Virus record (IMG/VR): IMGVR_UViG_3300047499_000113
Location: 1-64,000 of that record
Length of the DNA stretch: 64,000 nt
Direction: 5' to 3' (one strand)
In this document: positions 1 through 64,000 of the stretch, piece by piece
How the letters are laid out: every line of letters starts with the position of its first letter
How positions within the stretch are numbered: position 1 is the stretch's first letter
Position numbers and translations under genes: made by a program
Notes under the pieces: generated by a model
What the model was told of the DNA's origin: nothing
What the model saw: the letters and a program-made list of their open reading frames with translations, nothing else
The model's database searches: none

Positions 1-435
1 GTAGACGCGTACGAGCAAATACTGGTTGCTCCGCAGGTTGTGGCCCTTGATGACCTTCGCCATCTGGCCAGGGAAGAGCGGGAAGGAGACCGGGCCAGGG
101 ATGTTGACCTTGCGGCCGACCAGGAGATCCGCTTGCGACGCCTTGCCCTGACCGCTCGGGTGCTTGTGGTCACCCTTGTCCGTGTACGCCGGGTTCTTCA
201 GGACGACGTAGTAAGCCTCCGGGGCCGTCACGTGGGTGTGAACGGCGCGCTCGACGGGCGCGTCCAAGAACTTCTTGGTCTTCGGATCGAAGACGACGAG
301 CTTGTCGCCGTCACCGAGCGTGACCTTGGTGGGTCCGACGTAGACGTTGACCTCGCCTTTCGTGTTGTCCCGAACGTGGATCCACTCGTTGGGTGCGAGG
401 ACGATGTCCCTGTTCCTGCGGTCTTCTTCGGCCAT
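1..435 (-). CDS. Major vault protein (MVP)-like protein, N-terminal part (runs off left edge)
   Basis: Not in ORF track. ATG at 435 preceded by AAGGAGG; open to base 1. Translation MAEEDRRNRDIVLAPNEWIHVRDNTKGEVNVYVGPTKVTL...VTAPEAYYVVLKNP...GRKVNIPGPVSFPLFPGQMAKVIKGHNLRSNQYLLVRVY matches MVP N-terminal repeats (cf. recalled human MVP YIHVLDQNSNVSRVEVGP, VTVPPRHYCTVANP, PFPLYPGE). Confidence 0.8.
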   Translation of the reverse strand, partial: MAEEDRRNRDIVLAPNEWIHVRDNTKGEVNVYVGPTKVTLGDGDKLVVFDPKTKKFLDAPVERAVHTHVTAPEAYYVVLKNPAYTDKGDHKHPSGQGKASQADLLVGRKVNIPGPVSFPLFPGQMAKVIKGHNLRSNQYLLVRVY

Positions 436-477
436 GTGCGCCTCCTTGGGGGCAGATGCTGGAGGTTACACCGGCGT

Positions 478-828
478 CTAGGTCAGCATGACCTGCTCGA
501 CGATACTGTAGGGGCAGCCGTTGTCCGGGTGGATTTTCAGATGGTGCCTGGGCATATAGCACTCAGGGCAACAATCCGCGCTGTGGACAATTGCAGTGGG
601 GCCTTTGCCGTCAGGCCGAACTTCTGTGGGCAGGACGTGGATTTTCAGCCTGGGCCCAGACTCCGTCTTTTCCACGGAGATGGAAGCTTTGCCCACGAGC
701 AGGTCCCACTTCTCGATCTCCGTGAAGGCTTCGGCCAACACCGGCTTCAGGATTTCGAAAGCGGGCTCCTCGATGAGCCAGTCAGGGTCGGCTTCTACTT
801 CGGCGTTCCAATGGCTGATGACTGCCAC
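478..828 (-). CDS. Hypothetical protein with C-terminal Cys/His cluster (possible Zn finger)
   Basis: 116 aa ORF between DnaB and the MVP-like gene; CCPEC-x4-HH-x3-H-x4-C at the C-terminus. Confidence 0.65.
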   Translation of the reverse strand: MAVISHWNAEVEADPDWLIEEPAFEILKPVLAEAFTEIEKWDLLVGKASISVEKTESGPRLKIHVLPTEVRPDGKGPTAIVHSADCCPECYMPRHHLKIHPDNGCPYSIVEQVMLT

Positions 829-844
829 GAAGAGACGCTACCGG

Positions 845-2371
845 TCATGAGCCAGTCATCAGCATGTCGTCCATCGTGAGCGTCGTCGCCCGAAGGAGTG
901 CCTGGTCCGTATTCTTGTCCAGAAGACCCGACTCGATGTGGCGCATGCGCTTGGACTGCCAGATGATCTTACCTATCATCCTGTCGAAGATGGCGTTGTC
1001 ACGGTTCTTCATGCAGCCGAGGTAGAACTTGCCATCTTTACGGAGCTGCGGGTTCAAGTATGTGTACGTGATGACGTCGGCGTCCTGCTCGATGCGGTTG
1101 GCGTACGAAATGGCCTCGAACCCGTAGCGACCGTCTTCTTTGTCCGCTTTGACCTTGCCTTGACGGTTGATCTGGTAGAGACCGAAGACCGGCACCGTGC
1201 GGCCTCGAGCGAAGGACAGTGCCATCATGCGGCACTCGGACACGACGTTGTTGACGGCGTCGACCGTGCTCGTGGTCCGCACCTTCGACCTGAGCCAGCC
1301 CATGTGGTCGAGGACGATGCCATCGCAGCCCCACTTGTTGTGGAACATCTCGGCGCGGCGGTAGACATCTTCGACCGGGGTGCCTGTGATGGCTGACGCC
1401 GGTCTCCAGATGTAGAGCCTGCCGGGACACGTGGCCTTGAAGTCCTGCGCGACTATCTTGAGGCGCTGCTCGCCGAGTTCGTCCAGCTCGTAGTCTCGGA
1501 CCTTCTGGTAGTCGAGTCCGACGTAGCATTGATCCGGGGGCAGCCCGCGGCGCCTGTCCTGCTCGTACCAATCGGTGACGAACTTGCCGTGGGACGAGTG
1601 CACAACGAACAGCTGCCGGCGAAGCTGCTTATACGGCATTTCGAAGATGCCGTAGAAGATGTTGCGGCCGAACAAATACGCGTTGTTGTAGGCGTAGTTG
1701 AGCGCGAGAGTTGTCTTCAGTTCACCCGGGGCGGCGCAGTGGACCCAAAACTCGCCTGACCGGTGACCCTTACACACGGCGTCGACAGGCTCGAGCCCGA
1801 TGATGTTGCGTCCCGCGAACTTGCTGGTGAGCTTGCCTTTGTCGTACTCCTCGAGGAATTCCTCGGCGTCCTCCGTGACGATGCCCTCGAGCTTCTCGCC
1901 GGACTCGACGCGCGAGAAGTCCGACATCTTTTCGTAGATGAAGTTGATGGCGTCGTTGACGCCTTTGAGGACTTTCTTGCCGTTGATCGGCTTCTCGAGA
2001 TTGCGGCCGTGCTCGGCAATCGCTGAAGCGTCGCGCGCTGCAAGGATGAACGACTTGACCTGCTGTTGCTCTTGCTCGGAGCGGACGACTGACAGGAAGT
2101 TGGTGCGGATGTAGGGCTGGGCTTTCTTGAGTTCCTCCAGCCTCGTGCAGACCTCGACCTCATCCTGCTTCTCGAAGTAGTCGCGCACCAGGGTGAAATC
2201 TGGCGGCGCCGACATTTGGTTGAAGAAGGTCTTGAGGTACTGGTAGATCTTGCGGTCTTCCTCGTGCGGGTACTCAAGCTCATACTCTTGCAGGCGCATC
2301 CAGTTCTGGAGCGCTTCATCCACCTCGGGATGACCACCCACCTGCATGAGACTGCGGAGTATTCTATCCAC
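845..2371 (-). CDS. dnaB: Replicative DnaB-like (SF4) helicase
   Basis: Variant Walker A CAAPGELKTT, catalytic Glu in FEM, Walker B GIVLDH, QINR motif, IEQDAD, KNRD arginine finger. Confidence 0.85.
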   Translation of the reverse strand: MDRILRSLMQVGGHPEVDEALQNWMRLQEYELEYPHEEDRKIYQYLKTFFNQMSAPPDFTLVRDYFEKQDEVEVCTRLEELKKAQPYIRTNFLSVVRSEQEQQQVKSFILAARDASAIAEHGRNLEKPINGKKVLKGVNDAINFIYEKMSDFSRVESGEKLEGIVTEDAEEFLEEYDKGKLTSKFAGRNIIGLEPVDAVCKGHRSGEFWVHCAAPGELKTTLALNYAYNNAYLFGRNIFYGIFEMPYKQLRRQLFVVHSSHGKFVTDWYEQDRRRGLPPDQCYVGLDYQKVRDYELDELGEQRLKIVAQDFKATCPGRLYIWRPASAITGTPVEDVYRRAEMFHNKWGCDGIVLDHMGWLRSKVRTTSTVDAVNNVVSECRMMALSFARGRTVPVFGLYQINRQGKVKADKEDGRYGFEAISYANRIEQDADVITYTYLNPQLRKDGKFYLGCMKNRDNAIFDRMIGKIIWQSKRMRHIESGLLDKNTDQALLRATTLTMDDMLMTGS

Positions 2372-3219
2372 TAGAACCTCTTGCTCGGCTTGACGCCCTT
2401 ACCGAAGTTTTCGAACCCTGACGGCATTTCATCGGGCGCATCGGGCACAGACCGGATTTGCCTGACTGGAGCCTTCGGCTTAGGCGAAGGAGACGCTACC
2501 GGTTCCTTTCTTGGGGTAGGGGCTGGACTCGGACTGGCATGTACAGGCTCTGGAGCGAGCGGGCTGCTCTCGAGCGATGTTGGCGGCGGAGGTACGTAAT
2601 TGTCCGGCAGAATCGCTTCGACCCGGACTTGAACGAGGGAGCGCAGGATGGCGCCAATGGTCTCGGACCAAGCGAAACTGCTATCGTGGAAAGGCTCGCG
2701 TTTGTCCGACACCATCCACAGGGGTTGCTTGCGGTCGAGCCTGTAGCACATCGCCTCTTCGAGAGCACCAGAGGCGGCCCGGTTCTTGGACTTGAGTTCG
2801 TTGAGCTTGATGAGGAGAAGGTCCGGGGATTTGACCAAGTCCTCGATGTTGTTGTAGACAGGCTCTTTGCTGAACTCACCACGAGCCTTGGACGACGTCG
2901 ACCCGACGTAAACGTCGCGGATTTCGCGGTCAGACGTGATGCGGACGAACTTGTTGCTATACTTGATCATGACGAGCTTGATGAAAGCTCGCATGTCAGC
3001 CTGGTAGGCCGTGATGTGCAGCGATCTGTTGATGGCGTCCATCAGGCGCGTCTTGCCGTCCGGAAGAAGCGCCCTGATATGGCCCTCGAGGACCGGGGCC
3101 GTGCGGATGAAGGCGGGCATGGCCGCAGCGATGCGCCGAAGCTCGGCGCACTCGCATTCGTAGAGCTTTCCCTCGCGCTCTACGACGCCTTGTCCTCCGC
3201 AAATCGCACAGGCAGCCAC
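2371..3219 (-). CDS. DnaC/IstB-like helicase-loader homologue, degenerate ATPase
   Basis: N-terminal Zn motif CAICGGQG...CEC; PDLLLIKL at the Walker B position; R..RKQPLWMVSD segment; overlaps dnaB start; no intact P-loop. Confidence 0.6.
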   Translation of the reverse strand: MAACAICGGQGVVEREGKLYECECAELRRIAAAMPAFIRTAPVLEGHIRALLPDGKTRLMDAINRSLHITAYQADMRAFIKLVMIKYSNKFVRITSDREIRDVYVGSTSSKARGEFSKEPVYNNIEDLVKSPDLLLIKLNELKSKNRAASGALEEAMCYRLDRKQPLWMVSDKREPFHDSSFAWSETIGAILRSLVQVRVEAILPDNYVPPPPTSLESSPLAPEPVHASPSPAPTPRKEPVASPSPKPKAPVRQIRSVPDAPDEMPSGFENFGKGVKPSKRF

Positions 3220-3230
3220 GGGCCGGGACC

Positions 3231-5303
3231 TTACACGTCCGAAAAGTCAATCGCGATGTCGGCGATCTTGTAGTTATCCTCAGCAACAGTTGTAAATGAC
3301 TGCTTGGCGGTTGACTTCTTGACTTTCTTGGCTTTGACGGGCGTCTTGGACTTGTCGGTGAGCAGACCCTGGAGAACGTCCTGCAGAGCGTTCTGCTCCA
3401 CGAACTTGAGGCCATCCTTGAGATTCTCGCCGGCGACTTTGTCCGCGAGCTTCTTCTTGGTCCGCAGGGCTTTGAGTACCTGGTGGTCGATGGTCTTGCT
3501 TTCATCACGCTTGCGGCCGAGGAAGTGATGGGCGACCACCATCTTGTGCAGCGAGCCGATGCGAAGCGCGCGTCCGATGAGCTGCAAGTAATCGCCCCAG
3601 CTCCACGGCAGGTCGAGCAAGCCGAAGTGCTCGGCTGAGTGCAGGTTGAGGCTTTCCGAGCCGGCGGTCGTGATGAGGATGACGTTCACGCCGGAGTTCA
3701 TGTCCTGGAACATCGCACGGTTCTTGTCGCGAACCTGTGCGTTGTTCTCTTTGCCCGTAATGCGCGTGCAGGCGATGTCCTTGTCCTTCAGGGCCTTCTC
3801 GACGAGCGAAATCATGCGCTCGAACTTCGAGAACACGATGACCTTCTGATCGGCCGCCTCGGTCTGCAGAAGCTCGATGAGTGCATCGATCTTGGACGAC
3901 GGGCCCTTGTACGGCTCGCCGTTCTCGTCCATCAGCAGCTCGGGCGAATCGCACGCCTGCTGGCACATCACCATCGCCGACAGAAGCTCGGAGTCGGACG
4001 TGTCCGGGTCGTTGTTCTTGTTGATGAGCCCGTTCTCGGCCAGGTCATACAGCTCTTCCTGCAGCTCGGTCAGCTCGCACTCGATCTCCATCGAGACAAG
4101 CTCCGGAAGCTCCTTGGCCACGTCGTGCTTTTTGCGCGACAGGTAGTAGGGCTCGATTATCTCGACAAACTTCTCGAGGTTCTTGTACCCGACGACCAGC
4201 AGGACGTTGCGCCCTCCGCCGATGGACTGCAATCTCGTGACGCAGAACTGCTCGTGGAAATGCGAGATCTTGGGGAAGAGCGACGGTTGCAGAATCCGGA
4301 AGAGGCTCCAGAATTCCATGAGTCGGTTCTTGACTGGCGTCGCCGTCAGGCCGTAGGCGCGCTGGGCCACCTTCGCCAGCATTGCCGTCTTCTCGTGGAA
4401 CTGGCTCTTGTGATTCTTGAGTTTGTGCATCTCATCCATGACGAGAAGGAACTTCAGATGCGGATGAGCCTTTCGCATCTTCTGCACGTAGTCGATGATC
4501 CCCGGAACCTTCTTCGGGGGAGCGAACTCGTCGCGCAGCGCCTTGAGCTTGGCCTCCGCGTCTACGGCTGACTGCCTCCGCTCGAGGTAAGCTGTGAAGA
4601 CCTGCGCGTCCGCTTCCGTGAACATGCTGGGCGGCTGCGGCTTCGTCTCGTAATTGACGAAATCCGCCAGGTATTGGTGCACCTGCCACGGGTGCTCACG
4701 GAAGTAGGCGTCGAACTTCTCCTTCTCAGCTTCGAAAAGGGTCGCCGCTTCTTTGCTCGCCGCTCGAGCGGCGTCCAATTCCTTCTGGAAGCCCTTGCGC
4801 GGTGACTTGCCCTTCTCCTTGATCACCGCCTCGTGCATGTCGTACATGATCATGTCGTACGACAAGATCAGCAGGCGTTTCTTGTCCGGGTCGTACGTGG
4901 AAAAGAACTGCTCGTAGATTTCGTGCCGGCGAAAGGGTGAGCCGTGGACTGTGACGGCCTCCATGCCCTGCATGAAGCGCTTCGTCTCGCCTTCCCACTG
5001 GAAGAGTGCCGACTTTGTGGTGATGATGATAGGAACGTATTCCGGCTCCTTCATCCAAATGTAGCCGATGGTCGACAGGACCTCGAGCGTCTTGCCGAGG
5101 CCGGTGTCGTCTCCGAGGAGCATGCGCTCGACTTGGAGCATGTTGAGGACGCCCTGCGCCTGGTAGACGCGCAGCTTGACGTCCCTCTCGTCGCCGTACT
5201 CATCCGTGTACTTTTCCCTAAGATAGGGAGACGGCTTGAGCGCCAGATCCGGCTTGGTCCGAATCTGTCGGATTTTGGCGAGAAGATCGGGTGAGATCAT
5301 CAC
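3231..5303 (-). CDS. SNF2-family (SF2) helicase/ATPase
   Basis: LGDDTGLGKT (I), VMDEMH (II), LTATPVKN (III), KVIVFS (IV), AGSESLNL (V), QLIGRALRIG (VI). Confidence 0.9.
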   Translation of the reverse strand: MMISPDLLAKIRQIRTKPDLALKPSPYLREKYTDEYGDERDVKLRVYQAQGVLNMLQVERMLLGDDTGLGKTLEVLSTIGYIWMKEPEYVPIIITTKSALFQWEGETKRFMQGMEAVTVHGSPFRRHEIYEQFFSTYDPDKKRLLILSYDMIMYDMHEAVIKEKGKSPRKGFQKELDAARAASKEAATLFEAEKEKFDAYFREHPWQVHQYLADFVNYETKPQPPSMFTEADAQVFTAYLERRQSAVDAEAKLKALRDEFAPPKKVPGIIDYVQKMRKAHPHLKFLLVMDEMHKLKNHKSQFHEKTAMLAKVAQRAYGLTATPVKNRLMEFWSLFRILQPSLFPKISHFHEQFCVTRLQSIGGGRNVLLVVGYKNLEKFVEIIEPYYLSRKKHDVAKELPELVSMEIECELTELQEELYDLAENGLINKNNDPDTSDSELLSAMVMCQQACDSPELLMDENGEPYKGPSSKIDALIELLQTEAADQKVIVFSKFERMISLVEKALKDKDIACTRITGKENNAQVRDKNRAMFQDMNSGVNVILITTAGSESLNLHSAEHFGLLDLPWSWGDYLQLIGRALRIGSLHKMVVAHHFLGRKRDESKTIDHQVLKALRTKKKLADKVAGENLKDGLKFVEQNALQDVLQGLLTDKSKTPVKAKKVKKSTAKQSFTTVAEDNYKIADIAIDFSDV

Positions 5304-5311
5304 CCGATCTT
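5283..5311. promoter_or_regulatory. Perfect 12-bp inverted repeat over the SNF2 start codon
   Basis: AAGATCGGGTGA (5283-5294), 5-nt loop, TCACCCGATCTT (5300-5311); contains the GTG/ATG start. Confidence 0.6.
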
Positions 5312-5326
5312 ACAACTATCGAAGCG

Positions 5327-5767
5327 TCAGTGCTTGGAAGCGCCGCCGCAGTTCCAGCCCATTGCCTGCACGTCAGCCGAGGTCTTGGCACCGAGCAGAT
5401 CGTTGCAGGTGAGGCCCTGCTGGGTCTTGGGGTTGCGGATGACGCGGTTGGCCTGCGCGAGCGACAGAACCTTGGCGCAATCCGCCTGCTGGGCGCAGCC
5501 CATGGCGGCCATCTGAGCGCATGCCTTGGCGCACGGATCCGTGGGAGCCGGAGGAGCTGCATCCTGCGCCGGAGTCGGAGCGGGAGCTGCATCGACCGCA
5601 GGCGTCGGCGTGGGGGCCGAATCCATGGTCGGGACAGGCGGCGGAGGGCTTCCGTCGGGTCCTCCGTCCGGTGCCGGTGGGTTGGGCGGGGTCGGAGGGC
5701 ACCCCGCCATGCCGAGCGTCGACACGGCCAGGAAGAGCCCGAGAAGGGGGATCGCTGTCTTCTTCAT
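5327..5767 (-). CDS. Lipoprotein with Pro-rich linker and Cys-rich C-terminal domain
   Basis: Likely start ATG 5767 (MKKTAIPLLGLFLAVSTLGMAGC, lipobox), overlapping the peptidase stop; PPTPPNPPAPDGG linker; six Cys in the C-terminal domain. Confidence 0.75.
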   Translation of the reverse strand: MKKTAIPLLGLFLAVSTLGMAGCPPTPPNPPAPDGGPDGSPPPPVPTMDSAPTPTPAVDAAPAPTPAQDAAPPAPTDPCAKACAQMAAMGCAQQADCAKVLSLAQANRVIRNPKTQQGLTCNDLLGAKTSADVQAMGWNCGGASKH

Positions 5768-6636
5768 CACGCAGCCGCCTTCTGGACCTGGACGTCCATC
5801 ACGTAAAGCTCCCAGGCCGCCTTGACCCACGCCTCGGAAACGAGGCAGCGACCGTTGTCACACCAGCCGGTACCCCAGCTGTTGGTGAGGATGAAGGTGC
5901 GGGTTCCGTCCGCGTTGGTGGTGTAGCCCGACAGGTAGATGGCGTGGCCACCGCCGTTCGGGTCGTTCGTGTTCGGAGGCTGCGCCACCTGGCCCGGCTG
6001 CAGCTGCTCGAACGCCGTGTCGACGAACGCCGCGACGTAGACCGGGAAACCGGCGGCGAGAGCCGCAGCCACCTGATCCGAAACGTTCGCTGCACTCGGG
6101 TCGATGGCGTACTCGCCCGTGACGATGGTGGTGCCAGCTGCCTGGAGCTGGTTGGCGTCCACCTCGTTGTTGACGTTCGCCGGCTGAGCCGTCGTGTCAG
6201 CATCCGACCAGATGTCGGAGTTGCGGCCGTCCGGAGTCGGGCCCTGCATCGGAGCAACGCCGAACTGCGCGCATGCCGTGAACACGTCCGCGGGCTCGGC
6301 GCCCGAGTCGGTGAGAAGCGGCAGGGGCTGACCCGCCGGCGTCTGCGCCGCGCGCTCGATTCCTCGAGTAGCGGCGTACGTCTCGCGCGGCGAAGGCTCG
6401 AACCCGATCTGGATGCCCGCCTTGCGGCAAGCTGTGGAGGTGCTGCCCGACAGCGAGTGCGCCGTGCAGGAGCCCGTCTGGCCCTGATCGAGCCGCGGGG
6501 GCTCCCACTGGGACAGGTCGACGGACGCCGGAACGGTGGCCGCAAGGAGTGCGGCAATCGCCGGGTGGGTGGCCGCCGCTTTCTTGGAGGCGACCTTCGA
6601 CGGATGACTGCGCTTTGCACCCTTTGCGAACGGCAT
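5767..6636 (-). CDS. Papain-family (C1A) cysteine peptidase
   Basis: DQGQTGSCTAH (oxyanion Gln plus catalytic Cys), GGHAIYLSGY (His), TNSWGTGW (Asn); PASVDL mature N-terminus after a short basic propeptide. Confidence 0.9.
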   Translation of the reverse strand: MPFAKGAKRSHPSKVASKKAAATHPAIAALLAATVPASVDLSQWEPPRLDQGQTGSCTAHSLSGSTSTACRKAGIQIGFEPSPRETYAATRGIERAAQTPAGQPLPLLTDSGAEPADVFTACAQFGVAPMQGPTPDGRNSDIWSDADTTAQPANVNNEVDANQLQAAGTTIVTGEYAIDPSAANVSDQVAAALAAGFPVYVAAFVDTAFEQLQPGQVAQPPNTNDPNGGGHAIYLSGYTTNADGTRTFILTNSWGTGWCDNGRCLVSEAWVKAAWELYVMDVQVQKAAA

Positions 6637-7059
6637 TTACTTGGCTCCCGCTGCCTTCTGGGCTCGGACGTTGGACTGCAGCGTCTTGAAGTTCGCGAGG
6701 AGAGAGACCGACACGCAATTGGGCAGGCCGTACGCCGGCTTGCCGGAACCACATTTCATGTCGCTCGCCGCCACGGCCGCGCCAGCTTCCTGCGGCTGGT
6801 CGTAGTAATTGATGATGCTGGCGATGATCTGCTCGACATCAGCCAGGGTCGAGCCGATGCACGCGCCGGTGATCTTGAGCGGGTCGGTCACGCCTTGGAA
6901 CATCTCGGCGATGACGCAGCTGGCGATCTGGCCAACGTCCGTCGTCACCTGGCCGCTATTGCTGGCCCACCAGCCACAGCCAGTCTGCGTTGCTGTGGTG
7001 CCGCCGATAGCGACACCCATACCCACGATGATTGCGATTGGAGCCAGTTTGCGAATCAC
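6637..7059 (-). CDS. Putative lipoprotein / membrane-anchored protein
   Basis: MIRKLAPIAIIVGMGVAIGG...QTGC signal with lipobox-like Cys; further Cys pairs; coupled to both neighbours. Confidence 0.65.
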   Translation of the reverse strand: MIRKLAPIAIIVGMGVAIGGTTATQTGCGWWASNSGQVTTDVGQIASCVIAEMFQGVTDPLKITGACIGSTLADVEQIIASIINYYDQPQEAGAAVAASDMKCGSGKPAYGLPNCVSVSLLANFKTLQSNVRAQKAAGAK

Positions 7060-7508
7060 TTGCCACCTCCATCAGCCGCCGGCGCAGCAGGTGCCGGGGT
7101 GGGCGTTTTGCCCTGGGAAGACTTGTGCGCGATGAGGTGGGCATGGCACGCAGCGCCCGCGCCAGCTGACGACAGCGCCATGACGCCAGCGATGATGGCG
7201 TTCAGAATGGACGAGCCGTTGACACCGGAAGCGCCCTGCAGCGACAGACCGAAGGCCGTCAGGAATGAACCAGCCAGAGTCAGGTAGGGGATCCACGCCT
7301 TAGGCGTGGTCGCGACCCCGAAGAGACTGCCAGTGTTGACGGCCTGTCCAATGAAGCCCGCGAGCAGAGCGACGATGGTCACGATCGCCGTCTGTGTCGA
7401 AATCGTGACAGCCGCAGCGGGGGCCGCAGTCTGCGCGAAAGCGAGGCTCGCGAAGGACATGACGACGCCGAAAGTGAGGGCGAACGTCAGGGTAGATCGG
7501 AACTTCAT
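7056..7508 (-). CDS. Holin-like multi-pass membrane protein
   Basis: 150 aa; signal-like N-terminus and three hydrophobic segments (AIVTIVALLAGFIG, KAWIPYLTLAGSFLTAFGL, ILNAIIAGVMAL); GAGG RBS; first gene of the cassette downstream of the tail genes. Confidence 0.55.
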   Translation of the reverse strand: MKFRSTLTFALTFGVVMSFASLAFAQTAAPAAAVTISTQTAIVTIVALLAGFIGQAVNTGSLFGVATTPKAWIPYLTLAGSFLTAFGLSLQGASGVNGSSILNAIIAGVMALSSAGAGAACHAHLIAHKSSQGKTPTPAPAAPAADGGGK

Positions 7509-7537
7509 GGGAAATACCTCGCCCCAGGAGGCCCATG
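7506..7537 (-). promoter_or_regulatory. Stem-loop sequestering RBS and ATG of the holin-like gene
   Basis: Minus strand CATGGG-CCTC-CTGGGGC-GAGG-TATTT-CCCATG: CATGGG/CCCATG and CCTC/GAGG pair. Confidence 0.4.
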
Positions 7538-7546
7538 AAAGTTCTA
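7535..7546 (-). promoter_or_regulatory. Candidate late-promoter motif TAG-N7-AT
   Basis: TAGAACTTTCAT; the same pattern recurs upstream of several structural genes. Confidence 0.45.
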
Positions 7547-7613
7547 GCCGCTTACGGGGTACAGCCGTAAATCCAGAAGGGGATTATGTAGCCAATTGGA
7601 GGAGATAGAACAA

Positions 7614-8222
7614 ATGAAGTCGCTGAAGGTTGTCTCGGTCAGTCTGGTGTTCGTTGCAGCGCTCGTGGGCTGCACTTCCGACGCGTTCACGTCGGGCGAC
7701 CTGCCGGACTCGGGAACCGACTCCGGAGACCCGACCGAAGGTTCGGTCGGAAACGACTCCGGCGGCGACAGCGCCAAGGTGGGAGATCCCGATACTGGCG
7801 TGGATGCGGGCCCAGGGATCGACACCGGCACGACGGACACCGGGACGCCCGACTCCGGCACCGACACGGGGACGACAGACTCCGGGACAGTGGATTCCGG
7901 CACCGACACGGGGACGACAGACTCCGGCGCCGACGCCGCCGACGCCGCCGACGCGAGCTGTTTCACGGTCCCCTCTGGCTCCACCGGAGTCACCTGCGAC
8001 TCCTGCATGAAGTCGTCGCCGTGCGCCAGTCAGCGAGACATCTGCATCGCTCAGTGCGGTCCCTCGGGATGCGCCGACGCCTGGGAGGGTTTCCTCGCCT
8101 GCATCGACCTGAACCCGGATGCCGGCGGGACTCTCTGCGCCAGCACCTGGCTCTCGGACAGCCCCGTGGAGGCCAACCTAGCCTCCTGCGGCAACACCTT
8201 CTGCAGCAGCCAGTGTCAGTAG
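7614..8222 (+). CDS. Myxobacterial-type Cys-rich lipoprotein (moron-like, opposite strand)
   Basis: GGAGGAG RBS, ATG 7614; MKSLKVVSVSLVFVAALVGC lipobox; DSG/DTG/DAG low-complexity linker; Cys-rich C-terminal domain. Confidence 0.8.
   Translation: MKSLKVVSVSLVFVAALVGCTSDAFTSGDLPDSGTDSGDPTEGSVGNDSGGDSAKVGDPDTGVDAGPGIDTGTTDTGTPDSGTDTGTTDSGTVDSGTDTGTTDSGADAADAADASCFTVPSGSTGVTCDSCMKSSPCASQRDICIAQCGPSGCADAWEGFLACIDLNPDAGGTLCASTWLSDSPVEANLASCGNTFCSSQCQ
7854..7927 (+). repeat. 32-bp direct repeat inside lipoprotein linker
   Basis: TCCGGCACCGACACGGGGACGACAGACTCCGG at 7854-7885 and 7896-7927 (encodes SGTDTGTTDSG twice). Confidence 0.9.
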
Positions 8223-8223
8223 G

Positions 8224-8850
8224 TCACTTGGGCTTCTGAACGAGGCCCATGCGCTCGGCAAGAGAGCGCATGACAGCATCACGCTCCTGGTCGTCCAGTT
8301 CATCCCAAGTCTTGCCGGCAGCGGAAGCCTTCGGCGAGGCGAGCTTCGCCTCGAGGCGAGCTTTACCGATCTGAGCCGCCGGGTGATGCTGGATAGCCGG
8401 AACGATGGTCACCGTAGGCTGGGCGGGCACCGTATCCGCAGGGGCGACCCCAGGAACGATGGAGCGATTCACCAGCAATTGGTTGCCGGACACGTTTGTC
8501 TTGGTGGCGACTTCGTACACGTGAGTGACGGTTTCGAAAACGACGGCGACACGCTTGCCGTAGTCGGCATACCAAAGATCACGAGTGGCCTGGTCCATGG
8601 CGTGGCTGATGTAAGCCGAGGGGAGCGCTGCCATCACCAAGGGCTGAGACGGGTCCTTGGACCAAAGACTACCCTGGATGGCATCTCCGAAATCGGAGAA
8701 CGACACATCATTCGGGAGCGTGTACTTGACGCCCGCCACGTAGAACACGCCGGCGCGAAGTATGTATTGCTGGCCAACAATATCGATGCGGTAGTTCAGA
8801 TCCAACTGACCGGCCGCGCCGACACCGTTATGGTAGTAGATCCCGAACAT
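8224..8850 (-). CDS. Hypothetical protein, possible tail-fibre-associated/chaperone
   Basis: 208 aa, TAATG-coupled to the upstream fibre gene; helical C-terminus. Confidence 0.6.
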   Translation of the reverse strand: MFGIYYHNGVGAAGQLDLNYRIDIVGQQYILRAGVFYVAGVKYTLPNDVSFSDFGDAIQGSLWSKDPSQPLVMAALPSAYISHAMDQATRDLWYADYGKRVAVVFETVTHVYEVATKTNVSGNQLLVNRSIVPGVAPADTVPAQPTVTIVPAIQHHPAAQIGKARLEAKLASPKASAAGKTWDELDDQERDAVMRSLAERMGLVQKPK

Positions 8851-11800
8851 TATTGTCTACCCGTAATGATGAAGGTGAAACCGCCGGACTGATTCGCGTT
8901 GTTGAAGTTAATGGACGTTGAGCTGATACCGCTCGATAGAACTGCCTGAGCCTGACTGAACGAAGACGTGTACATCGAGGCGAGCTGCAGGGACGGCCCC
9001 AGACCAGACACGAAGAAGAGCGGAGTGATTGCACAGGCAATCGATCCCTGACCGGCTCCAGTATCTGTGTTCGACGGGTTGGCATAGAAGTTAATAAGGA
9101 TCTGTCCGCCAAACCCTCCGCCACCGTTGAAAATGGCATAGCTGTGCACGTTCCAGGAGTCGTACTCCTGGAACGTGGGGTGTCCACCACTGTCAGTAGT
9201 GACAAAGATCGTGCCCCACGCCTTGATGACGTTTGCGCCGTTGACGGTGTTCTGAAGCGCCGCGGCGTTGTATGTGTCACCCAGGTGGGTGAGAGCGATG
9301 CCGTTGTCGCTGAATCCCTGGATGCAGGTCCAGCTCCCGTCCGACCAGTTTCCCCCGGGCTGGAAAACTGAGAAGTTGTACATGTACCCGGCCCCGTAGT
9401 TGCTACTCCCGAAGAGGAAGTTGCTTCCAGACCAGACGGTCATGAAGGCGTTCTGTCCAGGAACGTCAGGAACCCACACGCTTCCGTTCCAACTGGCGTT
9501 AGTTGTGATGGCATACCAGTCGTTGTTGCCGGGCCCGTATCCGCCGTTGCCGGAAAAATTCCAGCCTCGGTAGTGGCGAATACAGACTCCTTGGCCTTGA
9601 CCACCGAGAGCCCACGTGATGTGACCGTTATTCCCATCCGGAGCGACGGCGGCTGCGTTAGCAATTTGCACCGAAGTCCCAGAGATCACGTTGACGATCT
9701 GGAAATGCCCGTTGTTGTTGCCGTTGGCAGCTCCAGTGAAATACAGGTACATGCCCTGCATGTTGTTCGTCATACTGGCGAGGCCCGTGATCGTGGCGAG
9801 CCCGGCAGACACAGCCGAAATGGTGCAACCTCCGTTGCGGCCAGCAGCGAACAAATAATCCGAGCCCTGCGGCCCAGTGCCGTACTCCGCTACCAGGATG
9901 CGCATTCCGCTGTCCGGGTGTGCCGGAACTGAGATGCGCGCGGCCAACTCAGAGGCGAGAGTCGCGGGAGCCAGCTCTCCGAGACGGAGATTGTTCGCCG
10001 TAACGATCCCGGCGTTGCCCTGGTTTCCGTTGATGGAGAACGGGAGAATGCTGTTCGGAGCGCTCGCGGGACCGTTTGGGGCCCACGTCGCCCACGGCGT
10101 GTTGTCGGCGGCTCCGCGGTGCCAATGGAGGAATTGGCTGCCGAAACCGCCGCCCGCGAGCATTTGAACAGCGTTGGCAGCCACGCCGTTGACGTCTTTC
10201 GCCCACGCAACACCATTCCAGGCCGCGTTGATCGTGAACCAATAGTCCGTCTCGTTGGACGGATTCATCTGTGCGTAGATGCGGATGCTGGGGCTCGCGG
10301 TGGGGCTCTGAGCCTCCCAAATCAGAGTGAAGGTACTCGGCGCGGTCTGCGCGAGAAACCGCGGGATGAGATTCTCGTTGCTGGCGGTCGATTGCGTGCC
10401 GGCCAGGATGAAGGCCAGCGCTCCGTTGAGCGCTCCGGACGGGTCGAAACCAACGGGCGGCGTGCCCGTACCGAGCGGAGAACCAGCAAACGTGAACGGG
10501 CTGGCGACCGCGGGGCCCGCGTAGAGAAACTCCATTTTGGGCTGGCCCGTGACGGTGCTCTGCCCGATGTAAACGGCGGACGCCGATTGCCCGGCCGTAT
10601 CTTTCCTCCAGTTGATGGGGAACCCGACAGGACCGTTCCAATACGCGTTGCAGGTGACCCACAGTCCAGCTTGCGAGTCAGCGAAGAGCCGCATGATCTG
10701 CTGAGCATTGGAGCCGGTCAGACCAGCGACCGACACTCCCTCCCACAGGAGGGTCATGCCACTGCCTTGCGAACTCGAGAACGGCGTAACGATGCGCGGC
10801 GTCTGGTTCGCCTGCAGGTACCCGAGGTTACGCGCTCCGAGTGTGAGCGAGTCGATGCTCAGCACGTCGACGATCTTGCGCAGCAAGTCTGGATTGATCT
10901 TGCCGTCCGGACCGAGAAGCGCCGAGATGCCAAGATTTTCCGTGCCCGCCCCAGGCTGTGCCAGCTGCGGGTCGTCGGTGGCAAGGAACTTCTCGGTGGT
11001 GGTCTCGATGTTCTCCGGCACCTCCCCGAACTCCATCATCTCGGGGATCATCGCGTGCACGACGGGAGGCGTGACCGCCTCGATGCCGATTGCCGTAGTA
11101 CCCGTGACGCTGGTGCCTGACAGACCGAGCTTCGCCATCACGGCAGAAGAACCCGAGACCGTGATGCTCGCCGGAGTTCCGTACGGATCGTCGGTGGTGT
11201 GGTCGGGGCAAACGAAGGCGATTTCTTCGACCGTCGTCGCATTGCCGAATGGCTTGGCCACCACGGAGCCCGAATAAACTCCAGGCACAAGGCCGAGTTT
11301 GTCGAGGGTAGTCGTGAAGTTGTTGGTCGGCAGCGGGCTGGCGCCGAAGAGGTCACCCGCCATGATCTGCACGGTGGAACTCGGACCGCTCGTCAGATGG
11401 CTGGTGATTTGGAGAGTCCCGAAATTCGAAACCGCAGCCGATCCCTGGGCAGCCTGTCCGGCCGTGCTGATGGCGGCGTTGATGAAGTTCACTAGGTCGG
11501 ATGTCGAGTAGACGCCCGTGGTCGGATAGATCTGAATCGGCGTGTTGCCGTTCAGAACGATGAAGAACATGTCCTGGCCAGTGATGAACTGCCAGGGCCC
11601 AGCAACAGCACCGATGACGCCGCCACGACCGGCCTCGGTCCCCGCCGGGAATCCAGCTCCAGCGGCTGCCGCGTTCCAGGCCGCATTCACGGCGCTGATG
11701 ACGTCTTGCGCACCGGTCGGCGCCACGCCAAACGTGATAGTGAGGACGTAGGTCTGGATGCTGAAGTTGTGGGACGGATTCGGATAGAGCGCCGGATTGA

Positions 11801-12716
11801 CCGTATTGACCGTGACCGTGAAGCTGTCGCTCGTGGTCAGCGAAGAAAAGTTGCCGCCACTCGTGATGACCTTGCCGGGTACGGAGCCCTGACGGACGTA
11901 CGACACCACGAACTTCGGATTGTTCGAGATGCCCGGGATTTGCTGCAGCCGTCCGTAGATGGACTGGCCAGGCGGATAGAGCGGTATGTTTCCGAGGCCG
12001 CTGACGTTGATCTGAATGGGGGTCTGCGTGATCGCCGGCGACGAGTCCGGGTTGCGGAGCTGGATGAATCCGCCGAAACCATCCGTCGACTGCGTGATGA
12101 TGCCGCGCACCGGCGAAGAAATGCCCGTGACAGTGGCCGTGTTTCCTGGCGCCAATCCGAGCGCAGTGCACACGCCGACCGTGACGTCATTGACCGTCAG
12201 GAAGGCAGAAGAGCCAGTCGTGTAGCCCGAGGGACCCGCAGACTGGAGAACGAGCTGGCCGTTGATGTTTTGCGCGACCGGAGATGACGGGTTGACTCCG
12301 GCGACAGTGAGGGCCGCGTTGATACGCGCTGCCACCTTGGACGTCGTGATGTACGGATTGCCGCCGATGTTGACGACGTCGCTCGGTTGGAACGTGATGA
12401 GGACAGGGTTGCTCGAGTTGACGTTCGGGAGCGTGATGGTGAAAGACGCGCCCGCGACGACGGGCGACACGAACGGACCCTGCGCGCCGATGATGAACGC
12501 CGACGCATCCGACTCCGCGCCGCCGGGCGTCTGCGTGATGGTCTGCTGCAGGAATTCGTTGTAGTAGTTTTCCGAGATCGTGTTCTGGATGGTCTGAACA
12601 GTGCCGCCAGGAACGTCCGGCGTGCCGAACGGAATGGGCGTCGCCACACCGATCGTGTCGATCCGGGTGAAGTACGACCGCTGGTCCTTGATCTGTTCTT
12701 TGCGCGGCTGAGTCAT
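8850..12716 (-). CDS. Large tail fibre / virion structural protein (1288 aa)
   Basis: G/S/T/N-rich; three INAA...LGL beta modules; three NA-x-WNG-(x)n-W-xx-D repeats; fibre-like C-terminus (KAWGTI). Confidence 0.7.
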   Translation of the reverse strand: MTQPRKEQIKDQRSYFTRIDTIGVATPIPFGTPDVPGGTVQTIQNTISENYYNEFLQQTITQTPGGAESDASAFIIGAQGPFVSPVVAGASFTITLPNVNSSNPVLITFQPSDVVNIGGNPYITTSKVAARINAALTVAGVNPSSPVAQNINGQLVLQSAGPSGYTTGSSAFLTVNDVTVGVCTALGLAPGNTATVTGISSPVRGIITQSTDGFGGFIQLRNPDSSPAITQTPIQINVSGLGNIPLYPPGQSIYGRLQQIPGISNNPKFVVSYVRQGSVPGKVITSGGNFSSLTTSDSFTVTVNTVNPALYPNPSHNFSIQTYVLTITFGVAPTGAQDVISAVNAAWNAAAAGAGFPAGTEAGRGGVIGAVAGPWQFITGQDMFFIVLNGNTPIQIYPTTGVYSTSDLVNFINAAISTAGQAAQGSAAVSNFGTLQITSHLTSGPSSTVQIMAGDLFGASPLPTNNFTTTLDKLGLVPGVYSGSVVAKPFGNATTVEEIAFVCPDHTTDDPYGTPASITVSGSSAVMAKLGLSGTSVTGTTAIGIEAVTPPVVHAMIPEMMEFGEVPENIETTTEKFLATDDPQLAQPGAGTENLGISALLGPDGKINPDLLRKIVDVLSIDSLTLGARNLGYLQANQTPRIVTPFSSSQGSGMTLLWEGVSVAGLTGSNAQQIMRLFADSQAGLWVTCNAYWNGPVGFPINWRKDTAGQSASAVYIGQSTVTGQPKMEFLYAGPAVASPFTFAGSPLGTGTPPVGFDPSGALNGALAFILAGTQSTASNENLIPRFLAQTAPSTFTLIWEAQSPTASPSIRIYAQMNPSNETDYWFTINAAWNGVAWAKDVNGVAANAVQMLAGGGFGSQFLHWHRGAADNTPWATWAPNGPASAPNSILPFSINGNQGNAGIVTANNLRLGELAPATLASELAARISVPAHPDSGMRILVAEYGTGPQGSDYLFAAGRNGGCTISAVSAGLATITGLASMTNNMQGMYLYFTGAANGNNNGHFQIVNVISGTSVQIANAAAVAPDGNNGHITWALGGQGQGVCIRHYRGWNFSGNGGYGPGNNDWYAITTNASWNGSVWVPDVPGQNAFMTVWSGSNFLFGSSNYGAGYMYNFSVFQPGGNWSDGSWTCIQGFSDNGIALTHLGDTYNAAALQNTVNGANVIKAWGTIFVTTDSGGHPTFQEYDSWNVHSYAIFNGGGGFGGQILINFYANPSNTDTGAGQGSIACAITPLFFVSGLGPSLQLASMYTSSFSQAQAVLSSGISSTSINFNNANQSGGFTFIITGRQ

Positions 12717-12728
12717 CGAATGTCCCTA

Positions 12729-15700
12729 TCAGAACAAGAGGTACCAGAATTCGACGATGTCGGTCGTCAGAAGAGCTGGATTGCTCCCGGAGACGATGTA
12801 TGTGACGGTTTGGTTGGTGGTGCCGCCAACTGTGTAGTTGAGCCCGTACTGGAGTTTGACGCCGTTGAGGAACATCTGCACGGCGGTCGGATCGAGCGGG
12901 CGGTTCGGAAGGGTGAAGGTGAGCTGCCCGTCCGAGGTGACCGGAAGGGTGATCTGCTCCTGCGAGTTGAGGGACACGTCCGACGACCCGAAGAACAGGG
13001 GGTTGTCGAAGATGTTCGTAACGAAAAGGGCCGGCGGAACCGGGAGAATGCCGGTGTTGACGTAGCCACGGCGCTTCTCCAAGGGCTTACCCAGGAGACG
13101 GTACCTGTCGACAGCGGTGAACCCTTCGTTGGTACCGGCAGCCGAGTGCGACACGTTCGTATCGCGGAAATAGGCCGGCACCGCCTGGGTGACGACGAAC
13201 ATCTGCAGCTCGTTGCCCATGTGGATCTCGGTGGAGCCCACAGACTCCGGCTGAGAACGCACAAGGAATGCGGAGCCGACGAGAAGCGACCCGGCGTTGA
13301 TGTTCGGGCGGACTTTCGGGAACCTCGAGGAGATCGGACCACCGACCCAAGGTGGCGTGACCGACCAGGCCGCACCTCCACGCGTCGTCTTGAACACCGT
13401 CGTACTGGCAGGATTCGCGGTGCCGTCGACTCGAATGACGGCTTCGGAACCAACGCCAGTCGTGCCCGATGTGTTGCCGCAGATGAACTCCGTGCCCTCC
13501 CAGGTCGATTCGCCAGGCGCGCTCGGGGCGAGCGACGCCTCGTAGTTCTGGAAGGTGAACGTGCCGACTGCGTTGGCGCCGACACCCGTGGAGTTGATCT
13601 GCTGGTAGAGGGTCTTGCCGACGAAGTCCTTGTCTCGGAAGTAGATGCCCATCGGCAGTTGCGAAGTGGCACCTGCGAATTCCGGCGGGACGAAGTTGTC
13701 GTAGACCGGATCCAAGCCACCGATCTTGGTCGGTGGGCGAGTCGCGACACCTGTGGGCGGAGTCGGTGAGTTAACGACCGGAAAGAGCTGGTCCGACCAG
13801 TCCTCGTAACCAACACGGTTCGCCGAGAAGCGACGTGCGAGATCGAGCAGGGTCCCGGCGTAATCCGGCGGGTTGTTCGGTGCCTCAAACGTGTCGAGGA
13901 GGGGTAGCGGCTGCGAACCCGAGAGACGACCCGTCCCGAGCGACATCACGAAGCTCGTGGACGCGAGCACCTCGAAACCGGTCTCGTTCGGGAGAGCCAG
14001 GCTCGAGATGGGACCCAGCGGGCTCGTGAAGATCGACGTGGCTTCTCCGACCGTCAGCGGTCCGAGCCTGTAGAGGTCGTCCGAATAGGCGTTCTGAGTT
14101 CCGAATGGATCGCCTTGGTACGGCTGGCGGCTGTAGTAGATCGTCAGCTCGTTGTTCGAAGCATTGCTCGAGAGCGGCGCCGGCGCGATGATGCCGATGG
14201 TGCCGTCCTGCGAGGTCGAGAACTGATCCTGCAGGATGACTCCGCCGCCCGTGTTCTTGGCGACGCAAACGCGTCCGTTGGTCTGCAGGAAGCCTCGATC
14301 GAATCCGAACAGGACGCACTCGACAACGAACTGGGCATTGTTGAAGTTCGTACCCGAAGGTGCCTTCGTGAAGTCCAGGCAATCGGCCGAGAGGATGAAG
14401 TATGGGTCTCCGTTGGCGTCCACGTTGAGCAGGACGGTCGGGCCGTCGTAGCTGTCGTGCAGGAGGTTGACGTCTGCTCCCGGCTGGCCAACGAACTGGC
14501 GATTGTTATTGAACGGGCTCGAGATGGGCTGCACCGCCGATCCCTGACGGAGATAGACGCCGGTGATGCGCGCCGGCGCGAGGAACGGCGGGAACTGAAT
14601 GCCCTGGAAGGGGCCGCCGTTGGCCGACTGGAGAGAGTTGTTCGTGTACTTGGTACCGAAGATGGAGAGAATACCCGCCTGCGTGCCGTAGGTCTCGCCA
14701 ACATTTGGCGTGACGATGTAGTAGCCCGGCGCGCTCGGATACGAGACGATATTCTCGTTGTAGCTCGAGTTGTTCAGGTTCGGGCCTTCTTGCGCCACGA
14801 ACATGAAATTCAGGCCGCTGGGAAACACGGCGTTGGTCGTCGCCTGCAGAGGGATGTGATGCAGACCCGGCCGCGGCAGATACTCCCACGGGATCTCGAA
14901 GTAGAGGCTGTTGACACCGTGGTAGAACAGGTTGAGGGCGTCGATGGTCGTCTGAGGCACGACCGGGTGCACGATATTGACGCCGTTCTGGTCCAGGCTC
15001 GGCATCGCGCCCTGGTACTGGATCGTCGGATTGAAGTACCAGTTGAGCTGCTGGCCGTTGCGCGCGAGAAGCTGCGGGACACGGACTTCGCGGTACGGAG
15101 CCGCGTAGACGGTCTTGCTGCCCGGGTCGACCATCACCTCGGAAGTCCGCGCGAGATTCCGGTTTACACCGGTCTGCACGTACGGCGAGTCGCCAAGATA
15201 CGTCGGGATCATGCGCGAAATGCCGGACAGGCCGCCGCGCAGAAGGGTCTGCGTCGTGTTGGACGCCGACCCGCGGTACCAAACCGTGTGGATGTAGTCC
15301 GGCTTGTGAGACAAGCCGCGACCAGCTCCGTAGACGACGGCGAAGTCGATGTGCATCACGACATTCGTGACGTAAGGAATCGCCGTGTTGCCCTGGAGAG
15401 CGTCCTTGAACTCCTGCAGTTCGGTGTCGACGCCACCGCTTTGGAAGCGGATGACGAGGTTTCCGTTCACATCGGTGGTGACGCTCAGGCCTTGACCGCT
15501 CTTGAGGACCTTGTTTCCCTGCGTCGGGAAGAGAAGATCCGGGTTGGAAGTCGTAGGCGCGGTCGTACCGGCCGACGTGACGACCTCGCCAGTCGTCATC
15601 GTGCCCGAACCGCCTGTGCACCCCGTGAAGCTCGAGCCGGAGATGGAGGTGTAGTTGACCGTCGAGCCGTTGATGTTGATGGTTCCGCCGCTCGAGGAGA

Positions 15701-17579
15701 AGCCCGAGGTCGAAGCCACGAAGATGGTTGCCTGAGGCAACGTCTGGCCGTTCGAACCTGCGGCGATCGTCGTCGATGGCAGCGATCCGTTGGGGTCCGA
15801 CGTCATTCCTTCGAATCGGATGACGACGGCGTCCGGGTCCTCGGAAGGCAACACGAACCTGACTTGATCCGAGTCCGAGCCCGGCATACCCGCGGCGAAT
15901 GGGGAGAGCTGGATGGTGATGGAGTCGCCGTTCCACCACGATGGGTAGAGGCCGCCCGACAGTCGGTTACCGGGCACGTGGATGGGCGGGGTGCCTGTCC
16001 ACAGAACCTCGACGTTGTAAGGGGCGACCGTGAACTGCAGCGGCGTGTCGATGAGCTGCGAGTTCGAAGGAACGACCACCGGGACGTTGAAGCGCTGCGT
16101 GGTCACCGCATCCGAGAACATGCGGCGGTTTCCATCCGGAGCATCGAGTCTCGTCAGCCCTCCGACGAACACTGAAGAATCGGTGATGCGGTCGCCGTAG
16201 AAGGTAACGGGTCCTGCCGAGTTCGTGCTTCCGAAACGCTTCCAGGTCGAGCGCAGGTTGCCCTTGAGAAGCTCGATGAAGTTCGTCTTGAGGATGCTGT
16301 CGTAGTCGAACTTGTCCGCCACCGAGTGGCGCATGTCGAGAATGTCAGTCGCCGCGATTTGGTCGGCGAACAGCCCGTCCGGGCGAATCGTGTACTCGAT
16401 GAGGGGAGTACCCGAGTTGTGCGCGCGGATCGTCGTCTGGAGCTGGCCGCGGTCGATGGTGCAGGTGAACGACGTCGGCGAGTTCTGCACGACGTTGTTG
16501 ATGCGGATGATCTCGTCGTTGAGGTAAAAATACGCCTCGCCAAACGAGTTCATCGTCTGCAGCACGGTGCCGGCGATGCTGTTGATGGTGAAAGACGTGT
16601 CGGTCAGCCCCATTGCGGATTGGAGCGCGAGAGAGGCCGTGTACATCGTCGCGTCGGAACGGGAGATGGCGACGCTATTGCGATTGAACGCGCCGGCGAG
16701 GTTGCCCGTGTCGGAAAACCCTGCTCCGTTGCGACGGAAAACGGTGCAGATGGGGATGGCATAAACGTAGCCGTCTGAGGTTCCGAAAGTCGCCGGGTCG
16801 CCGGTCCCCGCACGCCAAAGGCCCGGGTCGCCGAGCGTCTGGCGCATGTTGGTGAAGGGGACGCTCGAGGGCTGCAGCAGGAGGCCCTGCGCGAACACGA
16901 GACTCGGGTCGAACCCTTCTGGATACTGCGCGATGTTGATTCCCTGGACGACGCGGATGCGGTACTGGACCTGCACGCGCTTCGTGGTCGGGAAGTTCAT
17001 GTCCGGATCGATGAGGTCGTCCGGGATGTAGCTGAAACCGCCTTCGACGTTGCCGAATCTATAGATGAACCCGCGCTGCGGCTTGCCTGGTGCGACACCC
17101 GGAGGGGCGGGATCCACGTCGATGACTGCCTGCCACACCTCGAGGAACACGAACTCGGCGATGTTGCCGCCCGTCGAGGTCGACGGAGGATTGAGCAGGA
17201 TTTTGTTCCAGGTGTCGACGTCGTCGGCTGCCAGCGGGGGCTCGCCGGTCTCCGTCCCTGCCACAGGGATAGGCCACCCGTTGACGACAGCCCACGTGAG
17301 GTTACGGACCTCGCCCGGAGTGTTGCGACCGAAATAGAACAGGTTCGAGTTGTTGACGTTCGTGAAGAAGTCGGCCTTTGGATTGGCCTCGTTCATCAGC
17401 CATCCGGAAGGCATCTCGGCGCGGAGAGCCTCTGCACGCGATTCCCAGTCGACAAGCGAAACGAGGTTCAGCTCGGAGTCGAGCGGTGGCTTGTTCGCCT
17501 GGAATACAACGACAGCAAATTGCTTGTCGCGGTCGTCCGTGTACCGGGAGACTCCGGGGCCTAGGGGATTAGTCGGCAT
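12729..17579 (-). CDS. Large baseplate/tail-fibre-attachment protein (1616 aa), paralog of 26891..29632
   Basis: N-terminal VVFQANKPPLDSELN, FLEVW, TTKRVQVQYRIRV, DGYVYAIPICTVFRRN, RPDGLFADQI motifs shared with 26891..29632. Confidence 0.7.
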   Translation of the reverse strand: MPTNPLGPGVSRYTDDRDKQFAVVVFQANKPPLDSELNLVSLVDWESRAEALRAEMPSGWLMNEANPKADFFTNVNNSNLFYFGRNTPGEVRNLTWAVVNGWPIPVAGTETGEPPLAADDVDTWNKILLNPPSTSTGGNIAEFVFLEVWQAVIDVDPAPPGVAPGKPQRGFIYRFGNVEGGFSYIPDDLIDPDMNFPTTKRVQVQYRIRVVQGINIAQYPEGFDPSLVFAQGLLLQPSSVPFTNMRQTLGDPGLWRAGTGDPATFGTSDGYVYAIPICTVFRRNGAGFSDTGNLAGAFNRNSVAISRSDATMYTASLALQSAMGLTDTSFTINSIAGTVLQTMNSFGEAYFYLNDEIIRINNVVQNSPTSFTCTIDRGQLQTTIRAHNSGTPLIEYTIRPDGLFADQIAATDILDMRHSVADKFDYDSILKTNFIELLKGNLRSTWKRFGSTNSAGPVTFYGDRITDSSVFVGGLTRLDAPDGNRRMFSDAVTTQRFNVPVVVPSNSQLIDTPLQFTVAPYNVEVLWTGTPPIHVPGNRLSGGLYPSWWNGDSITIQLSPFAAGMPGSDSDQVRFVLPSEDPDAVVIRFEGMTSDPNGSLPSTTIAAGSNGQTLPQATIFVASTSGFSSSGGTININGSTVNYTSISGSSFTGCTGGSGTMTTGEVVTSAGTTAPTTSNPDLLFPTQGNKVLKSGQGLSVTTDVNGNLVIRFQSGGVDTELQEFKDALQGNTAIPYVTNVVMHIDFAVVYGAGRGLSHKPDYIHTVWYRGSASNTTQTLLRGGLSGISRMIPTYLGDSPYVQTGVNRNLARTSEVMVDPGSKTVYAAPYREVRVPQLLARNGQQLNWYFNPTIQYQGAMPSLDQNGVNIVHPVVPQTTIDALNLFYHGVNSLYFEIPWEYLPRPGLHHIPLQATTNAVFPSGLNFMFVAQEGPNLNNSSYNENIVSYPSAPGYYIVTPNVGETYGTQAGILSIFGTKYTNNSLQSANGGPFQGIQFPPFLAPARITGVYLRQGSAVQPISSPFNNNRQFVGQPGADVNLLHDSYDGPTVLLNVDANGDPYFILSADCLDFTKAPSGTNFNNAQFVVECVLFGFDRGFLQTNGRVCVAKNTGGGVILQDQFSTSQDGTIGIIAPAPLSSNASNNELTIYYSRQPYQGDPFGTQNAYSDDLYRLGPLTVGEATSIFTSPLGPISSLALPNETGFEVLASTSFVMSLGTGRLSGSQPLPLLDTFEAPNNPPDYAGTLLDLARRFSANRVGYEDWSDQLFPVVNSPTPPTGVATRPPTKIGGLDPVYDNFVPPEFAGATSQLPMGIYFRDKDFVGKTLYQQINSTGVGANAVGTFTFQNYEASLAPSAPGESTWEGTEFICGNTSGTTGVGSEAVIRVDGTANPASTTVFKTTRGGAAWSVTPPWVGGPISSRFPKVRPNINAGSLLVGSAFLVRSQPESVGSTEIHMGNELQMFVVTQAVPAYFRDTNVSHSAAGTNEGFTAVDRYRLLGKPLEKRRGYVNTGILPVPPALFVTNIFDNPLFFGSSDVSLNSQEQITLPVTSDGQLTFTLPNRPLDPTAVQMFLNGVKLQYGLNYTVGGTTNQTVTYIVSGSNPALLTTDIVEFWYLLF

Positions 17580-17629
17580 GTCCTAGCAGATCTCCGCTTC
17601 GAACCTTCAGGGTCTATGACCCCGGCAGC

Positions 17630-17641
17630 ATAAGCGTCCTA
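17630..17641 (-). promoter_or_regulatory. Candidate late-promoter motif TAG-N7-AT
   Basis: TAGGACGCTTAT upstream of 17579. Confidence 0.45.
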
Positions 17642-17654
17642 GCCACACTACCGC

Positions 17655-18326
17655 CTATCCGTAGATCAGGTACCAGTCCGAGACGTGGTACGGGATGGTG
17701 GAGTTGTTGATGAACTTGAGCCGGAAAGTCGCGGGATATGTGATGTTTGTCGGCACCGCGGAATCCGGCGTCGGAGTCGCGATGTCTGCGAAAGGCCCGG
17801 TCGACTGGCAAACGCTGACCGAAAACGTCGCGTTGTCGAAGTTCTCGAATGAACTGGTGCTAGGGTTGTACCCATAGAGGAGCTTGCTGATCGGCGTCGG
17901 GGACGTCGGATTCTGAACATCAACCGGAGAACGGAAGAGGCTGAATCCGCCGTAGTGGAGGCACGTTTGGTGCGCACCTGCCGCAATGGAGATCGGGTTC
18001 GTGAGGAGGGTGCCTCCAGGATAGATAACCGTCCGCTTGTTCGGTCCTAGCTCGATACCTGAAGAATTCACCGAGTCGACGTTGGGACTCGAGATGAGTT
18101 CGTCGGAGATGACGTTCGGGAAAGGGATGTTCTGCGACGTGAAAAAGACCGCCCACGCGTTCGATTTCTGCGTGATGAGGTCCGAAATGCTGTTGTCCGT
18201 GTTCGGAGAAACGGTCCCTATCTGCGGAGGGATGTCGATGACGTAGTGGCCACTGATGTCGAACAGCAGCGGCTCTTCGTAGACGCCGTGGATCGTATTC
18301 GTGGCGGGGTCGATAAGGACCTTCAT
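17655..18326 (-). CDS. Hypothetical virion protein
   Basis: 223 aa ORF with GAGG RBS in the structural operon. Confidence 0.7.
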   Translation of the reverse strand: MKVLIDPATNTIHGVYEEPLLFDISGHYVIDIPPQIGTVSPNTDNSISDLITQKSNAWAVFFTSQNIPFPNVISDELISSPNVDSVNSSGIELGPNKRTVIYPGGTLLTNPISIAAGAHQTCLHYGGFSLFRSPVDVQNPTSPTPISKLLYGYNPSTSSFENFDNATFSVSVCQSTGPFADIATPTPDSAVPTNITYPATFRLKFINNSTIPYHVSDWYLIYG

Positions 18327-18378
18327 TGAGACCTCAGCAACTGGTGTTCAGACACTACCAGCCCACGAGGTCCGACCG

Positions 18379-18390
18379 ATGAAGCTCCTA
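18379..18390 (-). promoter_or_regulatory. Candidate late-promoter motif TAG-N7-AT
   Basis: TAGGAGCTTCAT upstream of 18326. Confidence 0.45.
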
Positions 18391-18391
18391 A

Positions 18392-18811
18392 CTACCCGCT
18401 GGATGCGACGTCGTGAACAGTGAAGATTCCCTGATAAAAATAGACCGTGAGCGGGTAGACTGCGCTCAAAGGAGACACCTGCACCGAAATGCTTCCCGTG
18501 GAATTTATGACCCTGTGAATCCTGATGCTTCCGTGACCTGAAATGGTCTGGACCACTCCTCCGCCAGAGATGGGTTCCCCACCGAGAGCGAACTGGACGA
18601 GCAACTGTATCGGCTGTTCGACGAACACACTCAGTGCAACATGGGCGAGAAACGTGTTTCCAAGACTAGGCGAAATCCCAATCCCGTTGGTAGTGGCGTT
18701 GGAGAAGTCACCCTGGTTTTCCCATGCGATATTCTGAGGGGTCCCGTTCGTCCAGATGTACGCGGCGTCCGGATCAGTGAGTCGGAACAGGTTGGAAAGC
18801 TCGCCGTACAT
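18392..18811 (-). CDS. C1q/BclA-CTD-like beta-sandwich protein, paralog 3
   Basis: YGELSN...IAWENQGDFS...YFYQGIFTVHD; aligns with the two adjacent upstream genes. Confidence 0.6.
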   Translation of the reverse strand: MYGELSNLFRLTDPDAAYIWTNGTPQNIAWENQGDFSNATTNGIGISPSLGNTFLAHVALSVFVEQPIQLLVQFALGGEPISGGGVVQTISGHGSIRIHRVINSTGSISVQVSPLSAVYPLTVYFYQGIFTVHDVASSG

Positions 18812-18817
18812 GCTGCC

Positions 18818-19243
18818 TCACGTATCGAGGTCTTGGATGGTGAAGGCGCCTTGATAGAAAGACGCCGTGCACGGAAGCGAGGGCAGAGACACCAAGTTCA
18901 CCCCGAGTCTCACGGAATCGCCAGTCCTTAGGGCCACCATCTTTTGCAGGCTCACCACTCGAGACCCGCCGAAAACTGAGCATGTGATCCCAGCGATATT
19001 CCCTCCCGCTGTGGAGAGAAACTGGAAAAAGAGTTGTATCGGCTGGCCCGTGTAAACAGACACGCTGGCCTTGAGCAGAAACTCACCGGCACCGGACACA
19101 ACGAATCCATTGTTCGACACAGTGACACCCGACAGGTCACTGCTTGACGTCCACGGGACTGCTTGTGTCTTGTATCTTGTCCAGGTGAGAGTTACCTCGG
19201 CGGGGTACATCAAGCTGACGTCGTTGTAGAGCTGGCCGTACAT
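18818..19243 (-). CDS. C1q/BclA-CTD-like beta-sandwich protein, paralog 2
   Basis: YGQLYND...VPWTSSSDLS...SFYQGAFTIQD. Confidence 0.6.
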   Translation of the reverse strand: MYGQLYNDVSLMYPAEVTLTWTRYKTQAVPWTSSSDLSGVTVSNNGFVVSGAGEFLLKASVSVYTGQPIQLFFQFLSTAGGNIAGITCSVFGGSRVVSLQKMVALRTGDSVRLGVNLVSLPSLPCTASFYQGAFTIQDLDT

Positions 19244-19680
19244 CAGTTTATTCCTTCGACAGAAAAAGCTCCCTGGAAGAAATAGACTGTAATCGGACTA
19301 GGAATCGGATTCGCAATGTTCACTTGCACAATGGCGGTGTCTTCCCCCGCAAGATAGCCCAGTTGCTGCAAGGAGACAGTCGTGACGCCCGGAAAAGCGT
19401 TTACGGTCACACCTGCAACGGGCAGGACCACACCGTCCGTCTGAAATGAGAACACCAGTTCGACGGGCGTCGGCGAGTAGAAACTAATGCTCGCAGTGAG
19501 CGAATATTCGATCGTGGGACCGATTTGGAGACCGTTCCCATTCCGGTTTATCCCGTTGAACGAGCCGGAATTTCGCCACGGCACGATCTGAACCGCCGGA
19601 AGCGATACCCACGCGAGAGCTGCTCCCGGGTCGGTCATCGACCAGTCGCTGTACAACTCACCGAAAGTTCCGGGGTCCAC
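19243..19680 (-). CDS. C1q/BclA-CTD-like beta-sandwich protein, paralog 1
   Basis: FGELYSD...VPWRNSGSFN...YFFQGAFSVEG. Confidence 0.6.
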   Translation of the reverse strand: MDPGTFGELYSDWSMTDPGAALAWVSLPAVQIVPWRNSGSFNGINRNGNGLQIGPTIEYSLTASISFYSPTPVELVFSFQTDGVVLPVAGVTVNAFPGVTTVSLQQLGYLAGEDTAIVQVNIANPIPSPITVYFFQGAFSVEGIN

Positions 19681-19693
19681 GCCCGGATGAGCG

Positions 19694-19705
19694 ATAGGAG
19701 CGCTA
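19694..19705 (-). promoter_or_regulatory. Candidate late-promoter motif TAG-N7-AT
   Basis: TAGCGCTCCTAT upstream of 19680. Confidence 0.4.
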
Positions 19706-19709
19706 GAGA

Positions 19710-21275
19710 CTAGAAGCCGGTGATCTGATACTGCAGCGTCTCGGACCCGACCGTGTGCGAGTACACGTTAATGTAGCTCTGGAACGGTGAATTCTGGAAC
19801 GCAGCCGCCCAAAGAGTTCCGGCAGCAGTCGATGATTTGACGGCGTTGATTTGTCCGGTGACGCCGGTGTAAATGGTCGAAACTAGCGTGGCCGAGGAGT
19901 TGTATCGAGCCACCCACTGATAGGTCGACAGTCCCGGCCCATTGATCTGCACGAACATCGTGTTGTCGATGGGATCGTAGTCCAACCGGCCCGTGATGAG
20001 AGTCGTCGCATACGGGGCTGGCGAAGTAGGCAGTGTGATGTATGGAGACCCGTCGGCAAAGATCTGAGCGGTTGATCCTCCGAAAGTCTGGTACGGGGAA
20101 TTCGGATTTCCGCCAATAGACCACATGACGTGGCCAAAAATGTAGTCCACCCAATAAGTAGTCGGGTACGTGTTGGCGCTGTTGTATTGAGTGGACGAAA
20201 CCGTGGCTAGGGTTGAGGCATTCACCTCGAATAGCACTTCATAGTCACCAAAGAAGAAGCTGATGTTGTCAGCTGTGCCTCCCCAAAGGTGACCAGTGCT
20301 GGAGTTGTACCCCATATGGCGGAGGTTCCAGTTGAACCCCGTGTACGTGTCGGTATTGGCTGCAACTGGAGTGACTGCAGTCGGAAACGCCGTGATAGCA
20401 GCTGCCGTATTGAACTGCAGGATGTTCGCGCCGGAAGTGGGGTGGATGTTTATGTCGCTGACGCAAGTATAGAGAGAGCCACCCGTGGCGACTGCTGAGT
20501 CCGGAAAAATGACAGCATATTGAACGCCACCATAGAGTGGATTCATGTACCCAACGACATTGAGCGTCGACTTGTCGATGACTAGGATGTACACGGTGCT
20601 ACCCTGGCCAGATGGTAGCGCATACACATAGTTCGCATCGGCTGCGAAGGCTGCCGCTCCGCGATTCGAACCAGTCCAACCGGCGGATACGGGCACGTTG
20701 ATCACCGCATGGGTGGCGCCCGTCGTCCCATCCAAAACTGGAATGACGGCAGTCGTTTGCTCGACATCAGCGACGTACATCAAGTTGTTGACTGAGTCGT
20801 AGTACAAGTCCTGGATGAATTTGAACGGCGTAAGTGGGAATGGCGTCGGTTGAACAGCCTTTGTGATGAAAACGTCTGCGGTGACGTTCACGACAGCCTG
20901 AGTGCTGCCGGTGTTGAACACCATCTGCAGGCGGTCAGGACTGGATGCTGCAGTCACTGTGAAGGTCCAGGAGGACGCGGAAGAACTTCCGAACTGATCA
21001 ACAGTATCCGAGGCACTAACTACCGTGACGCCGGCGATTCGACTTACCGCGAACCTCTGGACGAAGGACTGAGAGGCTGTCGAAGTGAGGATGTAACCGT
21101 TTGCGCTCACGCGGATTTCAATGGTTCCGCTGTAGCCACTCGGCAGGACAAAGTACGTGTTGATCGGCCCGACAGCACCAGAGGGACCGGCGTTGACCAG
21201 TGCAATAGACTCTCCGACCGCGTTGCCGGGTGTGGACCCGGTGAGAGTGACGTCGGGGAGAGGCTGGAAAGTCAT
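19710..21275 (-). CDS. Putative receptor-binding protein: shared N-terminal adaptor plus beta-propeller
   Basis: N-terminus PLPDVTLTGSTPG...SFVQRF...SSWT...SPDR...TGST shared with 21278..22735 and 22738..23790; propeller blades DLYYDSVNNLMYVAD etc. Confidence 0.65.
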   Translation of the reverse strand: MTFQPLPDVTLTGSTPGNAVGESIALVNAGPSGAVGPINTYFVLPSGYSGTIEIRVSANGYILTSTASQSFVQRFAVSRIAGVTVVSASDTVDQFGSSSASSWTFTVTAASSPDRLQMVFNTGSTQAVVNVTADVFITKAVQPTPFPLTPFKFIQDLYYDSVNNLMYVADVEQTTAVIPVLDGTTGATHAVINVPVSAGWTGSNRGAAAFAADANYVYALPSGQGSTVYILVIDKSTLNVVGYMNPLYGGVQYAVIFPDSAVATGGSLYTCVSDINIHPTSGANILQFNTAAAITAFPTAVTPVAANTDTYTGFNWNLRHMGYNSSTGHLWGGTADNISFFFGDYEVLFEVNASTLATVSSTQYNSANTYPTTYWVDYIFGHVMWSIGGNPNSPYQTFGGSTAQIFADGSPYITLPTSPAPYATTLITGRLDYDPIDNTMFVQINGPGLSTYQWVARYNSSATLVSTIYTGVTGQINAVKSSTAAGTLWAAAFQNSPFQSYINVYSHTVGSETLQYQITGF

Positions 21276-22710
21276 GGTCAGTATTGGGTGATGGTTGCCA
21301 GGAAGGATTCTGTCCCTATGCCTGTTGAATAGATATCGATGTGTCCTTTGGCGGGCGAAAAGTCGTACTGCCCGACCCAGAGCCCCAGGGGCTCAGCCGC
21401 AGCGACGTAAGCGCGGCCGTTCACGCCTGCATTACCGAAGATGGAGGCTTGCGTGTTGGAGCTTGCAGCAATGCGCCAGATGTTCTGAGCACCGTAGCTG
21501 TTACCATTGAGCATGGCTGCAAGCACGGTGTCATGGTATGGGTCGTACGAGATCGCCGTTGGTGCGGGAAGACCGGAGGCAGGTGCAGGAGCACTCGCGC
21601 TCAAGAAGATGAAAGTTGATAGGTCACGAAGCACCGAGCCTGGCGTGCTGTCGAAGTTGTAGTTCGGAGCGTTGAAATTACCGTGACCGATGCAGAACCA
21701 AACCGACGAGTCCGCGAAACAGCCGTGGTAGGTGAACACGCCTTCGGTTGTCGGATTGGTGTCGATCGAGTACGTGGTGACGGAGCTTTCAGACAGAGCA
21801 CTTGTGAGCTGCACCAAAACAGCCTGTGACGACGAGACGTAACATCCTGCCCACAGAAGGCTGTCGTTCGGGTCCCAAACAATCCCGCGGAAATCGCGGC
21901 TCACAGTCGTATTGGCATCCGGCGACGCGGGTGTCGGGTATGACGAGATGACCGACGAGATGGTAAACCGGTAGATGATGTTCCCGGACAACGAGATCGC
22001 GTACAAGTGCGTTCCGTCCGAAGCCAGGTCGTAACCACCGAACCCCGTGGAAAGGTTGGCGATGCCGATGATGGAGCAGTGCACAGGGTCGATGATGAGA
22101 ATGTGCTTCTGGAACCAATTGCTAGCGTAGATGTACGTGCCGTCACCAATGATCCGTGTGGCACCGGTCGTCCAGCTGGCACTGGTGGCGTTGACAACCG
22201 CTTTCGGGCTGCGAGTCGCGGCCTGGAAAACCGGGATATCTGGATTCGAGAGATTCGGGTCTCCAATCCACATATTGTCGTTGGTGGAATCGTAGAACAG
22301 ATCCCAAACCTGAACGAACGAGCGGACCGGCGGAGCAGTCCCAGGCTTGATGGACCTCGTGACCTGTATGTCGGCTCGCACGGATGTGTAAGCCTGGGTA
22401 CTGCCGGTCGTGAATGTGAGGGCGAATCTGTCCGGACTCGAGCCCACTGAAGCGGTCACCGTCCACGACGAGGCACCTGCATCGCCAAGCTGATCCAGCG
22501 TATTGGACGCGACGATTGTCGTCACACCTGAATCTCGGCGGACACAAAACCTACGAATGAAAGACTGGGAAACAAACGCTCCCGAGATGATGCCGCTGGC
22601 AGCTACCCGAACTTGGAGTGTGAAGCTCTCGTTGTCGGTTAGGGTGAAGTGAGGCAGCAACTCCACAGACTCGCCCGTCGCGAATCCAGGTGTGGACCCG
22701 GTGAGAGTGA
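21229..22710. repeat. 22-bp identical repeat in the 5' ends of two RBP paralogs
   Basis: GGTGTGGACCCGGTGAGAGTGA at 21229-21250 and 22689-22710. Confidence 0.85.
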
Positions 22711-22735
22711 TGTCGGGAAGCGGTAGAAAGCTCAT
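21278..22735 (-). CDS. Putative receptor-binding protein: shared N-terminal adaptor plus beta-propeller
   Basis: Same adaptor; DLFYDSTNDNMWIGD, DLASDGTHLYA, GIVWDPNDSLLWAG blades. Confidence 0.65.
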   Translation of the reverse strand: MSFLPLPDITLTGSTPGFATGESVELLPHFTLTDNESFTLQVRVAASGIISGAFVSQSFIRRFCVRRDSGVTTIVASNTLDQLGDAGASSWTVTASVGSSPDRFALTFTTGSTQAYTSVRADIQVTRSIKPGTAPPVRSFVQVWDLFYDSTNDNMWIGDPNLSNPDIPVFQAATRSPKAVVNATSASWTTGATRIIGDGTYIYASNWFQKHILIIDPVHCSIIGIANLSTGFGGYDLASDGTHLYAISLSGNIIYRFTISSVISSYPTPASPDANTTVSRDFRGIVWDPNDSLLWAGCYVSSSQAVLVQLTSALSESSVTTYSIDTNPTTEGVFTYHGCFADSSVWFCIGHGNFNAPNYNFDSTPGSVLRDLSTFIFLSASAPAPASGLPAPTAISYDPYHDTVLAAMLNGNSYGAQNIWRIAASSNTQASIFGNAGVNGRAYVAAAEPLGLWVGQYDFSPAKGHIDIYSTGIGTESFLATITQY

Positions 22736-22737
22736 GA

Positions 22738-23790
22738 TTAGAACAACGCAATCTTGTAACGGGCGCTCGCGTAATTCATGTATTGCGCGATTTCAGCTGC
22801 ATTGATGACACGAGGCCACAGGATTTGCTCGGCGACATAAGACTGGTTGCTGCCAAGATTTTGATCGAGACTTGATGTGATGGTGGTTGGGGTCGTACCA
22901 CTCCCCGTCGCTCGAACAGCTGTCCCGTTCACGTAGAGACTGACCGCACCACCCGAGGTGAATGTGCCAATGATGATACCCGGCACAGCTCCGAGGGTCA
23001 CTCCAGTATACTCGACGACGCTACCTTCGTAGATGTATGGGTAGCAAGGAGACGACGAAACGCCTGTGCTTGGACCTGTGGTCTGCCAGACGAAGGTCCC
23101 TCCCGCCAGTCCGCCCCTATAAACCGAGGCAATCGTCCAGCCAACGGCTGAATTCAGGGAGAGCGCACCTGAGAACAGCTCTCCGAGAACGGCGGCCGGG
23201 GATCCGATTGAAGCTTGATGGTTGAATGTTGAATCGGACGCGTTCCATAGCGGCTGTTGCGAAGGCGTCGACTGTGACAGGTCTGTGTGGAAACTGGTCT
23301 GATCGGCCCAAAACGACACGTTGCCGGCGTTCAGAGTCACACCAAGATCGGCTCTGTGAGCTTCGATGGGGCCGACCGGGATCGAGAGCAGGAAGTTGTT
23401 CGGTTCGACGGTGACCCGAATGTCGGCCGTGACGTTGACGATGGACCTCGTGCTTCCAGTCGTAAACGTGAGTTTGAATCTGTCAGGGCTCGTCCCAACA
23501 GTCGCAGCCAACGTCCATGAGGAACCACCGGAATCTCCGAAAGCATCCTGGGAATCGCTGGCGACAATAGTAATCACCCCCAAGCTGCGTCTCACGGAGA
23601 ACCTCTGCACGAAGGATCGGATCGTCCTCGTGGCAGGATAGACATAGCCTGCAGCCACCACGCGCACTTCGAACGTCAAGCTATGATTGTCAGCGGGCGT
23701 GAAGTGCGGCAAAAGTTCGACAGATTCGCCCGTGACAGAACCCGGAGTGCTGCCCTTGAGAGAAATGTCGGGTAGCGGCAGGTAGCTCAT
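22738..23790 (-). CDS. Putative receptor-binding protein: shared N-terminal adaptor plus LamG/concanavalin-like domain
   Basis: Likely start ATG 23790 (MSYLPLPD); VSFWADQ...LSQSTPSQQP, SLYVNG, VAEQILWPRVINAAEIAQYMNY pattern typical of phage LamG-like lectin domains. Confidence 0.65.
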   Translation of the reverse strand: MSYLPLPDISLKGSTPGSVTGESVELLPHFTPADNHSLTFEVRVVAAGYVYPATRTIRSFVQRFSVRRSLGVITIVASDSQDAFGDSGGSSWTLAATVGTSPDRFKLTFTTGSTRSIVNVTADIRVTVEPNNFLLSIPVGPIEAHRADLGVTLNAGNVSFWADQTSFHTDLSQSTPSQQPLWNASDSTFNHQASIGSPAAVLGELFSGALSLNSAVGWTIASVYRGGLAGGTFVWQTTGPSTGVSSSPCYPYIYEGSVVEYTGVTLGAVPGIIIGTFTSGGAVSLYVNGTAVRATGSGTTPTTITSSLDQNLGSNQSYVAEQILWPRVINAAEIAQYMNYASARYKIALF

Positions 23791-24728
23791 CAGACGATCT
23801 TGTAGTGACTGCCCGTCCATTGCCAGTCGATAGACTGGCTGTTCACGGAGATTTGGACTGACGTCGCGAAATTCCCTTGATTGTTCGGATCCTCGATGGG
23901 ACGGCTGGCTTGACTCTGGACCGTGATCGGATAGGTCGCAGCGAATCCTGTGTCATCAGTCACTCGGAAGAGCTGCTGGGTTGTGGGCAGGGTGAGGTCC
24001 GGAGCGTTGACTGTCGTGGTAGCCACGCTCGTGTCTACGATGGCCTGCAAGTGAGAGGAGTCGAGAGTGCCGGTCGATGGGTTGGCGTTCCCAACATTGA
24101 TGAAGCCGACCGGAACACCGATAACAGTTCCTCCTCCACCAGAGGCATTGGAAGAGATGACCTTCCACTGGTCATAAGATTCCACGAACTCCCACGTAAC
24201 GACTTGCGAATTCGTGTGGATGGTAACGCTGGACGAATAGGTTCCAGGACTGTTCGGGTCCTCGATCTGGAATCCGTTGCCGTAGACCGTGATGTTGTTG
24301 GTTGCAGCGTTATTGTTTGCGTCAGCAACCGTGCAAACCCAGTCGATGGTCCCGTAAGTCGTCGCATCTATCAGGTTGACTGTCACCGGTCCTGACAGAG
24401 TGTCCACCATCGCTGTCAGCGACGTTGGCGTCAGCGTGATGGTGCTGGAGCTGAGAGTCTGACCTGCTTGACGGCCTCCATTCGAGAATCCGAGAGGCCG
24501 GTTCATATAGCGAATGCTATTGAAATTCCTGTCTTCCCATGCGCCAGTGTAGAGGGCAATGGTGTTGATACCGAGGCCCGACTGGTAAATCGGGACAACG
24601 ACAGTTCCGGAACTGTCAACTGCTATTCCTCGAGGAGATGCACCCAATCCCGGAGACTGTGTAGTAAACAGAATCTCCCCCGTCTCGGGATGTATGCGAT
24701 AGACTGTCGAGGGGCTTGCGGCAGGCAT
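23790..24728 (-). CDS. Fibre protein with two T4 gp34-like beta repeats; probably the C-terminal part of 24732..26891
   Basis: Two copies of VDT-x4-5-TVN...D...AAT.xITV...IEDPN...NSQ...W; in frame with the upstream ORF, separated only by TAA-ACC. Confidence 0.6.
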   Translation of the reverse strand: MPAASPSTVYRIHPETGEILFTTQSPGLGASPRGIAVDSSGTVVVPIYQSGLGINTIALYTGAWEDRNFNSIRYMNRPLGFSNGGRQAGQTLSSSTITLTPTSLTAMVDTLSGPVTVNLIDATTYGTIDWVCTVADANNNAATNNITVYGNGFQIEDPNSPGTYSSSVTIHTNSQVVTWEFVESYDQWKVISSNASGGGGTVIGVPVGFINVGNANPSTGTLDSSHLQAIVDTSVATTTVNAPDLTLPTTQQLFRVTDDTGFAATYPITVQSQASRPIEDPNNQGNFATSVQISVNSQSIDWQWTGSHYKIV

Positions 24729-24731
24729 GGT

Positions 24732-26891
24732 TTATGGATTCCCGATAGATGCGTAAATGGAAACCCCGTCCCACACCAATCGACCGCCGAACGGTGCAGG
24801 AATCGTCACTGACGAGATCTCAGATCCGATCTGAGTCTCCGTACCCACTCCTGTCGTGTAGCGGAATAGACCTCGAGTCGGGAAATCAGCGACGGTAACC
24901 CAAATGGCTGTGGGAGTTATGACCGCGGAACTGTTTCCACCAATAGGTGGAACCCACGTCGACACTTCAAGATTAGTCGATGTGCTAACGCGACTGACGC
25001 TCTCGCTCTCATCACCAACCAGAATAGTGCCGAACGTGGCATCGTAGCTCAAGGCGCTTGATGTGCTTGTAGAAGTGACGATGTTCGTGAATGCACCGCC
25101 AGCGGGGAACGCGGTCGGATCGACTCGGAAAAGATTCCCCGAGTACCCGCTAAAGACGGAGCCCGTGGACGCCCAGATAGACCCGGCCGCCGCAAGAACG
25201 AACTGGATGCACGGGTAGGCACTTCCTGTTCCCGGGAAATCGAAGTGAGAAATTTCGACCAGAGTGCTCGTGTTTAGCTTCACGAGTGACTCGGTGACTC
25301 CAGTTTCGTTTTGAGTACCTGCGAAAACGGTCCCCGTCACTGGGTCATAGGCACAAGCGTGGTATCCACGCTGTACGGGCGAAGTGACCGATGGTCCGAT
25401 AGCCGACGGATATGAGGACAACGCCGTGGCAATGGAATACTTCTGGATGTTGCTGCTTGTGAGGCTCGAGTAGTTACTCGCAACGATGTAGATGTTGCCA
25501 GCCCCGTCGAGGGTTTGGTCCTGCACGGTAAGACCGGCACCGGCATCCAGCATCCCAACGATAGCACCTGTCGTCTTGTTGACGATGATCAGGTACCTAT
25601 CGAATCCGAACCCGTTAGAGATGTAGACGTAGTTGGAGTCACCGATGACTCGACTGGCGCCGTTTCCAATGGCAGTAAGATCAACCGCTAGGTCTCCAGC
25701 TTGAGTAGCTGCCTTTATCGAGACGGCCGTGCCGAGCTTCTGGTCGGCCACCCACACATTGTCGTTGGGAGCGTCGTAGAACAGATCTCTGGGGCTAGAG
25801 AAACTGACTGTATCGCCAGACGCCGGCAGTGGAATCACTGGACCAGCGTTTCCAGACGTCAGGTCCCACGCGTAGATCGTCGGAATACCAGAATTGCTCG
25901 CAAGAATACGAGCAAACCGTCCATCCGAGATCATATCCAGGGCCGTCACACCGGTCGCGATTGTACTCACTTGAGTAAGCGAGTAGGTAGAGAAATTGAT
26001 AGAGAATTTGACTAGACTTTGGCTAGTGTTATATGCGACCCAAAGGAATCCGGCGTCATCGAGAAACATCGCGTTTGGCGCGTCGCCTGTTGTAAACGCA
26101 TCGTGAATGGTGCCAACAGAATCCACGATGTAGATGTGCCCGTTGGTCGCGCTGAAAGCGAATTGCGGGGTGGTGCTTAGAACTGGGTCACCACCACCGC
26201 CTCCAATGAAGCACGCACGCACGGGTGCTGACGTCGTCGCAGTGTGGTAACTCTGGACGTAATACATGTTCGGGGGCGTGCCATTGATTGTTCCGCATTC
26301 TACGAACAACCCGTCGGGAAAAGCCCCGAAAATGTTATCCTGAGGAGACGGGAACACCGTTCCCGTCTGGCCACGAATGCCGATCAAGTCGACCGGCGTG
26401 TCCCCATAATTGGTCAGCGAGCCACTCATCACTGATTGCGGAACGAACAGGTCGATACCAACGAGAGCACCCGGTGTTTTGGAATATCCAACATAGAAAA
26501 ACTTGTCACCGATGAAACATGTGGCGATTCCAGCCACCTGAGTTAGATAGTCGGTGAGTACGCTGATCCCGAGGTTGGCTGGAAAAATGTAGCCGGGGGA
26601 TATTGGCGTATTGGAAGCGAGCAAATCGTTCCTTCGCAGGAATGGCTGCTTCCTTGTGCGCAGAGTAGTCGCGTTATCCGTGAACCCACCGCCGCCTGTG
26701 ATGTTGATCGTAGCCACACCGCTGCCGGCGTCCGCCGCGGTCACACTCCCAGTGAGATTGAGGATGGTATGCGGGTTATTCGGGATGGGAGTGCCAGCCT
26801 GCTCGATGCTGACACCCGGAGTCCCACCACCAGCTCCCGATTCAACGGGAACGACGGGCTCTGGAGTAAGCTGTACGAACGGCCTGGGCAT
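24732..26891 (-). CDS. Beta-propeller tail/receptor-binding protein
   Basis: Contains a propeller paralogous to 19710..21275 and 21278..22735 (DLFYDAPNDNVWVAD...RYTTGVGTET) plus additional blades. Confidence 0.65.
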   Translation of the reverse strand: MPRPFVQLTPEPVVPVESGAGGGTPGVSIEQAGTPIPNNPHTILNLTGSVTAADAGSGVATINITGGGGFTDNATTLRTRKQPFLRRNDLLASNTPISPGYIFPANLGISVLTDYLTQVAGIATCFIGDKFFYVGYSKTPGALVGIDLFVPQSVMSGSLTNYGDTPVDLIGIRGQTGTVFPSPQDNIFGAFPDGLFVECGTINGTPPNMYYVQSYHTATTSAPVRACFIGGGGGDPVLSTTPQFAFSATNGHIYIVDSVGTIHDAFTTGDAPNAMFLDDAGFLWVAYNTSQSLVKFSINFSTYSLTQVSTIATGVTALDMISDGRFARILASNSGIPTIYAWDLTSGNAGPVIPLPASGDTVSFSSPRDLFYDAPNDNVWVADQKLGTAVSIKAATQAGDLAVDLTAIGNGASRVIGDSNYVYISNGFGFDRYLIIVNKTTGAIVGMLDAGAGLTVQDQTLDGAGNIYIVASNYSSLTSSNIQKYSIATALSSYPSAIGPSVTSPVQRGYHACAYDPVTGTVFAGTQNETGVTESLVKLNTSTLVEISHFDFPGTGSAYPCIQFVLAAAGSIWASTGSVFSGYSGNLFRVDPTAFPAGGAFTNIVTSTSTSSALSYDATFGTILVGDESESVSRVSTSTNLEVSTWVPPIGGNSSAVITPTAIWVTVADFPTRGLFRYTTGVGTETQIGSEISSVTIPAPFGGRLVWDGVSIYASIGNP

Positions 26892-29632
26892 TAGTGCGCC
26901 ACCCTTCTCGGATTGAGCATGTTCCCGGGAACTCGATAGACCGCAGCAGCGCTGTCACTGAGACCGGGCTGCAATCCGATGTTCACGTTCTGGTCGAACT
27001 CACCCCAGCGACTAAAGACGACCATAACGAGAGTGCCCTTCCTCCCGATGCTTCCTACACCGATGCCTCCATTGAAATCGGCTCGCAGTTCCATGAGAAC
27101 GGGGAACGCCACTTTGTGCTGCTGCGCCAAAGACATCGACTGACCCCAAATGACGGGCGAGTAAATCGGAGGACTCCCGGAATCGGATCGCGGCCAGAAG
27201 TTCCGGTTGTCACCATCGATTGTCGTGTCTGGCGCGAGCTTGTAGAGCTGCACCTGGCCGGGATCGGGAGAGTATGGGATCATCGCCTGCAACTGCAGAT
27301 AGCCGGCGTTGATGCCGAATCCGACAACCGAAATTGCACTCGGGGAATCGAGCCGTGCCTCCGGGTAATCCGATGGTGGTAGCAAACCGATCGGAATTTG
27401 AGCGCTGGGAGAGACATACGGGAACGAATCGTCCGGGCTACCCGATCCTTGAGTGAGCAGGTGAATGGCTTTGGGGATCGCGCGAGCGTAGAGCGGCAAC
27501 GTGATCGGACCACCCGACGGGACCGGAATGGACTGAATCGCTGCAGTGTTGTACCAGATCTGGTACGAATCGTCCGGCGCGGCACCGACCGTAGGAAGAG
27601 GACGAAGCGCTACGAAGGTCGCCTGCACTGGCGTGTTGGCCGAGACAGCGGGGCTCAAAGTTACCTGCGTGTAGTTCGCGTTCACCACGTACGCAGTCGT
27701 CGTATACGGCGGGTTGATACCGTCGTTGATGGATACGGTTCCGGAGAGCTTCTCCGGGATCCAGATAGCCGCACCGGTGGAATCCGCGTAGTACATGTTC
27801 GGCCCCTGCGCAGTCGTGCGAAGACGCGCCGCGACCTCACGATGCCCTGGATTGGCCCACCAGAGGTTGGTCGTGTCAGTCGGAGACCCGGGATTCGTGA
27901 GTGCGAACCGTCCGCCGTCACTCGTTGGCGAAAGCTGAGTGGCGTCTACCCACACCGGTAGACTGGCTGCCGGTGGAGTCCAGAACGCCACCGAATTGAG
28001 CATGTTGCGTTTGGTGCCGTTGTCATTCAAGTATTCTATCCACAGCTCTGCTTGGATCGTGAAGCTCGAGCCAGGGGCTGTGTTGAGGTTGACTGTAACC
28101 GTGTCTATTGGGCCACCGAGCGTGCTGGCAGTCAGAACGACCGACTGCGCGAAGACCGTGTTGGTCAGATCCGTCAGGTCGAGGTCTGTACTCGAGACGA
28201 GCATCCGCAAGGATCCAACACCAGAGATGTTCGTCCCGGCGGGGGCCAAAGCGGCGAGATTCACAGTGCCGGGCGCCAGGTACACAGGTGACAACGCATT
28301 GAGGTGAAACACCACGGTAGTCGTGGAACCCGTCTGCGACCCGCTCGTGACAGCAATCGACTCGGTAATCGATCTGTCGCTGAAGTTGATACGAACGCCG
28401 TCAGAAGTCCCAATGTGACCAGGCGGGCTCGTGATGTCGTCCTTGTAAAGGAACGAGGTTCCGCCGATGACGTTCGAGATGCCGAAGTCTTGATTGTACT
28501 CGAGTTCGGTAGCGAGTGTGTTGTCGAGAAGGCGTTGGAACGTCTTGTCGAGGACTTCCGTCAGATCCCACGCCACGCCCTTGCGCAGATCGAGAACATC
28601 CGACACGACGATCTGATCGGCGTACAGGTTGTCGGGTCGACCGGAAACCGCCGATCCCATGAGCCCGGCACCATTGACGTTGGTCATCCTGTCGAACGGT
28701 GCGCTATTACGACGGAAGACCGCACAAATCGGAACGGCGTACATGTAGCCGTCGACTGTCCCGAGCAGCGCCGCAGAAGGAGAGTCTCCCGTACCAGCTA
28801 TCCAGAGCCCAGCGTCTCCGGGCGAAGGCATGTACTGAAACCCCGTGGGAGATCCATCGGGACCCGGAGAAGGGTAAGCGGGGATAGTGTTGGCGACTGC
28901 GACAGGGCAGTCGAGTCCGTCCGGAAAAGCCTGCAGCCATTTGTCCGGAAGATTCGAGATGACTCGATATCTGTACTGGATCTGGACTCGCCTCGCAGTT
29001 TCCTCAGCAAAGGTCGGATCCACGAGGTCGTCCGACAAATTCTGGTTGGGACTGACGTCGGGACTTTTGACGTTGCCGTAGCGCAAAATCTGCCCGGCCT
29101 GGCTTTTGTTCGTCGAGTCCGGGGCCGGCGACACCAAAGCCCTCCAGACCTCGAGAATGACCAGATCGGTGCGTTCTCCGCCAAGAGGCGGAGCCGGAAG
29201 AACAACGTAGTTCGTTCCTTGCACGCCGTAATTGGGCAGCGTCGTGTTGGCTTCGATGGCCGTGAGGTTGAAGTTCACGAGCCAGCCGTTGACGTTCACC
29301 GTCGAGGCGGATAGAGCGAACGTGTTGGCCGTGGTCGAAGACGTCGTGTCAGGCGCTAGAAACGTGTAGTCTCCCGTGACGTTCGAGCGCTCGAGGAAAT
29401 CTGCGTTGAGCCATCCCGAAGGGAGAAACTGCTGACTCAGGAGCCGAATGCCGGCCGCCCCAAGGATCGACTGCAGGAGGTTGATCTCCCAGTCGGCGGA
29501 CGGCTTGTTCTGCTGGATGACAAGCTGCTCCCACGAGTGGTCCTGGGACGTGTATGCGCCACTCCCGTTCGCAGGTTCCTGGACCTTCTGCGGGTTCTGA
29601 CTGACGTTCGGTCCGAGGTTCTCGAATCCCAT
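26891..29632 (-). CDS. Baseplate/tail-fibre-attachment protein (913 aa), paralog of 12729..17579
   Basis: QQNKPSADWEIN, ILEVW, ETARRVQIQYRYRV, DGYMYAVPICAVFRRN, RPDNLYADQI. Confidence 0.7.
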   Translation of the reverse strand: MGFENLGPNVSQNPQKVQEPANGSGAYTSQDHSWEQLVIQQNKPSADWEINLLQSILGAAGIRLLSQQFLPSGWLNADFLERSNVTGDYTFLAPDTTSSTTANTFALSASTVNVNGWLVNFNLTAIEANTTLPNYGVQGTNYVVLPAPPLGGERTDLVILEVWRALVSPAPDSTNKSQAGQILRYGNVKSPDVSPNQNLSDDLVDPTFAEETARRVQIQYRYRVISNLPDKWLQAFPDGLDCPVAVANTIPAYPSPGPDGSPTGFQYMPSPGDAGLWIAGTGDSPSAALLGTVDGYMYAVPICAVFRRNSAPFDRMTNVNGAGLMGSAVSGRPDNLYADQIVVSDVLDLRKGVAWDLTEVLDKTFQRLLDNTLATELEYNQDFGISNVIGGTSFLYKDDITSPPGHIGTSDGVRINFSDRSITESIAVTSGSQTGSTTTVVFHLNALSPVYLAPGTVNLAALAPAGTNISGVGSLRMLVSSTDLDLTDLTNTVFAQSVVLTASTLGGPIDTVTVNLNTAPGSSFTIQAELWIEYLNDNGTKRNMLNSVAFWTPPAASLPVWVDATQLSPTSDGGRFALTNPGSPTDTTNLWWANPGHREVAARLRTTAQGPNMYYADSTGAAIWIPEKLSGTVSINDGINPPYTTTAYVVNANYTQVTLSPAVSANTPVQATFVALRPLPTVGAAPDDSYQIWYNTAAIQSIPVPSGGPITLPLYARAIPKAIHLLTQGSGSPDDSFPYVSPSAQIPIGLLPPSDYPEARLDSPSAISVVGFGINAGYLQLQAMIPYSPDPGQVQLYKLAPDTTIDGDNRNFWPRSDSGSPPIYSPVIWGQSMSLAQQHKVAFPVLMELRADFNGGIGVGSIGRKGTLVMVVFSRWGEFDQNVNIGLQPGLSDSAAAVYRVPGNMLNPRRVAH

Positions 29633-29659
29633 TCAGGCGCCTACCGTTCAGAGGGAGTG

Positions 29660-29671
29660 ACAAGGAACCTA
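29660..29671 (-). promoter_or_regulatory. Candidate late-promoter motif (variant)
   Basis: TAGGTTCCTTGT upstream of 29632; TAG is also the upstream stop codon. Confidence 0.3.
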
Positions 29672-30286
29672 TCGCCGGTACCCTGTCACCGGCATGTTGA
29701 TGACATCACTTTGCTTGTCAGATGTGGCCATGTCGACGAAGAAGACTTGAGCTTCGGTATCCATCGCTCGGGCGATCATCAGCCGGTCGTCCCCGGACAC
29801 GAGATGTGGTGTTCCGTCGCCTAGGATAAGAACAATAGGAGCTGCCACAGTCTGCCCCGTAGCGATGGTGTCGAGAGTCGGCTGCAAGTCCATGTCTCGC
29901 AGCGCGGCACGCTTTTCGGCCTCTTCCATTGACTCGATAGTCCAGGATTCCGAATTGGCGAGCATCGACCAAATCTGCGGCGACAGCTGGCACATGTGTC
30001 CGCGCCCAGCTTTCGACTGGATGTCGGACACGTCGAGTCCGAGGCTCTCGGCCACTTTCTGGAATTTCTCCTGCTCGGCCTCGAGGTCAGGAGTCTTCCA
30101 CTTGATAGTCGTCGCACGCTTCTCTTCCCAAATCTTGGCGTAGACGTCGGAGGGGATGTCCTCACGCCAGTATTTCGGTGCCTCTTCCGGAGGCGGCGGT
30201 TCGCGACCCGGCCACCACTGCAGCTCGCGTTTGATCTGCGTGGCAGCAACTCGAGCCGCAATCCTGAGAAGGCGGCTGAGTTCCAT
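29669..30286 (-). CDS. ParB/sulfiredoxin-like domain protein
   Basis: C-terminal APIVLILGDGTPHLVSGDDRLMIARA resembles the ParB-N PI-V...L-x-x-G-x-x-R motif; charged composition unlike neighbours. Confidence 0.55.
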   Translation of the reverse strand: MELSRLLRIAARVAATQIKRELQWWPGREPPPPEEAPKYWREDIPSDVYAKIWEEKRATTIKWKTPDLEAEQEKFQKVAESLGLDVSDIQSKAGRGHMCQLSPQIWSMLANSESWTIESMEEAEKRAALRDMDLQPTLDTIATGQTVAAPIVLILGDGTPHLVSGDDRLMIARAMDTEAQVFFVDMATSDKQSDVINMPVTGYRR

Positions 30287-30942
30287 CAGAAAGTGAGCCT
30301 CCAGGTCCAGGCAAGAGTGCTGGTCGCGGGCTTGTTGATGACAGGAAAGGTCAGGTAGTTGACCAGCGTGTCGAGACCCACGAGGTCGACGGTCGGATCG
30401 TAAAGCCCGTTCGGCGGGAGCACCGGGTTACGGATCGACATGTTCGTCGAAATGTCGCCGCCGAGGAGGCCCATCTCGACGATGGGGCCTACGGCCTCCG
30501 ACTCGGCAAACGTAGTGGTGAAGTCCACGACGTTTGTCGGGACTCCGGCGATCGTTCCGTCCTGGTTGATGAAGTTCGTGTTCTGAATCGCCTTACGAGC
30601 CAGCTCGTTCCAGAGCGACCGCTGTGTGTTGTTGGCTGGCGGCGGGTTCATCGGATTCCAGGAAAGATCTCCTGTTCCGACAGCGAGCGCGAACACGCCG
30701 AACGAAGGTTCCGACTGATGGGCGATGGGAGTGCCGGTGCCCTTCATCAGGCGCGCGATGAGGACGGAGGCGTCCATCGTCACCACGTTCTTGAAATGAC
30801 CCTTCGTCACTTCCCCGGTCTGGGTGTTGCGAAGCTCCCAAAACACCTCGCCGCGGACGCCGCGATATTGGTCGTGTGCGCGGCCCTGGAGCGCGAACCT
30901 GGGCAGCGCATCCACGGCCTTTTTGACGATATCTCGAAGCAT
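30286..30942 (-). CDS. Baseplate wedge / tail-collar fibre-like protein
   Basis: Likely start ATG 30942 after AAGGAG; NVVT...IARL...LAVGTG...ELARK...FTTTFAESEAVGPIVEMGL...FPVINK...WRLTF pattern. Confidence 0.7.
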   Translation of the reverse strand: MLRDIVKKAVDALPRFALQGRAHDQYRGVRGEVFWELRNTQTGEVTKGHFKNVVTMDASVLIARLMKGTGTPIAHQSEPSFGVFALAVGTGDLSWNPMNPPPANNTQRSLWNELARKAIQNTNFINQDGTIAGVPTNVVDFTTTFAESEAVGPIVEMGLLGGDISTNMSIRNPVLPPNGLYDPTVDLVGLDTLVNYLTFPVINKPATSTLAWTWRLTF

Positions 30943-30974
30943 TCCGGGCTCCTTGAACTTGGTGATCGTACCGG

Positions 30975-31802
30975 TCAGTAAAGGATGATTGTTTGCTTCC
31001 CGGTCGGCACGTCGGTGAGCACCCCCGTGGCGTCTGCCTGAGTCGTCTTGAGCTGAACGAAAGGTGCCTGCGAAGGGCCGGCGTTCCACGAATTCCAGAC
31101 AGGGAGGTAGCCTGGGTTGTTCATGTCGGGCGGATACGCGCGCCCGCTCGGGGTGGGAAGCGGAGGGCCCCACAGGAAAGGCCGGTAATTCGTGGTTTTC
31201 TTCGGATCAGGCTCATATTTGTCAGCTGCGTGGACGTTCACCTCCACCGAGTCCACATCGAGTTGGCTGCCTGCATTCGACTCTTGAAGCGCCGGCGAGA
31301 AAAAGACCTGTCCTTGACCGCCGGCGAGGATGCCGGACCGGACCTCTCCTGTAAACTCGGCGAGCGGAATGCTGGTCAGCGGGACTCCCAAAGGAGTCGG
31401 CGGATACTGGACATTCGGCTTGGCCTGGACCATGTACGACTGCGTGGTCGTACCGCCATCGGTGGTGCTCGCCTGGACGACAACAGAGACTGTGGCCGGA
31501 TAGTCAAAACCGGCTATGATGTTGAAAGAATAGCCGTTGTCCGGGATGCTATACTCGTAGCTCGAGCCCGTGAACTGCGGATCGAAACTCGCGGTGCTTC
31601 CATCGAAGCACGGCAAGGCAGCGATGCTGATCTGCACGGTCGACAGATCGATGAGTCCGCCCTGGACTCCGATCGTCAGCTGAATCGCGTTCGTGCCTGT
31701 GGGTATAAGGTCGCCGGGCTCCGGATTGAGCCCGGTCAAATATATGACACCACCACCGCCGTAGTTTGAGCCGAATTCTGCGCCCCAGCCAGGTGCGGGC
31801 AT
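30975..31802 (-). CDS. Virion structural protein (Ig-like N-terminus)
   Basis: 275 aa, GGAGG RBS; LNPEPG...IDLSTVQI beta-rich pattern. Confidence 0.65.
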   Translation of the reverse strand: MPAPGWGAEFGSNYGGGGVIYLTGLNPEPGDLIPTGTNAIQLTIGVQGGLIDLSTVQISIAALPCFDGSTASFDPQFTGSSYEYSIPDNGYSFNIIAGFDYPATVSVVVQASTTDGGTTTQSYMVQAKPNVQYPPTPLGVPLTSIPLAEFTGEVRSGILAGGQGQVFFSPALQESNAGSQLDVDSVEVNVHAADKYEPDPKKTTNYRPFLWGPPLPTPSGRAYPPDMNNPGYLPVWNSWNAGPSQAPFVQLKTTQADATGVLTDVPTGKQTIILY

Positions 31803-31828
31803 TCCGATGCCTCCACCGCACGTTACCC

Positions 31829-31840
31829 ATTAGGCGCCTA
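31829..31840 (-). promoter_or_regulatory. Candidate late-promoter motif TAG-N7-AT (includes palindrome TAGGCGCCTA)
   Basis: TAGGCGCCTAAT upstream of 31802. Confidence 0.45.
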
Positions 31841-31873
31841 GCTGCAGGGCTCGGTATTTAGTTACAGATACCC

Positions 31874-34800
31874 TCAGCTCAGCACAGCGATGGAGAACGA
31901 ATTGGTCGCTGCAGTGCGTATCAGCTTGTAAGTGTGGAAATTCCCGTCTGCCCAGTTGAAAGCTCGACGGAAAAGGCACTTGTTGGCGTTGAGGTCCTGG
32001 ATCTTGATGAAGTTCACGCTGTTGACGGTGTCGAAACCGATGGCTGCCGTGAACCCGGGACCCGCCATGCCGCTGATACCGATGTAGATATTCGTGTCGC
32101 CCGTGATGGGGTCTGGCACCGCCGCGTTGATGCGCACGCTGAAGGTCACGTCGAAATCCAGCGACGTGGCGTCGGGTAGTCCGGACGGGCTGATGTACAC
32201 GGTCTTGGTACCTGTGCCCGTCGTGCTGTAACGCAAGAAGTCGGTCACGCCCACGCTCAGGAGCTGGAGGGTGACCGCTCCCGGATTGTCCGCCGCCAGG
32301 ACGAACGGCGTGAACTGCGCCACGTCGAGTCCGAGCTTGATTGACGCCGGCCCGCCGACGAAGATTGAAGAGGGTGGACCGATGGTGGGACTGGTCAGGC
32401 GCAGCCTTCCGTCGCCATTATTTGACGCAAAGTTCGCCGGGATTCCCGGCGTTCCGTTGATACGAGACACGACCGCGCCGATGGTAGTGTCCGTCGCCTG
32501 GAACTGGACGATAATCGGTGGGTTTGTATCGATCGCAATACTCAGATTATCGCCGGCCTCGATGGAGAATGGTTGAACATTGGCTCCGACCAAGTTGACC
32601 TGTTCGGGGAACGAGCCGCCTTCGTACGAGAGCGTGTGATCGGTCTGGTACTTCAGACCGCCCATGTGAAGGGTTTCGTCATCCGAAAACGGAGCGACGA
32701 GTCCAGCCTCTCCCGTCGTTATGGGGAAGAACTTCAGATTCTCGTACAGGACGCCGGACGGCGGGTCGATGTGAATGAAGATGGAGTTGCCGTGGACGCC
32801 CGGCTGAGTCAGGTGCAAGTTGTACGCGAGGTTGATGGCATCGGCGAGGACTGCCATCGTTCCTTCGTCGACAGCATCTGGGGCAGTCACCACATTCACG
32901 GTGTCATTCATCACGTGGGCGGGAGCGTCCGAGTCGTTGACGACGGCCACTCTGTGCGCGTTGAAGTTGGCCTTGAGGGCGTTCGCCAAGGCGATACCGG
33001 TCGGCAAATCCACCGCCGGCGGCAGGAGCACGGCGTCGAACTGGTCGTTGGACAAGTGCACGCGGTACTGCACGACGTGCTTGTTGAACGCCGCGAGGAG
33101 GTTGTTCAGGACAACGAGAGTTCCGGCGAGGAATGGCTGTACGACGAACGCCGTGCCGAGATTGTAGCCCTCGAGGTCCACGATGAGGTGGGAATCCTGG
33201 ACCAGGATGTGCTGGTTGTAGTGGTTGGCGAGGTTGTTCGCGAAGGTGATTCCGGTGGGCAGGTCGACAGGCGGAGAATCGGAGTCGCTGTTGAAGCGGT
33301 CGATCCCTTTGTGCACGCCGGGCGCGTTCGGTCGATCGACGTTGACGATGTGCCGATTGAACTGAGTCTCGATGTCCGGCAGGAGGGCGAGAGCGCTCGG
33401 CAGGTCGAAGCAGGGCGGAGCTGTCGAAATGTCGACAGTGTCTGGCCGAACGTGCACTCCCACTTCCGACAAGTGGGCGTTGTAGAACGCCTGCAGGTCG
33501 TTGGACAGAGTGATGAGAGTCGGCAGATCCGATGCGGTGAGAGGCTCGAGGTTGATGATGTCGATGACGTTGTGAGGCCAGGTCCTTTCGACGTGCTCGA
33601 CGAAGACCTGTTGGAAATTCTGCACCAGAGTGGCCAGGCTGGGTGCATCCGTCGCCGGCGGAGCCGTAATGGCGAACAGAGTGTCCGCGATGACGTGGAC
33701 GCCGGCGGCCACGCGGTGAGCTTCGTAATTCGTGCGCACCTGATTCATCGCCGAGATGGCGTTGGGCAAGTTGAACATGCCCGGGATGGGAACGGTGTCT
33801 CCTGGATCGTTCGTCTGATGAACGCCTGGCGAAATGAGGTGATTGTTGAAGGTCGGAATGACCTGCGTGAAGACGATGGAAATGAGTTCCGTGATGGGCG
33901 TGTCGGACGACGTCGCGTTGGTGGTGTCGTCCTCGAGGTCTGAGAGGAACCCACTCTCATCGACGAACTGAAGGGCGGGGACGGCCTCTTGCAGAGTCGC
34001 GGTCTTGCTCAGCCCACCACGCGACTGCAAATCCTGCGTCATGGGCACCGGAGGAGTGCCCTCGCCCAGGTTTGTGAAGGCGGCCAGAGCCGGGTTCGAC
34101 AAGAAGTCGTCGGAAGGAGTCCCTCCCGAGTAAACCGTGAAACCTGCGTGCTCATGTGGCAGCTGAGTGTGCAGGTGCTCAGGAGAGACGACCGCGTTGG
34201 CCTGATTGAGCGTCTGGTGCGGCGGGATGAGGCGATTGGTCAGCGTCAGCTTGCCGATCGAATACTTGATCGGACCCCAAATGACGCGAGCGATTTCTTC
34301 GGGGTCGAAACACCCGAACGCGATGCATTCCCTGTTGCCAGTAATCGGCTGCAGGAAACTCGCCGCAACCCCTGGAAGCTTGATAGCGTCGTAGTTGATG
34401 GAGATGACGGGGATGTTACCGCCGTCGAGAAAGACGGACACATTCCCTGACGGGTCACGCACCACACGATAAGTGTGGGACTGAGTCCAATCGACCTGAG
34501 AGATGTAGTACGAGGCAAGAAGCGACGGATCTCCGCCCGAGTAGATACCGATGAATCTCCTGGAAGCCGCCGTAGGATCTGCGACCTTCAGGTCGCGGAA
34601 TCCGCAGACCGACCTCCAGTCGACCACGGACATCGCTGTACTCGGGTCGCCGTTGCCGACCGCCGTACCGCCAGACCCAAAAGTCATGGCTGGACCGACG
34701 ACACCAGGGTGGAGGCTGTTGTACGAGAAATTCCCGAGCGAGATGTTATCGCCCAGGACTATGCAGATCCCGGCTGTCTTGTTCGTGAACAGGTCGACTG

Positions 34801-37800
34801 AGTGGATCTGCCCATCATTCCAGGCGAACGGGAAAGCTGCTTGCTGATCGAGAAAGCCGGTTGTCGAATTGTACGACAGCACATTGATATATGTGCCGCC
34901 GAATTGGTCTACCGCGTACTGCAGCTCTACATTCTTGCCGGACGTGCCTTCATCGACGTTGACGAGGACTCCAGCGAATTGCAAATTGGTCCCCGAGACG
35001 ATCGGGTTCCCCGGAGTGAATGACACGACAGCGAGCCGGAAGTCGACCTTCCAGTCCACAGCGGGATTGAAGACGGGGCTCGTGTACAGAGTGTTGTTCA
35101 GAGTGTAGACAAGGAAGTCGCTGGTGCTCGAGTCCGTGATCCGCATCGTGCGGCCGAGCATCTCGGACGCCTGGCTTCCAGAAGCCACCCAGTCTGGCGT
35201 GTCCTGGTCCGGGAAAGTCGCGCCAAACCAAGAGACTTTGGGTTCAGGATTGGAGTCGCGTCCGAAGTATGTGCCCAGGGCCAGACCCAACTTCTCCAGT
35301 GCGTTTCCGCCGAGAAGTCGGAGCTGAGAATTCGCGCCGAGCGTCTGATCCGTCAGAACGATGGCGCCGGAGCCGTTGTCCGCGGCGAGCGCGAAGCCTA
35401 CCGCGGCGTTGATGACGGTCGAAACCTGCGCTGTGGTCGTCGCTGGTGAGGTGAAAGTGACGGTGATGGGCTCCGCCGAACCGATGCCAATAATGGCGGT
35501 GTCGTTGGTGGCGATGCCGAAAGGTTGCGTCGATGTCCCGGTGACAGTGGCCGCGCTCGGGGTGTCCTGCAGGAACAGAAGCCACGTCGAGAAGATGTCA
35601 TCGTCGATGAAGACGCCGGCGCCCTTGTTGTCCAGGCTGAATGTGTAGAATCCAAGGCTCGCCGTGAACTCCACGGTGCTGGCGGCCACTCGAGTGAGGA
35701 TAGGCTCGAGCCGCAAGAACCCGCGATACGCACCGGTTGTCATACCGAGCGCGGCAATGTCATCGAGCGGAGCGCTGGCAGTCGAATCCAGGACGAGCTT
35801 GTTGAGCGACAGTCGCTCGAAACCCGACTGCCCAATAGTGATCCACGGGGCGGTGGGGTCGAGTTCCGGGAGGACCGTGGGCTCGTAGTCGACCGCTTTG
35901 TTGTCGCCAATCTGGTCTTCGTCGATGGGCGTGACATCAACGCGGATGAAAGCCCACTTGCTGGTCGAAGTGCTTCGGCGCCACACAGCACCGAAGAACA
36001 CTTGCGACATCGGATTGAGCCGAATGTCGACGTCGGACGTTGCAGGAAGCTGCGCGTGGGTCACGCTTGCTGTGGGGACAACAGCGCCGCTGGTGTAGAG
36101 GGAAACGTTCCCCTCCGAGTCGCGGAAGATGCGGTAAGTCGCGTCGATGGACCAGTTGACTGCTCCACTGACCCAGCTGTCCTCGAACTCCGGGAAGCCA
36201 GAGTTGGTGAGAAACCCGATCTGCTGCACCAGACCCACCGAGTTGACGGTGTCGTTGTTGTAGTGGATGCCAGGAGCGGTCAGGTGCGTGTTGAGGTTGT
36301 CACGCAGCTGGTTGACCAGGGCGAGAGCGCTCGGGAGATCTGTCGAGTCCGGCGCCGTAATCTGGTCGGCCGAGTCAGCGAGCACGTGAATGTGACCGCC
36401 GCCGTAGGACATGTGCTGATTCATCAGCACTTTGAGGCGGTTCGCGAGGATGATGAGAGAGGTGAGATCCGTCGCGTTGACGATATCCACCGTGTCTATA
36501 GTGTCGTTCGGCCGATGCACACCCGTAAGGATAAGGTGAGCGTCGAAAGCGGCCGACAGATCGTTCACCATTGCAATGGCGGACGAAAGATTATTGGCGT
36601 CGGTGAGGAGCAAGCCGACCAGAGCGACTTTTTGACCATCCGCGAGGCCGAAGCCGACGCCCGTGAAGGTCCCATCCGGAACGGTCTGCGACACGCTCAC
36701 GCGGAAAGCTGCGGAGACTGTGCTGTCGAAAGTGAGGTCGATGGGATGCGTGTAGAAAGGAGGCTCGATTCCCGGACCTGGACTCGGGTTAGAGTCCACA
36801 ATGGTGAGCCCGGTCCCTCCAGGAGCCAAGCTCATCGTGCCTTGACCCTCGAGCGTCCAGGGGTCTGTCGCCTGATCGGGCAGAGCCGTCGGGTCGTACC
36901 TAATCACGACCTCGAACACTTCAGCGTTGAGGACCGGGAAGAAAACCCGGTTAGTTGGCACGTTCAGCAGCAGCGTGTTCGGATCGTTGAGGACAGCGCT
37001 GTAGCTGCGCTGGAGCATCTTGTACTTCCAGCCCGTGCGCAGCGGTTGATACGGAGACTTGATGGTGGGAAGCGCGTTCGTCGGGTCGACGAGGGTTGCT
37101 TTGGCCCGATACGTGTAACCCGGCACGCCCATGAATCCGCGGTTGCCGGATTCGTTGAGGACGAACTCTGGAGAGTTGAGCCTCTGAAACTGCGTCGGTG
37201 GATTTCCGAGAAAATCGTAGTTGATGGTGACGGTGTCGGTCGGTTGTGGTGTGTTCGTCAGCACCACTGCACCGAGGAGACCGAAGACAGCGTCGACACT
37301 GGTCTCGATGCCGTTGACGAAGACCTGCACATCTGCAGGGCTGTCAGCCACTTCCCCGATGCGCGGGTCCGAGAGAACCCAATTGAATGGACCGATGTTG
37401 ACGCCCGACTGGAAGGCGACTTGAGCGGATGGAACCGTGACCCTGTCGACCGTGTCTCTCTCGTAGTGGTAGACGCCGCTGTCACGGTGAAGTTCGTACG
37501 CTTGCCGGAGAGCGTTGGCCAGATAGAACGCGCTTGCCAGATTGCTCGCTGGCGGCAAGAGCACGACGTCTTGCGAGTCAGGATTGAGGTGAACGGGAGG
37601 AACGCCGCCGGTGAGCCCGATGTGGTTGAGGAACTTCGGCAGAAGCTCGTTGAGGAGAATGATCACACTCGACAAGTCCACCGAATTTTGCGCCAGAACC
37701 ACGTCTGCCGGGTCGATGGTGCCGTGCACATATGGCGGCGCTCCCGTCCCGCCATTGACCACGTGGGCGTTGAACTCAGCCTTGATGTTGTTGGCCAAGG

Positions 37801-38116
37801 CAACGACGGCCGCAAGCGTCACCTGAGGATCCGAAGCGTCTAGCGTCGCGTTGCCAAGTGCCAGAGTCGTCGAATTCGGCACCGCCGCGATGGGAAAAGT
37901 GCCATCATTGCGTCCGTGCGGACTGCCGGAGATGGTGATCGTCTTGCCGATGAAGGTCAGGTCGAACGATGCAGTCGGGATCTGCACCAGGTTCGGACCG
38001 ATGACCATGAGGTTGGAGCCTGTGAGCAGCGGGAGTGGCTGCTTGACGATCACACCCTTGTTGGTGAACAAGGTGCGGTCGCGCACAGACTGGAGGGCGG
38101 AGAGCGGGACAGTCAT
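31874..38116 (-). CDS. Giant virion protein (2080 aa) with 15 His-pair helical repeats and lectin-like beta domains
   Basis: Repeats DL-x7-N-xL-x3-(F/Y)N-xH...GVH-x3-D in clusters of 3, 3 and 9; beta-sandwich segments; INAA...LGL modules. Confidence 0.75.
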   Translation of the reverse strand: MTVPLSALQSVRDRTLFTNKGVIVKQPLPLLTGSNLMVIGPNLVQIPTASFDLTFIGKTITISGSPHGRNDGTFPIAAVPNSTTLALGNATLDASDPQVTLAAVVALANNIKAEFNAHVVNGGTGAPPYVHGTIDPADVVLAQNSVDLSSVIILLNELLPKFLNHIGLTGGVPPVHLNPDSQDVVLLPPASNLASAFYLANALRQAYELHRDSGVYHYERDTVDRVTVPSAQVAFQSGVNIGPFNWVLSDPRIGEVADSPADVQVFVNGIETSVDAVFGLLGAVVLTNTPQPTDTVTINYDFLGNPPTQFQRLNSPEFVLNESGNRGFMGVPGYTYRAKATLVDPTNALPTIKSPYQPLRTGWKYKMLQRSYSAVLNDPNTLLLNVPTNRVFFPVLNAEVFEVVIRYDPTALPDQATDPWTLEGQGTMSLAPGGTGLTIVDSNPSPGPGIEPPFYTHPIDLTFDSTVSAAFRVSVSQTVPDGTFTGVGFGLADGQKVALVGLLLTDANNLSSAIAMVNDLSAAFDAHLILTGVHRPNDTIDTVDIVNATDLTSLIILANRLKVLMNQHMSYGGGHIHVLADSADQITAPDSTDLPSALALVNQLRDNLNTHLTAPGIHYNNDTVNSVGLVQQIGFLTNSGFPEFEDSWVSGAVNWSIDATYRIFRDSEGNVSLYTSGAVVPTASVTHAQLPATSDVDIRLNPMSQVFFGAVWRRSTSTSKWAFIRVDVTPIDEDQIGDNKAVDYEPTVLPELDPTAPWITIGQSGFERLSLNKLVLDSTASAPLDDIAALGMTTGAYRGFLRLEPILTRVAASTVEFTASLGFYTFSLDNKGAGVFIDDDIFSTWLLFLQDTPSAATVTGTSTQPFGIATNDTAIIGIGSAEPITVTFTSPATTTAQVSTVINAAVGFALAADNGSGAIVLTDQTLGANSQLRLLGGNALEKLGLALGTYFGRDSNPEPKVSWFGATFPDQDTPDWVASGSQASEMLGRTMRITDSSTSDFLVYTLNNTLYTSPVFNPAVDWKVDFRLAVVSFTPGNPIVSGTNLQFAGVLVNVDEGTSGKNVELQYAVDQFGGTYINVLSYNSTTGFLDQQAAFPFAWNDGQIHSVDLFTNKTAGICIVLGDNISLGNFSYNSLHPGVVGPAMTFGSGGTAVGNGDPSTAMSVVDWRSVCGFRDLKVADPTAASRRFIGIYSGGDPSLLASYYISQVDWTQSHTYRVVRDPSGNVSVFLDGGNIPVISINYDAIKLPGVAASFLQPITGNRECIAFGCFDPEEIARVIWGPIKYSIGKLTLTNRLIPPHQTLNQANAVVSPEHLHTQLPHEHAGFTVYSGGTPSDDFLSNPALAAFTNLGEGTPPVPMTQDLQSRGGLSKTATLQEAVPALQFVDESGFLSDLEDDTTNATSSDTPITELISIVFTQVIPTFNNHLISPGVHQTNDPGDTVPIPGMFNLPNAISAMNQVRTNYEAHRVAAGVHVIADTLFAITAPPATDAPSLATLVQNFQQVFVEHVERTWPHNVIDIINLEPLTASDLPTLITLSNDLQAFYNAHLSEVGVHVRPDTVDISTAPPCFDLPSALALLPDIETQFNRHIVNVDRPNAPGVHKGIDRFNSDSDSPPVDLPTGITFANNLANHYNQHILVQDSHLIVDLEGYNLGTAFVVQPFLAGTLVVLNNLLAAFNKHVVQYRVHLSNDQFDAVLLPPAVDLPTGIALANALKANFNAHRVAVVNDSDAPAHVMNDTVNVVTAPDAVDEGTMAVLADAINLAYNLHLTQPGVHGNSIFIHIDPPSGVLYENLKFFPITTGEAGLVAPFSDDETLHMGGLKYQTDHTLSYEGGSFPEQVNLVGANVQPFSIEAGDNLSIAIDTNPPIIVQFQATDTTIGAVVSRINGTPGIPANFASNNGDGRLRLTSPTIGPPSSIFVGGPASIKLGLDVAQFTPFVLAADNPGAVTLQLLSVGVTDFLRYSTTGTGTKTVYISPSGLPDATSLDFDVTFSVRINAAVPDPITGDTNIYIGISGMAGPGFTAAIGFDTVNSVNFIKIQDLNANKCLFRRAFNWADGNFHTYKLIRTAATNSFSIAVLS

Positions 38117-40158
38117 CAGGCGCTCACGATCTCGTTTCCGTAGAGGTCCTGCACTCCGTAGATATCAAGAGAGTATTGGGCTTTGGCCATTCCGATGACG
38201 TTGATGCTCAGAACTCTATCGTCGACCCACTCCGAGCCCTTCGTCAACAGTCCCGGTGGCCCAGTAATGACGATGTCCGCCGGCGTGAGTGCGGCCGGGC
38301 GGATGGGTTTAGAGAAGTAGACTTGCACGGCGTCCTGCTCCCAGCGAACACCATTGTTCGTATCGACTACGCCAATCTTCGGGATGGCCGACGCTACGAA
38401 TGGAGGCGGCTCCACACCGATGAAGGGAGCCTGGATCATGAACCTCCTCGGCACGGTGCCGTTCCTCACGTCGATGAAGGAATACTGCGATTGCGCCTTC
38501 ACCTGATAGGCCGCACCGTTGAGCATCCCGAGGTCGATCTGAAGAGTGTCGTAGAGTTTGGCCGAGTAGAGCGACACGCCAGCGGAATTGTGAACGCCCA
38601 CGTTCACGTTGTGCGCCGTGAACGAGTTGGTCAGCCGCTCGAGAAGCAGAACGGCGGAGGGGAGGTCCGTCGCGTACCGCATCCGGACCAAGTTCGGATC
38701 CGGATAGTTGTGGTAGACAGTCGAGCTGGCGTGGTCGAGGTAGATGTCGCGCACGCGGTTGACTGCGGCGATGGCCGAAGCGAGACTGGCTACCGGGAAT
38801 TCGCTCGGCAAGAAGTAGTTGATGAAGTCGGGTTGCACATGTCCCGCGCCGTACGGCGTCGTGATGTGCTGATTGTACGACTGCATCAGGTCGGTGACGG
38901 CCAGAACGAGAGCCTGGATGGAAGCGGTGACGTCGGCTCCGTCTGTAGGAACAGCGCTCGTTGGTCCAAGCACTGAAAGACTTTGGAGTGCCGGAAGCTG
39001 GATTCCCTGCGAGAATCGGAAACCCGCTTGTTGCGGGATCACCTGAGTGCCGACCACACGAGGCGGCGTCGCCAGAGGAAGAACTGAAATGCTGCCTGTG
39101 TAATCACCAGGATTCGTTGTACGAGCGAGATCTTCGCTTTGAATTTGCGCAGTCAGCTGGTACGACGGATTCGGGCTCGTCGCCGCGACCTCCACCTGGG
39201 CGAAATACGTGCAGGTATCCACCGCCGGGAACGCGAGGCCGTCCTGTGCCGAACTCCAATCGCGCACCGACTTGATGACCACGGGCGAACCGTTGGACGT
39301 CACCGTCCAGTTCGCGGTGTTGATGACCTCAGCATGGGCCATCGTGCAGCTGAAGAACACGTTGATGAAGGCGCGGTTGTACCCGCTGGGTGCGTCGGAA
39401 ACGCTGTCGACCCATGCATCGATGATCTGCGGCTGGCTGAGGACAGCGTATGTGTAAGGCTGCGGTGCCCGCAAAGTCAGTGACAGAGGGATAGTAGCCT
39501 GCACTTGATTGTACGACCCGTCGACCACGTCCGCGAACGAGATGGTGTAGCTCGAGGCTGTGTCCATCGCCGGATTCAGCTCGAACCGAAGGACGTTGGC
39601 CGGGAACGATCCATCCCACGGAATGCGGGTCATGGGTTGAGGTGTCCCTCCCATTGCCGCCTGGATGGTCGCTGTGCACGCTGGAGAACTCGGACCTACG
39701 GACCGGTCGAAATAGATGTCGACCATATTCCGGAGCGAGAGAAACGCTCCGATGGCCAGAGGAGGGTTCGGCACGTTTGCCCGAAAGTTTCCAGCACTCG
39801 GAGTCACACTGTTGCCATCTGGACTCGTGACGCCGACGATGGAGAGCGCGTAGACCGTCTGGAATGTGAGCGACTGATTGAGCGTGAGGGCGACGGACCT
39901 ATGGTCCGCGTCGTAGAAAGAGACGGTGACTACGACCGGGACGTAGTTCGGGACCGGGCCGCTGACGGCGAGCATCGAGTAAGCGCCCGGTTGAAGGGCG
40001 GACTCGTCAACTTGGTCGTCGAACTGAACTCGAATAGTTCGCTGATCAAGCACGTGCGGTGTGAACCCGAACGGCAGAGGCGGAAACTGGCCGATACCGC
40101 CAAGAACGATCTTGCCTAGCTGGCTACCGGCGCCTCCGAGCTGTCCAGTGAACGGCAT
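38116..40158 (-). CDS. Virion protein with Ig-like (Big_5-type) domains and three His-pair repeats
   Basis: TIRVQFDDQVD, VDIYFDRSV, VQVYFSKPI...GVQDLYGN Ig-like patterns; YNQH...GH, YLDH...YH, FTAH...GVH. Confidence 0.7.
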   Translation of the reverse strand: MPFTGQLGGAGSQLGKIVLGGIGQFPPLPFGFTPHVLDQRTIRVQFDDQVDESALQPGAYSMLAVSGPVPNYVPVVVTVSFYDADHRSVALTLNQSLTFQTVYALSIVGVTSPDGNSVTPSAGNFRANVPNPPLAIGAFLSLRNMVDIYFDRSVGPSSPACTATIQAAMGGTPQPMTRIPWDGSFPANVLRFELNPAMDTASSYTISFADVVDGSYNQVQATIPLSLTLRAPQPYTYAVLSQPQIIDAWVDSVSDAPSGYNRAFINVFFSCTMAHAEVINTANWTVTSNGSPVVIKSVRDWSSAQDGLAFPAVDTCTYFAQVEVAATSPNPSYQLTAQIQSEDLARTTNPGDYTGSISVLPLATPPRVVGTQVIPQQAGFRFSQGIQLPALQSLSVLGPTSAVPTDGADVTASIQALVLAVTDLMQSYNQHITTPYGAGHVQPDFINYFLPSEFPVASLASAIAAVNRVRDIYLDHASSTVYHNYPDPNLVRMRYATDLPSAVLLLERLTNSFTAHNVNVGVHNSAGVSLYSAKLYDTLQIDLGMLNGAAYQVKAQSQYSFIDVRNGTVPRRFMIQAPFIGVEPPPFVASAIPKIGVVDTNNGVRWEQDAVQVYFSKPIRPAALTPADIVITGPPGLLTKGSEWVDDRVLSINVIGMAKAQYSLDIYGVQDLYGNEIVSA

Positions 40159-40169
40159 AAGGCACCTTA

Positions 40170-41795
40170 CTAGAAGGTAGCGATCAGCATCCAGTCATTT
40201 TGCCCGTCGCTGACAAACATGTAGGAGGTGCGTGAACTGACGGGTGTGAACGAGAGCCCAGTCTGCCCGTCCATTGTGTCCGCCCCGGTTGGAACCAAGC
40301 CGACTGCATTCGTCGAGGTCGCGATGGCCTTGACCACGATGGGAATGCCGTAGTAGAGAGCGGCCTCAGGGAAGAGGACGTTGACCGGCTGGTGCGTGGA
40401 ATTCACGCGCACGATCTGTCCGGGCTCCGCAAGGACAGTGATCGCCGATTGCTCAGGCGTGGGGGAATAGCTGGTGTTGATGGGCCCGGTGACGCCTTGC
40501 GGTCCCTGAATACCCGTAGCACCGATGGGCCCTTGAGGACCTGTGGCGCCTTGCGGTCCAGTCGGTCCGATGGCACCCTGAGGACCAATATCGCCGGTCG
40601 GGCCCTGTACACCAGTGGCTCCCGGGGGCCCGCCAAAAGGACCAGTTGGTCCTTGATCTCCCTGCGGCCCCGTGGCACCCGCAGGTCCGGTCGGACCCGT
40701 CGCGCCCGTGAGACCCTGGTTTCCTTGGGGGCCCTGGACGCCGGTCGCGCCTTGCGGGCCGGTCGCCCCAACAGGGCCAGTTGGCCCGAGAGGGCCGGTG
40801 AATCCGATAGGCCCGGGAGTCCCTTCGATACCCTGGACGCCGGTCGCTCCTTGGGGTCCCGTCGCACCTTGCGGGCCGACTGCACCCGTAGGGCCGGGCG
40901 GACCACCGAATGGGCCGGTGGGTCCTTGCGGACCAGCGGAGCCCGTTGGTCCGGCAGGCCCTGCAGGGCCTGTTGCACCAGCTTGACCGGTTCCCTCGAG
41001 CGCAATGGCTGAAAGGTTGCCCGCGTCGAACTGGATTTGGTTGCCACCTACGCTTCGCCACTGGACTTTGACGGTATACGTCCCGGCGGGAAGTTGAGTG
41101 CTAACAAAGTTGTTCGAGACAATTGCGGCTTCGTTAGTGTTCACCTCATTGCGCCGAATCTCCGAGCTAAGTTGCCCGTCGATGTAGAGAATGATGCCGA
41201 TGGACTCCGTGGTGCTAATCTGCTCCCACTGGATATCGGTTTGAGCGTAAATAGCGCAAGTTGCGCTGGTCGTAATAGTCGTGCCGAGCCCAGGAACATC
41301 GACAAACGACGTCGACGTAGTTGTGGCGGGCCCGACTGCAGATGCGTAGGCAGAATCGATCGGGTTGTTCGGACCTGCAGGCCCTGTAGCGCCATCAGCC
41401 CCGGTGGCTCCCGGGATACCCTGCGGCCCCTGGATTCCCTGCGGACCCTGAGGGCCAGTGGAGCCCTGCGGACCGATTGCCCCGGTTGGTCCCTGGACAC
41501 CGGTGGGCCCGATGGTGCCCTCGACGAAATTGGTCAGAGCGCCAGCAGTCAAAACGTGAGTGACAGTCGCTCCCGGGAGGTGCTGAGCCGGAGGCGTGTT
41601 CTCGATGCCGCGGATGACAGAGAAGACGCTGCCCTGAATACCCGTCACCAGCATCAACTCGTTGTCGATGCGGATGCGGAACTGCGGCGCCGGCGGGAAC
41701 TGGGTGACGTTCGTCGTCTGGACGTAGTTCGTCACTGCGTCCAGCGGCAGCTGCAGAGTCCCCTGGGCTGTGTTGGCAAATTGCTCTTGGGCCAT
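40170..41795 (-). CDS. Collagen-like tail fibre
   Basis: Two long Gly-X-Y tracts (approx. 41370-41520 and 40485-40995) flanking a beta-sandwich; fibre-type N-terminus ([10 protein letters not shown]...RGIENT) and gp34-like C-terminal repeat. Confidence 0.85.
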
Positions 41796-41830
41796 TTTGC
41801 ACCCGCGCAGGGCGGTTATTCACAGGTGCA

Positions 41831-41842
41831 ATAAGAGCCCCA
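41831..41842 (-). promoter_or_regulatory. Candidate late-promoter motif (variant)
   Basis: TGGGGCTCTTAT upstream of 41795. Confidence 0.3.
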
Positions 41843-41844
41843 GA

Positions 41845-42690
41845 CTAGAAATCGCTGCTGTGATCTTCTCCGACCACTTGCTTGGCCCGTTTGAAGCCCG
41901 CGGTGTCCAACCCGGCGATCCCCTCGACGAACTTCCGGAAGTCCTCGTAGCTGTAGTTCGAGAGCGCGAAGGTGAACGAATCCGTCACCTTGGCTGGCTG
42001 CGGAGAGACCCCGTTCGGCCCGGGAGGTTGCTGCTGGCCGATGTAGGTATCTTGCAGGATATACTTGAGTCTGTAGAGCGTGTGCGCCGGACGGATGATC
42101 CCGAGCAGAAGTCGGATGTTCTTGTCGGCCAGGAAAATGTCGACGTTTTGGTTGGCGAACGGCAAGAAGATATCGACCTCGAAGCCGAACTCATCCGAGA
42201 TGTCGAGACCTGACGCCGGATTGCGCGCCTCGAGGAAGTTCTCCCGCACGATGACTGTGCCGCCAGTCACCAGTTCGACAGCCTTCTGAATGGACGCTGG
42301 AATGGAGCCCTTGAAGTAGATGGAGACGAGCTGCTGCAAGAACGCGCGAAATTGCAAATCAGTCTGGTCGATGGTCGGCATTTGGCCGGCGCCGTAGCCG
42401 AACGACTTCGGGAAAAGCATGACAGTGAGGACCTGCCACAGATACTCGCCGCGCGTCGCCGAGAAGTATGTGTCGTTCTGGATGTCCGAGAGCATGAGGC
42501 GGACTCGAGCCAGAGCGATAGCCATCGCCTTTAGCTCGCGCGCATAGTTCGGGCCGTCGATCTTCGAGGTGAAGTATGACGACAGAAGCGAAATGAGAAT
42601 GGTGAACTCGCGCTGAGTTTCCTGCAGGAGACGGTTGTTGTACTCCTCACCACTCTCGAAGACGTTCTGGTTAACCCGAACGATGGCCAT
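41845..42690 (-). CDS. Baseplate wedge protein, P2 gpI/XkdU-like
   Basis: Follows baseplate J; FRAFL...YFKGSIPASIQKAV...LLGIIRPAHT motif. Confidence 0.7.
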   Translation of the reverse strand: MAIVRVNQNVFESGEEYNNRLLQETQREFTILISLLSSYFTSKIDGPNYARELKAMAIALARVRLMLSDIQNDTYFSATRGEYLWQVLTVMLFPKSFGYGAGQMPTIDQTDLQFRAFLQQLVSIYFKGSIPASIQKAVELVTGGTVIVRENFLEARNPASGLDISDEFGFEVDIFLPFANQNVDIFLADKNIRLLLGIIRPAHTLYRLKYILQDTYIGQQQPPGPNGVSPQPAKVTDSFTFALSNYSYEDFRKFVEGIAGLDTAGFKRAKQVVGEDHSSDF

Positions 42691-45600
42691 CAGCTACCCG
42701 TTGCTGCTCGGTACGTGATGGTGAGGCTCCCCGGCGTGAGGTACTCGACCGACGAAGTCGAGATGTCCTTCGACCCAGTGTCCTTGTTGACGATGTAGGT
42801 CGCCGAGAACGTGTGGTTTCCCGGAACGTCAGGCGGCTGGATGCCATTGTTGAGCGAGATGACCACGTGATTGGCCGTCAAAGCGATTCTCGCCGCGGCG
42901 ATGGCAGACGGAGTGACGTATGTCGGGGCGAGCGTCGCATCGTCCGAGTAACCTTGGATGATGGCGCCCTGTGCGCCGATAATCCAAGCCTGTCCGACGG
43001 CGGAACCAACAGTTGCCAGTGACATCGCCGGCGTCATCTGCAGGTTGTCCATGAAGACGCCGTGGAAGATGGTCGCGGGACCGCCGCCGTCTGTCGTGTT
43101 GAACGGAAGAGCCTGCTGCAGAATGTAGACCGCATTGTTGAATTGAGACAGAGACGACAGGAAGATTCCGTCCGGAGGAATCGAATCACGCAGCCGCATG
43201 GCGCCCGTCGCCAAGGTAAGCTGCGTGAACGGCTGCACGATGAACTGCACGCCCGTGTCCGAGTCTTTGACCGTTTGGGTCATATCGGACTGATAGATCG
43301 TGCCGCCAACCGGCTTCGAGTCCGTGAGCACGGTGACTGCTGTACGGATGTTGCTATCGACCGATACCTGGTTAGCGTTGGGGTTGAGCTGCACGGTCAT
43401 CTCGGTCGACAGTGGATTTTCGACTGCCTGCTTGACCAAGACGTCGGCCGTCGCGTGCCGCATCGTCGCGTACTGCGACTGGAGCTGCTGCAGAACGTCG
43501 TTGATGACGTACGTAACGGCAAAGTTCTCGTCGTGTTCGTAGTCGACCGAGACCGTGGCTCCCGTAGGAATCGTGGAGCTGCTCGAACGCACGATTTGCA
43601 ACGGCGTGGTCTGCGTTCCAGGAATGATGAGATAATCGGCGTTCGGCGAACTCGGGCCGTTGTATTGGATGGTCCTGTCTTGCGAGTACACGTTCAAACT
43701 GAACGTGTTGACGCCGACCGAATCGAGCGGCTCGTTGATCTCTCCGATGAGAACGTGCAGCTCGTTGTTGACCGCGATGGATGCGCCAGAAGGAACCGAC
43801 CCGATTTGGTTGATCTCGATGTAGTCGGTCGCGATGGTGCTCTCTCCATCGATGAGAGGATCCTGCAGCTTGTACAGGGTGTACCCGTTGACCGAGTCGA
43901 GAGCGCCAGAAACCTGTCCGACGACTGACGTGACCCGCAAGATAGGCTGCAGAGTCGCCGTGAACTGGTTGTTGCTTCGGTACCGATAGTCGCCCTCGAT
44001 GAAGTCGTCGATGTTGGTGGTCGGCTGCGGAATGAGCGTCGAGAGCTGGATGGTGTTGTAGTTCAGGATGACGACGCCAGTCAGGTCGTATGCAGCGGTT
44101 GGCAGGATCGAGTGGTTGTAGAGCCCGAGGTCTTGCGACGGGTTGAAGAGCATCTGCTCTATCGGGTTGTTCTGCGAAAGCCGCGAGTCCTGCGCTTGGA
44201 AGATGAGATTGACGGCGTCGATGACGGTGAATTTGACGTTGTTCGCTTCCTGGAACTGGAAAGCGAAAGTCTCGGTCACCGTGCGCTCGTTGGTTCCCTT
44301 GACGTAGACATCGACTTTGCCGCCGATGTGCTTCATGCGCACTGGGTCCCAGTCGCGCTCCATGAACGGATCACCGGCCTGGATGACCGCCACTTGCAGG
44401 ACGCCGGGCGTCGCCAGAGCGGTCTTTTGGTAACCTCCGGGAGTGCCTGTGTCGAGCGACGACAAGGCATTCATCGACAGCTCGGCCACATCCAGGTTGC
44501 TGCCTTGGTCTTGGCCGAAGTTTGCTGACACCTCGTTGATCGTCTGCAGTCCGGTGGCTCCGGAGCTGACCGTGTCGAGAGATCCCGCCGGCACGTTCCC
44601 CGCGGAACCCGGCGTCTGTGCGATCATCTGAACGGTGATTTCGTACCGCTTGGTCTGCGGATTGTAGTACGCCTGCGCGTTGGCAGCCGAGAGCGTGACC
44701 TGTCCCTTGGTCACGAACGTCGGCGCCGCGGTATTCGTCGACGAGCTGACAATGGCTCCCTGGATGACGATGAGGTCCTTCGTCGGCAGAGCCGTCGTGT
44801 AGAAAGTCTGCGTCACCTGCGCCGGCAAAGGCCCGGGACGAGTCACACCGTAGTTCTGCGCGAGAGAATCGAACGCAGAGTTGATGATGGTCTGGACCGT
44901 CGCATCGTCGAAAACCGTGAGCGCCGTCTTGAGGTTCTGCTTGTACTGCGACTGCGCAACCGGGATGGAAATTCCAGTCAGGCCCGGGTCGTCGATGGCA
45001 AGAAGCGCCGGGAACGACTTGCTCCTCGAGACGAAGTCCGCCAGAAAGTAGGCTTTCTGGATTTCGTTCGAGAACGGCTCGATGTGAACCTCGCGGACGG
45101 TGCTGCCCGGGATGAGGCTCAGGGTCGGATTGGTCTTTTGGATCTCGCCGATGTAGTCCTGGGCGACCGAGCTTTGATCCCGGATGCGGATGCCGCGTAC
45201 TTGAGTATTGAGCGGCAGCGGCGCTCCCGTCAACTCCGCCGAGTAGCGACTCTCCTGAAGGACTCCTGTAGTCGTGTCGAAGTACACAGCCGTGATGACG
45301 TAATAGAGCGGCTGCGAGTTGTCGACCACCGAGAAGGTGTCGTTGTTCAGGATGCCGGATCCGAGGCTCGCCGTCCTGTCGTGGTTGAACAGGAAGTTGT
45401 TGACCTGCAGGAGCTTGGTGACCGTGACCTCGTACCTGTAGGCGTCAGCCGTGATTAGCGGGATGAAGTTCACCGCCTGCGTAGCGATGGTCTCCTGGGT
45501 CACGGGGTCTGTGGTCGTGGCCACGACCTTGAGCTGCGCCGTGTTGAAGTTGGCGACCGCCGGATTCGGGAAGTCGTAGCTGACGTCCGAGAGCGGGAGC

Positions 45601-46142
45601 AGAGTTGTGTCTGTACTGATGGCCGCGCTATATGGAATGAGGTCTTGGTTGAGCTTCAGGTACCCGGAGCCTGTCCCTTGGGAGCCCGTCGAGCAGTAGA
45701 CGTTGAAGCCGACAGGTGCGATGGGCGAAGAGTCGGACCAAACGATGTCGACGCTCGTCGCGTGCCTGTTCAGCGAGATTCCAGTCGGTGGCGACTGGAC
45801 GGTGAGCAGGTCGACATCCGTGACCACCGTCACAGTGATAGTCGAGGTTGGGCTCACGCTGCCATTGAGGTCGATGGCACGGAGCTGGATGGTATTGATC
45901 CCGAGGTTCAGCTGCAGGCCGGACGGAATGCTCGCCGGATTGGGGATCGTGAAATTCGGCAGCACGAGCTGCACGAGCGTTGGATCCGATACGAACCCCG
46001 CGCCGTTGACGTTGATCTGGACGTCGATCGTCGACGAATCGACCGAGCCCGAAAAGAACAACGCGAACAAGTTCGTGGTCATCACCAGGTTGATGGTGGT
46101 GCCAGAACCGTCAGGGAAGTTGATCAGGGGCGCGGTCGCCAT
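42690..46142 (-). CDS. Baseplate J-like (gp6/gp47-type) wedge protein
   Basis: Likely start ATG 46142; IPGSTVRE, DSLAQNYGVTR, AQTPGSAGNVPAG, GTPGGY...PGVLQV...GKVDVYV. Confidence 0.85.
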   Translation of the reverse strand: MATAPLINFPDGSGTTINLVMTTNLFALFFSGSVDSSTIDVQINVNGAGFVSDPTLVQLVLPNFTIPNPASIPSGLQLNLGINTIQLRAIDLNGSVSPTSTITVTVVTDVDLLTVQSPPTGISLNRHATSVDIVWSDSSPIAPVGFNVYCSTGSQGTGSGYLKLNQDLIPYSAAISTDTTLLPLSDVSYDFPNPAVANFNTAQLKVVATTTDPVTQETIATQAVNFIPLITADAYRYEVTVTKLLQVNNFLFNHDRTASLGSGILNNDTFSVVDNSQPLYYVITAVYFDTTTGVLQESRYSAELTGAPLPLNTQVRGIRIRDQSSVAQDYIGEIQKTNPTLSLIPGSTVREVHIEPFSNEIQKAYFLADFVSRSKSFPALLAIDDPGLTGISIPVAQSQYKQNLKTALTVFDDATVQTIINSAFDSLAQNYGVTRPGPLPAQVTQTFYTTALPTKDLIVIQGAIVSSSTNTAAPTFVTKGQVTLSAANAQAYYNPQTKRYEITVQMIAQTPGSAGNVPAGSLDTVSSGATGLQTINEVSANFGQDQGSNLDVAELSMNALSSLDTGTPGGYQKTALATPGVLQVAVIQAGDPFMERDWDPVRMKHIGGKVDVYVKGTNERTVTETFAFQFQEANNVKFTVIDAVNLIFQAQDSRLSQNNPIEQMLFNPSQDLGLYNHSILPTAAYDLTGVVILNYNTIQLSTLIPQPTTNIDDFIEGDYRYRSNNQFTATLQPILRVTSVVGQVSGALDSVNGYTLYKLQDPLIDGESTIATDYIEINQIGSVPSGASIAVNNELHVLIGEINEPLDSVGVNTFSLNVYSQDRTIQYNGPSSPNADYLIIPGTQTTPLQIVRSSSSTIPTGATVSVDYEHDENFAVTYVINDVLQQLQSQYATMRHATADVLVKQAVENPLSTEMTVQLNPNANQVSVDSNIRTAVTVLTDSKPVGGTIYQSDMTQTVKDSDTGVQFIVQPFTQLTLATGAMRLRDSIPPDGIFLSSLSQFNNAVYILQQALPFNTTDGGGPATIFHGVFMDNLQMTPAMSLATVGSAVGQAWIIGAQGAIIQGYSDDATLAPTYVTPSAIAAARIALTANHVVISLNNGIQPPDVPGNHTFSATYIVNKDTGSKDISTSSVEYLTPGSLTITYRAATGS

Positions 46143-46175
46143 GCCTACCCACAATACGGGGATAAGAACTGGATG

Positions 46176-47363
46176 CTAACCGCGCAGCAGAAAGCCCGGG
46201 TTGCCTGCGAAGAGGAGATTCTGCTGCGGATTTCCCTGGTTCAGGACGGTCAGGGGGTTCGGCAGGCCGATGATCCGTGTCAGCTGGACGGGGGTGCGAC
46301 TTCTCGACACCACCGAAGCGGACACGAGGAACGTCGTCGGGTCGTCTTGCGCCTGCTGCGCCGACACGTTCGTGAGCTGGAGGGGGTATTCGGCGTCGGA
46401 CACCTGCTGGAACGGGAAGTTGGCGTCCTGGCGCTGCTTGATGTTCTGGTACGTAGCGAAAGCTGACGTAACATCCGACGTGAGCAGGGCACTCACGTTG
46501 ACCAAGCCAGTCGTCCCCTTTCCGCCGACGCGGTTGATGAGGTTCGACCCGAGCCAAGGCCACTTCCAGTGGGATCCTATCTGAGTGAACAGGAACTTGT
46601 CGAATTCCTGCGCCAGTAGATCTGCGTTCTCGACCGTTTCGTATGTGCTGTTGACGATGTTGTAATCGAACTCGATGCGGATGCCGAAGCACCTGCGGCA
46701 TTGAGAGGCCGTCGTCTGGTAATTCGCTTGGACGATGGGCTGGTTACCGCGCAGGGGCTCGGACAGCTGAATGATGCGATCGGTCTCGAGGGGCGAGAGG
46801 GGATCCCTGGCTAGACCCCAGCTCGGGAAAAGCTTGTACCCCGACACGACACGCCCAGGAATGATTCCGAGCGCGCTGTAGGCCCCGAGCGTCCTTGCCG
46901 TCGTGATGAGGGAGCTGGTTTTGTCCGACCATCTCGGGTCGACGAACGTGAAAGCCCGGCCGTTGATTGGCGTCGGAGTGCTCACGATGACACGGTTGTT
47001 CTGAACCGCGGCCAGGAGACCGCCCGGGAGCTTTCCGTTCAAATCCGCGGCCAGGTCGTTAGCGCTGACCGAAACTCCCGGGTTGAGCTGGATGAAGAAC
47101 GGAGTCTCCTGTCCGAGCTGGAAGTAGAACATGTCGCTCTGGCCGGAGATGATGCGATACGGCGCCGGGTTGGAGAACGGAAGGCTCGCCGTCGAATAGA
47201 GACCAGTCTGCGGAACTTGGACCCCGTTGATATACAGGGTCACGAGCTGACTGAACGGCGGCCTCTGGAACCGAATAGTAGTCTGGAACGTCGGATCGAG
47301 CGTGACCGTCTCGAACAGCACTTGGTGAGGACAGGGCTTCTCGAGAGCGAAGTCGAAGCTCAT
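46176..47363 (-). CDS. Baseplate protein with C-terminal gp25/GPW-like domain
   Basis: LLAQEFDKFLFTQIGSHWKWPWLGSNL resembles the gp25 motif; CPH and CRRC Cys motifs; lies upstream of baseplate J. Confidence 0.7.
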   Translation of the reverse strand: MSFDFALEKPCPHQVLFETVTLDPTFQTTIRFQRPPFSQLVTLYINGVQVPQTGLYSTASLPFSNPAPYRIISGQSDMFYFQLGQETPFFIQLNPGVSVSANDLAADLNGKLPGGLLAAVQNNRVIVSTPTPINGRAFTFVDPRWSDKTSSLITTARTLGAYSALGIIPGRVVSGYKLFPSWGLARDPLSPLETDRIIQLSEPLRGNQPIVQANYQTTASQCRRCFGIRIEFDYNIVNSTYETVENADLLAQEFDKFLFTQIGSHWKWPWLGSNLINRVGGKGTTGLVNVSALLTSDVTSAFATYQNIKQRQDANFPFQQVSDAEYPLQLTNVSAQQAQDDPTTFLVSASVVSRSRTPVQLTRIIGLPNPLTVLNQGNPQQNLLFAGNPGFLLRG

Positions 47364-48098
47364 TAGAACAACCTCTGGTTGTCGGCGTCAGCTTCCACGA
47401 TCGTGTTCGGAGCGGAAGTATCGCCTGGCCTGCCGATGTTGAATCCGAAAATGTCGGCCAGGTCCTCCAGGACGTTCATGGCTCCCGGGCGGTGGAACAG
47501 AGTTACCAGATTGGCGATCTGGCCCTGCACGTCGTTCGTCGTGCCCGGAGCGATCATTGCAGTGAGCAGGTCAATCTCTATCTGCAGCTGGTCCGAGTAA
47601 TCGAGGGCGCGCTTGATCTTGAACTCGATGTGCTCGCGCTTCCTCTTGATGGACTCGAGCTGCCACTTCTTGAACTGCTCCATCGGGTAACCGAGGTCTC
47701 GGTCGAACCTCTGGTTGCCTCGGTACTGCTTACCGTTGGAGAAAGAGTCGGAGAACCCGAGCTGCGCAATCCCTGATGCGTCATCGGTGTCGATGGGCGG
47801 ACCCGGCATGAGATACACAGGGTCGTCGGACGTACGCAGTAGAAAGTCGCGCTCCGGGAAACCACCCAACGCCCGGTACGCCTGCAGGAGCTTCGCGCCG
47901 TGACTCGTCGCGGGCGTCACCGTGAAAGACAACGGCGTGTTGTCGGAGTTGTACTGGGTACTGAAGAGTCCGACCGTGGCCTGCTCCCGTTGAAGCCACG
48001 CGATGCGCGCACCAATGTCCGGGGCTTGGATAAGTGCGTATTGTCGCAGCTCTTCCCACTGGCCAGTCGTAAAAGTCCCGTAGAAAGTTAAAAGCCAT
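47363..48098 (-). CDS. Conserved-looking tail/baseplate protein with apparent +1 frameshift after codon 5
   Basis: ATG GCT TTT AAC TTT C TAC GGG ACT...: ATG 48098 is one base out of frame with the long ORF; removing one base gives MAFNFYGTFTTGQWEE (244 aa). Confidence 0.55.
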
Positions 48099-48105
48099 CG
48101 AGCTA

Positions 48106-48798
48106 CTACCCCACCTGTCCCTTTCTTCTCTGGTGGATGCATAAGCCTCCACCAAGATGTTTGCTGAAATTGCAGTTCCAGCAAAGCAGTTGGAATAAAG
48201 AGACGGTGACCGTCCCGTTTAAAATTTTCAAGTAAAGGTCTGTACTTCCACGTGGAAGACTAGTTTGAATGTTACCATCATTGGCAACATGATCTACTGT
48301 TAGCTTCAACAAATTAGGTTCTGAACAACAAGTGCATACTCCACCAAGAAGCTCAATGACTTCTTTTTTGAGTCGGGCCCGCCTGAGTCGACGATTTTGG
48401 TTTCGGATACTTTTGCTAAAGAAAGACCTGTTAATTAGGTCATCAGAGTCATTACAACTGCGACAGAGGATTCGATATCGGGCTTTATCTGCAGTACCAT
48501 TTAGAATAGCTCTTTTGATCTGATCGGGGTGGCGAGTCGCCCTCTCTACATGGCCATCATTATGTACATGATCGATGGTCAAGAATTCTAGCTCATACTC
48601 TCCACAATCAGTACATGACCCGCCCAAGAGAGCGAAGCATTCGGCTCTCATAGTAGCATTTAACTCACGGATTTGACGAGCTGAGCACGGAGCACAAACC
48701 CGTCGAGTTATGGCAGCTTTCCGACTATGCCTAAAAAACCCATTGGGGGGCTCTGGCGCCCCACAATATCGGCAAGTTTTTTGAGCTAATAAGGCCAT
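48106..48798 (-). CDS. Free-standing tandem (double) HNH homing endonuclease-like protein
   Basis: Two copies of LGG-x-C-xx-C-x-E...LT(I/V)DH...DG...LC-xx-CN; N-terminal CxxC pairs; visibly AT-rich versus flanks. Confidence 0.85.
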   Translation of the reverse strand: MALLAQKTCRYCGAPEPPNGFFRHSRKAAITRRVCAPCSARQIRELNATMRAECFALLGGSCTDCGEYELEFLTIDHVHNDGHVERATRHPDQIKRAILNGTADKARYRILCRSCNDSDDLINRSFFSKSIRNQNRRLRRARLKKEVIELLGGVCTCCSEPNLLKLTVDHVANDGNIQTSLPRGSTDLYLKILNGTVTVSLFQLLCWNCNFSKHLGGGLCIHQRRKGQVG

Positions 48799-48814
48799 CT
48801 CTACTCCACACTAC

Positions 48815-51151
48815 TCATAGCTGGCCAGCGCTCATGATGAAGGCGAGTGCCTGGAAGGCAGCGATGAATCCCTGGCCCGGACCTCCGAACGTCATCACCA
48901 ATCCTGAGTGAAGCCCGAACGGAGAAGTTCCGGGCTTGCTTCCCGAGGCAATGAGAGCTTGAGCCAAGTCGTCGGCCGAGCCGTTGACGTTACTATATCC
49001 CAGGATGGATAGATTTAGCGTGATGTCGAGCAGCTCCAGAAGTTGCAGGATCGTATTCAGAAGGTCCTCGATCTGCTGAATCTTCTGAATAATGGTTTGG
49101 ATGATGGCTTCGATCTCGGCGATGATGCTTTGAAGCGCCTTCATCAGAGCGAGCAAGAACTGCTCGAGGTCGTAGATGAATGGGATGAAGGCAGGGAACA
49201 TGTCCCCCAGCGTGACCGAGTACCACGACAGATACCCGACGCCAGCTGTGGCGCTCACACAAGTCGTCAGGAACTGGGCGAGTGCAGTGCGCTCTTCGGC
49301 GGAGACCGAGATGTCGCCCGAATTGCCAAAGGTGTAGCTTGTGCCTACAGGCAACGGGCCAGTGAGTGGTTTGCCAGACGCATAAGTCTGCTCCTGCGCC
49401 AGGTACGTCGCAATGGCTGCCTGGGACGTGGGGCTGTAGCCGTTGACGATGCCTGGGAATTTCCAGGAGACGGCCGGACCGGGACGGTTACTCGCCCCGG
49501 CCGGCGAAATCTTGGCCAGAACGGTTGTGGTCGCGTTTGGATTTGTTCCGCCCTGCACGCCAAGGATTTTGTCGATGGTGTGCGAGAGAGGCTGCTGCGA
49601 ACCGTCGTTGTTCTGGACTTTGGTGTTCCACTGCTTGGCCAGAACGTTCTGCAGCTGGACGTTCATGTTGGCAAGTGCCGAATTCGACAGACGCCGACAA
49701 GTTGACTGGAAGATGATGTTCCCGAAGATGGCTTGGGAGTCATTGACCGCCTTCTTGAGCGGTCCCATCTGGCCGGCGAGCTGGCCGATTGTGCCCCAGC
49801 CGGTCTTCTGCTGCTGCGTGAAAGGACTGTCGCCCGACTGCGCCGGCGGAAGCTCGAAGTTGAGCAGAACCGCTGCCTGGACTGCGTCGTTGATATTCGT
49901 GTACGGGTTGAAGTTCCCGGAGTCAGGCCAACCCGGAGGGACCATGCCTTTGACCACAGGACTTGGCAGTCCCATGATGACGCCATCGCCGTACCGGATG
50001 AATACCTTGTTGCCGGAGTCCTTGCGCAGAGTCGGGTCGTTAGCGACCGCCTGCACGGCCGACATGATCGCTTCTTGCTCGAGAAAGGCGTTGGACGGGT
50101 CGCCTGTGACGAGGGTGCTCGTGGCCAACCAAGCGCTCGGAGTTCCGAAGTACGCGCGGACTCTGTAGTAGTAGACCACGCCGGCGACGAGATTCGGGTC
50201 CTTGTCGACGTAGCGATATGTGCCAGTTGCGAACCCGGACGCCAGCTCTGCACCACTGACAACAACCTTCGTCGCGAAGTTGCGATAGACGTTGCCATTT
50301 TCTTCCCGCATGTCCACCATGCCGGTGGGCGTCGGGAAGTTGTACTTCTGCATCAGCGGGGTGAGCTGCGTATTGCTGATGCCGTTCTTCGGCTCCACCA
50401 TGACGTTTTCGCCGGTCGGAGTCGTGCTGCGCTCGACGACGAATTGTGGGAACCGGAAAGCGTTGACGAAACTCGTCAGGTGCGAGATGAAGCTCGGTTG
50501 GTTGACGCCGAGAGGAGCATTAGGCATTCTCCACTCGAGAACCAACTGCTTGGCGTAACTCTGCGGACCCGAGCCGATGCTCGAGAACAAATCGGCGAAC
50601 TGCTGCACAGCATCGCCGCTCTGGAAGACCGGCTTGACCGTCAGCTCCACCGGCGCAGGTAGCGCCATCAAGAAGTTCGGGTGCTTGAAGAAGTTCAGCA
50701 GCGCCAGGAGCTGCGTCATCAAGTCGCCTGGCGAGTCCTCCCCAATGTAGAGGATGAGCATCGCCACCGCGGACCCCGGCGGATACCTCGGCCGGAAGAT
50801 GTCCGACGAATCGTAGAACTTCGCGAAGACCTTCGACTGAAACGCTGGATACGAGCCACTAACCGACTGGAACACCGCCCCAATGTCTTGTGCTCCAAAG
50901 TTTGGATGCACGAGCAATATGGCGAAGCCTGTGGCTTGTAGCTGATTGATTATCGCTCGGACCGCGGCAAGCAGCAGAGCGATCAGGGCCAGAATCGGAT
51001 TGAGCAGGTCGAGAAGGAACGCCTTGATAAGGTCCAGCAGAGCCTCGAGGATGGCCTGCACAGTCTCCAGGATCTGCAGCGCCGCTTGAATAGGCGGGCG
51101 GAGCGGCGCAAACGGATCGAAGTGGATACTGAGTGTGGACCAGTCAGCCAT
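48815..51151 (-). CDS. Baseplate-region structural protein (778 aa) with amphipathic helical ends and FN3-like segment
   Basis: Leu/Ile heptad-rich N- and C-termini; YRYVD...GVVYYYRVRA. Confidence 0.7.
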   Translation of the reverse strand: MADWSTLSIHFDPFAPLRPPIQAALQILETVQAILEALLDLIKAFLLDLLNPILALIALLLAAVRAIINQLQATGFAILLVHPNFGAQDIGAVFQSVSGSYPAFQSKVFAKFYDSSDIFRPRYPPGSAVAMLILYIGEDSPGDLMTQLLALLNFFKHPNFLMALPAPVELTVKPVFQSGDAVQQFADLFSSIGSGPQSYAKQLVLEWRMPNAPLGVNQPSFISHLTSFVNAFRFPQFVVERSTTPTGENVMVEPKNGISNTQLTPLMQKYNFPTPTGMVDMREENGNVYRNFATKVVVSGAELASGFATGTYRYVDKDPNLVAGVVYYYRVRAYFGTPSAWLATSTLVTGDPSNAFLEQEAIMSAVQAVANDPTLRKDSGNKVFIRYGDGVIMGLPSPVVKGMVPPGWPDSGNFNPYTNINDAVQAAVLLNFELPPAQSGDSPFTQQQKTGWGTIGQLAGQMGPLKKAVNDSQAIFGNIIFQSTCRRLSNSALANMNVQLQNVLAKQWNTKVQNNDGSQQPLSHTIDKILGVQGGTNPNATTTVLAKISPAGASNRPGPAVSWKFPGIVNGYSPTSQAAIATYLAQEQTYASGKPLTGPLPVGTSYTFGNSGDISVSAEERTALAQFLTTCVSATAGVGYLSWYSVTLGDMFPAFIPFIYDLEQFLLALMKALQSIIAEIEAIIQTIIQKIQQIEDLLNTILQLLELLDITLNLSILGYSNVNGSADDLAQALIASGSKPGTSPFGLHSGLVMTFGGPGQGFIAAFQALAFIMSAGQL

Positions 51152-51318
51152 TACTTCCTCAAGCTATCGCGAGCGCCGACCATGCGCTGCAACTCGGCCT
51201 TCTTCTCCTTGAGCATGTCATCGAGTCTGTCCTTAACCACCGTCAAAAGTTCTCGAACACCCTTGAACGAGACCTCTTGGTTGTGTTTCCACTCGGGCGG
51301 CTTGGGTGCTTCAGGCAT
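51151..51318 (-). CDS. Small coiled-coil protein (55 aa), not in ORF track
   Basis: AGGAG RBS, ATG 51318; MPEAPKPPEWKHNQEVSFKGVRELLTVVKDRLDDMLKEKKAELQRMVGARDSLRK; TAATG overlap with the next gene; fills the gap exactly. Confidence 0.75.
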   Translation of the reverse strand: MPEAPKPPEWKHNQEVSFKGVRELLTVVKDRLDDMLKEKKAELQRMVGARDSLRK

Positions 51319-51327
51319 GACTGACTC

Positions 51328-54300
51328 CTAGGTTGGCAGCGATTGAATGATGAGGAGTTTCTGCTGATTTGCCACGAGGTTCGCCGTGTTGACGATGCGC
51401 TGAGCCATGGCTTGAACCTGCTGCACAAGCAAGCCGCTCTGCTTGTCGGTGCGTTGCTGGATCCACAGATATCGGGCGTTGTAGAGATTATCTCCAGATC
51501 CGAGCAAGCTCTCCAGGGCTTGGATGAAGCCTGTGAGGGCCGTCTGCCTTGTCTGGACGATAGGGAGTCTGTTCTGCGCGTTCGCAGCAGTGATGGTGGT
51601 TTGCCAAGCTTGCGTCTGCTGATAGAACTGCAGCGTCGACGCAAGGAAACTCGAGGCGAACTGGAACTCCGGAGACGACAAGAACGACCAGGGCTGGAAA
51701 ATGATGTACGGGGAGTTCGCCGACAGAGACGGGAACGCAGCAGGGAACGGGGACCCGGGGTTTATCGTGACCGTGGTGTTGGTCAGCGAGGCAATGGCGT
51801 AGAGCCCTTGGTTGGGACCCGATGTGACGTACAGGTAGCTCCCGCTCGTAATGGGCGGCTCCGCCGTGGAGAAGTTAGCACTTGGGTCGCTCAGCACCGT
51901 GGCGCTCGAGGGCGTCGCAGTGGAGCTTGCCGCTTGCTGCTGACCGTAGGACCGGATGGCGATGTCGATGGAGACAAGCTCCGAGTTGATGGTGCCGATG
52001 AGCTGCGGCGGGACGGGCTGCAGCTCGGTGTTGACGTTCAGGACCTTCAACTCTCCGTCGACGATCTTGTTGATGTCGCCCGCCACGAAATCGATGGCGT
52101 AGTAATCGTGGCCTATGGCGTCGCTCAGAGGGAAAGCGGGGCTCACGGTGAACGACGTCGGACCGATGATGGTAGCGACGACACTCTGCTGGCCAGCGTT
52201 CGGACCGTCGATGAAGATGATGGTCTGACCCACTGTGGGTTGCGCGTATGGATTGGGAGCGATGGCGAATATGGTGGTGCCGCCAGCTACGCCGCCGAAC
52301 CCAATCAGAGCCAGAGTCGTGATCTCGTAGCTGAGATAGTCGGCTTCTCCGATGCGGTTGACTGGAGGATTTGGGAGTCGACCGTCATCGTTCGTGAGTT
52401 TGCCGTCGAGCACAGGGATGCGACGAGGAGTCGTATCCGAGTTCACGAAAGTCACGCTGCAGTCGACCAGCTCGTTGCCGTTGACGGTCGTCTGGCCCGA
52501 ATTGAAGGGCGGAGGCAGGGCTGAGTTGTGGAACGTGCCATCGTCATTGTTGACGCTGAAGTCGCGTCCAGGAACGTAGTATGGCCCGGACTGACCGGTG
52601 TCGATAGACACGCCACCCTTCTGCATCGTGACGGAGGTGCCGGACACGACGAGCGTCCAGTGATTATTCGTGTCTGGGCCCGAGATGCTCGAGATGGTAC
52701 CTTCCGCTCCGTTGGGAGAGCCGTCCGGATTGTAGAACTGGACTTTCTTGCCCGTGGCAAACATGGGGATGAGGTTCGACGTGTCGCCATTGGTCGTAAC
52801 GACAGCCGTGGTATTACCGCCACTCCCCACAGCCGACACAACCGGCGAGTACGCGGCCGAACCCTTCGTCGTCGAGACCGACGTGAGGTTGTTGATGTTC
52901 GTGCTACCGATGGTCGTCCCGAAATAGAACGGAACGAGAGAGAACTGTGTTTGACCGTTCAGAGCCACAGTAACGAACGGATCAGCTGTCGGATAGATCC
53001 GTGACAGGCTGTTGGGCTCGTACATGTAGCCGTAGACGGGCACTTCCTGGAAGACGAGCGGAGGTCCGAAACTCGTCAGCTGCAGATTGCTGTAGAGGAC
53101 GATCTTGTCGTCGATGTCGTTGGTGATCTGCGCGTACGTCGTGACGACGTTGCTCTCTCCGCTGTAGCGGAATTTGCCACTGAGGCCGCCCACCACGCGG
53201 CCGTCGAGGTCACCCAGGATGTCCTCATAGTTGTTGATGAGGGTGTTGTAGAAGAAGAGGAGCCTCTGGACAACGATGTCTTCGTTGCCGAGATGCTGCT
53301 CGAGCCAATAGAGGCTCTGCGTTCCCTGGTCCTTCGTGGCAGGAGAGGACTGGCTTTGAATGTTCGGGCCAGAACTGCTTGTGGCGGTCTGTTGGAGCAG
53401 AGCCGTGACGATCGGAATGTACGAGACGATCGTCTCCACGTTGTAGAAGAACGTGTCGGGAGAATAGAGATCGTAACTTTCGGCCAGATTTTGGCCGAGC
53501 ATTCCGTTCGATTGACTCGGAACTATGAGGCACGCGTAGTTGAATGAGAACTGAGTCCCGGTGGGTTGCGACGAGCGAGCCACGTAGAGAACGCTCAGAG
53601 TCGACCCATATCCGATGGCCTTGTTGAGCGTGATGGTGCCGCCGTCCGCAACCGTGTAATCGATTCCTTGACGGAGGACAGCCGGAGATGCTCCTCCCTG
53701 CACGAGCGTGAGCGGGAAGGTCAAAGTCGCGGTCTCCGACGTCTGAAACGCCGTCCCGGCCTGGCCCACGGGCCGCACAGTGTGCTGCAGAGTGGAAATG
53801 ATGTAGTTTCGGAGCGCTTTGTCCGCGAGAGTCACGGACGAAACATTTTGCGTCGGATCGTAGGTCGAACTCAGGATGAGATACGGGTCCCCATCGATAA
53901 GAACAATCGTGTTTTGTTGGTAGCTCGCCGTGACGTCGTCGCTGATGCTCAGCACGTTGGTGTTGTTCGCCAACATGTCGACCGCGTTAGTCTCGGTCAC
54001 CATGTACGTCGGCGCATTCGATCCGGCGATCGGAGCGCAGAACTGGACGGCGGTGGGCGCGCTCCCGGGCTGCCCATTCGTGTAGTTGCATGGAGCGAAG
54101 TTGAACTGCACGGTCGTCGTATCGGACGACGCGTTGTAGGTGACATCGCCGATCATGACGATGTCTATCTTGTTGATCAGAAAGGCTCCTCCCTTTTGCA
54201 GGATGGAGGTCTGGTTCCCGTTGAACGTTGCCGATGTGGCGCCCGCAGAAATTTGCGGGTAGTCGACTGAAATCGGACTGTTGACCAGTGAGAAGTTGGT

Positions 54301-56697
54301 GTTGCCTCCTGGAGCCTCAGCGACGTAGTAGTCGAGGACCACCACGTTCGACGACGTCAGTATCTGGTTGTAGCTGAGGGTACTGGGAGCGATGAAGTTG
54401 AAGGATGTAGGATCCTGCGTGACGCCATCGATGTAGAGCGTGATGCCCTGGCCCGTCTGGACAGTGTTCCCGTTGGGGTTGAACGTGATGACGCTCGTCC
54501 CGGGAACGAAAGTCGCCGTCTCTTGCCGGATCTTGAAGGCCGCAAGTTCGGTGACGGGAGTCGGAGTGACAGTGACCCCATTGTCTGGCGACTGTTGCCA
54601 GATATAGGAGATCTTGTAGACGTCGCCAGGCTGCGCCGGCGTCGTCAGGTTGACTTGCCCAGTGTTGATGAAAACGGAGAACTGCGATGGGTCGAGCGCA
54701 GTGAACAAACCGTTGACGCTCTTGGCCTTCGACAAGGTGAAGGTTCGAAGCGGCGGATTGAATGCGGCGAAGAATCTGTCCGCGATGATCTCACGGTTGG
54801 CGCGTACGTCAGCGTTGGTCGCGCCGACGGACACAAACGGAGGGTCTACCAGCAGGGTGTGCGAGTTCTGAACGCCAATGATGGAGTAGAGATTGACGTT
54901 CGGGCCCTGCGCCACCAATAGAAACATCCCGACATTGGAAGAGGTGAAGTTCGCTGTCGGGGCCACAAAGGTGTTGGGCAGCGTGACTGTCCCAGCGATG
55001 TTCAGGATGTTGCTCGGGTCATCTTCACCGACCGGCTGCAGGAAATCGAGAGTGCCGGCGTTCGGATCGAAATTGAAATCGATATTGGGCGTGAGAGGAA
55101 CGGGACTGGTCTGACCAGGGAGTTGTCTGGTGACTTCGAATCCATCGGCCAGGACTGCGGAGTCTGCCAGCTTGATCGACGATGTGGCTGCCTCGAGCGT
55201 CTGCGTGACAGTCTTCCGGATGGTGAATTTAACCTGCTTGTTGTCGAGGTCGAGAGCATATCCGAGGGCCTGCTGAGTCGGATCGGTCGCGTCCACGAGA
55301 GGGCCAGTAAACGTGCCTCCTCCAGTCGCCTGCTGGACCGCGAAAGCGAGCTGCGAGTCCTGAAGCGGAATGGTTGGCAGCATCACGAATGGAGAGGCTG
55401 TCATCCCGGCTTGAATTACTTGGTTCTGCACCAAGTACAGATTCGTGAAATCCGGCGTCTGCTCCGGTCCTCCGCCGTTGACTCCGCTTCGATAGAACTG
55501 CACGGCCACGCCGCGCTCCATGTTGAGCACGCCGTCGATGAACCAGAAAATGAGACCGTTCAGATTCTGCGCGTCAGTCTGGTTGATGTAAATGTTGCCG
55601 TTCGAGACGTCGATGAGGACTTGTCCCTGCGATGGGCCCGACAAACCTCCTTGCGACGAATTCCCGAGCACCACTATGAAGTAGTATCTCGGAGCGTTTG
55701 CCGGTTCGGCGAAGAAGATGTAACGAGATGAGTCGAGCGACGTGTTGGCGAAGAGCGGGTTGATGCCTATCGGATTGGGGTAGAAGGTCGACGTGCCGTT
55801 GATGATGCCAACGAGCGTCCGGGTGAAGGTGAGTTGACCGAGAGTGACTCCGTCGTAGTAGGCGCTCCTGCCCGGATTGGCGACTATGTCCGCCGCTGCG
55901 AACAAGACTCGTCCGGTATCCTGCGCCCAAGCGACAGAACCCGCAGGAGGCGCGACCATGCTCGCCTCGGTTGCGTACGGGATCGGAGTCAGGTACGGCT
56001 CGTACCTGATGCGAATGCGCGGGATTTGTCCAGTGCCGGGAATCGGATTGAGGTAAAGAAAATAACTCTCCGATCCCGAGAGCGGGAGCTGGCCGATTAT
56101 TCCCTTGGATTGACTCCTCGGAAAGAACGCTTGCTGAGAAACGTAGACCGACTGGCCTTTGTACGACGCGTTGGCCAGGTCCACGGTCCCGAAATTCAGG
56201 TTGCCGGTGCTGAGAGCGAGCTGAACAGTGCCAGCCGGAGGATTTGTGAAATCAGCATTCGACTCAACTATCTGAACTGTGAAGACAGTCTGTCGCGGAA
56301 TGCCGATGAAGATGTAGTAAGGAGCCTCTGCCGGCGAAACCGTTTGATCGGGAATGGGCGCGACGAGAGCTGGCGAATTGCCAAACGTGCCGATGTTGAA
56401 CGGCGGCCCTCCCGGCAGCGTGTTCCAGCGCCGAGAAAACATGTCGTAGTCGAACCTAGTGACGGTCGCATTGTTGCGGCACCAGAGAATGGAAAGATTC
56501 GGATCGGCGATCTCGATGCCCTTCGTCCCGGCAGTCTGCCCAGCCACGAAGAGCATGTACTCAGCACGGCCCAACGATTCGGAGTTGTCCAGAGCAGTCT
56601 GATCCGTCACATACGTCCGTGGCGGAAACGTAAACGGACTGTTGCCACTGGCGACGCGGATACCCTCGAGAAGGCAGCCGCTCGTGTCCAAACTCAT
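51328..56697 (-). CDS. Giant baseplate/virion structural protein (1789 aa)
   Basis: Long beta-rich ORF in the baseplate operon; repeated G-x-(V/L)-x-(F/L) and GPN-x-G modules. Confidence 0.75.
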   Translation of the reverse strand: MSLDTSGCLLEGIRVASGNSPFTFPPRTYVTDQTALDNSESLGRAEYMLFVAGQTAGTKGIEIADPNLSILWCRNNATVTRFDYDMFSRRWNTLPGGPPFNIGTFGNSPALVAPIPDQTVSPAEAPYYIFIGIPRQTVFTVQIVESNADFTNPPAGTVQLALSTGNLNFGTVDLANASYKGQSVYVSQQAFFPRSQSKGIIGQLPLSGSESYFLYLNPIPGTGQIPRIRIRYEPYLTPIPYATEASMVAPPAGSVAWAQDTGRVLFAAADIVANPGRSAYYDGVTLGQLTFTRTLVGIINGTSTFYPNPIGINPLFANTSLDSSRYIFFAEPANAPRYYFIVVLGNSSQGGLSGPSQGQVLIDVSNGNIYINQTDAQNLNGLIFWFIDGVLNMERGVAVQFYRSGVNGGGPEQTPDFTNLYLVQNQVIQAGMTASPFVMLPTIPLQDSQLAFAVQQATGGGTFTGPLVDATDPTQQALGYALDLDNKQVKFTIRKTVTQTLEAATSSIKLADSAVLADGFEVTRQLPGQTSPVPLTPNIDFNFDPNAGTLDFLQPVGEDDPSNILNIAGTVTLPNTFVAPTANFTSSNVGMFLLVAQGPNVNLYSIIGVQNSHTLLVDPPFVSVGATNADVRANREIIADRFFAAFNPPLRTFTLSKAKSVNGLFTALDPSQFSVFINTGQVNLTTPAQPGDVYKISYIWQQSPDNGVTVTPTPVTELAAFKIRQETATFVPGTSVITFNPNGNTVQTGQGITLYIDGVTQDPTSFNFIAPSTLSYNQILTSSNVVVLDYYVAEAPGGNTNFSLVNSPISVDYPQISAGATSATFNGNQTSILQKGGAFLINKIDIVMIGDVTYNASSDTTTVQFNFAPCNYTNGQPGSAPTAVQFCAPIAGSNAPTYMVTETNAVDMLANNTNVLSISDDVTASYQQNTIVLIDGDPYLILSSTYDPTQNVSSVTLADKALRNYIISTLQHTVRPVGQAGTAFQTSETATLTFPLTLVQGGASPAVLRQGIDYTVADGGTITLNKAIGYGSTLSVLYVARSSQPTGTQFSFNYACLIVPSQSNGMLGQNLAESYDLYSPDTFFYNVETIVSYIPIVTALLQQTATSSSGPNIQSQSSPATKDQGTQSLYWLEQHLGNEDIVVQRLLFFYNTLINNYEDILGDLDGRVVGGLSGKFRYSGESNVVTTYAQITNDIDDKIVLYSNLQLTSFGPPLVFQEVPVYGYMYEPNSLSRIYPTADPFVTVALNGQTQFSLVPFYFGTTIGSTNINNLTSVSTTKGSAAYSPVVSAVGSGGNTTAVVTTNGDTSNLIPMFATGKKVQFYNPDGSPNGAEGTISSISGPDTNNHWTLVVSGTSVTMQKGGVSIDTGQSGPYYVPGRDFSVNNDDGTFHNSALPPPFNSGQTTVNGNELVDCSVTFVNSDTTPRRIPVLDGKLTNDDGRLPNPPVNRIGEADYLSYEITTLALIGFGGVAGGTTIFAIAPNPYAQPTVGQTIIFIDGPNAGQQSVVATIIGPTSFTVSPAFPLSDAIGHDYYAIDFVAGDINKIVDGELKVLNVNTELQPVPPQLIGTINSELVSIDIAIRSYGQQQAASSTATPSSATVLSDPSANFSTAEPPITSGSYLYVTSGPNQGLYAIASLTNTTVTINPGSPFPAAFPSLSANSPYIIFQPWSFLSSPEFQFASSFLASTLQFYQQTQAWQTTITAANAQNRLPIVQTRQTALTGFIQALESLLGSGDNLYNARYLWIQQRTDKQSGLLVQQVQAMAQRIVNTANLVANQQKLLIIQSLPT

Positions 56698-56712
56698 GCG
56701 GAGACCCTACCT

Positions 56713-57291
56713 TCAGACAATCTTCCCAATACCTGGGCCAGCAGAAGCTACGATATTCGGCGTTCCAACCAAAGCGGTAACTCCGATAGCTGAAGCGATC
56801 ACGGCGTCAAGGCCAAGACCGACCGCCAAACCCAGATTGGTTGACATGGTTCCCATCATACCGGCTGTTTTGAACGCCGCAGCAAATAGACCGCCTCCGG
56901 AACCGTTCGGAATGAGCTGCAGTTTTCCCACGCCGATGCCGACCAGAGGATTCGTGAGTTGGACCTGAGCGGCCACGAGTGAAACCGATATCCCAAGGGA
57001 GATGGCATTCGCCTGCGCAGGCATCATTGGGCCGATGATCCCGTGTCCAGCAAGACTTGCGGTCATGGCTGGGAGGAGCAAGCCTTCCGAGAGCACAATG
57101 GTTGGACAGATTCCTTGTCCGACGCCCAGGGTTCCTGCATCGATGGAAGTGACGGTTATCCCTGCCTGCAGATACTGAAGGAGCCCCAACGCCAGGCCAG
57201 TAGCGAATTGCGTGACGCTTGGGCCAATCTGCGCATTGGCCTCGAGCGTATCTAGAAAGATGGCTGTAACAGAGCCCGGAGTGAGTGCCAT
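56713..57291 (-). CDS. Gly-rich spike-associated structural protein
   Basis: 192 aa directly after the spike gene; three internal Gly/Ala-rich helical repeats (A-x-A/G-(I/L/V)-x-LG). Confidence 0.6.
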   Translation of the reverse strand: MALTPGSVTAIFLDTLEANAQIGPSVTQFATGLALGLLQYLQAGITVTSIDAGTLGVGQGICPTIVLSEGLLLPAMTASLAGHGIIGPMMPAQANAISLGISVSLVAAQVQLTNPLVGIGVGKLQLIPNGSGGGLFAAAFKTAGMMGTMSTNLGLAVGLGLDAVIASAIGVTALVGTPNIVASAGPGIGKIV

Positions 57292-57292
57292 T

Positions 57293-59659
57293 TCAACCCA
57301 AGGAGATGTTGGGAACGCCGAGCAGAGGAATACCGACTATGTAGTCCAGCATCGGCGAAGGCGGACCCGGGATACCCGCCACTGCGAATCCAACTGCGCC
57401 AGCTCCGATGGCGACCACAGGCGCTACGATGGAAGCCAGGACGCCGCTCGTGAGCGTCGCAGCAAGAGATGAGGTCAAAGACATCGGACCAGCGCCGGCG
57501 GTCAGGGCTAGGTTACCCGCTCCGACCGTGACCGCGAAGTTTCCCGTTCCGACGTTCTGCAGAAGATTACCCGCCGCCACCGTGGAGATGAAGTTGCCGG
57601 CGGTGCACGTATCGGTGATTCCTGTGCCCGCGACCACCGTCCGAGCGAATCCGCCGACAAGAGCGGTGCTGCTGTCGATGCCGGTCAGAAGGGTCTTGAT
57701 GTGTCCAAGTGCGTAGGACGTCATCACGGGCTGCGTGCCCACATACTGCTTCTGCGTGTTGCCGAGGACGGTCTCTCCGAGGTCACCCATGCAGGTCGTC
57801 GCCTGTCCACCGGGACCGGCGGCGAGAGTGATTTTCTGACCCGACTGCGCGTTCTCGCCGCCGGCATTGTTGATGATGCTGCCCTGCCAGGTCACCATCT
57901 TGGTCCCGGTGCCCGCTTCGAGAACGGAACCTAGGTATCGACTATCATCGGCGACGCCCGTGCCTGGGTCAGCATTGTGATTCTTGACGATGCCGCCCTG
58001 CAGATTCAGGACGATGGAAGCGCCCGAGTAGGTACCTCCCGTGAGTCTTCCGATATCGAGGTTCACACCACCCGTCATGCGAATGTCGACGCTGGTGTTG
58101 TTATTGTTCTCGTCAGCACCAATGATCGCCTTGACGAGCCCGAGAATGTTGAGGTCGACCGACTTTCCCTTCTCCTCGGGCTCGCCGGCCTGCGTCTTCG
58201 GGATATGGCAGAGGACTTTGCCTTCCTTGGTGATTCCGAAGACGTACTGATTGGTGCTGCCCGGGTAGGGCGAGTAGAGACGAAAGAGACGCGCGAGACC
58301 CACGGCGTCCATCACGCCGAGACGGTTCACGGTATCGACAGGTTCGAATGCTGGTCCGCTACTTGGGATTCCCTGATCCGGATTGTTGAATACGCGCATG
58401 CCGAGCACGCGCTTGTAAAGCGGCCTACCGGAATCTGTGAAGAAATCGTTGCCGACTACTGTGCCGAGGACGTCCTCGATGTAGACCGGAGCCGGCGAGT
58501 CGATCTGAAACCCGTCTCCTTCCTCGGTGACAGCCATGGTGCCGTCCGAGAGGTGCTGTATCTCTCTGCGATCCTCCGTGTAAGCGAGAGTCGTCTGAGC
58601 GAAGCTGTTGGCGGGTTCACCCTGGACGATGTATGAGACGTGCTGGCCGTCCGGCATGACGACCGGCGGATAGAAGACGAGAGTGTTCGTGTCTCCCGGC
58701 TGGGTCTTGGAAGTGTTCTCCGGGTTGATGCTGTAACCCGCCGGCGTCGTTTGGTCTTGGAAGTTGAGGGTTCCGTCCGCGTTGATGAGTCCGAATCCGA
58801 GCAGAGTGTCGTACGCCGGATTTCGGTCGATGGGCTCGCCGTTGGCGTCGAGCGTGGTGGACGTCCCTGGCGAGATGACCTGCGCGGGCTGGTCATTATT
58901 GTCCAGAGGGTAAAGATCCGGCAGGAATGCGAAGGCGTTGCGCTTGATGAGCCCGCGGCGATAGTAGCCCGCGGCGTTGGCCGTGAATTCGTTGCGGACT
59001 TGAAGGATGGCGCTCTGGTCCGAATCGCGTAGCCGGATCTCGTTGCCAGCCCGGTTCGTCAGGAGCACATCCCTGTCGAGGATCATGTCCGAGCCGCCGC
59101 TCGAGGAAGCGATATAATCTCCTGGATAACCCTTCCTCGCCTTGAGTCGAATGACTCCAAGATTCTGCCGCGGGTCGTCGGCGAGAGTCGGGTCTATCTG
59201 AAGGACTGCCGCAGCGTCAGCGGGGTTCGCCGAGGAGAACGGCTCGTAATCCCGAGCGATGAACGTGCCGGGAGAGAGAAAAGTCAGGATGTATGGCCTG
59301 AAGCCGCGACCGTGAGCGTCGAACTTCTTCCACCCGATGATGACCTTGGAGCCGGGCTCCGGGATGTTTCCTGACCAGCTCCTTGGACCTGCGCCGCCGG
59401 AGCCGGGGATGGGAACGTCGTGGTACTCGCCCTGCATCGAGTCCACGCGAACCGAGCAAACCATCGTCTCGGTGTCGACGTGGATGATGTGTCCAGCGTG
59501 AAGGTAGGCATACTGCTCGCGACCGACGTTCGTCGCTTGCTTGGCGCCGCCCGGGTATCGTCCAGGGTCACGGCTCGGTATGACGGGGCCATGCGGCCTG
59601 TCCGGCAGATCCGCGGGACCTCTCCTGCTTCCAGTACCACCACCAGTCGGACCGGCCAT
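57293..59659 (-). CDS. Baseplate central spike, gpV/gp5-like
   Basis: N-terminal OB-fold pattern GHIIHVD...VCSV...IPEPGSKVIIGW; C-terminal beta-helix-like xxAGN repeats; start ATG 59659 or GTG 59680. Confidence 0.7.
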   Translation of the reverse strand: MAGPTGGGTGSRRGPADLPDRPHGPVIPSRDPGRYPGGAKQATNVGREQYAYLHAGHIIHVDTETMVCSVRVDSMQGEYHDVPIPGSGGAGPRSWSGNIPEPGSKVIIGWKKFDAHGRGFRPYILTFLSPGTFIARDYEPFSSANPADAAAVLQIDPTLADDPRQNLGVIRLKARKGYPGDYIASSSGGSDMILDRDVLLTNRAGNEIRLRDSDQSAILQVRNEFTANAAGYYRRGLIKRNAFAFLPDLYPLDNNDQPAQVISPGTSTTLDANGEPIDRNPAYDTLLGFGLINADGTLNFQDQTTPAGYSINPENTSKTQPGDTNTLVFYPPVVMPDGQHVSYIVQGEPANSFAQTTLAYTEDRREIQHLSDGTMAVTEEGDGFQIDSPAPVYIEDVLGTVVGNDFFTDSGRPLYKRVLGMRVFNNPDQGIPSSGPAFEPVDTVNRLGVMDAVGLARLFRLYSPYPGSTNQYVFGITKEGKVLCHIPKTQAGEPEEKGKSVDLNILGLVKAIIGADENNNNTSVDIRMTGGVNLDIGRLTGGTYSGASIVLNLQGGIVKNHNADPGTGVADDSRYLGSVLEAGTGTKMVTWQGSIINNAGGENAQSGQKITLAAGPGGQATTCMGDLGETVLGNTQKQYVGTQPVMTSYALGHIKTLLTGIDSSTALVGGFARTVVAGTGITDTCTAGNFISTVAAGNLLQNVGTGNFAVTVGAGNLALTAGAGPMSLTSSLAATLTSGVLASIVAPVVAIGAGAVGFAVAGIPGPPSPMLDYIVGIPLLGVPNISLG

Positions 59660-59691
59660 GTTCAACGGTACGATCACCAAAAGGTTTAGGC

Positions 59692-60093
59692 ATGGCGAAG
59701 GTACTCATTCAGGTCTGCACGATGGCTGGGGCGCTGATCGATAACGGCAAGTGGATGGTCGATTTCCCGGCCTCGCTTCAGCAGGACCAAACGGTGTCCT
59801 TCAGCATGCCGATCAAGGACGCCGCGCTGATCGGATACCTCGGCAAGGTCCAGCAGCGGAGCTGCATCGTCGACAAGGAAGGCAACGATTACGTTGTCTC
59901 CGTGTCCTGCAAGGTCATGCGGATCCGCCACATGGTCAACACGACGAGCCACACGGCGGAGTCGATGGCGTACGCCACACCTGAAGACCGGCTCGCCGAA
60001 CACGTAATGCTCTATATGCTCATTCCGAGCAAGTGCGATCCGAAGTTCGTGCGCGTCGTGCGAGGAGCTGCCGCAGCTCCGCCGGCGGCCTAA
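59692..60093 (+). CDS. Hypothetical protein on the opposite strand within the baseplate operon
   Basis: 133 aa with GC3-rich codons; stop overlaps the stop of the convergent hub gene. Confidence 0.65.
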   Translation: MAKVLIQVCTMAGALIDNGKWMVDFPASLQQDQTVSFSMPIKDAALIGYLGKVQQRSCIVDKEGNDYVVSVSCKVMRIRHMVNTTSHTAESMAYATPEDRLAEHVMLYMLIPSKCDPKFVRVVRGAAAAPPAA

Positions 60094-63000
60094 GCACTAC
60101 CTTTAACCGTGCCCGGGTAGTAGCCCGACGTGTCAGTGCTCGGAAGAGAATCCGCCTGCTGCTGCGCGAGTTGCTGATTCGTCGTCGGGTTGAGAATCGC
60201 GCTACGGATGTTCGGCGTCGGCTGAACAATGGTGGCTTGCACCTGGGGAGCCGGCTGGGTGATGGTCACGTCAGACACAGGCGCAGGGACAGGGACTTGC
60301 GGAGTCTGCTGAGTGACCACGCCGGATGGCGGATTCGTAGTGACCGAGAACTGCGGCGCTCCGGGCGTGGCTTGCGCCAGGCTCTGATTGATTGAAGTCT
60401 CGCCGTTGTTCCATGCTTGACTGAAGGCCGCCACCGCGTTGCCTGTCTGATTGAAGTTGAAGTTGACCTGGCTTTGGAGTTGTTGAAGGGCGCTCGGGTT
60501 CCCGAGCGCCGCTTGACTGAACATCGGGAACTGAGTCGGGTCTCCGAGCACGTTCCCTTGCGTATCGGCATTGAATAGGTTGTTGACGACGCCAAGGCTC
60601 TGGCCCGTATCCTGAAGCTCACGCTGCGCGTTGCCCTGCTGGTACTGCTGCGAGAACTGTTGACCGAGATAGATGCCCAGCTGGGTGAAAAAGTCCGACG
60701 GGCTCGCGGCGCCAATGATAGCACCGGTCGGATTCGTCACCTGGAATCCGTCGCCCGCGCCAGCACCGAGCACGTCGTTGATCTGCTGGTTGGAAAAGGC
60801 TGTGCCTGTGGGCACGAGCTGAGAGCCTCCTTGGAGAACTGCCTGGATGAGACTTTGCGGAAGGATCGTCAGCCACTCGGCTCGATCGAGACCGCAAGCA
60901 CAGTTCGGTGCCGCGTTATCCAGGCCCTGAATGCTCACCTGAGGAGAAAGCTCTCCAAGCGTAGTTGCATCTCGTATCTGATCGGCCTCAATCCACACGC
61001 CTTGGCCAGTGTTCTGCGCCATATTGGTCGTGTACGTGGCCTGGCTCGTGAACTGGATCTGGCTGACCTGGCCGGTCGGAGAGCCCGTTCCCTGAAAGCT
61101 CGCTCCTGTGACCCAATCTTCGGGCTGCATCGTCTCGAACTGCGCCGCGAAGTTGACAGAAGAAGCCATTCCGGGCTGCACAGGCGTGGCGTCGGACAAG
61201 ATTCCGGCCGTGGCCGCGAACTGAATGTTGAGCTGGTTGACTGTTTGACCCGGAGTGGTGGCAGTCGGGCCCGCGGAGATCTGCACGCCACCTTGATCGA
61301 TGAAGGCTCCTCGTCCGTACCTGTAGTGTCCGACCACTTCGAATCCGAACTCGTCCGAGACAGGCCGGATGATGATGTTGAGAGAAGGAAGAATCCGGAG
61401 GTTGCCGTAACCCTGTTGGATCTGTGCGAGCTTCTGCTGCGCGGCCGTGAGAGTTGCCGTCGCCATCATCACCGTCTGCTGGGCGGCGGTCACAGCGTCA
61501 GATTGGGCAGTAGACTGCGTGTTGGTGGCAGTCGCCGCGGTCCCGGTGCCGGTCGGGTTAGTGGTGTTGCCTGTATTTGTAGTGCTGTTGCCTGCAGCAG
61601 CGGCATTTTTCGCCTTCTGCGCAGCGACAAGCGCCGTGTTCGCAGCGGTGACCTGAGCCTGCGCGGCCTTCACTGCGGCCTGCGCTGCCGCGATGTTCTG
61701 CGCTATTTGCTGCTGGTTCTGCTGCTGAAGTTGCTGATAGCTTGCAGTATTTGTACTGCCGCCGAGGATCTGCAGAATCGGTTGCGGCGTATTGGGGTCG
61801 ACGGTGCCAGCACCCCACGTGATAGAAGTGGCAGGAATAACCGCAATATCCTTGAAAACACTGCCTTGGTCCCACGCGTAGTCGTAGGCACCGGCATTCG
61901 TCATCCCAGCTTCATACCTATGCGCGCGCAGACGTTGCAGAAGCTGACCTTTCTGATCATCCTGCAAGTGCTTGAGGATGTCGAGCTGGATCGTGTTGTA
62001 GGACAGCTGCGTTCCGGTCGTCGAAGTAGACCCGGGAACCTTATGCTGCTGATTCTGGTTGGGCGCTGACTGCGTAGATCCGAACGATTGGATAATCTTC
62101 TGCAGGTTGTCGCCGTTGAGCTGCGACCGGAACACCATCACCACATTCGGGAACCCGAGCAACTGACCGCTCTTCGGGTCACGAATGGCAACGGGTTGCC
62201 CTGCGGTAACCTGGTTTCCTTGCGTCTGTGCGAGACCAGAACTCGCCCCAGCCTGGTCGGGGAACGTGATGGAGTACGTGTTCTCCGTTCCTTGGACGGT
62301 CTTGTTCGGGCTCGTCGTATTGAAATTCTTGACCGTGACCGACTTCGTGCCCGATTGCTTGATGACGCCGATGTTGTTCGGCGCAATGAACGGTTGGCGC
62401 CTCGCGATGAGGGTCAGAGTGGTCGTAGCTTGGCCACCAACCGAGAACTGGTGCGCGATTCCCTGGATGTAAAAGAACGAGTTGTAGTAGGGAACCCAAA
62501 CAGGGAATCCCAGGCGCAGTTCCGGGCGCATCGGGATGGTGATGGTCCCGTTCTGACGTTTGGCGTTGGTCCGGTCGAGATAGTCCATCAAGTGGAAGAA
62601 GAGCTTGCGAGGGTCGCCAGCCCACTCAGTGGAGTAGTCGAGACGTCGGAAACCATAACGCCTCAGCAGGTGGAAATCGAAGACGCCGGTGCGCGGAGTC
62701 GTGATTTCGTCGTTCAGACCCCAATCCATCACGCCACCGAACGCATTGCCGCTCGAGGTGATGTGCGTGTAGACTTCTTGCTCGGTGTCAGTCAGGCTGT
62801 CGTCGATGATCTCGAAGTCGTTGATCCACGACACCGGCTTGTTCGGGATGACGTTCAGATTGTAGAACGGCGGCTTGAAGACGATGTCGCCACACGGGTC
62901 GCAGAAGAACTCGTAAGCGATCTGGTCGCGAGCCTGGAGAGCGACGGAGAGTTTCGTCTGGATCTCGTTTTGGAACAACTCGACGTCGCCGGCTTTCACG

Positions 63001-63884
63001 AGTTCCTTCTTGAACGTCGCGATTTCTGACGGCTGAATGGTGAAAAGCTGCGTCTCCTGGTTTTGGTTGGCCAGCTTCTGCTCGTTCTGGAGCATCGGCT
63101 CAAAGAGTTGGACCGGGGAGACCGTGCCGCCGCCACCCGTGAACTGATACGATTGTCCCGAGGACCCGTAAAGGACGAGACTGTTCCAGATATTCGAGAA
63201 TTTGTACTGCCAATAGGTCATGATGTCTTTAGCGTAGGAGCCAATGACACCCTTCTCCGGACCTTTCTCGGGCAGGAATGAAGTGAAGGAGCCCGTACTG
63301 AGCGAGAAGTCGCCCATCGCCTCCTTCGCGAGCTGGATGATGGTCGTATAGGGGTTGAGCCCGGCGAACTGGTTTTGCCAGAGCTGGTAACCGCCGGCGC
63401 TCGATCCGAAGCTCTCGAGGAATGCAGGGTTGATGGTGACGTTGGTGACTTCCCACCAACGCAGAATATCCTTGCATTGGATCTGGATAGTCGTGCTTCC
63501 GCCCGACCAGTCCTTCGTCACGCTCGAGACGACACCCCAAAAGATGCGGTAATATTGGGGAAATCCGCCAATGAGGTAGTAGCCCTTGGCGTAGATTTCG
63601 ACCTCCATCATCGGAATGACGACGAACTGTCCGTTGACGTAGAACGTGTTGACGTCGTTGTCCGGGATGGTCAACGTGATGGTGGCCGAACCTGGCGGCG
63701 AATCGACGCTGGCCTCTGTGGAGATGCCCGTGATGTAGTCGTTGAAGTTGATCGGTTGTTGGCATTCGCCGCACGCGATGATGGACGTCTCGCCCTGGAG
63801 GGCGACATACACGTCCGGCGCGATCGTCACATACGGACGAGTATTGGGTGCCCACGTACCGCGGAAGCCAGAGATCCTAGGCAT
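60090..63884 (-). CDS. Baseplate hub / tail protein, gpD (late control D)/Mu gp44-like, with long C-terminal extension
   Basis: SVDSPPGSATITL, YEFFCDPCGDIVFKPPFY, GTITIPMRPELRLGFPV...YIQGIAHQFSVGGQATTTLTL. Confidence 0.75.
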   Translation of the reverse strand: MPRISGFRGTWAPNTRPYVTIAPDVYVALQGETSIIACGECQQPINFNDYITGISTEASVDSPPGSATITLTIPDNDVNTFYVNGQFVVIPMMEVEIYAKGYYLIGGFPQYYRIFWGVVSSVTKDWSGGSTTIQIQCKDILRWWEVTNVTINPAFLESFGSSAGGYQLWQNQFAGLNPYTTIIQLAKEAMGDFSLSTGSFTSFLPEKGPEKGVIGSYAKDIMTYWQYKFSNIWNSLVLYGSSGQSYQFTGGGGTVSPVQLFEPMLQNEQKLANQNQETQLFTIQPSEIATFKKELVKAGDVELFQNEIQTKLSVALQARDQIAYEFFCDPCGDIVFKPPFYNLNVIPNKPVSWINDFEIIDDSLTDTEQEVYTHITSSGNAFGGVMDWGLNDEITTPRTGVFDFHLLRRYGFRRLDYSTEWAGDPRKLFFHLMDYLDRTNAKRQNGTITIPMRPELRLGFPVWVPYYNSFFYIQGIAHQFSVGGQATTTLTLIARRQPFIAPNNIGVIKQSGTKSVTVKNFNTTSPNKTVQGTENTYSITFPDQAGASSGLAQTQGNQVTAGQPVAIRDPKSGQLLGFPNVVMVFRSQLNGDNLQKIIQSFGSTQSAPNQNQQHKVPGSTSTTGTQLSYNTIQLDILKHLQDDQKGQLLQRLRAHRYEAGMTNAGAYDYAWDQGSVFKDIAVIPATSITWGAGTVDPNTPQPILQILGGSTNTASYQQLQQQNQQQIAQNIAAAQAAVKAAQAQVTAANTALVAAQKAKNAAAAGNSTTNTGNTTNPTGTGTAATATNTQSTAQSDAVTAAQQTVMMATATLTAAQQKLAQIQQGYGNLRILPSLNIIIRPVSDEFGFEVVGHYRYGRGAFIDQGGVQISAGPTATTPGQTVNQLNIQFAATAGILSDATPVQPGMASSVNFAAQFETMQPEDWVTGASFQGTGSPTGQVSQIQFTSQATYTTNMAQNTGQGVWIEADQIRDATTLGELSPQVSIQGLDNAAPNCACGLDRAEWLTILPQSLIQAVLQGGSQLVPTGTAFSNQQINDVLGAGAGDGFQVTNPTGAIIGAASPSDFFTQLGIYLGQQFSQQYQQGNAQRELQDTGQSLGVVNNLFNADTQGNVLGDPTQFPMFSQAALGNPSALQQLQSQVNFNFNQTGNAVAAFSQAWNNGETSINQSLAQATPGAPQFSVTTNPPSGVVTQQTPQVPVPAPVSDVTITQPAPQVQATIVQPTPNIRSAILNPTTNQQLAQQQADSLPSTDTSGYYPGTVKGSA

Positions 63885-64000
63885 CAGAACCCCGGCCCAA
63901 AATTACCGCTGTTGGGGCTGTTGATGCCCGGCGGAACAGCTCCAGCCGGAGTGAACCCAGAGCCCGGTTGGCCGTACGTCGAGATGAAGGTGTCCGACAC
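63884..64000 (-). CDS. 3' end of upstream tail gene (partial)
   Basis: Open from 64000 (VSDTFISTYGQPGSGFTPAGAVPPGINSPNSGNFGPGF*) with TGATG overlap onto the hub start. Confidence 0.65.
   Translation of the reverse strand: MSDTFISTYGQPGSGFTPAGAVPPGINSPNSGNFGPGF

Follow-up and report, generated by a model that had tools for sequence, protein, structure and literature searches.

A gene truncated at the contig end of an uncultured jumbo phage encodes a major vault protein homologue that may form a vault-like cage

What kind of protein is encoded by a gene that runs off the left edge of a viral contig, and what might its product do during infection? The stretch of DNA analysed here, referred to as the window, comprises the 64,000 nucleotides at positions 1 to 64,000 of IMG/VR record IMGVR_UViG_3300047499_000113. 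An earlier note, made from the letters alone, proposed that positions 1 to 435 encode a phage homologue of major vault protein (MVP), which is the shell protein of eukaryotic vault particles. Researchers have asked for about 40 years what vaults do. The modelled fold of the fragment, together with its full-length relatives, supports with high confidence the proposal that the window gene is a phage-encoded MVP homologue. We further consider it somewhat probable that positions 435 to 1 are the 5′ end of an MVP gene encoding about 885 aa in a tailed jumbo phage, uncultured and about 240 kb in size, and that the product forms a vault-like cage in the cytoplasm.

The left edge of the window carries the following features:

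Positions 1–435, minus strand: 5′ part of an MVP homologue gene, 145 codons, two beta-repeat domains (translation, AlphaFold model, full-length relatives)
Positions 287–299, minus strand: 13 nt absent from the sister genome L014, where the frame is shifted (DNA alignment with L014)
Positions 441–447, minus strand: Shine–Dalgarno sequence AAGGAGG, with a 5-nt spacer to the ATG at 435–433 (read from the sequence)

Translation from the ATG at 435–433 gave 145 stop-free codons reaching window base 1, in agreement with the minus-strand gene, AAGGAGG ribosome-binding site, ATG at 435 and frame open to the edge that had been described. The TAG stop codon of the ORF upstream of MVP lies at 480–478. 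All three peptides quoted in the earlier note are found in the translation, WIHVRDNTKGEVNVYVGP at residues 18–35, VTAPEAYYVVLKNP at residues 69–82 and GPVSFPLFPGQ at residues 114–124, and the charged N-terminus (MAEEDRRNRD...) leads directly into the beta repeats. The gene is indeed absent from the ORF list, because ORFs running off an end were not listed.

Because window base 1 is also base 1 of the contig IMGVR_UViG_3300047499_000113 (240,015 bp in IMG/VR), the truncation belongs to the source record and not to the window. The suggested leftward extension of the contig is therefore impossible within this record, and the rest of the gene is supplied by the sister genome. The 3′ remainder was not found at the other end of the contig by a pattern scan with the downstream part of L004, the closest full-length homologue, by a search for an exact 26-mer from the sister genome, or by a scan with the downstream part of the sister protein. 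No DNA nearly identical to the fragment was present among phage records. The GC content of the fragment at the three codon positions (0.63/0.36/0.88) is strongly coding for a genome of 59% GC, and its Nc is 37.8. These values, together with 96% DNA identity to the sister genome across the MVP start and with the protein homologues (41–76% identity to the N-termini of many full-length proteins), indicate that the ORF did not arise by chance. The full protein of the window phage is expected to be about 885 aa long, of which about one-sixth is visible in the window.

The sister genome, L014, is a JGI contig of 242,266 bp, and the proteins of the six genes nearest MVP are 91–100% identical between it and the window phage. 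Its MVP copy (P0013) runs to a normal stop and matches Vault_3 and MVP_shoulder (PF11978). It lacks the 13 nt equivalent to window 287–299, and the frame is shifted after about codon 45 (DNA alignment A2), which explains why the L014 gene was called from an internal start as an 828-aa protein. The deletion hints at either dispensability or an assembly error.

To what extent can the fragment itself be recognized as MVP? Its only Pfam match was to Vault_2 (E = 0.011, 16.6 bits), below the 23.6-bit cut-off. The fragment had no meaningful match in PHROGs and no match to PDB sequences by phmmer, and a 38-sequence profile of the family N-termini retrieved no MVP from the PDB, its lone match being a chance hit to an oxidoreductase. 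MVP was also unmatched in the PADLOC and NCBIfam libraries. The statement that the quoted peptides match the repeats of eukaryotic MVP was thus not borne out at the sequence level. We then modelled the fragment's own 145 residues by AlphaFold2 with alignment A3. The model (pLDDT 88.6, pTM 0.77) consists of two beta-strand modules, and when it was compared with the PDB by Foldseek, the top 15 matches were all MVP, with TM scores of 0.36–0.61 on the query. Eleven of these aligned at TM 0.55–0.61 with an rmsd of 3.5–4.9 Å over about 120–125 columns and 20–26% identity. Murine R1–R7 crystal structures are among those matched, as are vault shells from human, rabbit and rat, and the first non-MVP match had E > 0.6 and a probability below 0.1. 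The MVP identity of the fragment is therefore not demonstrable by sequence alone; it rests on the fold and on the full-length relatives.

Homologue ORFs collected by tblastn and pattern scans are 806–900 aa long. The fragment is 74–76% identical to the N-termini of proteins of about 885 aa in which Vault_3 and the MVP shoulder are present together with a cap helix some 135 residues long. L004 (886 aa) is 76% identical to the fragment, whose last ~45 residues are essentially identical in the two proteins. It matches MVP_shoulder (7e-26) and Vault_3 (4e-9, above the cut-off) in Pfam, where Band_7 was not reported. A second full-length MVP, L015, is about 75% identical to the fragment and has both MVP_shoulder and Vault_3. 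In the copies from LR756501 and LR756500 (L001 and L002), MVP_shoulder (PF11978) matched at 1e-28 and 5e-27 and Vault_3 was above the cut-off. Thus, the profile check against Vault and shoulder domains that the earlier note had proposed had a split outcome: the fragment stays below threshold, and the full-length relatives match Vault_3 and MVP_shoulder. A profile of 65 family sequences matched human MVP (E = 4e-34) over residues 476–824, so that the last repeat, shoulder and cap helix are all included, as is the beginning of the cap ring.

L004 was modelled by AlphaFold with a mean pLDDT of 69. Residues 10–160 and 500–810 are well predicted, and pLDDT falls below 50 at 220–258, 311–332 and 414–494, the last of which is disordered. 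One continuous helix spans residues 679–814 (pLDDT 72–87), so the C-terminal cap helix that had been suggested as a check is seen in the model of this relative, and the alignment of the family profile continues through human residues 647–824. Self-comparison of the family profile gave weak reciprocal similarity among modules at about 13–54, 194–259, 334–373 and 496–551 (P ~0.002–0.004), as expected for diverged tandem repeats. In the L004 model one discerns about six beta modules together with an insert that is helical and disordered, and the repeats number about six to eight, with region 220–332 predicted at low confidence, and pieces of the HMM align family residues 218–372 with human residues 275–419. 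Rat MVP has nine repeats (R1–R9), so the geometry of a phage cage may differ. The N-terminal domain is the best-conserved part of MVP, with a mean column identity of 60% across phages and bacteria (A3). Full-length copies from the sister and from close relatives show every part of the MVP layout. An N-terminal array of beta repeats is followed by a disordered insert that varies, then by the last repeat, which matches Vault_3; next come the SPFH-like shoulder and the cap helix (about 135 residues), and the protein closes with a helical C-terminal end that is conserved.

When the L004 model was compared with the PDB, the best 16 matches were all MVP (E down to 1e-29), and the next folds were the SPFH cages, from 5e-8, namely those of flotillin, HflK/C, prohibitin, stomatin and erlin. 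The earlier note had offered an SPFH-type membrane scaffold as an alternative to a vault-like cage. Such a product would form an SPFH/Band-7-type cage seated on the cell membrane, as HflK/C, flotillin or prohibitin do, and would organize or shield membrane proteins during infection. Besides the order of the fold matches, the shoulders of L001 and L002 pass the Band_7 cut-off (26.2 and 27.1 bits versus 23.6 bits) and matches in BFVD were mostly to viral SPFH proteins, both of which would fit this reading. However, the MVP folds match better by about 20 orders of magnitude, and the long repeat array and the Vault_3 match are specific to MVP. The SPFH-like part of the relatives begins after residue ~505–565. 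In addition, the charged N-terminus passes straight into the beta repeats without a hydrophobic anchor. Because MVP has no membrane anchor, we regard the membrane scaffold as improbable, and the vault-like cytoplasmic cage remains the preferred reading.

The genes upstream of MVP are as follows:

Positions 478–828, minus strand: 116-aa ORF adjoining MVP upstream, found among the loci compared only in the sister genome; no family matches
Positions 845–2371, minus strand: DnaB-like replicative helicase (Pfam DnaB_C 2.4e-12; phrog_19 5e-25; NCBIfam phage_DnaB)
Positions 2371–3219, minus strand: 282-aa protein with homologues at the same position in L014 and L015; no family matches
Positions 3231–5303, minus strand: SNF2-family helicase (Pfam SNF2-rel_dom 5e-37, Helicase_C 1e-17; phrog_62 8e-76)

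The position of MVP downstream of SNF2 and DnaB genes on the same strand is as the earlier note described, but its assignment of the intervening 282-aa gene as a loader found no support, since neither this protein nor the 116-aa ORF matched any family in Pfam, PHROGs, NCBIfam or PADLOC. Almost all window genes lie on the minus strand. A papain-like peptidase gene is located farther upstream, beyond SNF2, and the very large ORFs beyond it include a tail-protein match and a gp6-type baseplate wedge (phrog_6, 4e-19), which together indicate that the phage is tailed. Eight large window proteins contained no vault-related or other Pfam domain.

On the other side of MVP, which can be read only in the relatives, a DnaG-type zinc-ribbon primase comes next, in some cases after a homing-endonuclease-like gene or several small ORFs, followed by DnaJ on the opposite strand, a family-A DNA polymerase (Pol A) and dCTP deaminase. 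The window, L014, L015, L105 and the P0018 contig all share one gene order: SNF2, an unknown gene, DnaB, zero to three small ORFs and MVP. This order, usually continued by the primase, holds as far as an MVP identity of 62%. Relatives one step deeper (59–60% identity) and other huge-phage contigs no longer show it; in these, MVP lies amid many small unidirectional genes. With a GC3 of 0.83 and an Nc of 36, MVP ranks with DnaB and SNF2 among the genes whose codon usage is most biased in this genome. The endonuclease-like gene beside MVP in L014 (GC3 0.52, Nc 61) looks foreign. MVP has therefore long been resident in this phage lineage and is fixed within its replication gene cluster, on the same strand.

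This arrangement also bears on whether the protein could belong to the virion or take part in its assembly, for example as a scaffold, inner-body or decoration protein, instead of forming an intracellular cage. Giant tail-like and baseplate genes do lie on the same strand as MVP, starting about 8.8 kb upstream, and shell formation was raised as a possibility in a 2023 preprint (bioRxiv 10.1101/2023.11.10.566534). Nevertheless, MVP is placed between the DnaB and (usually) primase genes in five related genomes, it stands amid small early-type genes on other huge-phage contigs, and close homologues are found on bacterial contigs of 1–11 Mb with no phage context. A role in the virion is accordingly given a low probability in comparison with the intracellular cage.

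Searches for components of the eukaryotic particle were negative within their scope. tRNA and Rfam searches, the latter including vault RNA and Y RNA, returned nothing at threshold in the window, L014 or L015; no TROVE, PARP or VWA partners were present among the MVP neighbours in L014, L015 and L105; and two Ro60-sized window proteins had no TROVE-like match in the PDB. A 16-bp hairpin follows MVP in L015 and L105. We did not take it as evidence because it is missing from L014 and L004.

How widespread is this family? A word-indexed search returned more than 6,290 homologous proteins at E ≤ 1e-5. The best 120 of these share 49–100% identity, are 645–951 aa long and nearly all match Vault_3 and MVP_shoulder, and many of them are labelled "major vault protein" by JGI. 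Sixteen of the best 120 lie on contigs of 100–463 kb, and contigs larger than 1 Mb carry none of them. An exhaustive profile search of 1.84 billion representatives gave 1,836 clusters at E ≤ 1e-3, of which 779 also passed E ≤ 1e-30. The survey of phages for MVP and its neighbours, which the earlier note had recommended, showed that the gene recurs on phage-like contigs of 150–460 kb, where homologues are common, in addition to the replication synteny described above; a further homologue is found in a 735-kb huge phage. Among 50,697 phage records, MVP was present only in LR756500, LR756501 and LR756503, which represent two distinct uncultured huge-phage assemblies of 462 and 735 kb, and no cultured phage in this set carried it. 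Every phage with MVP found here is metagenomic.

In a collection of bacteria and archaea with one genome per species, at least 456 stretches encode an MVP relative. These stretches include chromosomal contigs of 1–11 Mb in Nannocystis, other Myxococcota and Vulcanimicrobiota, and the gene also occurs in Plesiocystis, Enhygromyxa, Thermoflexibacter, Rifleibacteriota and Sericytochromatia. The identity of the bacterial proteins is 45–52%, and the Myxococcota among them agree with the earlier statement that MVP homologues occur in bacteria including myxobacteria. No conserved neighbour of the bacterial MVP loci was detected, the second-largest neighbour cluster consisting of antisense shadow ORFs.

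To place the phage sequences relative to the bacterial ones, 102 sequences were analysed in an unrooted FastTree phylogeny, in which the bacterial sample was the best 80 loci and the viral branches were long. The window lineage, another viral contig and 23 of 23 sampled metagenome proteins fell on one side of a branch with a support of 100, and 64 bacterial rows formed a group with a support of 99. Two rows labelled "MAG" within the phage-side group carry phage-like genes for a sigma factor, an HNH endonuclease, a methyltransferase and a clamp loader. The viral lineages LR7565xx, L006/8/9/10/13 and L012 lie outside both groups. Given an unrooted tree, long viral branches and a bacterial sample confined to the best 80 loci, we make no inference on the direction of transfer.

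Could the phage gene then be a passenger picked up from a host bacterium, one that serves no role particular to the phage and may be decaying? The bacterial homologues at about 45–52% identity, the frameshifting 13-nt deletion in the sister genome and the fact that the window copy is visible only in part would be compatible with this. In contrast, the codon usage of MVP is that of the most strongly biased phage genes, which is not so for the homing-endonuclease-like gene beside it; the tree places MVP in a deep clade made up of phage-type contigs, apart from the bacterial rows; its position is kept down to 62% identity; and the ORF is intact and full-length in 10 of the 10 other distinct related loci that were first examined. 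We therefore think it quite unlikely that the gene is a passenger, and return to the cage. A main role in binding or sequestering NAD+/ADP-ribose through the shoulder pocket, directed against NAD-depleting host defences, is highly improbable: human MVP does bind NAD+, ADP and ADP-ribose in its SPFH-shoulder pocket (PMC12280208; 10.64898/2026.05.01.722283), and other huge-phage contigs encode an NAD kinase (L099) or NAPRTase (L100) within 10 kb of MVP, but the family consensus has T, T, D, E and D where the human pocket has R507, P508, H509, P565 and K573, and keeps only the preceding G-x-P-K, and no NAD genes adjoin MVP in the window lineage.

How would the preferred reading, a vault-like cytoplasmic cage, work during infection? 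MVP would be made together with the replication proteins and would self-assemble in the host cytoplasm into a closed vault-like cage, as eukaryotic MVP does. The repeats and shoulder would pack side by side, the cap helices would bundle, and two halves of the cage would be joined N-terminus to N-terminus. The mammalian vault cage consists of 39 + 39 MVP copies, and in eukaryotic vaults the extreme N-terminal domain joins the two halves. The high conservation of the N-terminal domain in the phage family is what would be expected for an interface, and an autonomous shell would fit with the bacterial MVP genes, which stand alone. Human MVP forms vault-like particles in E. coli without a partner protein (PMC9778704); by analogy, this result makes assembly in a bacterial cytoplasm plausible, and it speaks to plausibility only. 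We infer cage assembly from this observation together with the presence of all modules of the eukaryotic shell in the phage family and the N-terminal domain being its best-conserved part.

As to the contents, our best guess is that the cage would sequester or protect proteins, RNA or small molecules during infection, and that it would not be a genome compartment. The lumen of the canonical vault is roughly 5 × 10^4 nm3, compared with roughly 5 × 10^5 nm3 for 240 kb of tightly packed DNA. By this estimate, the lumen is about 10 times too small for a 240-kb genome, which makes a compartment for the genome or for replication unlikely. The anti-defence shell that the earlier note also raised would be a candidate role.

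A broader reading would hold that many jumbo and huge phages, this lineage among them, build vault-like cages in the infected bacterium when their early or replication genes are at work, that these are a second phage-made protein organelle besides the chimallin nucleus, and that phages are a major reservoir and vehicle of MVP. The tree contains several deep viral lineages outside the single sampled bacterial clade, which is relevant to the reservoir part of this reading; that part is weakened by the rooting, by faster viral evolution and by the limited bacterial sampling. We regard the broader reading as doubtful.

Bacterial MVP homologues have been known since 2013 (Daly 2013, PMC3762200; Sokolskyi 2019, bioRxiv 10.1101/872010), and the "first viral MVPs" were reported in 2023, in silico only, from two human-gut Caudoviricetes (Santos et al., bioRxiv 10.1101/2023.11.10.566534). 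Given this preprint and the JGI labels, phage MVP as such is already known. With the Borg paper discussed below set aside, the literature searched contained no link between vault proteins and jumbo or huge phages, and it contained no assembly, expression or cargo data on a prokaryotic or viral MVP. The recurrence and good conservation of MVP in jumbo and huge phages, the size of that clade and the fixation of the gene in the replisome cluster of one lineage thus seem to be undescribed in the searchable literature. If phage MVPs form cages, a phage–bacterium pair would be a much simpler system than animal cells in which to study the contents and purpose of vaults, and the proteins would be new self-assembling nanocontainers. 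A practical limit is that all phage carriers found are metagenomic and uncultured.

Among known systems, eukaryotic MVP (rat, human and rabbit; PDB 4V60, 9BW5 and 9Z4W) gave the best fold matches to the fragment and to the full-length relative alike. It resembles the phage family in length (~860–890 aa) and in domain order, with beta repeats, shoulder, long cap helix and C-terminal end. The two differ in that structural alignments show 15–26% identity, the N-terminal repeats of the phage proteins are not detectable by sequence against eukaryotic MVP, the phage family has a disordered or helical insert of ~80–110 residues before the last repeat, and the NAD pocket residues of human MVP are not conserved. 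In addition, the eukaryotic vault has TEP1 (TROVE), PARP4 and vault RNA, none of which was found near phage MVP at the loci examined.

SPFH cages have in common with phage MVP the fold of the shoulder and a long helix, whose bundling closes the dome, but they are anchored in the membrane and have no N-terminal repeat barrel, whereas phage MVP lacks the anchor. Chimallin (ChmA) of the Chimalliviridae is comparable as a self-assembling intracellular shell of jumbo phages. The likeness is a functional analogy only, assembly of phage MVP being predicted; the folds are unrelated, and chimallin was absent from the 50 best PDB matches of both the fragment model and the full-length model. The Borg elements of Methanoperedens (PMC12660748) are similar to the window phage in that an MVP-like gene is carried on a giant mobile element and vault-like assembly is predicted. 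In Borgs, however, the host is an archaeon, the vault gene is sometimes located beside histone genes and TEP1-like TROVE proteins are also encoded, none of which was seen here.

Further cellular counterparts are the bacterial MVPs of Myxococcota, Cytophagales, Rifleibacteriota, Vulcanimicrobiota and others, which have 45–52% full-length identity and agree with phage MVP in the N-terminal motif and the insert as well as in the Band_7-like shoulder and the C-terminal end. They are separated from phage MVP by a strongly supported branch of the tree, and they are chromosomal and stand-alone, whereas MVP of the window lineage has a fixed place within a replication cluster. Like the window phage, the gut Caudoviricetes ctOa11 and ct2Ri15 encode an MVP homologue; both proteins are full-length and group with bacterial MVPs, and their genes lie outside the structural modules (bioRxiv 10.1101/2023.11.10.566534). 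These human-gut phages are thought to infect Bacillota, and one is possibly a prophage. By their descriptions, they are set apart from the window phage, which has 59% GC and a genome of ~240 kb, belongs to a large clade of 150–460-kb contigs and carries MVP in synteny with the replisome genes.

The SNF2 helicase of the sister genome L014 (a 242,266-bp contig; gene at L014:3138-6251) carries a 348-aa insertion placed exactly within the Walker A motif, between GLGK and T. The window copy (3231-5303, 690 aa) lacks this segment, and the rest of the protein is 98% identical between the two genomes. The insertion gave a faint LAGLIDADG match and, judged from sequence, is an intein pattern. Foreign-looking codon usage was observed in two additional L014 genes (GC3 0.52 and 0.47; Nc about 61), both of which are probably mobile insertions of the homing-endonuclease type:

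L014:12523-13143, Endonuclease_7-like gene, between the MVP gene and the primase gene
L014:6359-7051, second foreign-looking gene, between the SNF2 gene and the 282-aa gene; absent from the window

The MVP gene of L014 carries a deletion of 13 nt (window 287-299; L014 around 9980) that puts it out of frame from about codon 45 onward. Either genuine decay or polymorphism, or a mistake in assembly, may account for this deletion. The contig break of the window also falls inside MVP, about 290 nt beyond the indel site. A GC-rich 16-bp hairpin lies ~20-65 nt 3′ of the MVP stop codon in two further relatives (L015:12683-12718 and L105:10706-10741) and is absent in L014 and in the relative L004; possible roles are those of a terminator or of a stabiliser of the mRNA. 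The three relatives L014, L015 and L105 all encode a DnaJ co-chaperone that is full-length, with J domain, zinc finger and C-terminal domain. Its gene lies 2-6 genes downstream of MVP, flanked by the genes for the primase and for DNA polymerase A:

L014:14276-15382, opposite strand, DnaJ
L015:14564-15757, opposite strand, DnaJ
L105:12011-13093, opposite strand, DnaJ

In the window, the replication genes are adjoined by a homologue of papain-family (Peptidase_C1) cysteine proteases (5767-6636), which is kept in L014 and L105. A series of very large minus-strand ORFs occupies window 8850-63884 (1288, 1616, 913, 2080, 1154, 778, 1789, 795 and 1264 aa). Family matches in this run were limited to the following three, and a Pfam scan of large window proteins returned matches for none of the eight scanned:

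12729-17579, minus strand, tail-protein match
42690-46154, minus strand, baseplate-wedge match
60090-63884, minus strand, weak match to an unannotated PHROG

Several MVP contigs deposited as archaeal or CPR MAGs look like huge-phage genomes binned with cells. These contigs have dense, small, unidirectional genes and sizes of 300-460 kb; among MVP contigs so labelled are L099 (463 kb, with an NCBI copy under Candidatus Pacearchaeota) and L097 (328 kb, Magasanikiibacteriota). Two huge-phage contigs carry NAD-metabolism genes no more than 10 kb from MVP:

L099:11800-12771, NAD kinase
L100:1-371 and 19289-19771, NAPRTase and a nucleotidyltransferase-like gene

This proximity may be of interest, since NAD+ and ADP-ribose are ligands of human MVP (PMC12280208). 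The pocket residues of human MVP for these ligands showed no conservation in the MVP family consensus. Among viruses of eukaryotes, the giant virus Harvfovirus sp. has a protein of 802 aa (BFVD entry A0A3G5A4K1), named 'prohibitin domain-containing protein', whose alignment to the model of the phage MVP spans 930 columns (E 2e-10); it is a possible MVP-like protein of Nucleocytoviricota.

What the first reader, a model, noticed from the sequence alone, without database searches (positions are those of the whole stretch)
5327..7508. Lysis-like cassette with a papain-family protease where the endolysin should be
Seen: four translationally coupled genes after the tail module: holin-like membrane protein, lipoprotein, C1A cysteine peptidase with intact Q/C/H/N residues and no signal peptide, and a Pro-rich lipoprotein. 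No muramidase, amidase or CHAP gene is recognisable in the window. Established: holin-endolysin-spanin cassettes sit in this position and o-spanins are often Pro-rich lipoproteins. Inference: a non-canonical lysis or exit system in which a holin-released papain-like enzyme attacks peptide cross-links, envelope proteins or extracellular matrix, aided by two lipoproteins.
Basis: partly seen in the sequence, partly recalled or inferred. Interest (0 to 1): 0.7.

Follow-up and report, generated by a model that had tools for sequence, protein, structure and literature searches.

The report
Phage lysis cassette with docked papain-like protease
A huge uncultured soil/moss phage carries a conserved four-gene envelope cassette (holin-like membrane protein, anchored periplasmic protein, latent papain-family protease, proline-rich lipoprotein predicted to bind that protease) that in related phages sits beside ordinary cell-wall-cutting enzymes, so the protease is most likely an extra, previously undescribed helper in bursting the host, not a substitute for the endolysin.

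Summary
Four tightly coupled minus-strand genes (7508-5327) encode a 3-TM holin-like protein, an N-terminally anchored Cys-containing periplasmic protein, a signal-less xylellain-type C1A peptidase with intact Gln/Cys/His/Asn, and a Pro-rich lipoprotein with a 6-Cys domain.

The cassette recurs, at 37-97% peptidase identity, in about 15 independent phage contigs: huge phages, small siphovirus-like phages and temperate phages. It always lies after tail genes. In five of these contigs it lies beside recognisable muralytic enzymes (Rv2525c/GH25-like, SLT, GH25, GH19-like endolysin).

So this is a lysis-module component, but it accompanies the endolysin rather than replacing it. The window's own 240-kb record encodes a lysozyme-fold + PG_binding_1 protein and an Amidase_2 protein elsewhere.

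New points:
- g1 and g2 are one fused protein in most relatives.
- The peptidase's N-terminus superposes on zymogen prosegments, which suggests a latent enzyme.
- The model supports binding of the lipoprotein's 6-Cys domain to a family-specific surface of the peptidase (score 0.82, best control 0.00). A correlated loop/indel pattern agrees with this interface.

The substrate is unknown. No cultured phage carries the module. About 1,000 sequence clusters exist in metagenomes.

The parts
7056..7508 (-). g1: holin-like membrane protein, 150 aa. Sec-type signal (MKFR...AFA|Q), three TM helices, basic Pro/Ala-rich C-terminal tail. Inferred N-out/C-in class-I-like topology.
   Evidence: ORF and sequence. 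Codon score 29.7. No Pfam, PHROG, NCBIfam or PADLOC match. Homologous 3-TM domain lies upstream of the peptidase in relatives. A 201-nt moss metatranscriptome contig is identical to 7066-7266 (weak evidence).
6637..7059 (-). g2: N-terminally anchored (signal-anchor or atypical lipobox TQTGC) periplasmic helical domain with 5 Cys, 140 aa. In most relatives it is the C-terminal part of a g1-g2 fusion, preceded by an internal lipoprotein-like signal.
   Evidence: Fusions in L034, L040, L005, L023, L024, L027-L030, L032 and L037. Split form also in L121 and L122. Alignment A7.
5767..6636 (-). g3: xylellain-type short C1A (papain-family) cysteine peptidase, 289 aa, no signal peptide. Catalytic Q51/C57/H231/N252. 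N-terminal segment of about 17-35 residues is placed like a zymogen prosegment. Family-specific insert GPTPDGRNSD.
   Evidence: Pfam and PHROG. 101 homologues. Invariant residues. AF2 model pLDDT 95.6. Foldseek 3OIS E 6e-14. VIA Z 26.5 to 3OIS, and prosegment superposition. Profile vs PDB E 1.3e-40. 1,030 cluster representatives at E<=1e-30.
5327..5767 (-). g4: lipoprotein (lipobox LGMAGC, +2 Pro) with a Pro-rich linker of about 55 residues and a C-terminal 6-Cys domain. Predicted binding partner of g3.
   Evidence: Homologues directly downstream of the peptidase in L003/L039, L005, L023, L024, L032, L034, L037, L040, L121 and L122. Complex prediction. Loop/indel co-variation.
7614..8222 (+). 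Divergently transcribed acidic, Cys-rich lipoprotein (lipobox LVGC). It is a conserved neighbour of the cassette. Whether it belongs to the module is uncertain.
   Evidence: codon score 24.8. The same opposite-strand lipoprotein lies between the fibre genes and the cassette in L121, L122 and L034. No family match.

Best explanation
The region is the holin-centred part of this phage's lysis module. It carries a conserved accessory protease system.

Proposed sequence of events:
1. g3, a xylellain-type C1A cysteine peptidase, is made without a signal peptide and accumulates in the cytoplasm. It is kept latent by its short N-terminal prosegment.
2. g1 (3 TM, N-out/C-in) acts as the holin. g2 is its periplasmic, membrane-anchored appendage, and is fused to it in most relatives.
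3. g4 is exported beforehand as a lipoprotein. Its long Pro-rich tether presents a disulfide-bonded 6-Cys domain in the periplasm.
4. When the membrane is permeabilised, g3 reaches the envelope. It is captured by the g4 domain at a family-specific surface away from the catalytic residues.
5. g3 then cleaves a peptide or protein target at the outer-membrane/cell-wall interface. Candidates are protein tethers of the outer membrane, peptide bridges or other envelope proteins.
6. This complements glycan-cutting endolysins that are encoded next to the cassette in relatives and elsewhere in this genome.

Shown: gene structure, catalytic integrity, fold, synteny, and linkage to muralytic genes.
Predicted by models: prosegment placement and the g3-g4 interface.
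Inferred: holin activity, timing, localisation, substrate.
For: Gene structure and coupling.

Catalytic tetrad invariant in 46 homologues. Fold Z 26.5 to xylellain. Profile E 1.3e-40.

Latency:
- No conserved disulfide cysteines and no signal peptide.
- Zymogens align from model residue 1, through the C-terminal part of their prosegments. Mature enzymes align only from residue 17-35.

Synteny: TM protein -> peptidase -> Pro-rich lipoprotein recurs in about 14 of 15 informative loci at 37-97% identity, on different phage backbones. These include huge phages (L003/L026/L034/L121), a siphovirus-like contig with Phage-tail_3 (L040), and a temperate one with an integrase (L037; L038, also temperate, carries the peptidase but neither the g1-g2 protein nor g4)..

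Muralytic genes adjacent to the cassette:
- L023: Rv2525c-like.
- L030: Rv2525c-like + SLT.
- L032: GH25.
- L040: Rv2525c-like.
- L038: protein matching solved phage endolysins, E 4e-8.

g3-g4 binding: the model supports binding; it does not show it.
- Score 0.82, best of 3 controls 0.00. This includes the control in which only g3 was replaced.
- The mark was reached by 58 of 80 solved complexes and 2 of 110 mismatched pairs.
- The three runs agree in at least 33% of contacts; partner pLDDT at least 62.
- These counts hold only roughly, because own alignments and three chains were used.
- The interface covers g3 89-108, 124-126 and 158-168, and the g4 segment NRVIR...QQGL.
- The g3 loop is 6-7 residues longer exactly in the 7 loci whose g4 has that segment. 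It is short in loci with the short g4 type or no g4.

Phage C1-like domains are found fused to PG-binding and muramidase domains in BFVD.

An intein sits in one homologue.
Against: - No experiment exists.
- g1 matches no known holin family.
- The substrate is unknown, and C1A enzymes are not known cell-wall hydrolases.
- g4 is absent from some loci that keep the peptidase (L029, L030, L038), so docking cannot be obligatory.
- g2's role is unexplained.
- The record is only about 56% complete, so other lysis genes may be missing from view.
- The host is unidentified, so a diderm envelope is assumed, not shown.
- Prosegment placement and the interface come from predicted models. The co-variation may reflect one or two evolutionary events.
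- RNA evidence is a single 201-nt contig.
Confidence: 0.45

Rival explanations
1. The peptidase is itself the endolysin of this phage: a peptidoglycan stem or cross-bridge endopeptidase released by the holin. In the huge-phage lineage it would have taken over from the glycosidases seen in smaller relatives.
For: - No muralytic gene lies next to the cassette in the window or in its huge-phage relatives.
- SLT, GH24, GH25 and CHAP are absent from the 240-kb record.
- Papain-fold enzymes (CHAP, NlpC/P60) are established endolysin domains (general knowledge).
- BFVD holds phage C1-like domains fused to PG-binding and muramidase domains.
Against: - The same record encodes a chitosanase/VgrG3-like lysozyme-fold protein with a C-terminal PG_binding_1 domain and an invariant Glu, and an Amidase_2 protein.
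- In 5 related loci the peptidase coexists with adjacent muralytic enzymes.
- The fold is that of classical C1A proteases acting on L-peptide bonds.
Confidence: 0.15
2. g3 and g4 are a toxin/immunity-like pair, as in T6SS Tae-Tai or staphopain-staphostatin. The periplasmic lipoprotein would inhibit the peptidase, either to prevent premature envelope damage and set a lysis threshold, or to protect lysogens and neighbouring infected cells from released enzyme.
For: - Gene order and 1-nt overlap: a signal-less papain-fold enzyme followed by a small exported disulfide-rich lipoprotein.
- Confident predicted binding specific to g3: score 0.82, best control 0.00. The mark was reached by 58 of 80 solved complexes and 2 of 110 mismatched pairs; run agreement at least 33%; partner pLDDT at least 62.
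- Some carriers are temperate (integrases in L037 and L038).
Against: - The confident contacts do not include Q51/C57/H231/N252 or their neighbours.
- The enzyme is cytoplasmic and the lipoprotein periplasmic until the membrane is breached.
- The peptidase is kept without g4 in L029, L030 and L038, which would be unexpected for an antidote.
- Latency is already provided by the prosegment-like N-terminus.
Confidence: 0.2
3. The cassette is not a lysis device. It could instead be an envelope-remodelling or superinfection-exclusion/receptor-destroying module, or a cytoplasmic protease acting on host or phage proteins (for example maturation, or processing of the g1-g2 fusion linker) that merely travels with membrane genes.
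For: - Phage lipoproteins such as T5 Llp and membrane proteins such as T4 Imm/Sp act in exclusion (general knowledge).
- g1 matches no holin family.
- The g1-g2 fusions have a cytoplasmic Pro/Gly-rich basic linker that a cytoplasmic protease could cut.
- The enzyme has no disulfides, which fits cytoplasmic folding.
Against: - Repeated adjacency to endolysin genes and the position after tail genes on unrelated backbones.
- No linkage to capsid or portal genes.
- The predicted partner is an exported protein.
- The peptidase is retained where g1 and g2 are already separate genes (window, L121, L122).
Confidence: 0.15

Closest known systems
Lambda-type holin-endolysin-spanin lysis cassettes (S, R, Rz/Rz1)
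   Same: - Compact, translationally coupled late genes placed after tail genes.
- A small 3-TM N-out/C-in membrane protein.
- A signal-less soluble enzyme that needs membrane lesions.
- A small Pro-rich lipoprotein and a membrane-anchored periplasmic protein.
   Different: - The soluble enzyme is a C1A protease, not a muralytic enzyme.
- The lipoprotein is predicted to bind the enzyme.
- The anchored periplasmic protein is usually fused to the holin-like protein and is globular and Cys-containing, not a coiled coil.
- The two 'spanin-like' genes are separated by the peptidase gene.
- Muralytic genes are additional or located elsewhere.
Xylellain (Xylella fastidiosa C1A peptidase, PDB 3OIS) and short bacterial C1A peptidases
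   Same: - Best structural and profile match (Z 26.5; E 1.3e-40).
- Single domain with a short N-terminal pro-region instead of an I29 propeptide.
- No conserved disulfides.
- PMC10380794 records that xylellain-type enzymes were acquired by tailed phages.
   Different: - Only 21-24% identity.
- The phage family has specific inserts (GPTPDGRNSD; the TPxGxxLPxL loop), a conserved basic N-terminal motif, and fixed neighbours (TM protein, lipoprotein).
- No function has been described for the phage enzymes.
Mycobacteriophage LysA/LysB two-enzyme lysis
   Same: A second, non-glycosidase enzyme in the lysis cassette deals with what holds the outer layer to the wall. LysA proteins also carry papain-like peptidase domains (weak BFVD matches).
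   Different: LysB is a serine esterase acting on mycolyl-arabinogalactan. Here the extra enzyme is a C1A protease with a lipoprotein partner, and the host envelope type is unknown.
Baculovirus V-CATH (viral cathepsin) with chitinase
   Same: A virus-encoded papain-family enzyme, made as a latent proform, acts at the terminal and release stage of infection together with a glycan-cutting enzyme.
   Different: That is a eukaryotic virus. V-CATH is a cathepsin L/F-type enzyme with a full propeptide and a secretory route. The resemblance is by analogy only.
T6SS papain-fold amidase effectors and periplasmic immunity proteins (Tae/Tai, Tse1/Tsi1)
   Same: A signal-less papain-fold enzyme is encoded directly upstream of a small exported, often lipidated, partner that binds it.
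   Different: There is no T6SS context. The predicted interface avoids the catalytic residues, and the partner is dispensable in some lineages.

Membership tests
Peptidase family C1A (papain family), xylellain-type short form | Catalytic Cys-His dyad with oxyanion-hole Gln and orienting Asn, in the conserved motifs | tested here: met
   Q51, C57 and H231 are invariant, and N252/S253/W254 are at least 90% conserved, in 46 homologues.
Peptidase family C1A (papain family), xylellain-type short form | Papain two-lobe fold and a profile match above the curated threshold | tested here: met
   Pfam PF00112: 36.1 bits against a cut-off of 20.7. AF2 pLDDT 95.6. VIA Z 26.5 and Foldseek E 6e-14 to 3OIS. 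Profile vs 3OIS E 1.3e-40.
Peptidase family C1A (papain family), xylellain-type short form | Short N-terminal pro-region instead of an I29 propeptide | tested here: met
   About 37 residues precede the mature-domain motif and there is no I29 match. Model residues 1-17 superpose on the C-terminal part of the prosegments of procathepsins B/K/L/S/H, propapain and xylellain. Actual autoinhibition and activation were not tested.
Holin (class I-like) | Small phage membrane protein with one or more TMDs and a charged cytoplasmic C-terminus, encoded in the lysis cassette | tested here: met
   g1 has a signal peptide, 3 hydrophobic helices and a basic tail. Relatives of the cassette lie beside endolysin genes.
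Holin (class I-like) | Sequence membership in a described holin family | tested here: not met
   g1 and the fused P0102 have no Pfam, PHROG, NCBIfam or PADLOC match.
Holin (class I-like) | Timed, lethal membrane hole formation that releases the endolysin | not testable with these tools
   Requires expression and complementation assays.
Two-component spanin (Rz/Rz1 type) | o-spanin: small outer-membrane lipoprotein, Pro-rich, with a lipobox | tested here: met
   g4 has lipobox LGMAGC, residues CPP at +1 to +3, and a Pro-rich linker. However, it also carries a folded 6-Cys domain of about 65 residues.
Two-component spanin (Rz/Rz1 type) | i-spanin: N-terminal TMD plus a periplasmic coiled-coil domain. 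The gene is embedded in, overlapping or directly adjacent to the o-spanin gene. | tested here: not met
   g2 is anchored, but its domain is short, Cys-containing and heterogeneous. It is usually fused to the holin-like protein. It is separated from g4 by the peptidase gene.
Canonical endolysin catalytic families (GH19/23/24/25/108, Amidase_2/3, CHAP, NlpC/P60, M15/M23) | g3 belongs to a known muralytic family | tested here: not met
   g3 matches only Peptidase_C1. CHAP, SLT, GH24 and GH25 are absent from the whole record. Amidase_2 and a lysozyme-fold + PG_binding_1 protein lie elsewhere.
Effector-immunity / protease-inhibitor pair | The partner binds the enzyme and occludes its active site | tested here: inconclusive
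   The model supports binding: score 0.82, best control 0.00. The mark was reached by 58 of 80 solved complexes and 2 of 110 mismatched pairs; run agreement at least 33%; partner pLDDT at least 62. The confident contacts lie outside the catalytic residues. Inhibition itself was not testable.

The most novel reading that the evidence does not exclude
A widespread but uncharacterised class of phage lysis factor: a latent papain-family protease that is released by the holin and captured by a dedicated Pro-rich outer-membrane lipoprotein. It would then proteolytically sever the protein links between outer membrane and cell wall, or destroy envelope proteins or receptors. That would make it a proteolytic alternative or complement to spanins for the last barrier in diderm hosts.
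Probability: 0.3. Interest if true: 0.8.

Novelty: new variant of a known kind. Interest (0 to 1): 0.62.

Why it matters
Phage lysis is described as holin + muralytic endolysin + spanin/disruptin, with an esterase added in mycobacteriophages. A conserved protease with its own lipoprotein partner inside lysis modules would add a proteolytic step to that scheme.

The family is large and unstudied:
- 1,030 cluster representatives at E<=1e-30.
- Carried by huge phages, small phages and temperate phages.
- No cultured phage among 50,697 records carries it; only one distant uncultured hit was found.

It would point to envelope protein tethers as a barrier that some soil bacteria present to phage release. 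It also offers a ready, testable enzyme/partner pair, and possibly new enzybiotic parts. The finding also corrects a tempting misreading: the absence of an adjacent endolysin in a huge phage does not mean the neighbour has taken its job.

Tried and rejected
1. blastn (distant mode) of the cassette against 50,697 phage records found nothing. tblastn of g3 gave one 30%-identical hit in an unannotated 595-kb uncultured phage.
2. A scan of 185,579 species genomes for the peptidase found no relative, so there is no prophage or host clue.
3. Host inference from the phage's UDP-glucose dehydrogenase gave only 44-50% identity to MAGs of Gemmatimonadota, Acidobacteriota, Myxococcota, Bacteroidota and others. 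The host stays unresolved. Atlas neighbours of g4 are Myxococcota lipoproteins at score 0.8, which is a lead only.
4. tblastn of the relatives' adjacent muralytic genes and small TM proteins against the own record found nothing.
5. Spanin idea (g2 periplasmic domain binding g4): in the three-chain job, the control that kept g2 and g4 but replaced g3 scored 0.00. That gives no support for a g2-g4 contact. It is not evidence against binding.
6. P0098, a 410-aa distant homologue with a weak r1t-holin match fused to a C1 domain, sits on a 1.4-kb contig and gave no context.
7. Multi-domain homologues (P0245, P0305) are tandem C1 domains only and add no functional clue.
8. L023 135-aa and L040 159-aa 'SLT-like' proteins are recognised only by motif. 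They have no Pfam or PDB sequence match. I count them as unconfirmed.
9. Foldseek of the PG_binding_1 protein against PDB recognised only the binding domain. The fold of the N-domain came from VIA-align.
10. The promoter/terminator scan found nothing above shuffled expectation.
Full report
**What the window is.** The window is the first 64 kb of a 240,015-bp IMG/VR virus record that CheckV rates about 56% complete. This suggests a huge phage of roughly 400 kb. The DNA occurs in several moss metagenomes. Almost all genes in the window run on the minus strand.

**The observation.** On the minus strand, four ORFs follow two giant, family-less proteins (12729-17579 and 8850-12716), a 208-aa protein, and a divergent plus-strand lipoprotein gene. 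Downstream come an SNF2 helicase, a 282-aa protein and a DnaB-like helicase.

| Gene | Coordinates (minus strand) | Length |
|---|---|---|
| g1 | 7508-7056 | 150 aa |
| g2 | 7059-6637 | 140 aa |
| g3 | 6636-5767 | 289 aa |
| g4 | 5767-5327 | 146 aa, from the ATG |

- The junctions are GTGA (4-nt overlap), TAA-ATG (abutting) and TGATG (1-nt overlap).
- A codon-usage model trained on the genome prefers these four frames over the long opposite-strand ORF.
- g1 has a Sec-type signal (…AFA|Q), three hydrophobic helices and a basic, Pro/Ala-rich tail.
- g2 has an N-terminal hydrophobic anchor ending in TQTGC, followed by a 110-residue domain with five Cys.
- g3 matches Pfam Peptidase_C1 above the gathering score and matches phrog_16701. 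It has no hydrophobic N-terminus.
- g4 has a lipobox (LGMAGC), a Pro-rich linker of about 55 residues and a 6-Cys domain.

**The peptidase.**
- A word-indexed search found 101 homologues, mostly 270-310 aa, many on contigs of 50-570 kb.
- An exhaustive profile search found 1,030 50%-identity cluster representatives at E<=1e-30.
- In 46 aligned homologues Q51, C57 and H231 are invariant and N252/S253/W254 nearly so. The family has its own motifs (LTDSGA; GPTPDGRNSD) and lacks the conserved papain disulfide cysteines.
- The AlphaFold model is confident (pLDDT 95.6).
- The closest solved structure is xylellain, 3OIS: Foldseek E 6e-14, VIA Z 26.5 over residues 1-285, family profile E 1.3e-40.
- PMC10380794 already notes that xylellain-type short C1A peptidases were acquired by tailed phages, without assigning a function.
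- Proenzymes (procathepsins B, K, L, S, H, propapain, pro-Der p 1) align from model residue 1, through the C-terminal part of their prosegments. Mature enzymes align only from residue 17-35.
- So the N-terminal segment, which carries a conserved basic motif (G6, K14), is modelled where zymogen prosegments lie. I infer a latent, cytoplasmically folded enzyme. This has not been shown.

**Synteny.** I examined contexts from IMG/VR, JGI, ENA, Logan and NCBI.
- In about 14 of 15 informative loci with 37-97% identical peptidases, a multi-TM protein lies upstream, and it is directly upstream in 13.
- A Pro-rich, Cys-rich lipoprotein follows with a 1-4-nt overlap in 11 of them.
- The backbones differ. 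They include huge phages with the same fibre…SNF2…DnaB neighbourhood (L003/L026/L039, L034, L121, L122), a siphovirus-like contig with phiJL001-gp84/BR0599/Phage-tail_3 tail genes (L040), and temperate elements with integrases 3-5 kb away (L037, L038).
- In most relatives g1 and g2 are one protein: three TMs, a cytoplasmic Pro/Gly-rich basic linker, and then a segment that looks exactly like a lipoprotein signal (lipoboxes VIGC, LTGC, AIAC, VVGC, LSGC, ASGC, VTGC, LAGC, VASC, LGAC) followed by the helical Cys-containing domain.
- The split seen in the window recurs in two independent assemblies (L121 at 97% and L122 at 77% peptidase identity), so it is not an assembly error.
- In the fused forms an internal in-frame start might also yield a separate lipoprotein. 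This is a speculation I could not test.

**Link to cell-wall enzymes.** Next to the cassette, relatives encode the following.

| Locus | Adjacent muralytic gene(s) | Evidence |
|---|---|---|
| L023 | Rv2525c-like (GH25-related) glycosidase | E 2e-9 |
| L030 | Rv2525c-like glycosidase + SLT domain | E 2e-14 and E 4e-5 |
| L040 | Rv2525c-like glycosidase | E 8e-15 |
| L032 | GH25 muramidase | E 7e-23 |
| L038 | protein matching solved phage endolysins, followed by three TM proteins | 9HNV E 4e-8; PWe2; SPN1S 4OK7 |

This places the peptidase in lysis modules. It also shows that it accompanies muralytic enzymes rather than replacing them.

**The window's own genome.**
- Scanning 178 predicted proteins and six-frame family searches found no SLT, GH24, GH25 or CHAP.
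- They did find an Amidase_2 protein (145695-144520).
- They also found a 369-aa protein with a C-terminal PG_binding_1 domain (225751-226860).
- That protein belongs to a family of more than 120 members on huge-phage contigs, with an invariant Glu46.
- Its model (pLDDT 93) places the N-domain in the lysozyme superfamily. Matches are GH46/GH80 chitosanases and the VgrG3 peptidoglycan-hydrolase domain at Z 9.2-10.9, then P22/T4 lysozymes and lytic transglycosylases at Z 5-6 (Atlas agrees).
- A weak, sub-threshold Glucosaminidase-like match lies in a 531-aa protein among the virion giants at the window's end.
- The claim that the protease stands in for a missing endolysin is therefore not supported, although the record is incomplete.

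**The lipoprotein partner.**
- I folded g3, the g2 periplasmic domain and mature g4 together, with their family alignments. The model supports binding of g4; it does not show it.
- The score was 0.82 and the best of 3 controls was 0.00.
- The mark was reached by 58 of 80 solved complexes and 2 of 110 mismatched pairs.
- The runs agree in at least 33% of their contacts, and the partner's pLDDT is at least 62.
- These counts hold only roughly here, because my own alignments and three chains were used.
- The control in which only g3 was replaced fell to 0.00, so the predicted partner of g4 is the peptidase.
- Confident contacts join g3 residues 89-108, 124-126, 158-168 and 287-288 to the g4 6-Cys domain (CAQQADC, NRVIR, QQGL, GWNCGG). 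The g3 residues form a family-specific loop and helices and do not include the catalytic residues.
- An independent pattern agrees with this. The g3 loop before the DSG motif is 6-7 residues longer (Cys-to-DxG distance 52-56) in all seven loci whose g4 has the R..R.P…LTC segment. It is short (45-47) in loci with the short 'CPEG' g4 type, a 4-Cys variant, or no g4. This may reflect few evolutionary events.

**Mechanism proposed (confidence about 0.45 for the whole chain).**
1. g3 accumulates latent in the cytoplasm.
2. g1 (with g2) permeabilises the inner membrane.
3. g4, pre-exported and tethered by its Pro-rich linker, captures g3 in the periplasm. Its +2 residue is Pro, so under the E. coli sorting rule it would go to the outer membrane. 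This is an inference.
4. The activated protease cuts a peptide or protein target at the outer-membrane/wall interface, complementing the glycan-cutting enzymes.

Shown: gene structure, catalytic integrity, fold, synteny, linkage to muralytic genes.
Model-predicted: prosegment position, g3-g4 interface.
Inferred: holin activity, order of events, localisation, substrate.

**Rivals.**
- g3 is itself the endolysin (0.15).
- g4 is an inhibitor or immunity protein (0.2). Against this: the interface avoids the active site, and g4 is missing in L029, L030 and L038 while the peptidase is kept.
- The module serves exclusion, receptor destruction or cytoplasmic processing rather than lysis (0.15).

**Comparison with known systems.**
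- It works like a lambda-type cassette in layout and in the logic of a signal-less enzyme plus a membrane lesion.
- It is not a member of any described holin, endolysin or spanin family.
- The enzyme is a bona fide C1A peptidase of the xylellain type.
- The nearest functional analogies are mycobacteriophage LysB (a second enzyme for the outer layer) and baculovirus V-CATH (a latent viral cathepsin acting at release). Both are analogies only.
- No paper in the searchable library describes a C1A peptidase in a phage lysis cassette.

**Verdict.** The feature is real and conserved. It is a new variant of the phage lysis cassette. Interest is moderate to high, because the family is large, mobile, unstudied and directly testable.

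Noticed in passing
window 1-435 (-), cut by the contig end: N-terminus of a major-vault-protein-like gene. It is 76% identical to the start of an 879-aa protein in the related contig L034, which carries Vault_3 and MVP_shoulder Pfam hits and lies downstream of DnaB. A vault-shell homologue in a phage is unusual.
   Followed up: partly
window 7614-8222 (+): A divergently transcribed acidic, Cys-rich lipoprotein (lipobox LVGC) is the only plus-strand gene in a long minus-strand array. An equivalent opposite-strand lipoprotein holds the same position in L121, L122 and L034. It has no family match.
   Followed up: partly
window 5285-5309: A perfect 10-bp inverted repeat (GATCGGGTGA / TCACCCGATC, 5-nt loop) lies right after the g4 stop codon and spans the GTG start (5303) of the SNF2 helicase gene. 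It could be a terminator or a translational control hairpin.
   Followed up: no
window 7066-7266: A 201-nt contig from a moss metatranscriptome (filed twice, as X10 and X11) is identical to the 3' half of g1. This hints at expression in situ. DNA carry-over cannot be excluded.
   Followed up: partly
own record outside the window: G000 95678-96628 (-): A strong match to Pfam Volactin (E 2e-74), an actin-family cytoskeletal protein, encoded by the phage.
   Followed up: no
own record outside the window: G000 140639-145695: A 665-aa membrane-anchored GT51 peptidoglycan glycosyltransferase (PF00912, E 2e-45) lies next to a VWA protein and the Amidase_2 protein. This is a phage-encoded wall-synthesis enzyme beside a wall-cutting one.
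   Followed up: no
own record outside the window: G000 224562-226860: The lysozyme-fold + PG_binding_1 protein (225751-226860) is preceded by a 199-aa protein with one TM helix, a helical periplasmic stretch and a Pro-rich tail (224562-225161). This may be a second lysis-related locus.
   Followed up: partly
P0342 (peptidase homologue); L121 4867-7870: One peptidase homologue carries an intein (Hint + LAGLIDADG) near the catalytic Cys region. The SNF2 helicase of the 97%-related contig L121 carries a LAGLIDADG insertion that is absent from the window.
   Followed up: no
L005 5767-7278; L040 5054-5350; L024 6953-7390; L028 6998-7501: Relatives add further exported proteins to the cassette. L005 has a 503-aa lipoprotein with a weak GDSL/SGNH esterase match. 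Several loci have small lipoproteins with a CCP…CGG Cys-rich domain.
   Followed up: partly
own record, 0-106 kb: Auxiliary genes seen in the Pfam sweep: UDP-glucose dehydrogenase, a radical-SAM/B12-binding protein, collagen-repeat proteins, and an O-methyltransferase. Further on: GDP-mannose dehydratase, Tpt1/KptA, a sigma-70-like factor, NAD-dependent DNA ligase, ThyX and adenylosuccinate synthetase.
   Followed up: no

Follow-up and report, generated by a model that had tools for sequence, protein, structure and literature searches.

The window analyzed here comprises 64,000 nucleotides and opens a 240,015-bp IMG/VR record for which CheckV gives a completeness estimate of 56%. In public reads, the sequence is found only in moss-metagenome runs, as low-depth DNA contigs of the same phage; neither RNA runs nor informative polymorphism were found among the public reads of this phage. 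From about 8.8 kb to 64 kb, the window carries a nearly gap-free succession of minus-strand genes, in which three small adjacent genes, designated C, B and A from head to tail, sit within the baseplate/fiber module of a huge phage. A Big_5 protein is encoded in the same block, along with the following features:

42690-46154, minus strand: gp6-like baseplate wedge protein (phrog_6).
40170-41795, minus strand: collagen-like tail fiber (Pfam Collagen and many "tail fiber" PHROGs).
26891..29632, minus strand: 913-aa gene, the conserved left border of a variable slot.
23790..26891, minus strand: 312-aa and 719-aa genes, which open the variable cassette.
19710..23790, minus strand: three receptor-binding-protein (RBP) paralogs of 521, 485 and 350 aa, directly upstream of the triplet.
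19243..19680, minus strand: paralog C, 145 aa, GTG start, which opens the triplet; a predicted stand-alone TNF/C1q/BclA-like jelly roll.
18818..19243, minus strand: paralog B, 141 aa, with an ATG start that has one base in common with the stop codon of C.
18392..18811, minus strand: paralog A, 139 aa, with an ATG start 6 nt past the stop codon of B.
12729..18326, minus strand: 223-aa gene and 1616-aa tail-fiber-like gene, the conserved right border, downstream of the triplet.

The large neighbors of the triplet are related to tail proteins and to one another. The 1616-aa protein matches phrog_1101 ("tail protein"), and its N-terminal part matches a "tail fiber protein" gene of the 309-kb Tunturiibacter phage Tunturi_5 as well as gp420 of Bacillus phage G and a gene of a 485-kb uncultured phage. 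At the other border, the N-terminal roughly 320 aa of the 913-aa protein are paralogous to the 1616-aa protein. The three RBPs have a common beta-sandwich N-domain of about 130 aa, modeled as similar to the fiber gp42 of Klebsiella phage Kp9 (Z 10.8), and differ in their C-terminal domains. The 719-aa protein is homologous in its C-terminal part to a propeller-like portion of the 485- and 521-aa proteins, and weak NHL/lactonase propeller matches occur in the region of the 312- and 719-aa genes; no confident fold was obtained for the 350-aa RBP over its C-terminal two thirds. No relationship between the triplet and the shared RBP N-domain was seen with hhalign.

C, B and A are true paralogs, with a similarity far above chance. 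They can be aligned end to end with 21 invariant columns, which include an N-terminal (Y/F)G(E/Q)L motif, a W...Q..(P/A)W segment and a C-terminal F(Y/F)QG.F strand. In pairwise BLASTP comparisons, B and C form the closest pair (33.8% identity, E 3e-21), followed by A and B (29.5%, E 1.7e-13) and A and C (29.1%, E 1e-11), and the three proteins are the sole members of their family in the 240-kb genome. The gene calls of 145, 141 and 139 aa are reproduced by independent gene callers in public ENA assemblies of the same contig. Thus, the open reading frames, the alignment and BLASTP all bear out an earlier sequence-only reading, which had described three adjacent paralogs with shared motifs. The same reading had credited the genes with an upstream motif of their own, a claim that does not hold: the 45 nt 5ʹ of the three starts have nothing in common, and a common Shine-Dalgarno-like element was not found there. 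Most genes of the region are likewise without such an element. No promoter- or terminator-like site was found between C, B and A, and in the region as a whole, such sites are not more common than in shuffled sequences. The one-base overlap of C and B (TGATG) and the 6-nt gap between B and A represent a tight packing that is usual for the entire operon. The region is readable without an alternative genetic code.

The fold of the three proteins has been approached by structure prediction and fold searches, which strongly support a TNF/C1q/BclA-like jelly roll. An AF2 model of paralog A, for which the three paralogs were aligned as input, contains beta structure only and no helix (pLDDT 86, pTM 0.83). 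The top matches of this model in the PDB, found with Foldseek at E values of 1e-6 to 1e-4, are ExsFA/BxpB, cyanophage A4 gp24, BclA and TNF-family ligands, and further matches include the cell-binding domain (CBD) of the A-1(L) fiber, Bc2L-C, the knob of the phi812 spike and PRD1 P5. Superposition with VIA-align ranks BxpB first (Z 15.2, rmsd 2.0 Å over 124 residues, 16% identity), followed by the cell-binding domain of A4 gp24 (Z 14.9), ExsF (Z 14.7), BclA (Z 13.6-13.8), the A-1(L) gp33 fiber domain (Z 13.6) and the heads of C1q, C1QL and cerebellin (Z about 12.2). Across BxpB, A4 gp24, BclA and C1q, these superpositions cover 114-129 aligned residues at an rmsd of 2.0-2.6 Å.

Additional support for this fold comes from predicted-structure collections. 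Protein B is itself present in the ESM Atlas (pTM 0.79), where its look-alikes are BclA_C, C1q clusters and collagen-tipped phage proteins (features 0.94-0.96, TM about 0.8); the model of A matches a BclA_C cluster with a TM of 0.83. In BFVD, the fold is matched by long phage proteins, collagen-like ones among them, and by stand-alone viral proteins of 130-156 aa of unknown function. On the predicted models, the triplet proteins have the fold of the TNF/C1q/BclA-like superfamily, which is a two-sheet jelly roll of ten strands and about 130-140 residues. The C1q/TNF-like fold and the stand-alone architecture proposed from the sequence are therefore both upheld, the jelly roll spanning each protein from residue 1-3 to its end. 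A stalk, a collagen (Gly-X-Y) repeat, a signal peptide and an anchor are absent from all three proteins, as is any other recognizable attachment element.

Family profiles do not report this similarity. There is no Pfam match of A, B or C to PF00386 (C1q), PF18573 (BclA_C) or PF00229 (TNF), the only Pfam hit at E <= 1 being weak and irrelevant, and PHROGs and NCBIfam likewise contain no matching profile. A sequence-profile search of the PDB returned only spurious PDZ matches and no TNF-like chain.

The triplet is an orphan family. Nothing but the three queries themselves came back from a word-indexed search of 5.8 billion clusters, and no full-length homologs turned up when 1.84 billion representatives were searched exhaustively with a profile. 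The only other profile matches in the latter set are long Kre9_KNH Ig-repeat proteins, which are matched through a short N-terminal "W..G..Q.I.W" strand-hairpin motif, in one example in 43 stretches totaling 174 bits. These matches cover only profile positions of about 5-42, repeatedly, and were judged to be motif similarity; PF10342, the Kre9/KNH-like Ig repeat of roughly 90 aa, is not called by Pfam on A, B or C, and there is no match over the full domain. Nothing was found by a pattern scan for the family in IMG/VR, by tblastn of the triplet proteins against 50,697 phage genomes in GenBank, or by blastn of the cassette against phages.

The same absence is seen in related huge phages, which were identified via homologs of the 1616-aa gene and range from 274 to 427 kb, two of them being complete with terminal repeats. 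A profile of the triplet gave no accepted match in six such records and two small fragments, and a 13-bit match within a 929-aa open reading frame of Tunturi_5 was dismissed. Tunturi_5, the closest relative in culture among those encountered, is a distant one and does not carry the triplet. The flanking genes are kept in these phages, with identities of 56-70% for homologs of the right-border genes, while the content between them differs. In the window, the cassette spans 8.5 kb and encodes proteins of 719, 312, 350, 485 and 521 aa, then C, B and A. In two of the relatives (L006 and L009), nothing separates the 913-like from the 223-like gene, and in another (L005), a 483-aa and a 73-aa gene lie between them. 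Another record, of 363 kb (L004), shares the gene order of the window, with a 719-like gene, a 312-like gene and an orthologous RBP trio, and lacks the triplet; past its last RBP gene lie unrelated small open reading frames and metabolic genes. The triplet is dispensable for the conserved neighbors, which relatives keep without it, and for the RBP trio, which L004 keeps without it. It was added in a lineage-specific manner to a slot that is hypervariable and concerned with host range.

Several systems built on the same fold suggest what such proteins might do. The globular head of C1q (1pk6) has the same jelly roll and, like the triplet, is composed of three paralogous chains encoded side by side. 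In C1q, the A, B and C chains are obliged to assemble 1:1:1 into a heterotrimeric head whose termini are at its base. Unlike C1q, the triplet is phage-borne, has no collagen-like N-terminal stalk and no PF00386 match, and its heterotrimer is a predicted one. The distal domains of the tail fibers A4 gp24 and A-1(L) gp33 (9k09 and 8ke9) and the C-terminal domain of BclA, the outermost spore antigen, also have this fold. These knobs are homotrimers fused to a stem and an anchor, whereas the triplet subunits are separate genes in three versions. In the two phage fibers, the domains are distal cell-binding domains (PMC12002296).

Stalk-less relatives of the fold include lectins. The N-domain of Bc2L-C (6tid) is a glycan-binding TNF-like trimer and, like the triplet proteins, has no stalk, and invertebrate stand-alone globular-head C1q proteins such as OXYL are stalk-less lectins (PMC6409975). 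Unlike the triplet proteins, Bc2L-C and the OXYL-type lectins are cellular secreted proteins, and their likeness to the triplet lies at the level of the fold.

Closest in structure are the stand-alone proteins BxpB/ExsFA and ExsF of exosporia in the Bacillus cereus group (8d02, 7r1m and 9h3d), which align with the model of A at Z 14.1-15.2, an rmsd of 2.0-2.5 Å and 16-17% identity. Like the triplet proteins, they consist of one TNF-like domain, in about 150 aa; in their case, the domain trimerizes. Unlike them, they form a homotrimer, have a disordered Cys-containing N-terminal arm and bind the exosporium leader of collagen-like proteins. The BxpB/ExsF trimer clamps the leader peptides of collagen-like fibers between its subunits (PMC10470788, PMC12357932): in ExsF, the clefts of neighboring subunits accommodate three leader peptides (PMC12357932), and the N-terminal peptide of BclA stabilizes BxpB (PMC10470788).

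This precedent raises the possibility that the triplet encodes a docking hub of the BxpB/ExsF type, a hetero- or homotrimer that would not itself contact the host but would clamp terminal peptides of fibers in the clefts between its subunits and thereby fasten RBPs or collagen-like fibers to the baseplate. The close structural match to the stand-alone exosporium proteins is consistent with such a role, and three RBP paralogs with a conserved N-terminus, candidate cargo, are encoded directly upstream. However, the RBP N-termini, for which a resemblance to the exosporium leader was considered, match neither the leader profile nor any NCBIfam model; the leader profile TIGR03720 was absent from the three RBPs and the other neighbors in an NCBIfam scan at E <= 10, in which HMMER filters may hide very weak matches, and the resemblance was rejected. 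Moreover, the 363-kb relative keeps its RBP trio without the triplet, and the disordered Cys-bearing arm of BxpB has no equivalent in A, B or C. Taken as an account of the triplet in its own right, the docking hub appears unlikely.

The position of small genes behind fiber genes also brings to mind an assembly function, as such genes often encode chaperones, an example being Pam3 gp25 (PMC9608196). The triplet proteins might accordingly be fiber-assembly chaperones, or an intracellular or secreted factor encoded by chance in the fiber block, and their want of an attachment domain would suit either. Pam3 gp25, however, consists of a beta-sandwich and a helical trimerization domain (PMC9608196), and the model of A contains no helices. 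No Pfam or PHROG chaperone family matches A, B or C, and the known phage role of the fold is that of a terminal knob or binding domain. The sequence-only reading had offered a trimerization chaperone as one option, but A, B and C display none of the known features of fiber chaperones of the Tfa, gp38 or Pam3 gp25 type. A non-structural role of any of these kinds is highly improbable.

Whether C, B and A can form a trimer was addressed by complex prediction. The C+B+A complex reaches an ipSAE of 0.76 against 0.04 for the best control, a score that covers this combination only and does not tell a heterotrimer apart from a set of three homotrimers. Of 78 solved complexes, 51 attain the mark it passes, as do 2 of 108 mismatched pairs, in a test that also passes close cousins of a true partner and in which solved look-alike trimers may be remembered. 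At least 91% of the contacts recur between separate runs, and the partner pLDDT is 88. The prediction shows that A, B and C can be built into one TNF-like trimer; because close cousins also pass, it says little on whether the assembly is ABC or AAA, BBB and CCC.

In the predicted trimer, the chains are arranged as a pseudo-C3 ring in which the N-terminal face of A contacts B and the face formed by strands C, D and F of A contacts C. Every chain has its N- and C-termini within the interface at the base of the knob. The predicted interface contains all four histidines and two of the three basic residues of A, and the residues on the axis, in alignment columns that touch their own counterparts across chains, differ among the paralogs as follows:

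Column 62: His57 in A, Lys58 in B, Thr62 in C.
Column 64: Ala59 in A, Ser60 in B, Ser64 in C.
Column 103: Arg97 in A, Ser98 in B, Ser103 in C.
Column 105: His99 in A, Gln100 in B, Gln105 in C.
Column 142: His133 in A, Gln in B, Glu142 in C.

In the ABC model, one long cation, Arg97 of A, is thus surrounded by hydroxyls and amides that B and C contribute. Since the axis residues are unlike, homotrimers of A or of B would stack like charges: by the predicted geometry, the axis of A3 would be occupied by three Arg97 and six His, and that of B3 by three Lys58. This asymmetry, read from the side-chain detail of an unaligned ESMFold2 model, resembles the negative design of specific heterotrimers and favors a heterotrimer. 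An axis lined with polar or His/Arg residues is also seen in ion-holding homotrimers, where the ions can rescue it. The interface positions are as conserved among the paralogs as the rest of the protein, at about 30% for both, which fits hetero- and homotrimers.

The same observations bear on a different reading of the triplet, in which it encodes three separate homotrimeric knobs, A3, B3 and C3, serving as alternative lectin-like adhesins that differ in specificity and widen host range, in the way that several RBPs do for other phages. Nearly all solved bacterial and phage members of the fold are homotrimeric (BxpB/ExsF, BclA, A4 gp24 and PRD1 P5), and the neighboring RBP paralogs have already diversified, so duplication followed by divergence would be a local habit. 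Interface positions as diverged as the surfaces are allowed for independent homotrimers, and the C+B+A complex test is compatible with them too. Against separate knobs stand the like charges that would meet on the A3 and B3 axes, and the equal lengths and tight coupling of the three genes, which fit an equimolar complex. We consider three homotrimers possible but doubtful.

The genetic layout of the triplet has a counterpart in the virophage DSLV2, in which three consecutive fiber paralogs form a 1:1:1 heterotrimeric fiber, as supported by co-purification (PMC12724248). The DSLV2 trio likewise consists of tandem paralogs of similar length, related in this case to gp37, and the proposed logic is the same. 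Unlike the triplet, the DSLV2 proteins have a needle fold like that of the gp37 tip and are conserved across their lineage, whereas the triplet has no known orthologs.

The explanation we favor is that C, B and A are a lineage-specific accessory to the machinery by which a huge phage from moss or soil recognizes its host. The three proteins would be co-produced from one long tail-fiber/baseplate operon, and the stalk-less subunits would join in a 1:1:1 ratio to build a single heterotrimeric knob of pseudo-threefold symmetry, its N- and C-termini all brought together at the base in the manner of the C1q and BclA heads. Such a knob could either bind a cell-surface glycan or serve as a docking hub for fiber ends. 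By analogy with the systems described above, it is most likely an accessory part of the fiber apparatus, with an adhesin as the likeliest function and a docking hub as the main functional alternative. We give this explanation as a whole, a 1:1:1 heterotrimeric accessory knob acting as adhesin or hub, a probability of roughly 0.5. The chance that the modeled assembly of A, B and C is a heterotrimer rather than a set of homotrimers is itself about one half. We infer, rather than compute, the choice of a heterotrimer, the presence of the knob in the virion and its function as adhesin or hub.

A more elaborate version would combine the two functional ideas, with the three unlike clefts of one obligate, asymmetric ABC hub each holding one of the upstream RBPs, so that three receptor specificities are displayed together. 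The RBPs held in this way would probably be monomeric and of the propeller or lectin type. This version is a long shot; if true, it would join a phage-borne, stalk-less analog of the C1q head to peptide docking of the ExsF type.

To our knowledge, phage fibers and knobs are almost always homotrimers. The stand-alone triple arrangement of C1q/BclA-like genes is unusual, and no phage knob of the TNF/C1q-like kind was found described as heterotrimeric in the searchable literature. If the triplet does encode one, a single tip would present three faces and three clefts, combining specificities compactly, in a convergent parallel to the head of complement C1q. It would also suggest a function for many uncharacterized stalk-less C1q/BclA-like proteins in phage metagenomes. 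If the products are instead three ordinary homotrimers, the triplet would represent another fast-evolving set of accessory adhesins that a huge phage carries in its hypervariable host-range region.

The cassette is embedded in a genomic slot whose borders are conserved, and the slot differs in content between related huge phages.

Positions 18392-26891: variable slot, flanked by conserved 913-aa-like and 223-aa-like genes.
Positions 19710-23790, minus strand: three receptor-binding protein (RBP) paralogs of 521, 485 and 350 aa with a common N-domain.
Positions 22738-23820, minus strand: longest open reading frame (360 aa) of the 350-aa RBP gene.
Positions 12729-17579, minus strand: gene of the 1616-aa protein.
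Positions 26891-29632, minus strand: gene of the 913-aa protein.

Comparison of this slot with its counterparts in L005, L006, L008 and L009, which are records of related huge phages, found it empty in two of them and a 483-aa gene in one; in the window phage it is occupied by a cassette of 8.5 kb. The N-domain common to the three RBPs is a beta-sandwich of ~130 aa with 50–63% identity among the paralogs, and its predicted model matches the structure of the Klebsiella phage Kp9 fibre gp42 (Z 10.8). The C-terminal parts differ, two being propeller-like and one having a weak ConA/LamG-like match. Given the N-domain common to all three paralogs, a heterotrimer of these RBPs could be a candidate assembly. 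An orthologous trio is found in a relative of 363 kb (L004, 8964-12744).

For the 350-aa RBP, the start of the 360-aa frame is probably too early, since an internal ATG at 23790 gives a 350-aa protein with the N-terminus M-S-Y-L-P-L-P-D, as in its paralogs, shares 1 base with the stop codon of the 312-aa gene and is the start chosen by other gene callers. The C-termini of the RBPs and the 312-aa protein (genes at 19710, 21278, 22738 and 23790, all minus strand) resemble one another in a short strand (Y-Q-I-T-G-F, A-T-I-T-Q-Y, Y-K-I-A-L-F and Y-K-I-V), which may have a role in closing or docking.

In sequencing run X9, one 225-nt contig of low depth (4.1) joins positions 18914-19071 to 20171 onward. 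The junction runs from knob gene B into the 521-aa RBP gene, skipping 1099 bases that include all of knob gene C; a 1-nt insertion is present at 18997 as well. Since this skip breaks the reading frame and the contig is prone to errors, an assembly artefact or a defective variant is the probable explanation.

The 1616-aa and 913-aa proteins have their first ~320 residues in common (34% identity), probably as a common baseplate-attachment module. This module is also present in Tunturiibacter phage Tunturi_5 (annotated "tail fiber protein") and Bacillus phage G gp420.

Positions 48106-48798, minus strand: HNH/endonuclease VII-like gene inside the baseplate gene block.
Genome positions 118345-129935, outside the window: giant collagen-repeat proteins of 1567 and 2295 aa.

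Two paralogs of the HNH/endonuclease VII-like gene lie at other genomic sites, near 194.8 kb and near 212.6 kb. The giant proteins are 61% identical, and their repeat region is common to the 541-aa collagen-like fibre (40170-41795).

Between 8 and 46 kb of the window, no Shine-Dalgarno sequence can be recognised at most gene starts, and overlaps of 1–4 nt connect many of the genes, which suggests either a host with weak Shine-Dalgarno usage or a strong dependence on translational coupling.

What the first reader, a model, noticed from the sequence alone, without database searches (positions are those of the whole stretch)
19710..23790. Three plug-in receptor-binding proteins with a common adaptor and swappable heads
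Seen: three consecutive genes share a ~135 aa N-terminal domain, followed by a propeller, a second divergent propeller, or a LamG-like lectin. Two share a 22-bp identical DNA stretch, and the region has more A/T-ending codons than the core genes. Inference: a modular host-range cassette, either competing for one docking site or forming a heterotrimer with three different heads; the 3+3 match with the adjacent C1q-like genes suggests pairing.
Basis: partly seen in the sequence, partly recalled or inferred. Interest (0 to 1): 0.6.

Follow-up and report, generated by a model that had tools for sequence, protein, structure and literature searches.

The report
Three phage adhesins, shared base, swapped heads
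A huge phage from moss metagenomes carries three neighbouring tail genes that share a constant N-terminal beta-sandwich and differ in their sugar-binding-type heads; relatives keep exactly three such genes but with other heads, which extends a known design principle of phage host recognition.

Summary
Genes g1 (19710-21275), g2 (21278-22735) and g3 (22738-23790), all on the minus strand, share a 128-143 aa N-terminal domain at 49-62% identity. Behind it come a 7-bladed NHL-type beta-propeller (g2), a divergent propeller (g1), or a ConA/LamG-like domain (g3). The 22-bp identical stretch and the lower GC3 are also real.

The window is the start of a 240-kb fragment of a huge phage. The genes lie in its baseplate and fibre operon.

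Five related lineages each carry exactly three such genes behind the same two upstream genes, but with different heads. The nearest lineage has adaptors 59-72% identical, yet two of its three heads are unrelated folds. In one lineage a gene is a headless 130-aa adaptor.

The "adaptor" belongs to an undescribed family. It folds like the C-terminal domains of tailspikes and of T4 gp9. In 111 of the 150 best hits it sits at the extreme C-terminus of fibre-like proteins.

Swappable heads on a constant module are supported. Pairing with the three C1q-like genes is not: a relative keeps the triad and lacks those genes. Whether the three form a heterotrimer or occupy separate sites stays open, because the complex prediction gave no verdict. 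This is a new variant of a known kind.

The parts
19710..21275 (-). g1, 521 aa (P0001): constant N-terminal domain (about 20847-21275, with a 12-aa loop insertion) plus a type-1 beta-propeller head (about 19710-20846).
   Evidence: The head is 50.5% identical to the heads of A_513 and 27.6% to the g2 head. The adaptor is 59-63% identical to P0009, and similarity ends at residue 147.
21278..22735 (-). g2, 485 aa (P0002): constant N-terminal domain (about 22343-22735) plus a type-2, 7-bladed NHL-type beta-propeller head (21278-22342).
   Evidence: AF2 model with pLDDT 85.9. Propeller matches. Profile hit to Pizza/NHL propellers at E 4e-11. The head is 69% identical to that of B_488.
22738..23790 (-). 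g3, 350 aa (P0003): constant N-terminal domain (about 23401-23790) plus a ConA/LamG-like head (22738-23400).
   Evidence: AF2 model of the domain with pLDDT 93.5. The head is closest to B_366 (57%), while the adaptor is closest to C_356 (72%).
21229..21250 (-). 22-bp stretch in g1 (codons 9-16, motif [IV]TLTGSTP) that is identical to 22689-22710 in g2.
   Evidence: (family D1). It is the longest exact match among 91 adaptor pairs; the next longest are 19, 18 and 17 bp.
22689..22710 (-). The partner copy of the 22-bp identical stretch, in g2.
23790..24728 (-). g312 (P0005): conserved gene immediately upstream of the triad in the five lineages whose upstream sequence could be read. Its C-terminal ~105 aa are 65-72% identical across lineages. 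It is a candidate docking partner, by inference only.
   Evidence: Its stop codon overlaps the g3 start.
24732..26891 (-). g719 (P0004): conserved upstream protein. Its C-terminal propeller is homologous to the g1 and g2 heads, and it has N-terminal fibre-type repeats.
   Evidence: (D2). Pfam Lactonase and NHL matches are sub-threshold.
18392..19680 (-). c1, c2 and c3: three paralogous 139-145 aa proteins with a C1q/BclA_C-like fold, directly downstream. They are not part of the conserved module.
   Evidence: 29-34% identity to each other. (TM 0.8 to BclA_C and C1q clusters). Absent from relative G001.

Best explanation
g1, g2 and g3 are a conserved triad of modular tail adhesins (accessory receptor-binding proteins) of a huge phage.

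Each protein has four parts:
1. A conserved free N-terminal peptide, M-[ST]-[FY]-x-P-L-P-D.
2. A ~120-aa nine-strand beta-sandwich that serves as the constant assembly module.
3. A short proline-containing linker.
4. An exchangeable head of a carbohydrate-binding type: NHL beta-propeller or ConA/LamG-like here; DUF4082 and others in relatives.

Proposed mechanism. The constant module fixes each protein to the baseplate or fibre periphery, probably on the products of the two conserved upstream genes, and probably also oligomerises it. The heads contact host surface glycans. New specificities arise when recombination just behind the last strand of the sandwich replaces a whole head.

The three constant modules are old paralogues of three types. 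Every lineage keeps one of each, so they most likely occupy three non-equivalent positions and do not compete for one.

Shown: the domain architecture, the folds, the structural-operon context, the constancy of three, head replacement at a sharp boundary, and discordant head and adaptor trees.

Inferred: virion attachment, oligomeric state, glycan binding and the docking partner.
For: Context. A baseplate wedge (gp6/J-like) gene lies at 42690-46154, a collagen-like tail fibre at 40170-41795 and a tail protein at 12729-17579, all on one strand. Gene junctions of 0-2 nt fit translational coupling.

Constant module. There are three copies per genome in G000 and G001. Lineages B, C, D and E also carry three.

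Head exchange.
- Between the window and lineage C the adaptors are 72, 65 and 63% identical, in the same gene order.
- Their heads are LamG/LamG (36% identical), propeller against DUF4082, and propeller against an unrelated 579-aa protein.
- The head tree joins g3 with B_366 (support 100/99) and rejects g3 with C_356 (AU p 0.0009). The adaptor data disfavour g3 with B_366 (p 0.036; 0.067 in the larger set).

Headless adaptor. A 130-aa adaptor without a head is kept in lineage E, in the position of the LamG gene.

Age of the triplication. Adaptors do not group by genome (AU p 0.012-0.045 for W, 0.018 for C, about 1e-85 for A). The best tree fits three types with one per genome using the minimum number of changes (type III support 87/88).

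Fold. The AF2 model has pLDDT 93.5. Its best matches are all C-terminal domains of phage tailspikes or fibres, or gp9-like baseplate proteins: 7xy1 Z 9.3, 9f4a_LA Z 8.5, 6e1r Z 8.2, 6c72 Z 7.2, 5w5p Z 7.0, and 1qex at Foldseek E 6.5e-3.

What is known of such domains. They trimerise tailspikes (PMC13082707). In T4 gp9, the C-terminal domain is the socket onto which fibres attach coaxially (PMC3004832).
Against: - There is no direct evidence that the proteins are in virions or bind anything.
- In 111 of the 150 best family members the domain is at the extreme C-terminus of fibre-like proteins. There it cannot be the virion-proximal anchor, so a docking role here is an extrapolation.
- Structural matches of Z 8-9 are only moderately above background for this search (note), and there is no sequence match to any solved structure.
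- Between orthologous pairs the heads are as conserved as the adaptors or more so (for example g2/B_488: head 69%, adaptor 57%). This is not the pattern of an arms-race head on a frozen anchor.
- The three-type scheme was partly defined after seeing a tree, and support is weak for types I and II.
- The trimer prediction gave no verdict.
Confidence: 0.6

Rival explanations
1. Heterotrimer. The three N-terminal domains, one of each type, co-assemble 1:1:1 into a single trimeric stalk base that displays three different heads. That would make one combinatorial receptor-binding protein.
For: - All six lineages have exactly three adaptor genes.
- The pattern fits one of each of three ancient types per genome.
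- A headless adaptor is retained where a head was lost, as expected if the third chain is structurally required.
- Tight gene junctions fit equal dosage.
- The structural neighbours of the fold are trimers.
Against: - All those structural neighbours are homotrimers.
- Three homotrimers at three distinct sites explain the same counts.
- Support for types I and II is weak.
- The g1N+g2N+g3N prediction stayed below the mark; this counts neither for nor against.
Confidence: 0.17
2. Reversed polarity. The shared domain is not an anchor. As in its C-terminal relatives, it is a distal lectin-like or trimerising cap. In these proteins it is the constant ligand-binding or oligomerising part, and the variable 'heads' do something else, possibly including contact with the virion.
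For: - 111 of the 150 best family members carry the domain at the very C-terminus of fibre-like proteins that have shaft repeats and sometimes propellers.
- The nearest folds are the C-terminal CBM or lectin-like domains of depolymerase tailspikes.
- Those domains are documented to trimerise and to help bind capsule (PMC13082707).
Against: - Parts that contact a conserved virion should themselves be conserved. Here the heads are replaced by unrelated folds, or lost, while the upstream structural genes stay the same.
- A conserved N-terminal peptide specific to the N-terminal class precedes the domain.
- Propeller, LamG and DUF4082 domains are typical ligand-binding modules.
Confidence: 0.15
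3. The three proteins are not virion components. They could be, for example, secreted or cell-surface lectins made during infection, or redundant paralogues drifting without a joint function.
For: - No Pfam or PHROG family assigns a structural role to them.
- No virion data exist.
Against: - They are embedded in a long single-strand tail and baseplate operon with 0-2 nt junctions.
- All three reading frames are intact and conserved in six lineages.
- Relatives of the domain sit in proteins with tail-fibre families.
Confidence: 0.05

Closest known systems
Modular receptor-binding proteins with an N-terminal anchor and an exchangeable C-terminal specificity module. Examples: Klebsiella phage KP32 gp37/gp38 and related depolymerase RBPs (PMC8262889, PMC13082707); the branched TSP1-4 complex of phage CBA120 (PMC8825819).
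   Same: - Several RBP genes lie side by side in the tail module.
- The N-terminal part is constant and the distal part varies.
- Whole distal modules are exchanged by recombination at a domain boundary.
- A short conserved N-terminal peptide recalls the conserved docking peptide of KP32 gp38.
   Different: - The constant module is a different domain with no sequence relation. It resembles the C-terminal, not the N-terminal, domains of those tailspikes.
- The heads are NHL propellers or ConA-like lectin folds, not beta-helix depolymerases.
- The number of paralogues is fixed at three across lineages, with three old adaptor types.
- Attachment has not been demonstrated.
C-terminal beta-sandwich (CBM or lectin-like) domains of phage tailspikes and fibres (7xy1 Kp9 gp42, 6e1r, 6c72, 5w5p, 8oq0) and the C-terminal 'socket' domain of T4 gp9 (1qex).
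   Same: - The fold is similar: Z 7.0-9.3 over 107-130 residues, and Foldseek E 4e-4 to 7e-3.
- In most sequence relatives of the window's domain the position is also C-terminal.
- These domains trimerise or act as a coaxial attachment socket.
   Different: - There is no detectable sequence similarity.
- In the window the domain is N-terminal and is followed by a head.
- The oligomeric state is unknown.
RBPs of lactococcal siphophages (p2, TP901-1, Tuc2009), with shoulder or stem, neck and exchangeable head. This comparison rests on my own knowledge and was not tested here.
   Same: A constant N-terminal part embedded in the baseplate, with an exchangeable saccharide-binding head.
   Different: - Those are single homotrimeric RBPs present in many copies, with jelly-roll heads.
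- Here there are three paralogues with unrelated head folds.

Membership tests
Modular phage RBPs (N-terminal anchor plus exchangeable distal module) | A constant N-terminal module shared by paralogues and orthologues, with variable distal modules. | tested here: met
   The adaptors are 39-73% identical across 17 proteins, and at least six unrelated or distant head classes occur.
Modular phage RBPs (N-terminal anchor plus exchangeable distal module) | Encoded within the tail, baseplate or fibre gene module. | tested here: met
   Baseplate_J / phrog_6 wedge subunit, collagen-like fibre and phrog_1101 tail protein on the same strand.
Modular phage RBPs (N-terminal anchor plus exchangeable distal module) | The N-terminal module physically attaches the protein to the virion. 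| not testable with these tools
   This needs virion proteomics, cryo-EM or pull-downs.
Modular phage RBPs (N-terminal anchor plus exchangeable distal module) | The distal module binds the host receptor and sets host range. | not testable with these tools
   Only fold classes are known (propeller, ConA-like). The host is unknown; the phage occurs in moss metagenomes.
Tailspike C-terminal CBM/lectin-like domain and T4 gp9 C-terminal domain | The same beta-sandwich fold. | tested here: met
   The model has pLDDT 93.5. The top seven VIA rows are such domains at Z 5.7-9.3, above unrelated rows at about Z 5. Foldseek gives E 4e-4 to 7e-3. The strength is moderate.
Tailspike C-terminal CBM/lectin-like domain and T4 gp9 C-terminal domain | Detectable sequence homology. 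| tested here: not met
   A profile search against PDB sequences found only one chance-level hit, E 2 and 0.72. There is no Pfam or PHROG family.
Tailspike C-terminal CBM/lectin-like domain and T4 gp9 C-terminal domain | Forms a trimer. | tested here: inconclusive
   The complex prediction of the three N-terminal domains gave no verdict.
Tailspike C-terminal CBM/lectin-like domain and T4 gp9 C-terminal domain | Located at the C-terminal end of the fibre or spike. | tested here: not met
   It is N-terminal in g1-g3 and in 13 of the 150 best hits. It is C-terminal in 111 of 150.
Pfam Laminin_G_3 (ConA-like lectin/glucanase), for the g3 head | Score above the Pfam gathering threshold. | tested here: not met
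   The score is 17 bits against 27.6 (E 0.007), and only g3 of seven orthologues matches. Atlas feature neighbours at 0.97-0.98 are Laminin_G_3 clusters. The fold assignment is likely, but membership is not shown.
NHL-repeat beta-propeller, for the g2 and g1 heads | Propeller fold with NHL-type blades. | tested here: met
   The AF2 model shows a 7-bladed propeller. A profile hits NHL-derived Pizza propellers at E 4e-11. The Pfam NHL and Reg_prop matches themselves are sub-threshold.
Diversity-generating retroelement target | A reverse transcriptase in the genome. | tested here: not met
   There is no RVT_1 match in the 240-kb record. The record is only 56% complete.
C1q/BclA_C-like globular heads (c1-c3), paired with the triad | Co-occurrence of the C1q-like trio with the adaptor triad in relatives. 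| tested here: not met
   The fold is supported. G001, however, has three adaptor genes and no c1-c3 homologue. Lineages A-C showed no BLAST match; E was not tested. Lineage C may carry BclA_C-like genes further downstream, but no DNA was available.

The most novel reading that the evidence does not exclude
The three constant domains are three non-interchangeable chains of one obligate heterotrimer, with one chain of each ancient type in every genome. The phage would then display three different ligand-binding heads on a single stalk, and could lose a head (lineage E) but never a chain. The domain family would be a general coaxial 'socket' of phage fibres, used here in inverted order.
Probability: 0.15. 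Interest if true: 0.75.

Novelty: new variant of a known kind. Interest (0 to 1): 0.5.

Why it matters
Modular receptor-binding proteins are the basis both of natural host-range change in phages and of host-range engineering in laboratory phages. Almost all worked examples come from cultured phages of enterobacteria and lactococci.

This locus extends the principle to uncultured huge soil and moss phages, and it differs in three ways:
- The constant module belongs to an undescribed family of about 240 representative proteins. It is normally the distal end of fibres and is used here in inverted order.
- The heads are NHL propellers, ConA-like domains and DUF4082, not depolymerases.
- The number of paralogues is fixed at three, and one natural member has no head.

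If the triad proves to be a heterotrimer, or a set of three defined sockets, it would be a new way of combining receptor specificities. It would also give a function to an unannotated domain family.

Tried and rejected
- **Complex prediction** of g1N+g2N+g3N, each chain with a 40-row alignment: ipSAE 0.15 against a mark of 0.32. No verdict, so no evidence either way.
- **Pfam and PHROGs** on g1-g3 and their neighbours: no family for the adaptor, and only sub-threshold hits for the heads.
- **tblastn of g2 against 50,697 deposited phages**: no match. Tunturiibacter phage Tunturi_5, the nearest cultured relative by its baseplate wedge protein, lacks the domain. A C-terminal-class fibre (P0021) matched deposited phages only in its shaft repeats, not in the knob.
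- **Word-based protein search with the g2 head**: only one homologue, B_488.
- **Metagenome contig scan**: only one new locus, of the C-terminal class.
- **Reads.** Contigs from three moss-metagenome runs were identical to the window wherever they covered 19000-24900. Coverage was patchy and no single piece spans the stretch. No head variants were seen in the population. The joints in the low-depth run X9 sit on 200-nt contigs and were dismissed.
- **DGR hypothesis**: no reverse transcriptase in the record.
- **Gene conversion as the origin of the 22-bp identity**: at most a weak hint, because between-genome pairs reach 17-18 bp.
- **Whether adaptors follow heads.** A clade of the propeller-1 adaptors is not rejected (AU p 0.18 and 0.056). 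A clade of all propeller adaptors is marginally rejected (p 0.037). A clade of the LamG adaptors is not rejected (p 0.35). The 130-aa alignment is too short to settle how heads moved between adaptor types.
- **Contigs for P0152 and P0098** (divergent N-terminal-class proteins): too short, or no DNA was held, so their gene counts are unknown.

Full report
**What the window is.**
The window is the first 64 kb of a 240,015-bp IMG/VR virus record that CheckV estimates to be 56% complete. Nearly all long ORFs between 7.5 and 64 kb lie on the minus strand. They include:
- a 1154-aa Baseplate_J / phrog_6 wedge subunit at 42690-46154;
- a collagen-repeat tail-fibre protein at 40170-41795;
- a Big_5 protein;
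- several 1300-2100-aa proteins without any family.

The wedge protein's best database relatives are a 485-kb uncultured phage (35% identity) and the 309-kb Tunturiibacter phage Tunturi_5 (26%). The DNA is found in moss metagenomes. The finding therefore lies in the tail, baseplate and fibre operon of a huge phage.

**Check of the observation.**
The genes are g1 at 19710-21275 (521 aa), g2 at 21278-22735 (485 aa) and g3 at 22738-23790 (350 aa), all on the minus strand.
- Spacing. g3/g2 and g2/g1 are 2 nt apart. g3 overlaps the stop codon of the upstream gene g312 in the sequence TGATG.
- Shared domain. Their first ~130 residues align at 49-62% identity (about 143 residues in g1, which has a loop insertion). 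Both a single-protein search and a 40-sequence profile find exactly three copies in this genome.
- Start of g3. Orthologues all begin M-[ST]-[FY]-x-P-L-P-D, which places the g3 start at 23790.
- 22-bp identity. It lies at 21229-21250 and 22689-22710. It is the longest exact match among 91 adaptor gene pairs, but pairs from different genomes reach 17-18 bp. It is real and proves little.
- GC3. It is 0.64-0.69 in g1-g3 against 0.71-0.84 in the flanking structural genes. The low-GC3 block spans 18392-26891, which is the whole local module from c1 to g719.

**The heads.**
- g2. An AF2 model built on a 28-row alignment (pLDDT 85.9) shows the N-terminal sandwich followed by a seven-bladed beta-propeller. 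It matches G-beta, YVTN and other propellers. A profile of the propeller sequences hits NHL-derived designed 'Pizza' propellers at E 4e-11.
- g1. Its head is homologous to the g2 head over its full length (27.6% identity, E 2e-23).
- g719. The C-terminal propeller of the upstream 719-aa protein belongs to the same family (D2).
- g3. Its head reaches only a sub-threshold Laminin_G_3 score. Its language-model neighbours at 0.97-0.98 are viral Laminin_G_3 clusters. The ConA/LamG-like fold is likely but not proven.

**The shared domain.**
It has no Pfam or PHROG family.

A profile of 11 copies, searched against 1.84 billion representative proteins, found 241 hits at E of 1e-3 or better and 166 at 1e-10 or better. 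Among the 150 best:
- 13 carry the domain at the N-terminus, all from this phage clade;
- 111 carry it within 0-4 residues of the C-terminus of proteins 168-1256 aa long;
- 23 are essentially the domain alone;
- 3 carry it internally.

The C-terminal-class proteins contain YadA-head-like and phrog_25468 shaft repeats, a tail-fibre PHROG, and sometimes propellers. The same shaft repeat occurs in g719 and in the g312 family.

An AF2 model of the domain (pLDDT 93.5) is a nine-strand beta-sandwich. Its best structural neighbours are all C-terminal domains of phage tailspikes or fibres, or gp9-like baseplate proteins:
- Kp9 gp42: Z 9.3, 118 residues aligned, rmsd 3.4;
- KP1 baseplate chain 9f4a_LA: Z 8.5;
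- Acinetobacter phage tailspikes 6e1r, 6c72, 5w5p and 8oq0: Z 8.2 to 6.2;
- T4 gp9: Foldseek E 6.5e-3.

Unrelated folds start at about Z 5. Such terminal domains are reported to be necessary and sufficient for tailspike trimerisation (PMC13082707). In T4 gp9 the C-terminal domain is where long tail fibres attach coaxially (PMC3004832). These resemblances are leads and do not show function. No sequence similarity to any solved structure was found.

**Comparison with relatives.**
Five further lineages were recovered:

| Lineage | Loci | Source |
|---|---|---|
| A | L004/L005 | 363-kb IMG/VR record |
| B | L008 | - |
| C | L010/L011, plus P0009 on a JGI contig | - |
| D | L018/L019 | - |
| E | L025 | 101-kb contig |

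All share the order [g719-like][g312-like][three adaptor genes]; for D only a partial upstream ORF, not compared, was seen. In lineage C two small genes are inserted before the third adaptor gene.

Heads, in gene order:

| Lineage | First gene | Second gene | Third gene |
|---|---|---|---|
| Window | LamG | propeller-2 | propeller-1 |
| A and D | LamG | '400-type' | propeller-1 |
| B | LamG | LamG | propeller-2 |
| C | LamG | DUF4082 | unrelated 579-aa protein |
| E | none (a 130-aa adaptor that stops right after the sandwich) | '400-type' | propeller-1 |

The cleanest case of head exchange is the window against lineage C.
- The adaptors are each other's best matches, position by position (72, 65 and 63% identity).
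- Two of the three heads are nevertheless unrelated folds.
- Similarity between g1 and P0009 ends sharply at residue 147 of g1.

For g3 the two halves of the protein give different trees. In the head tree g3 joins B_366 (support 100/99), and a g3 + C_356 grouping is rejected (AU p 0.0009). The adaptor data disfavour g3 + B_366 (p 0.036; 0.067 in the larger data set).

Heads are therefore exchanged at the boundary behind the constant domain.

**Three old adaptor types.**
- Adaptors do not group by genome: AU p is 0.012-0.045 for the window, 0.018 for C and about 1e-85 for A; it is not rejected for B. The triplication is thus older than the lineages.
- The best tree is compatible, with the minimum number of changes, with three types of which each genome has one. 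Type III has support 87/88, type I 46/76, and type II is unresolved but not rejected.
- Gene order by type is II-III-I in A, B, D and E, and III-I-II in the window and C.
- The types were partly named after seeing a first tree, and the alignment has only about 130 columns. I treat the scheme as favoured, not shown.
- A constant count of three, together with retention of a headless adaptor, argues against three proteins merely competing for one site. It fits either three non-equivalent sites or a heterotrimer.
- The single complex prediction (g1N+g2N+g3N) stayed below the mark. It counts neither way.

**The C1q-like genes.**
c1-c3 (18392-19680) are paralogues at 29-34% identity. The pairing idea is not supported:
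- the 363-kb relative has the triad and no c1-c3 homologue;
- lineages A-C showed no BLAST match to c1-c3; lineage E was not compared with them;
- lineage C may have BclA_C-like genes a few genes further on, but its DNA could not be fetched.

**Population data.**
Contigs from moss-metagenome runs were identical to the window wherever they covered 19000-24900, although coverage was patchy. No head variants are seen within this population. The variation lies between lineages. No reverse transcriptase that would suggest a diversity-generating retroelement is present in the record.

**Verdict.**
The 'constant module with swappable heads' reading is supported by comparative evidence. The C1q pairing is not supported, and the stoichiometry remains open.

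The general principle is well known for cultured phages (PMC8262889, PMC13082707, PMC8825819). The new elements are:
- an undescribed domain family used in inverted order;
- non-depolymerase heads;
- a strictly conserved triad with a natural headless member.

I classify this as a new variant of a known kind, with interest 0.5.

The read-laying run used 5,901 letters.

Noticed in passing
window 48106-48798 (-): A 230-aa ORF with GC 0.46 and GC3 0.40, against about 0.59 and 0.75 in its neighbours. It has a weak HNH endonuclease match (E 5e-4). It is probably a homing endonuclease inserted in the structural operon.
   Followed up: partly
window 26891-29632 (-) and 12729-17579 (-): The 913-aa and 1616-aa proteins share a homologous N-terminal region of about 330 aa (34% identity, E 2e-33). 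This is a second pair of structural proteins with a common N-terminus and different distal parts. The 1616-aa protein has a phrog_1101 tail-protein match.
   Followed up: no
window 18392-19680 (-): Three tandem paralogues of 139-145 aa (c1-c3) with a C1q/BclA_C-like fold and no collagen stalk. They might form a C1q-style heterotrimer. They are absent from the 363-kb relative.
   Followed up: partly
window 23790-24728 (-) and relatives (L005 7784-8956, L008 2844-3770, L010 2326-3642, L025 8539-9603): g312 has an internal repeat (residues 95-191 resemble 206-312, 38% identity). Its C-terminal ~105 aa are 65-72% identical across lineages, the most conserved stretch of the module. Relatives insert a variable number of fibre-type repeats in the middle, and g719 carries the same repeats at its N-terminus.
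   Followed up: partly
L025 9605-9997: A 130-aa gene that consists only of the adaptor domain. It sits in the position where lineages A and D have the LamG-headed gene, and it is 71% identical to the A_344 adaptor. It occurs on contigs from several samples.
   Followed up: yes
L010 5707-6252 and the JGI contig of lineage C: Two small genes (181 and 187 aa) are inserted between the second and third adaptor genes of lineage C. The 181-aa protein weakly resembles part of the DUF4082 head (31% identity).
   Followed up: no
window 5521-7287 (+): The only long plus-strand ORF in this region (588 aa). It has GC 0.67 and an unusual codon-position profile (GC1 0.79, GC3 0.65), and no Pfam match. It may not be a real gene, or it may encode a low-complexity protein.
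   Followed up: no
window 845-5303 (-): Replication-type genes lie at the start of the window: a DnaB-like helicase (845-2371) and an SNF2/ResIII helicase (3231-5303). The structural operon therefore begins at about 7.5 kb.
   Followed up: no
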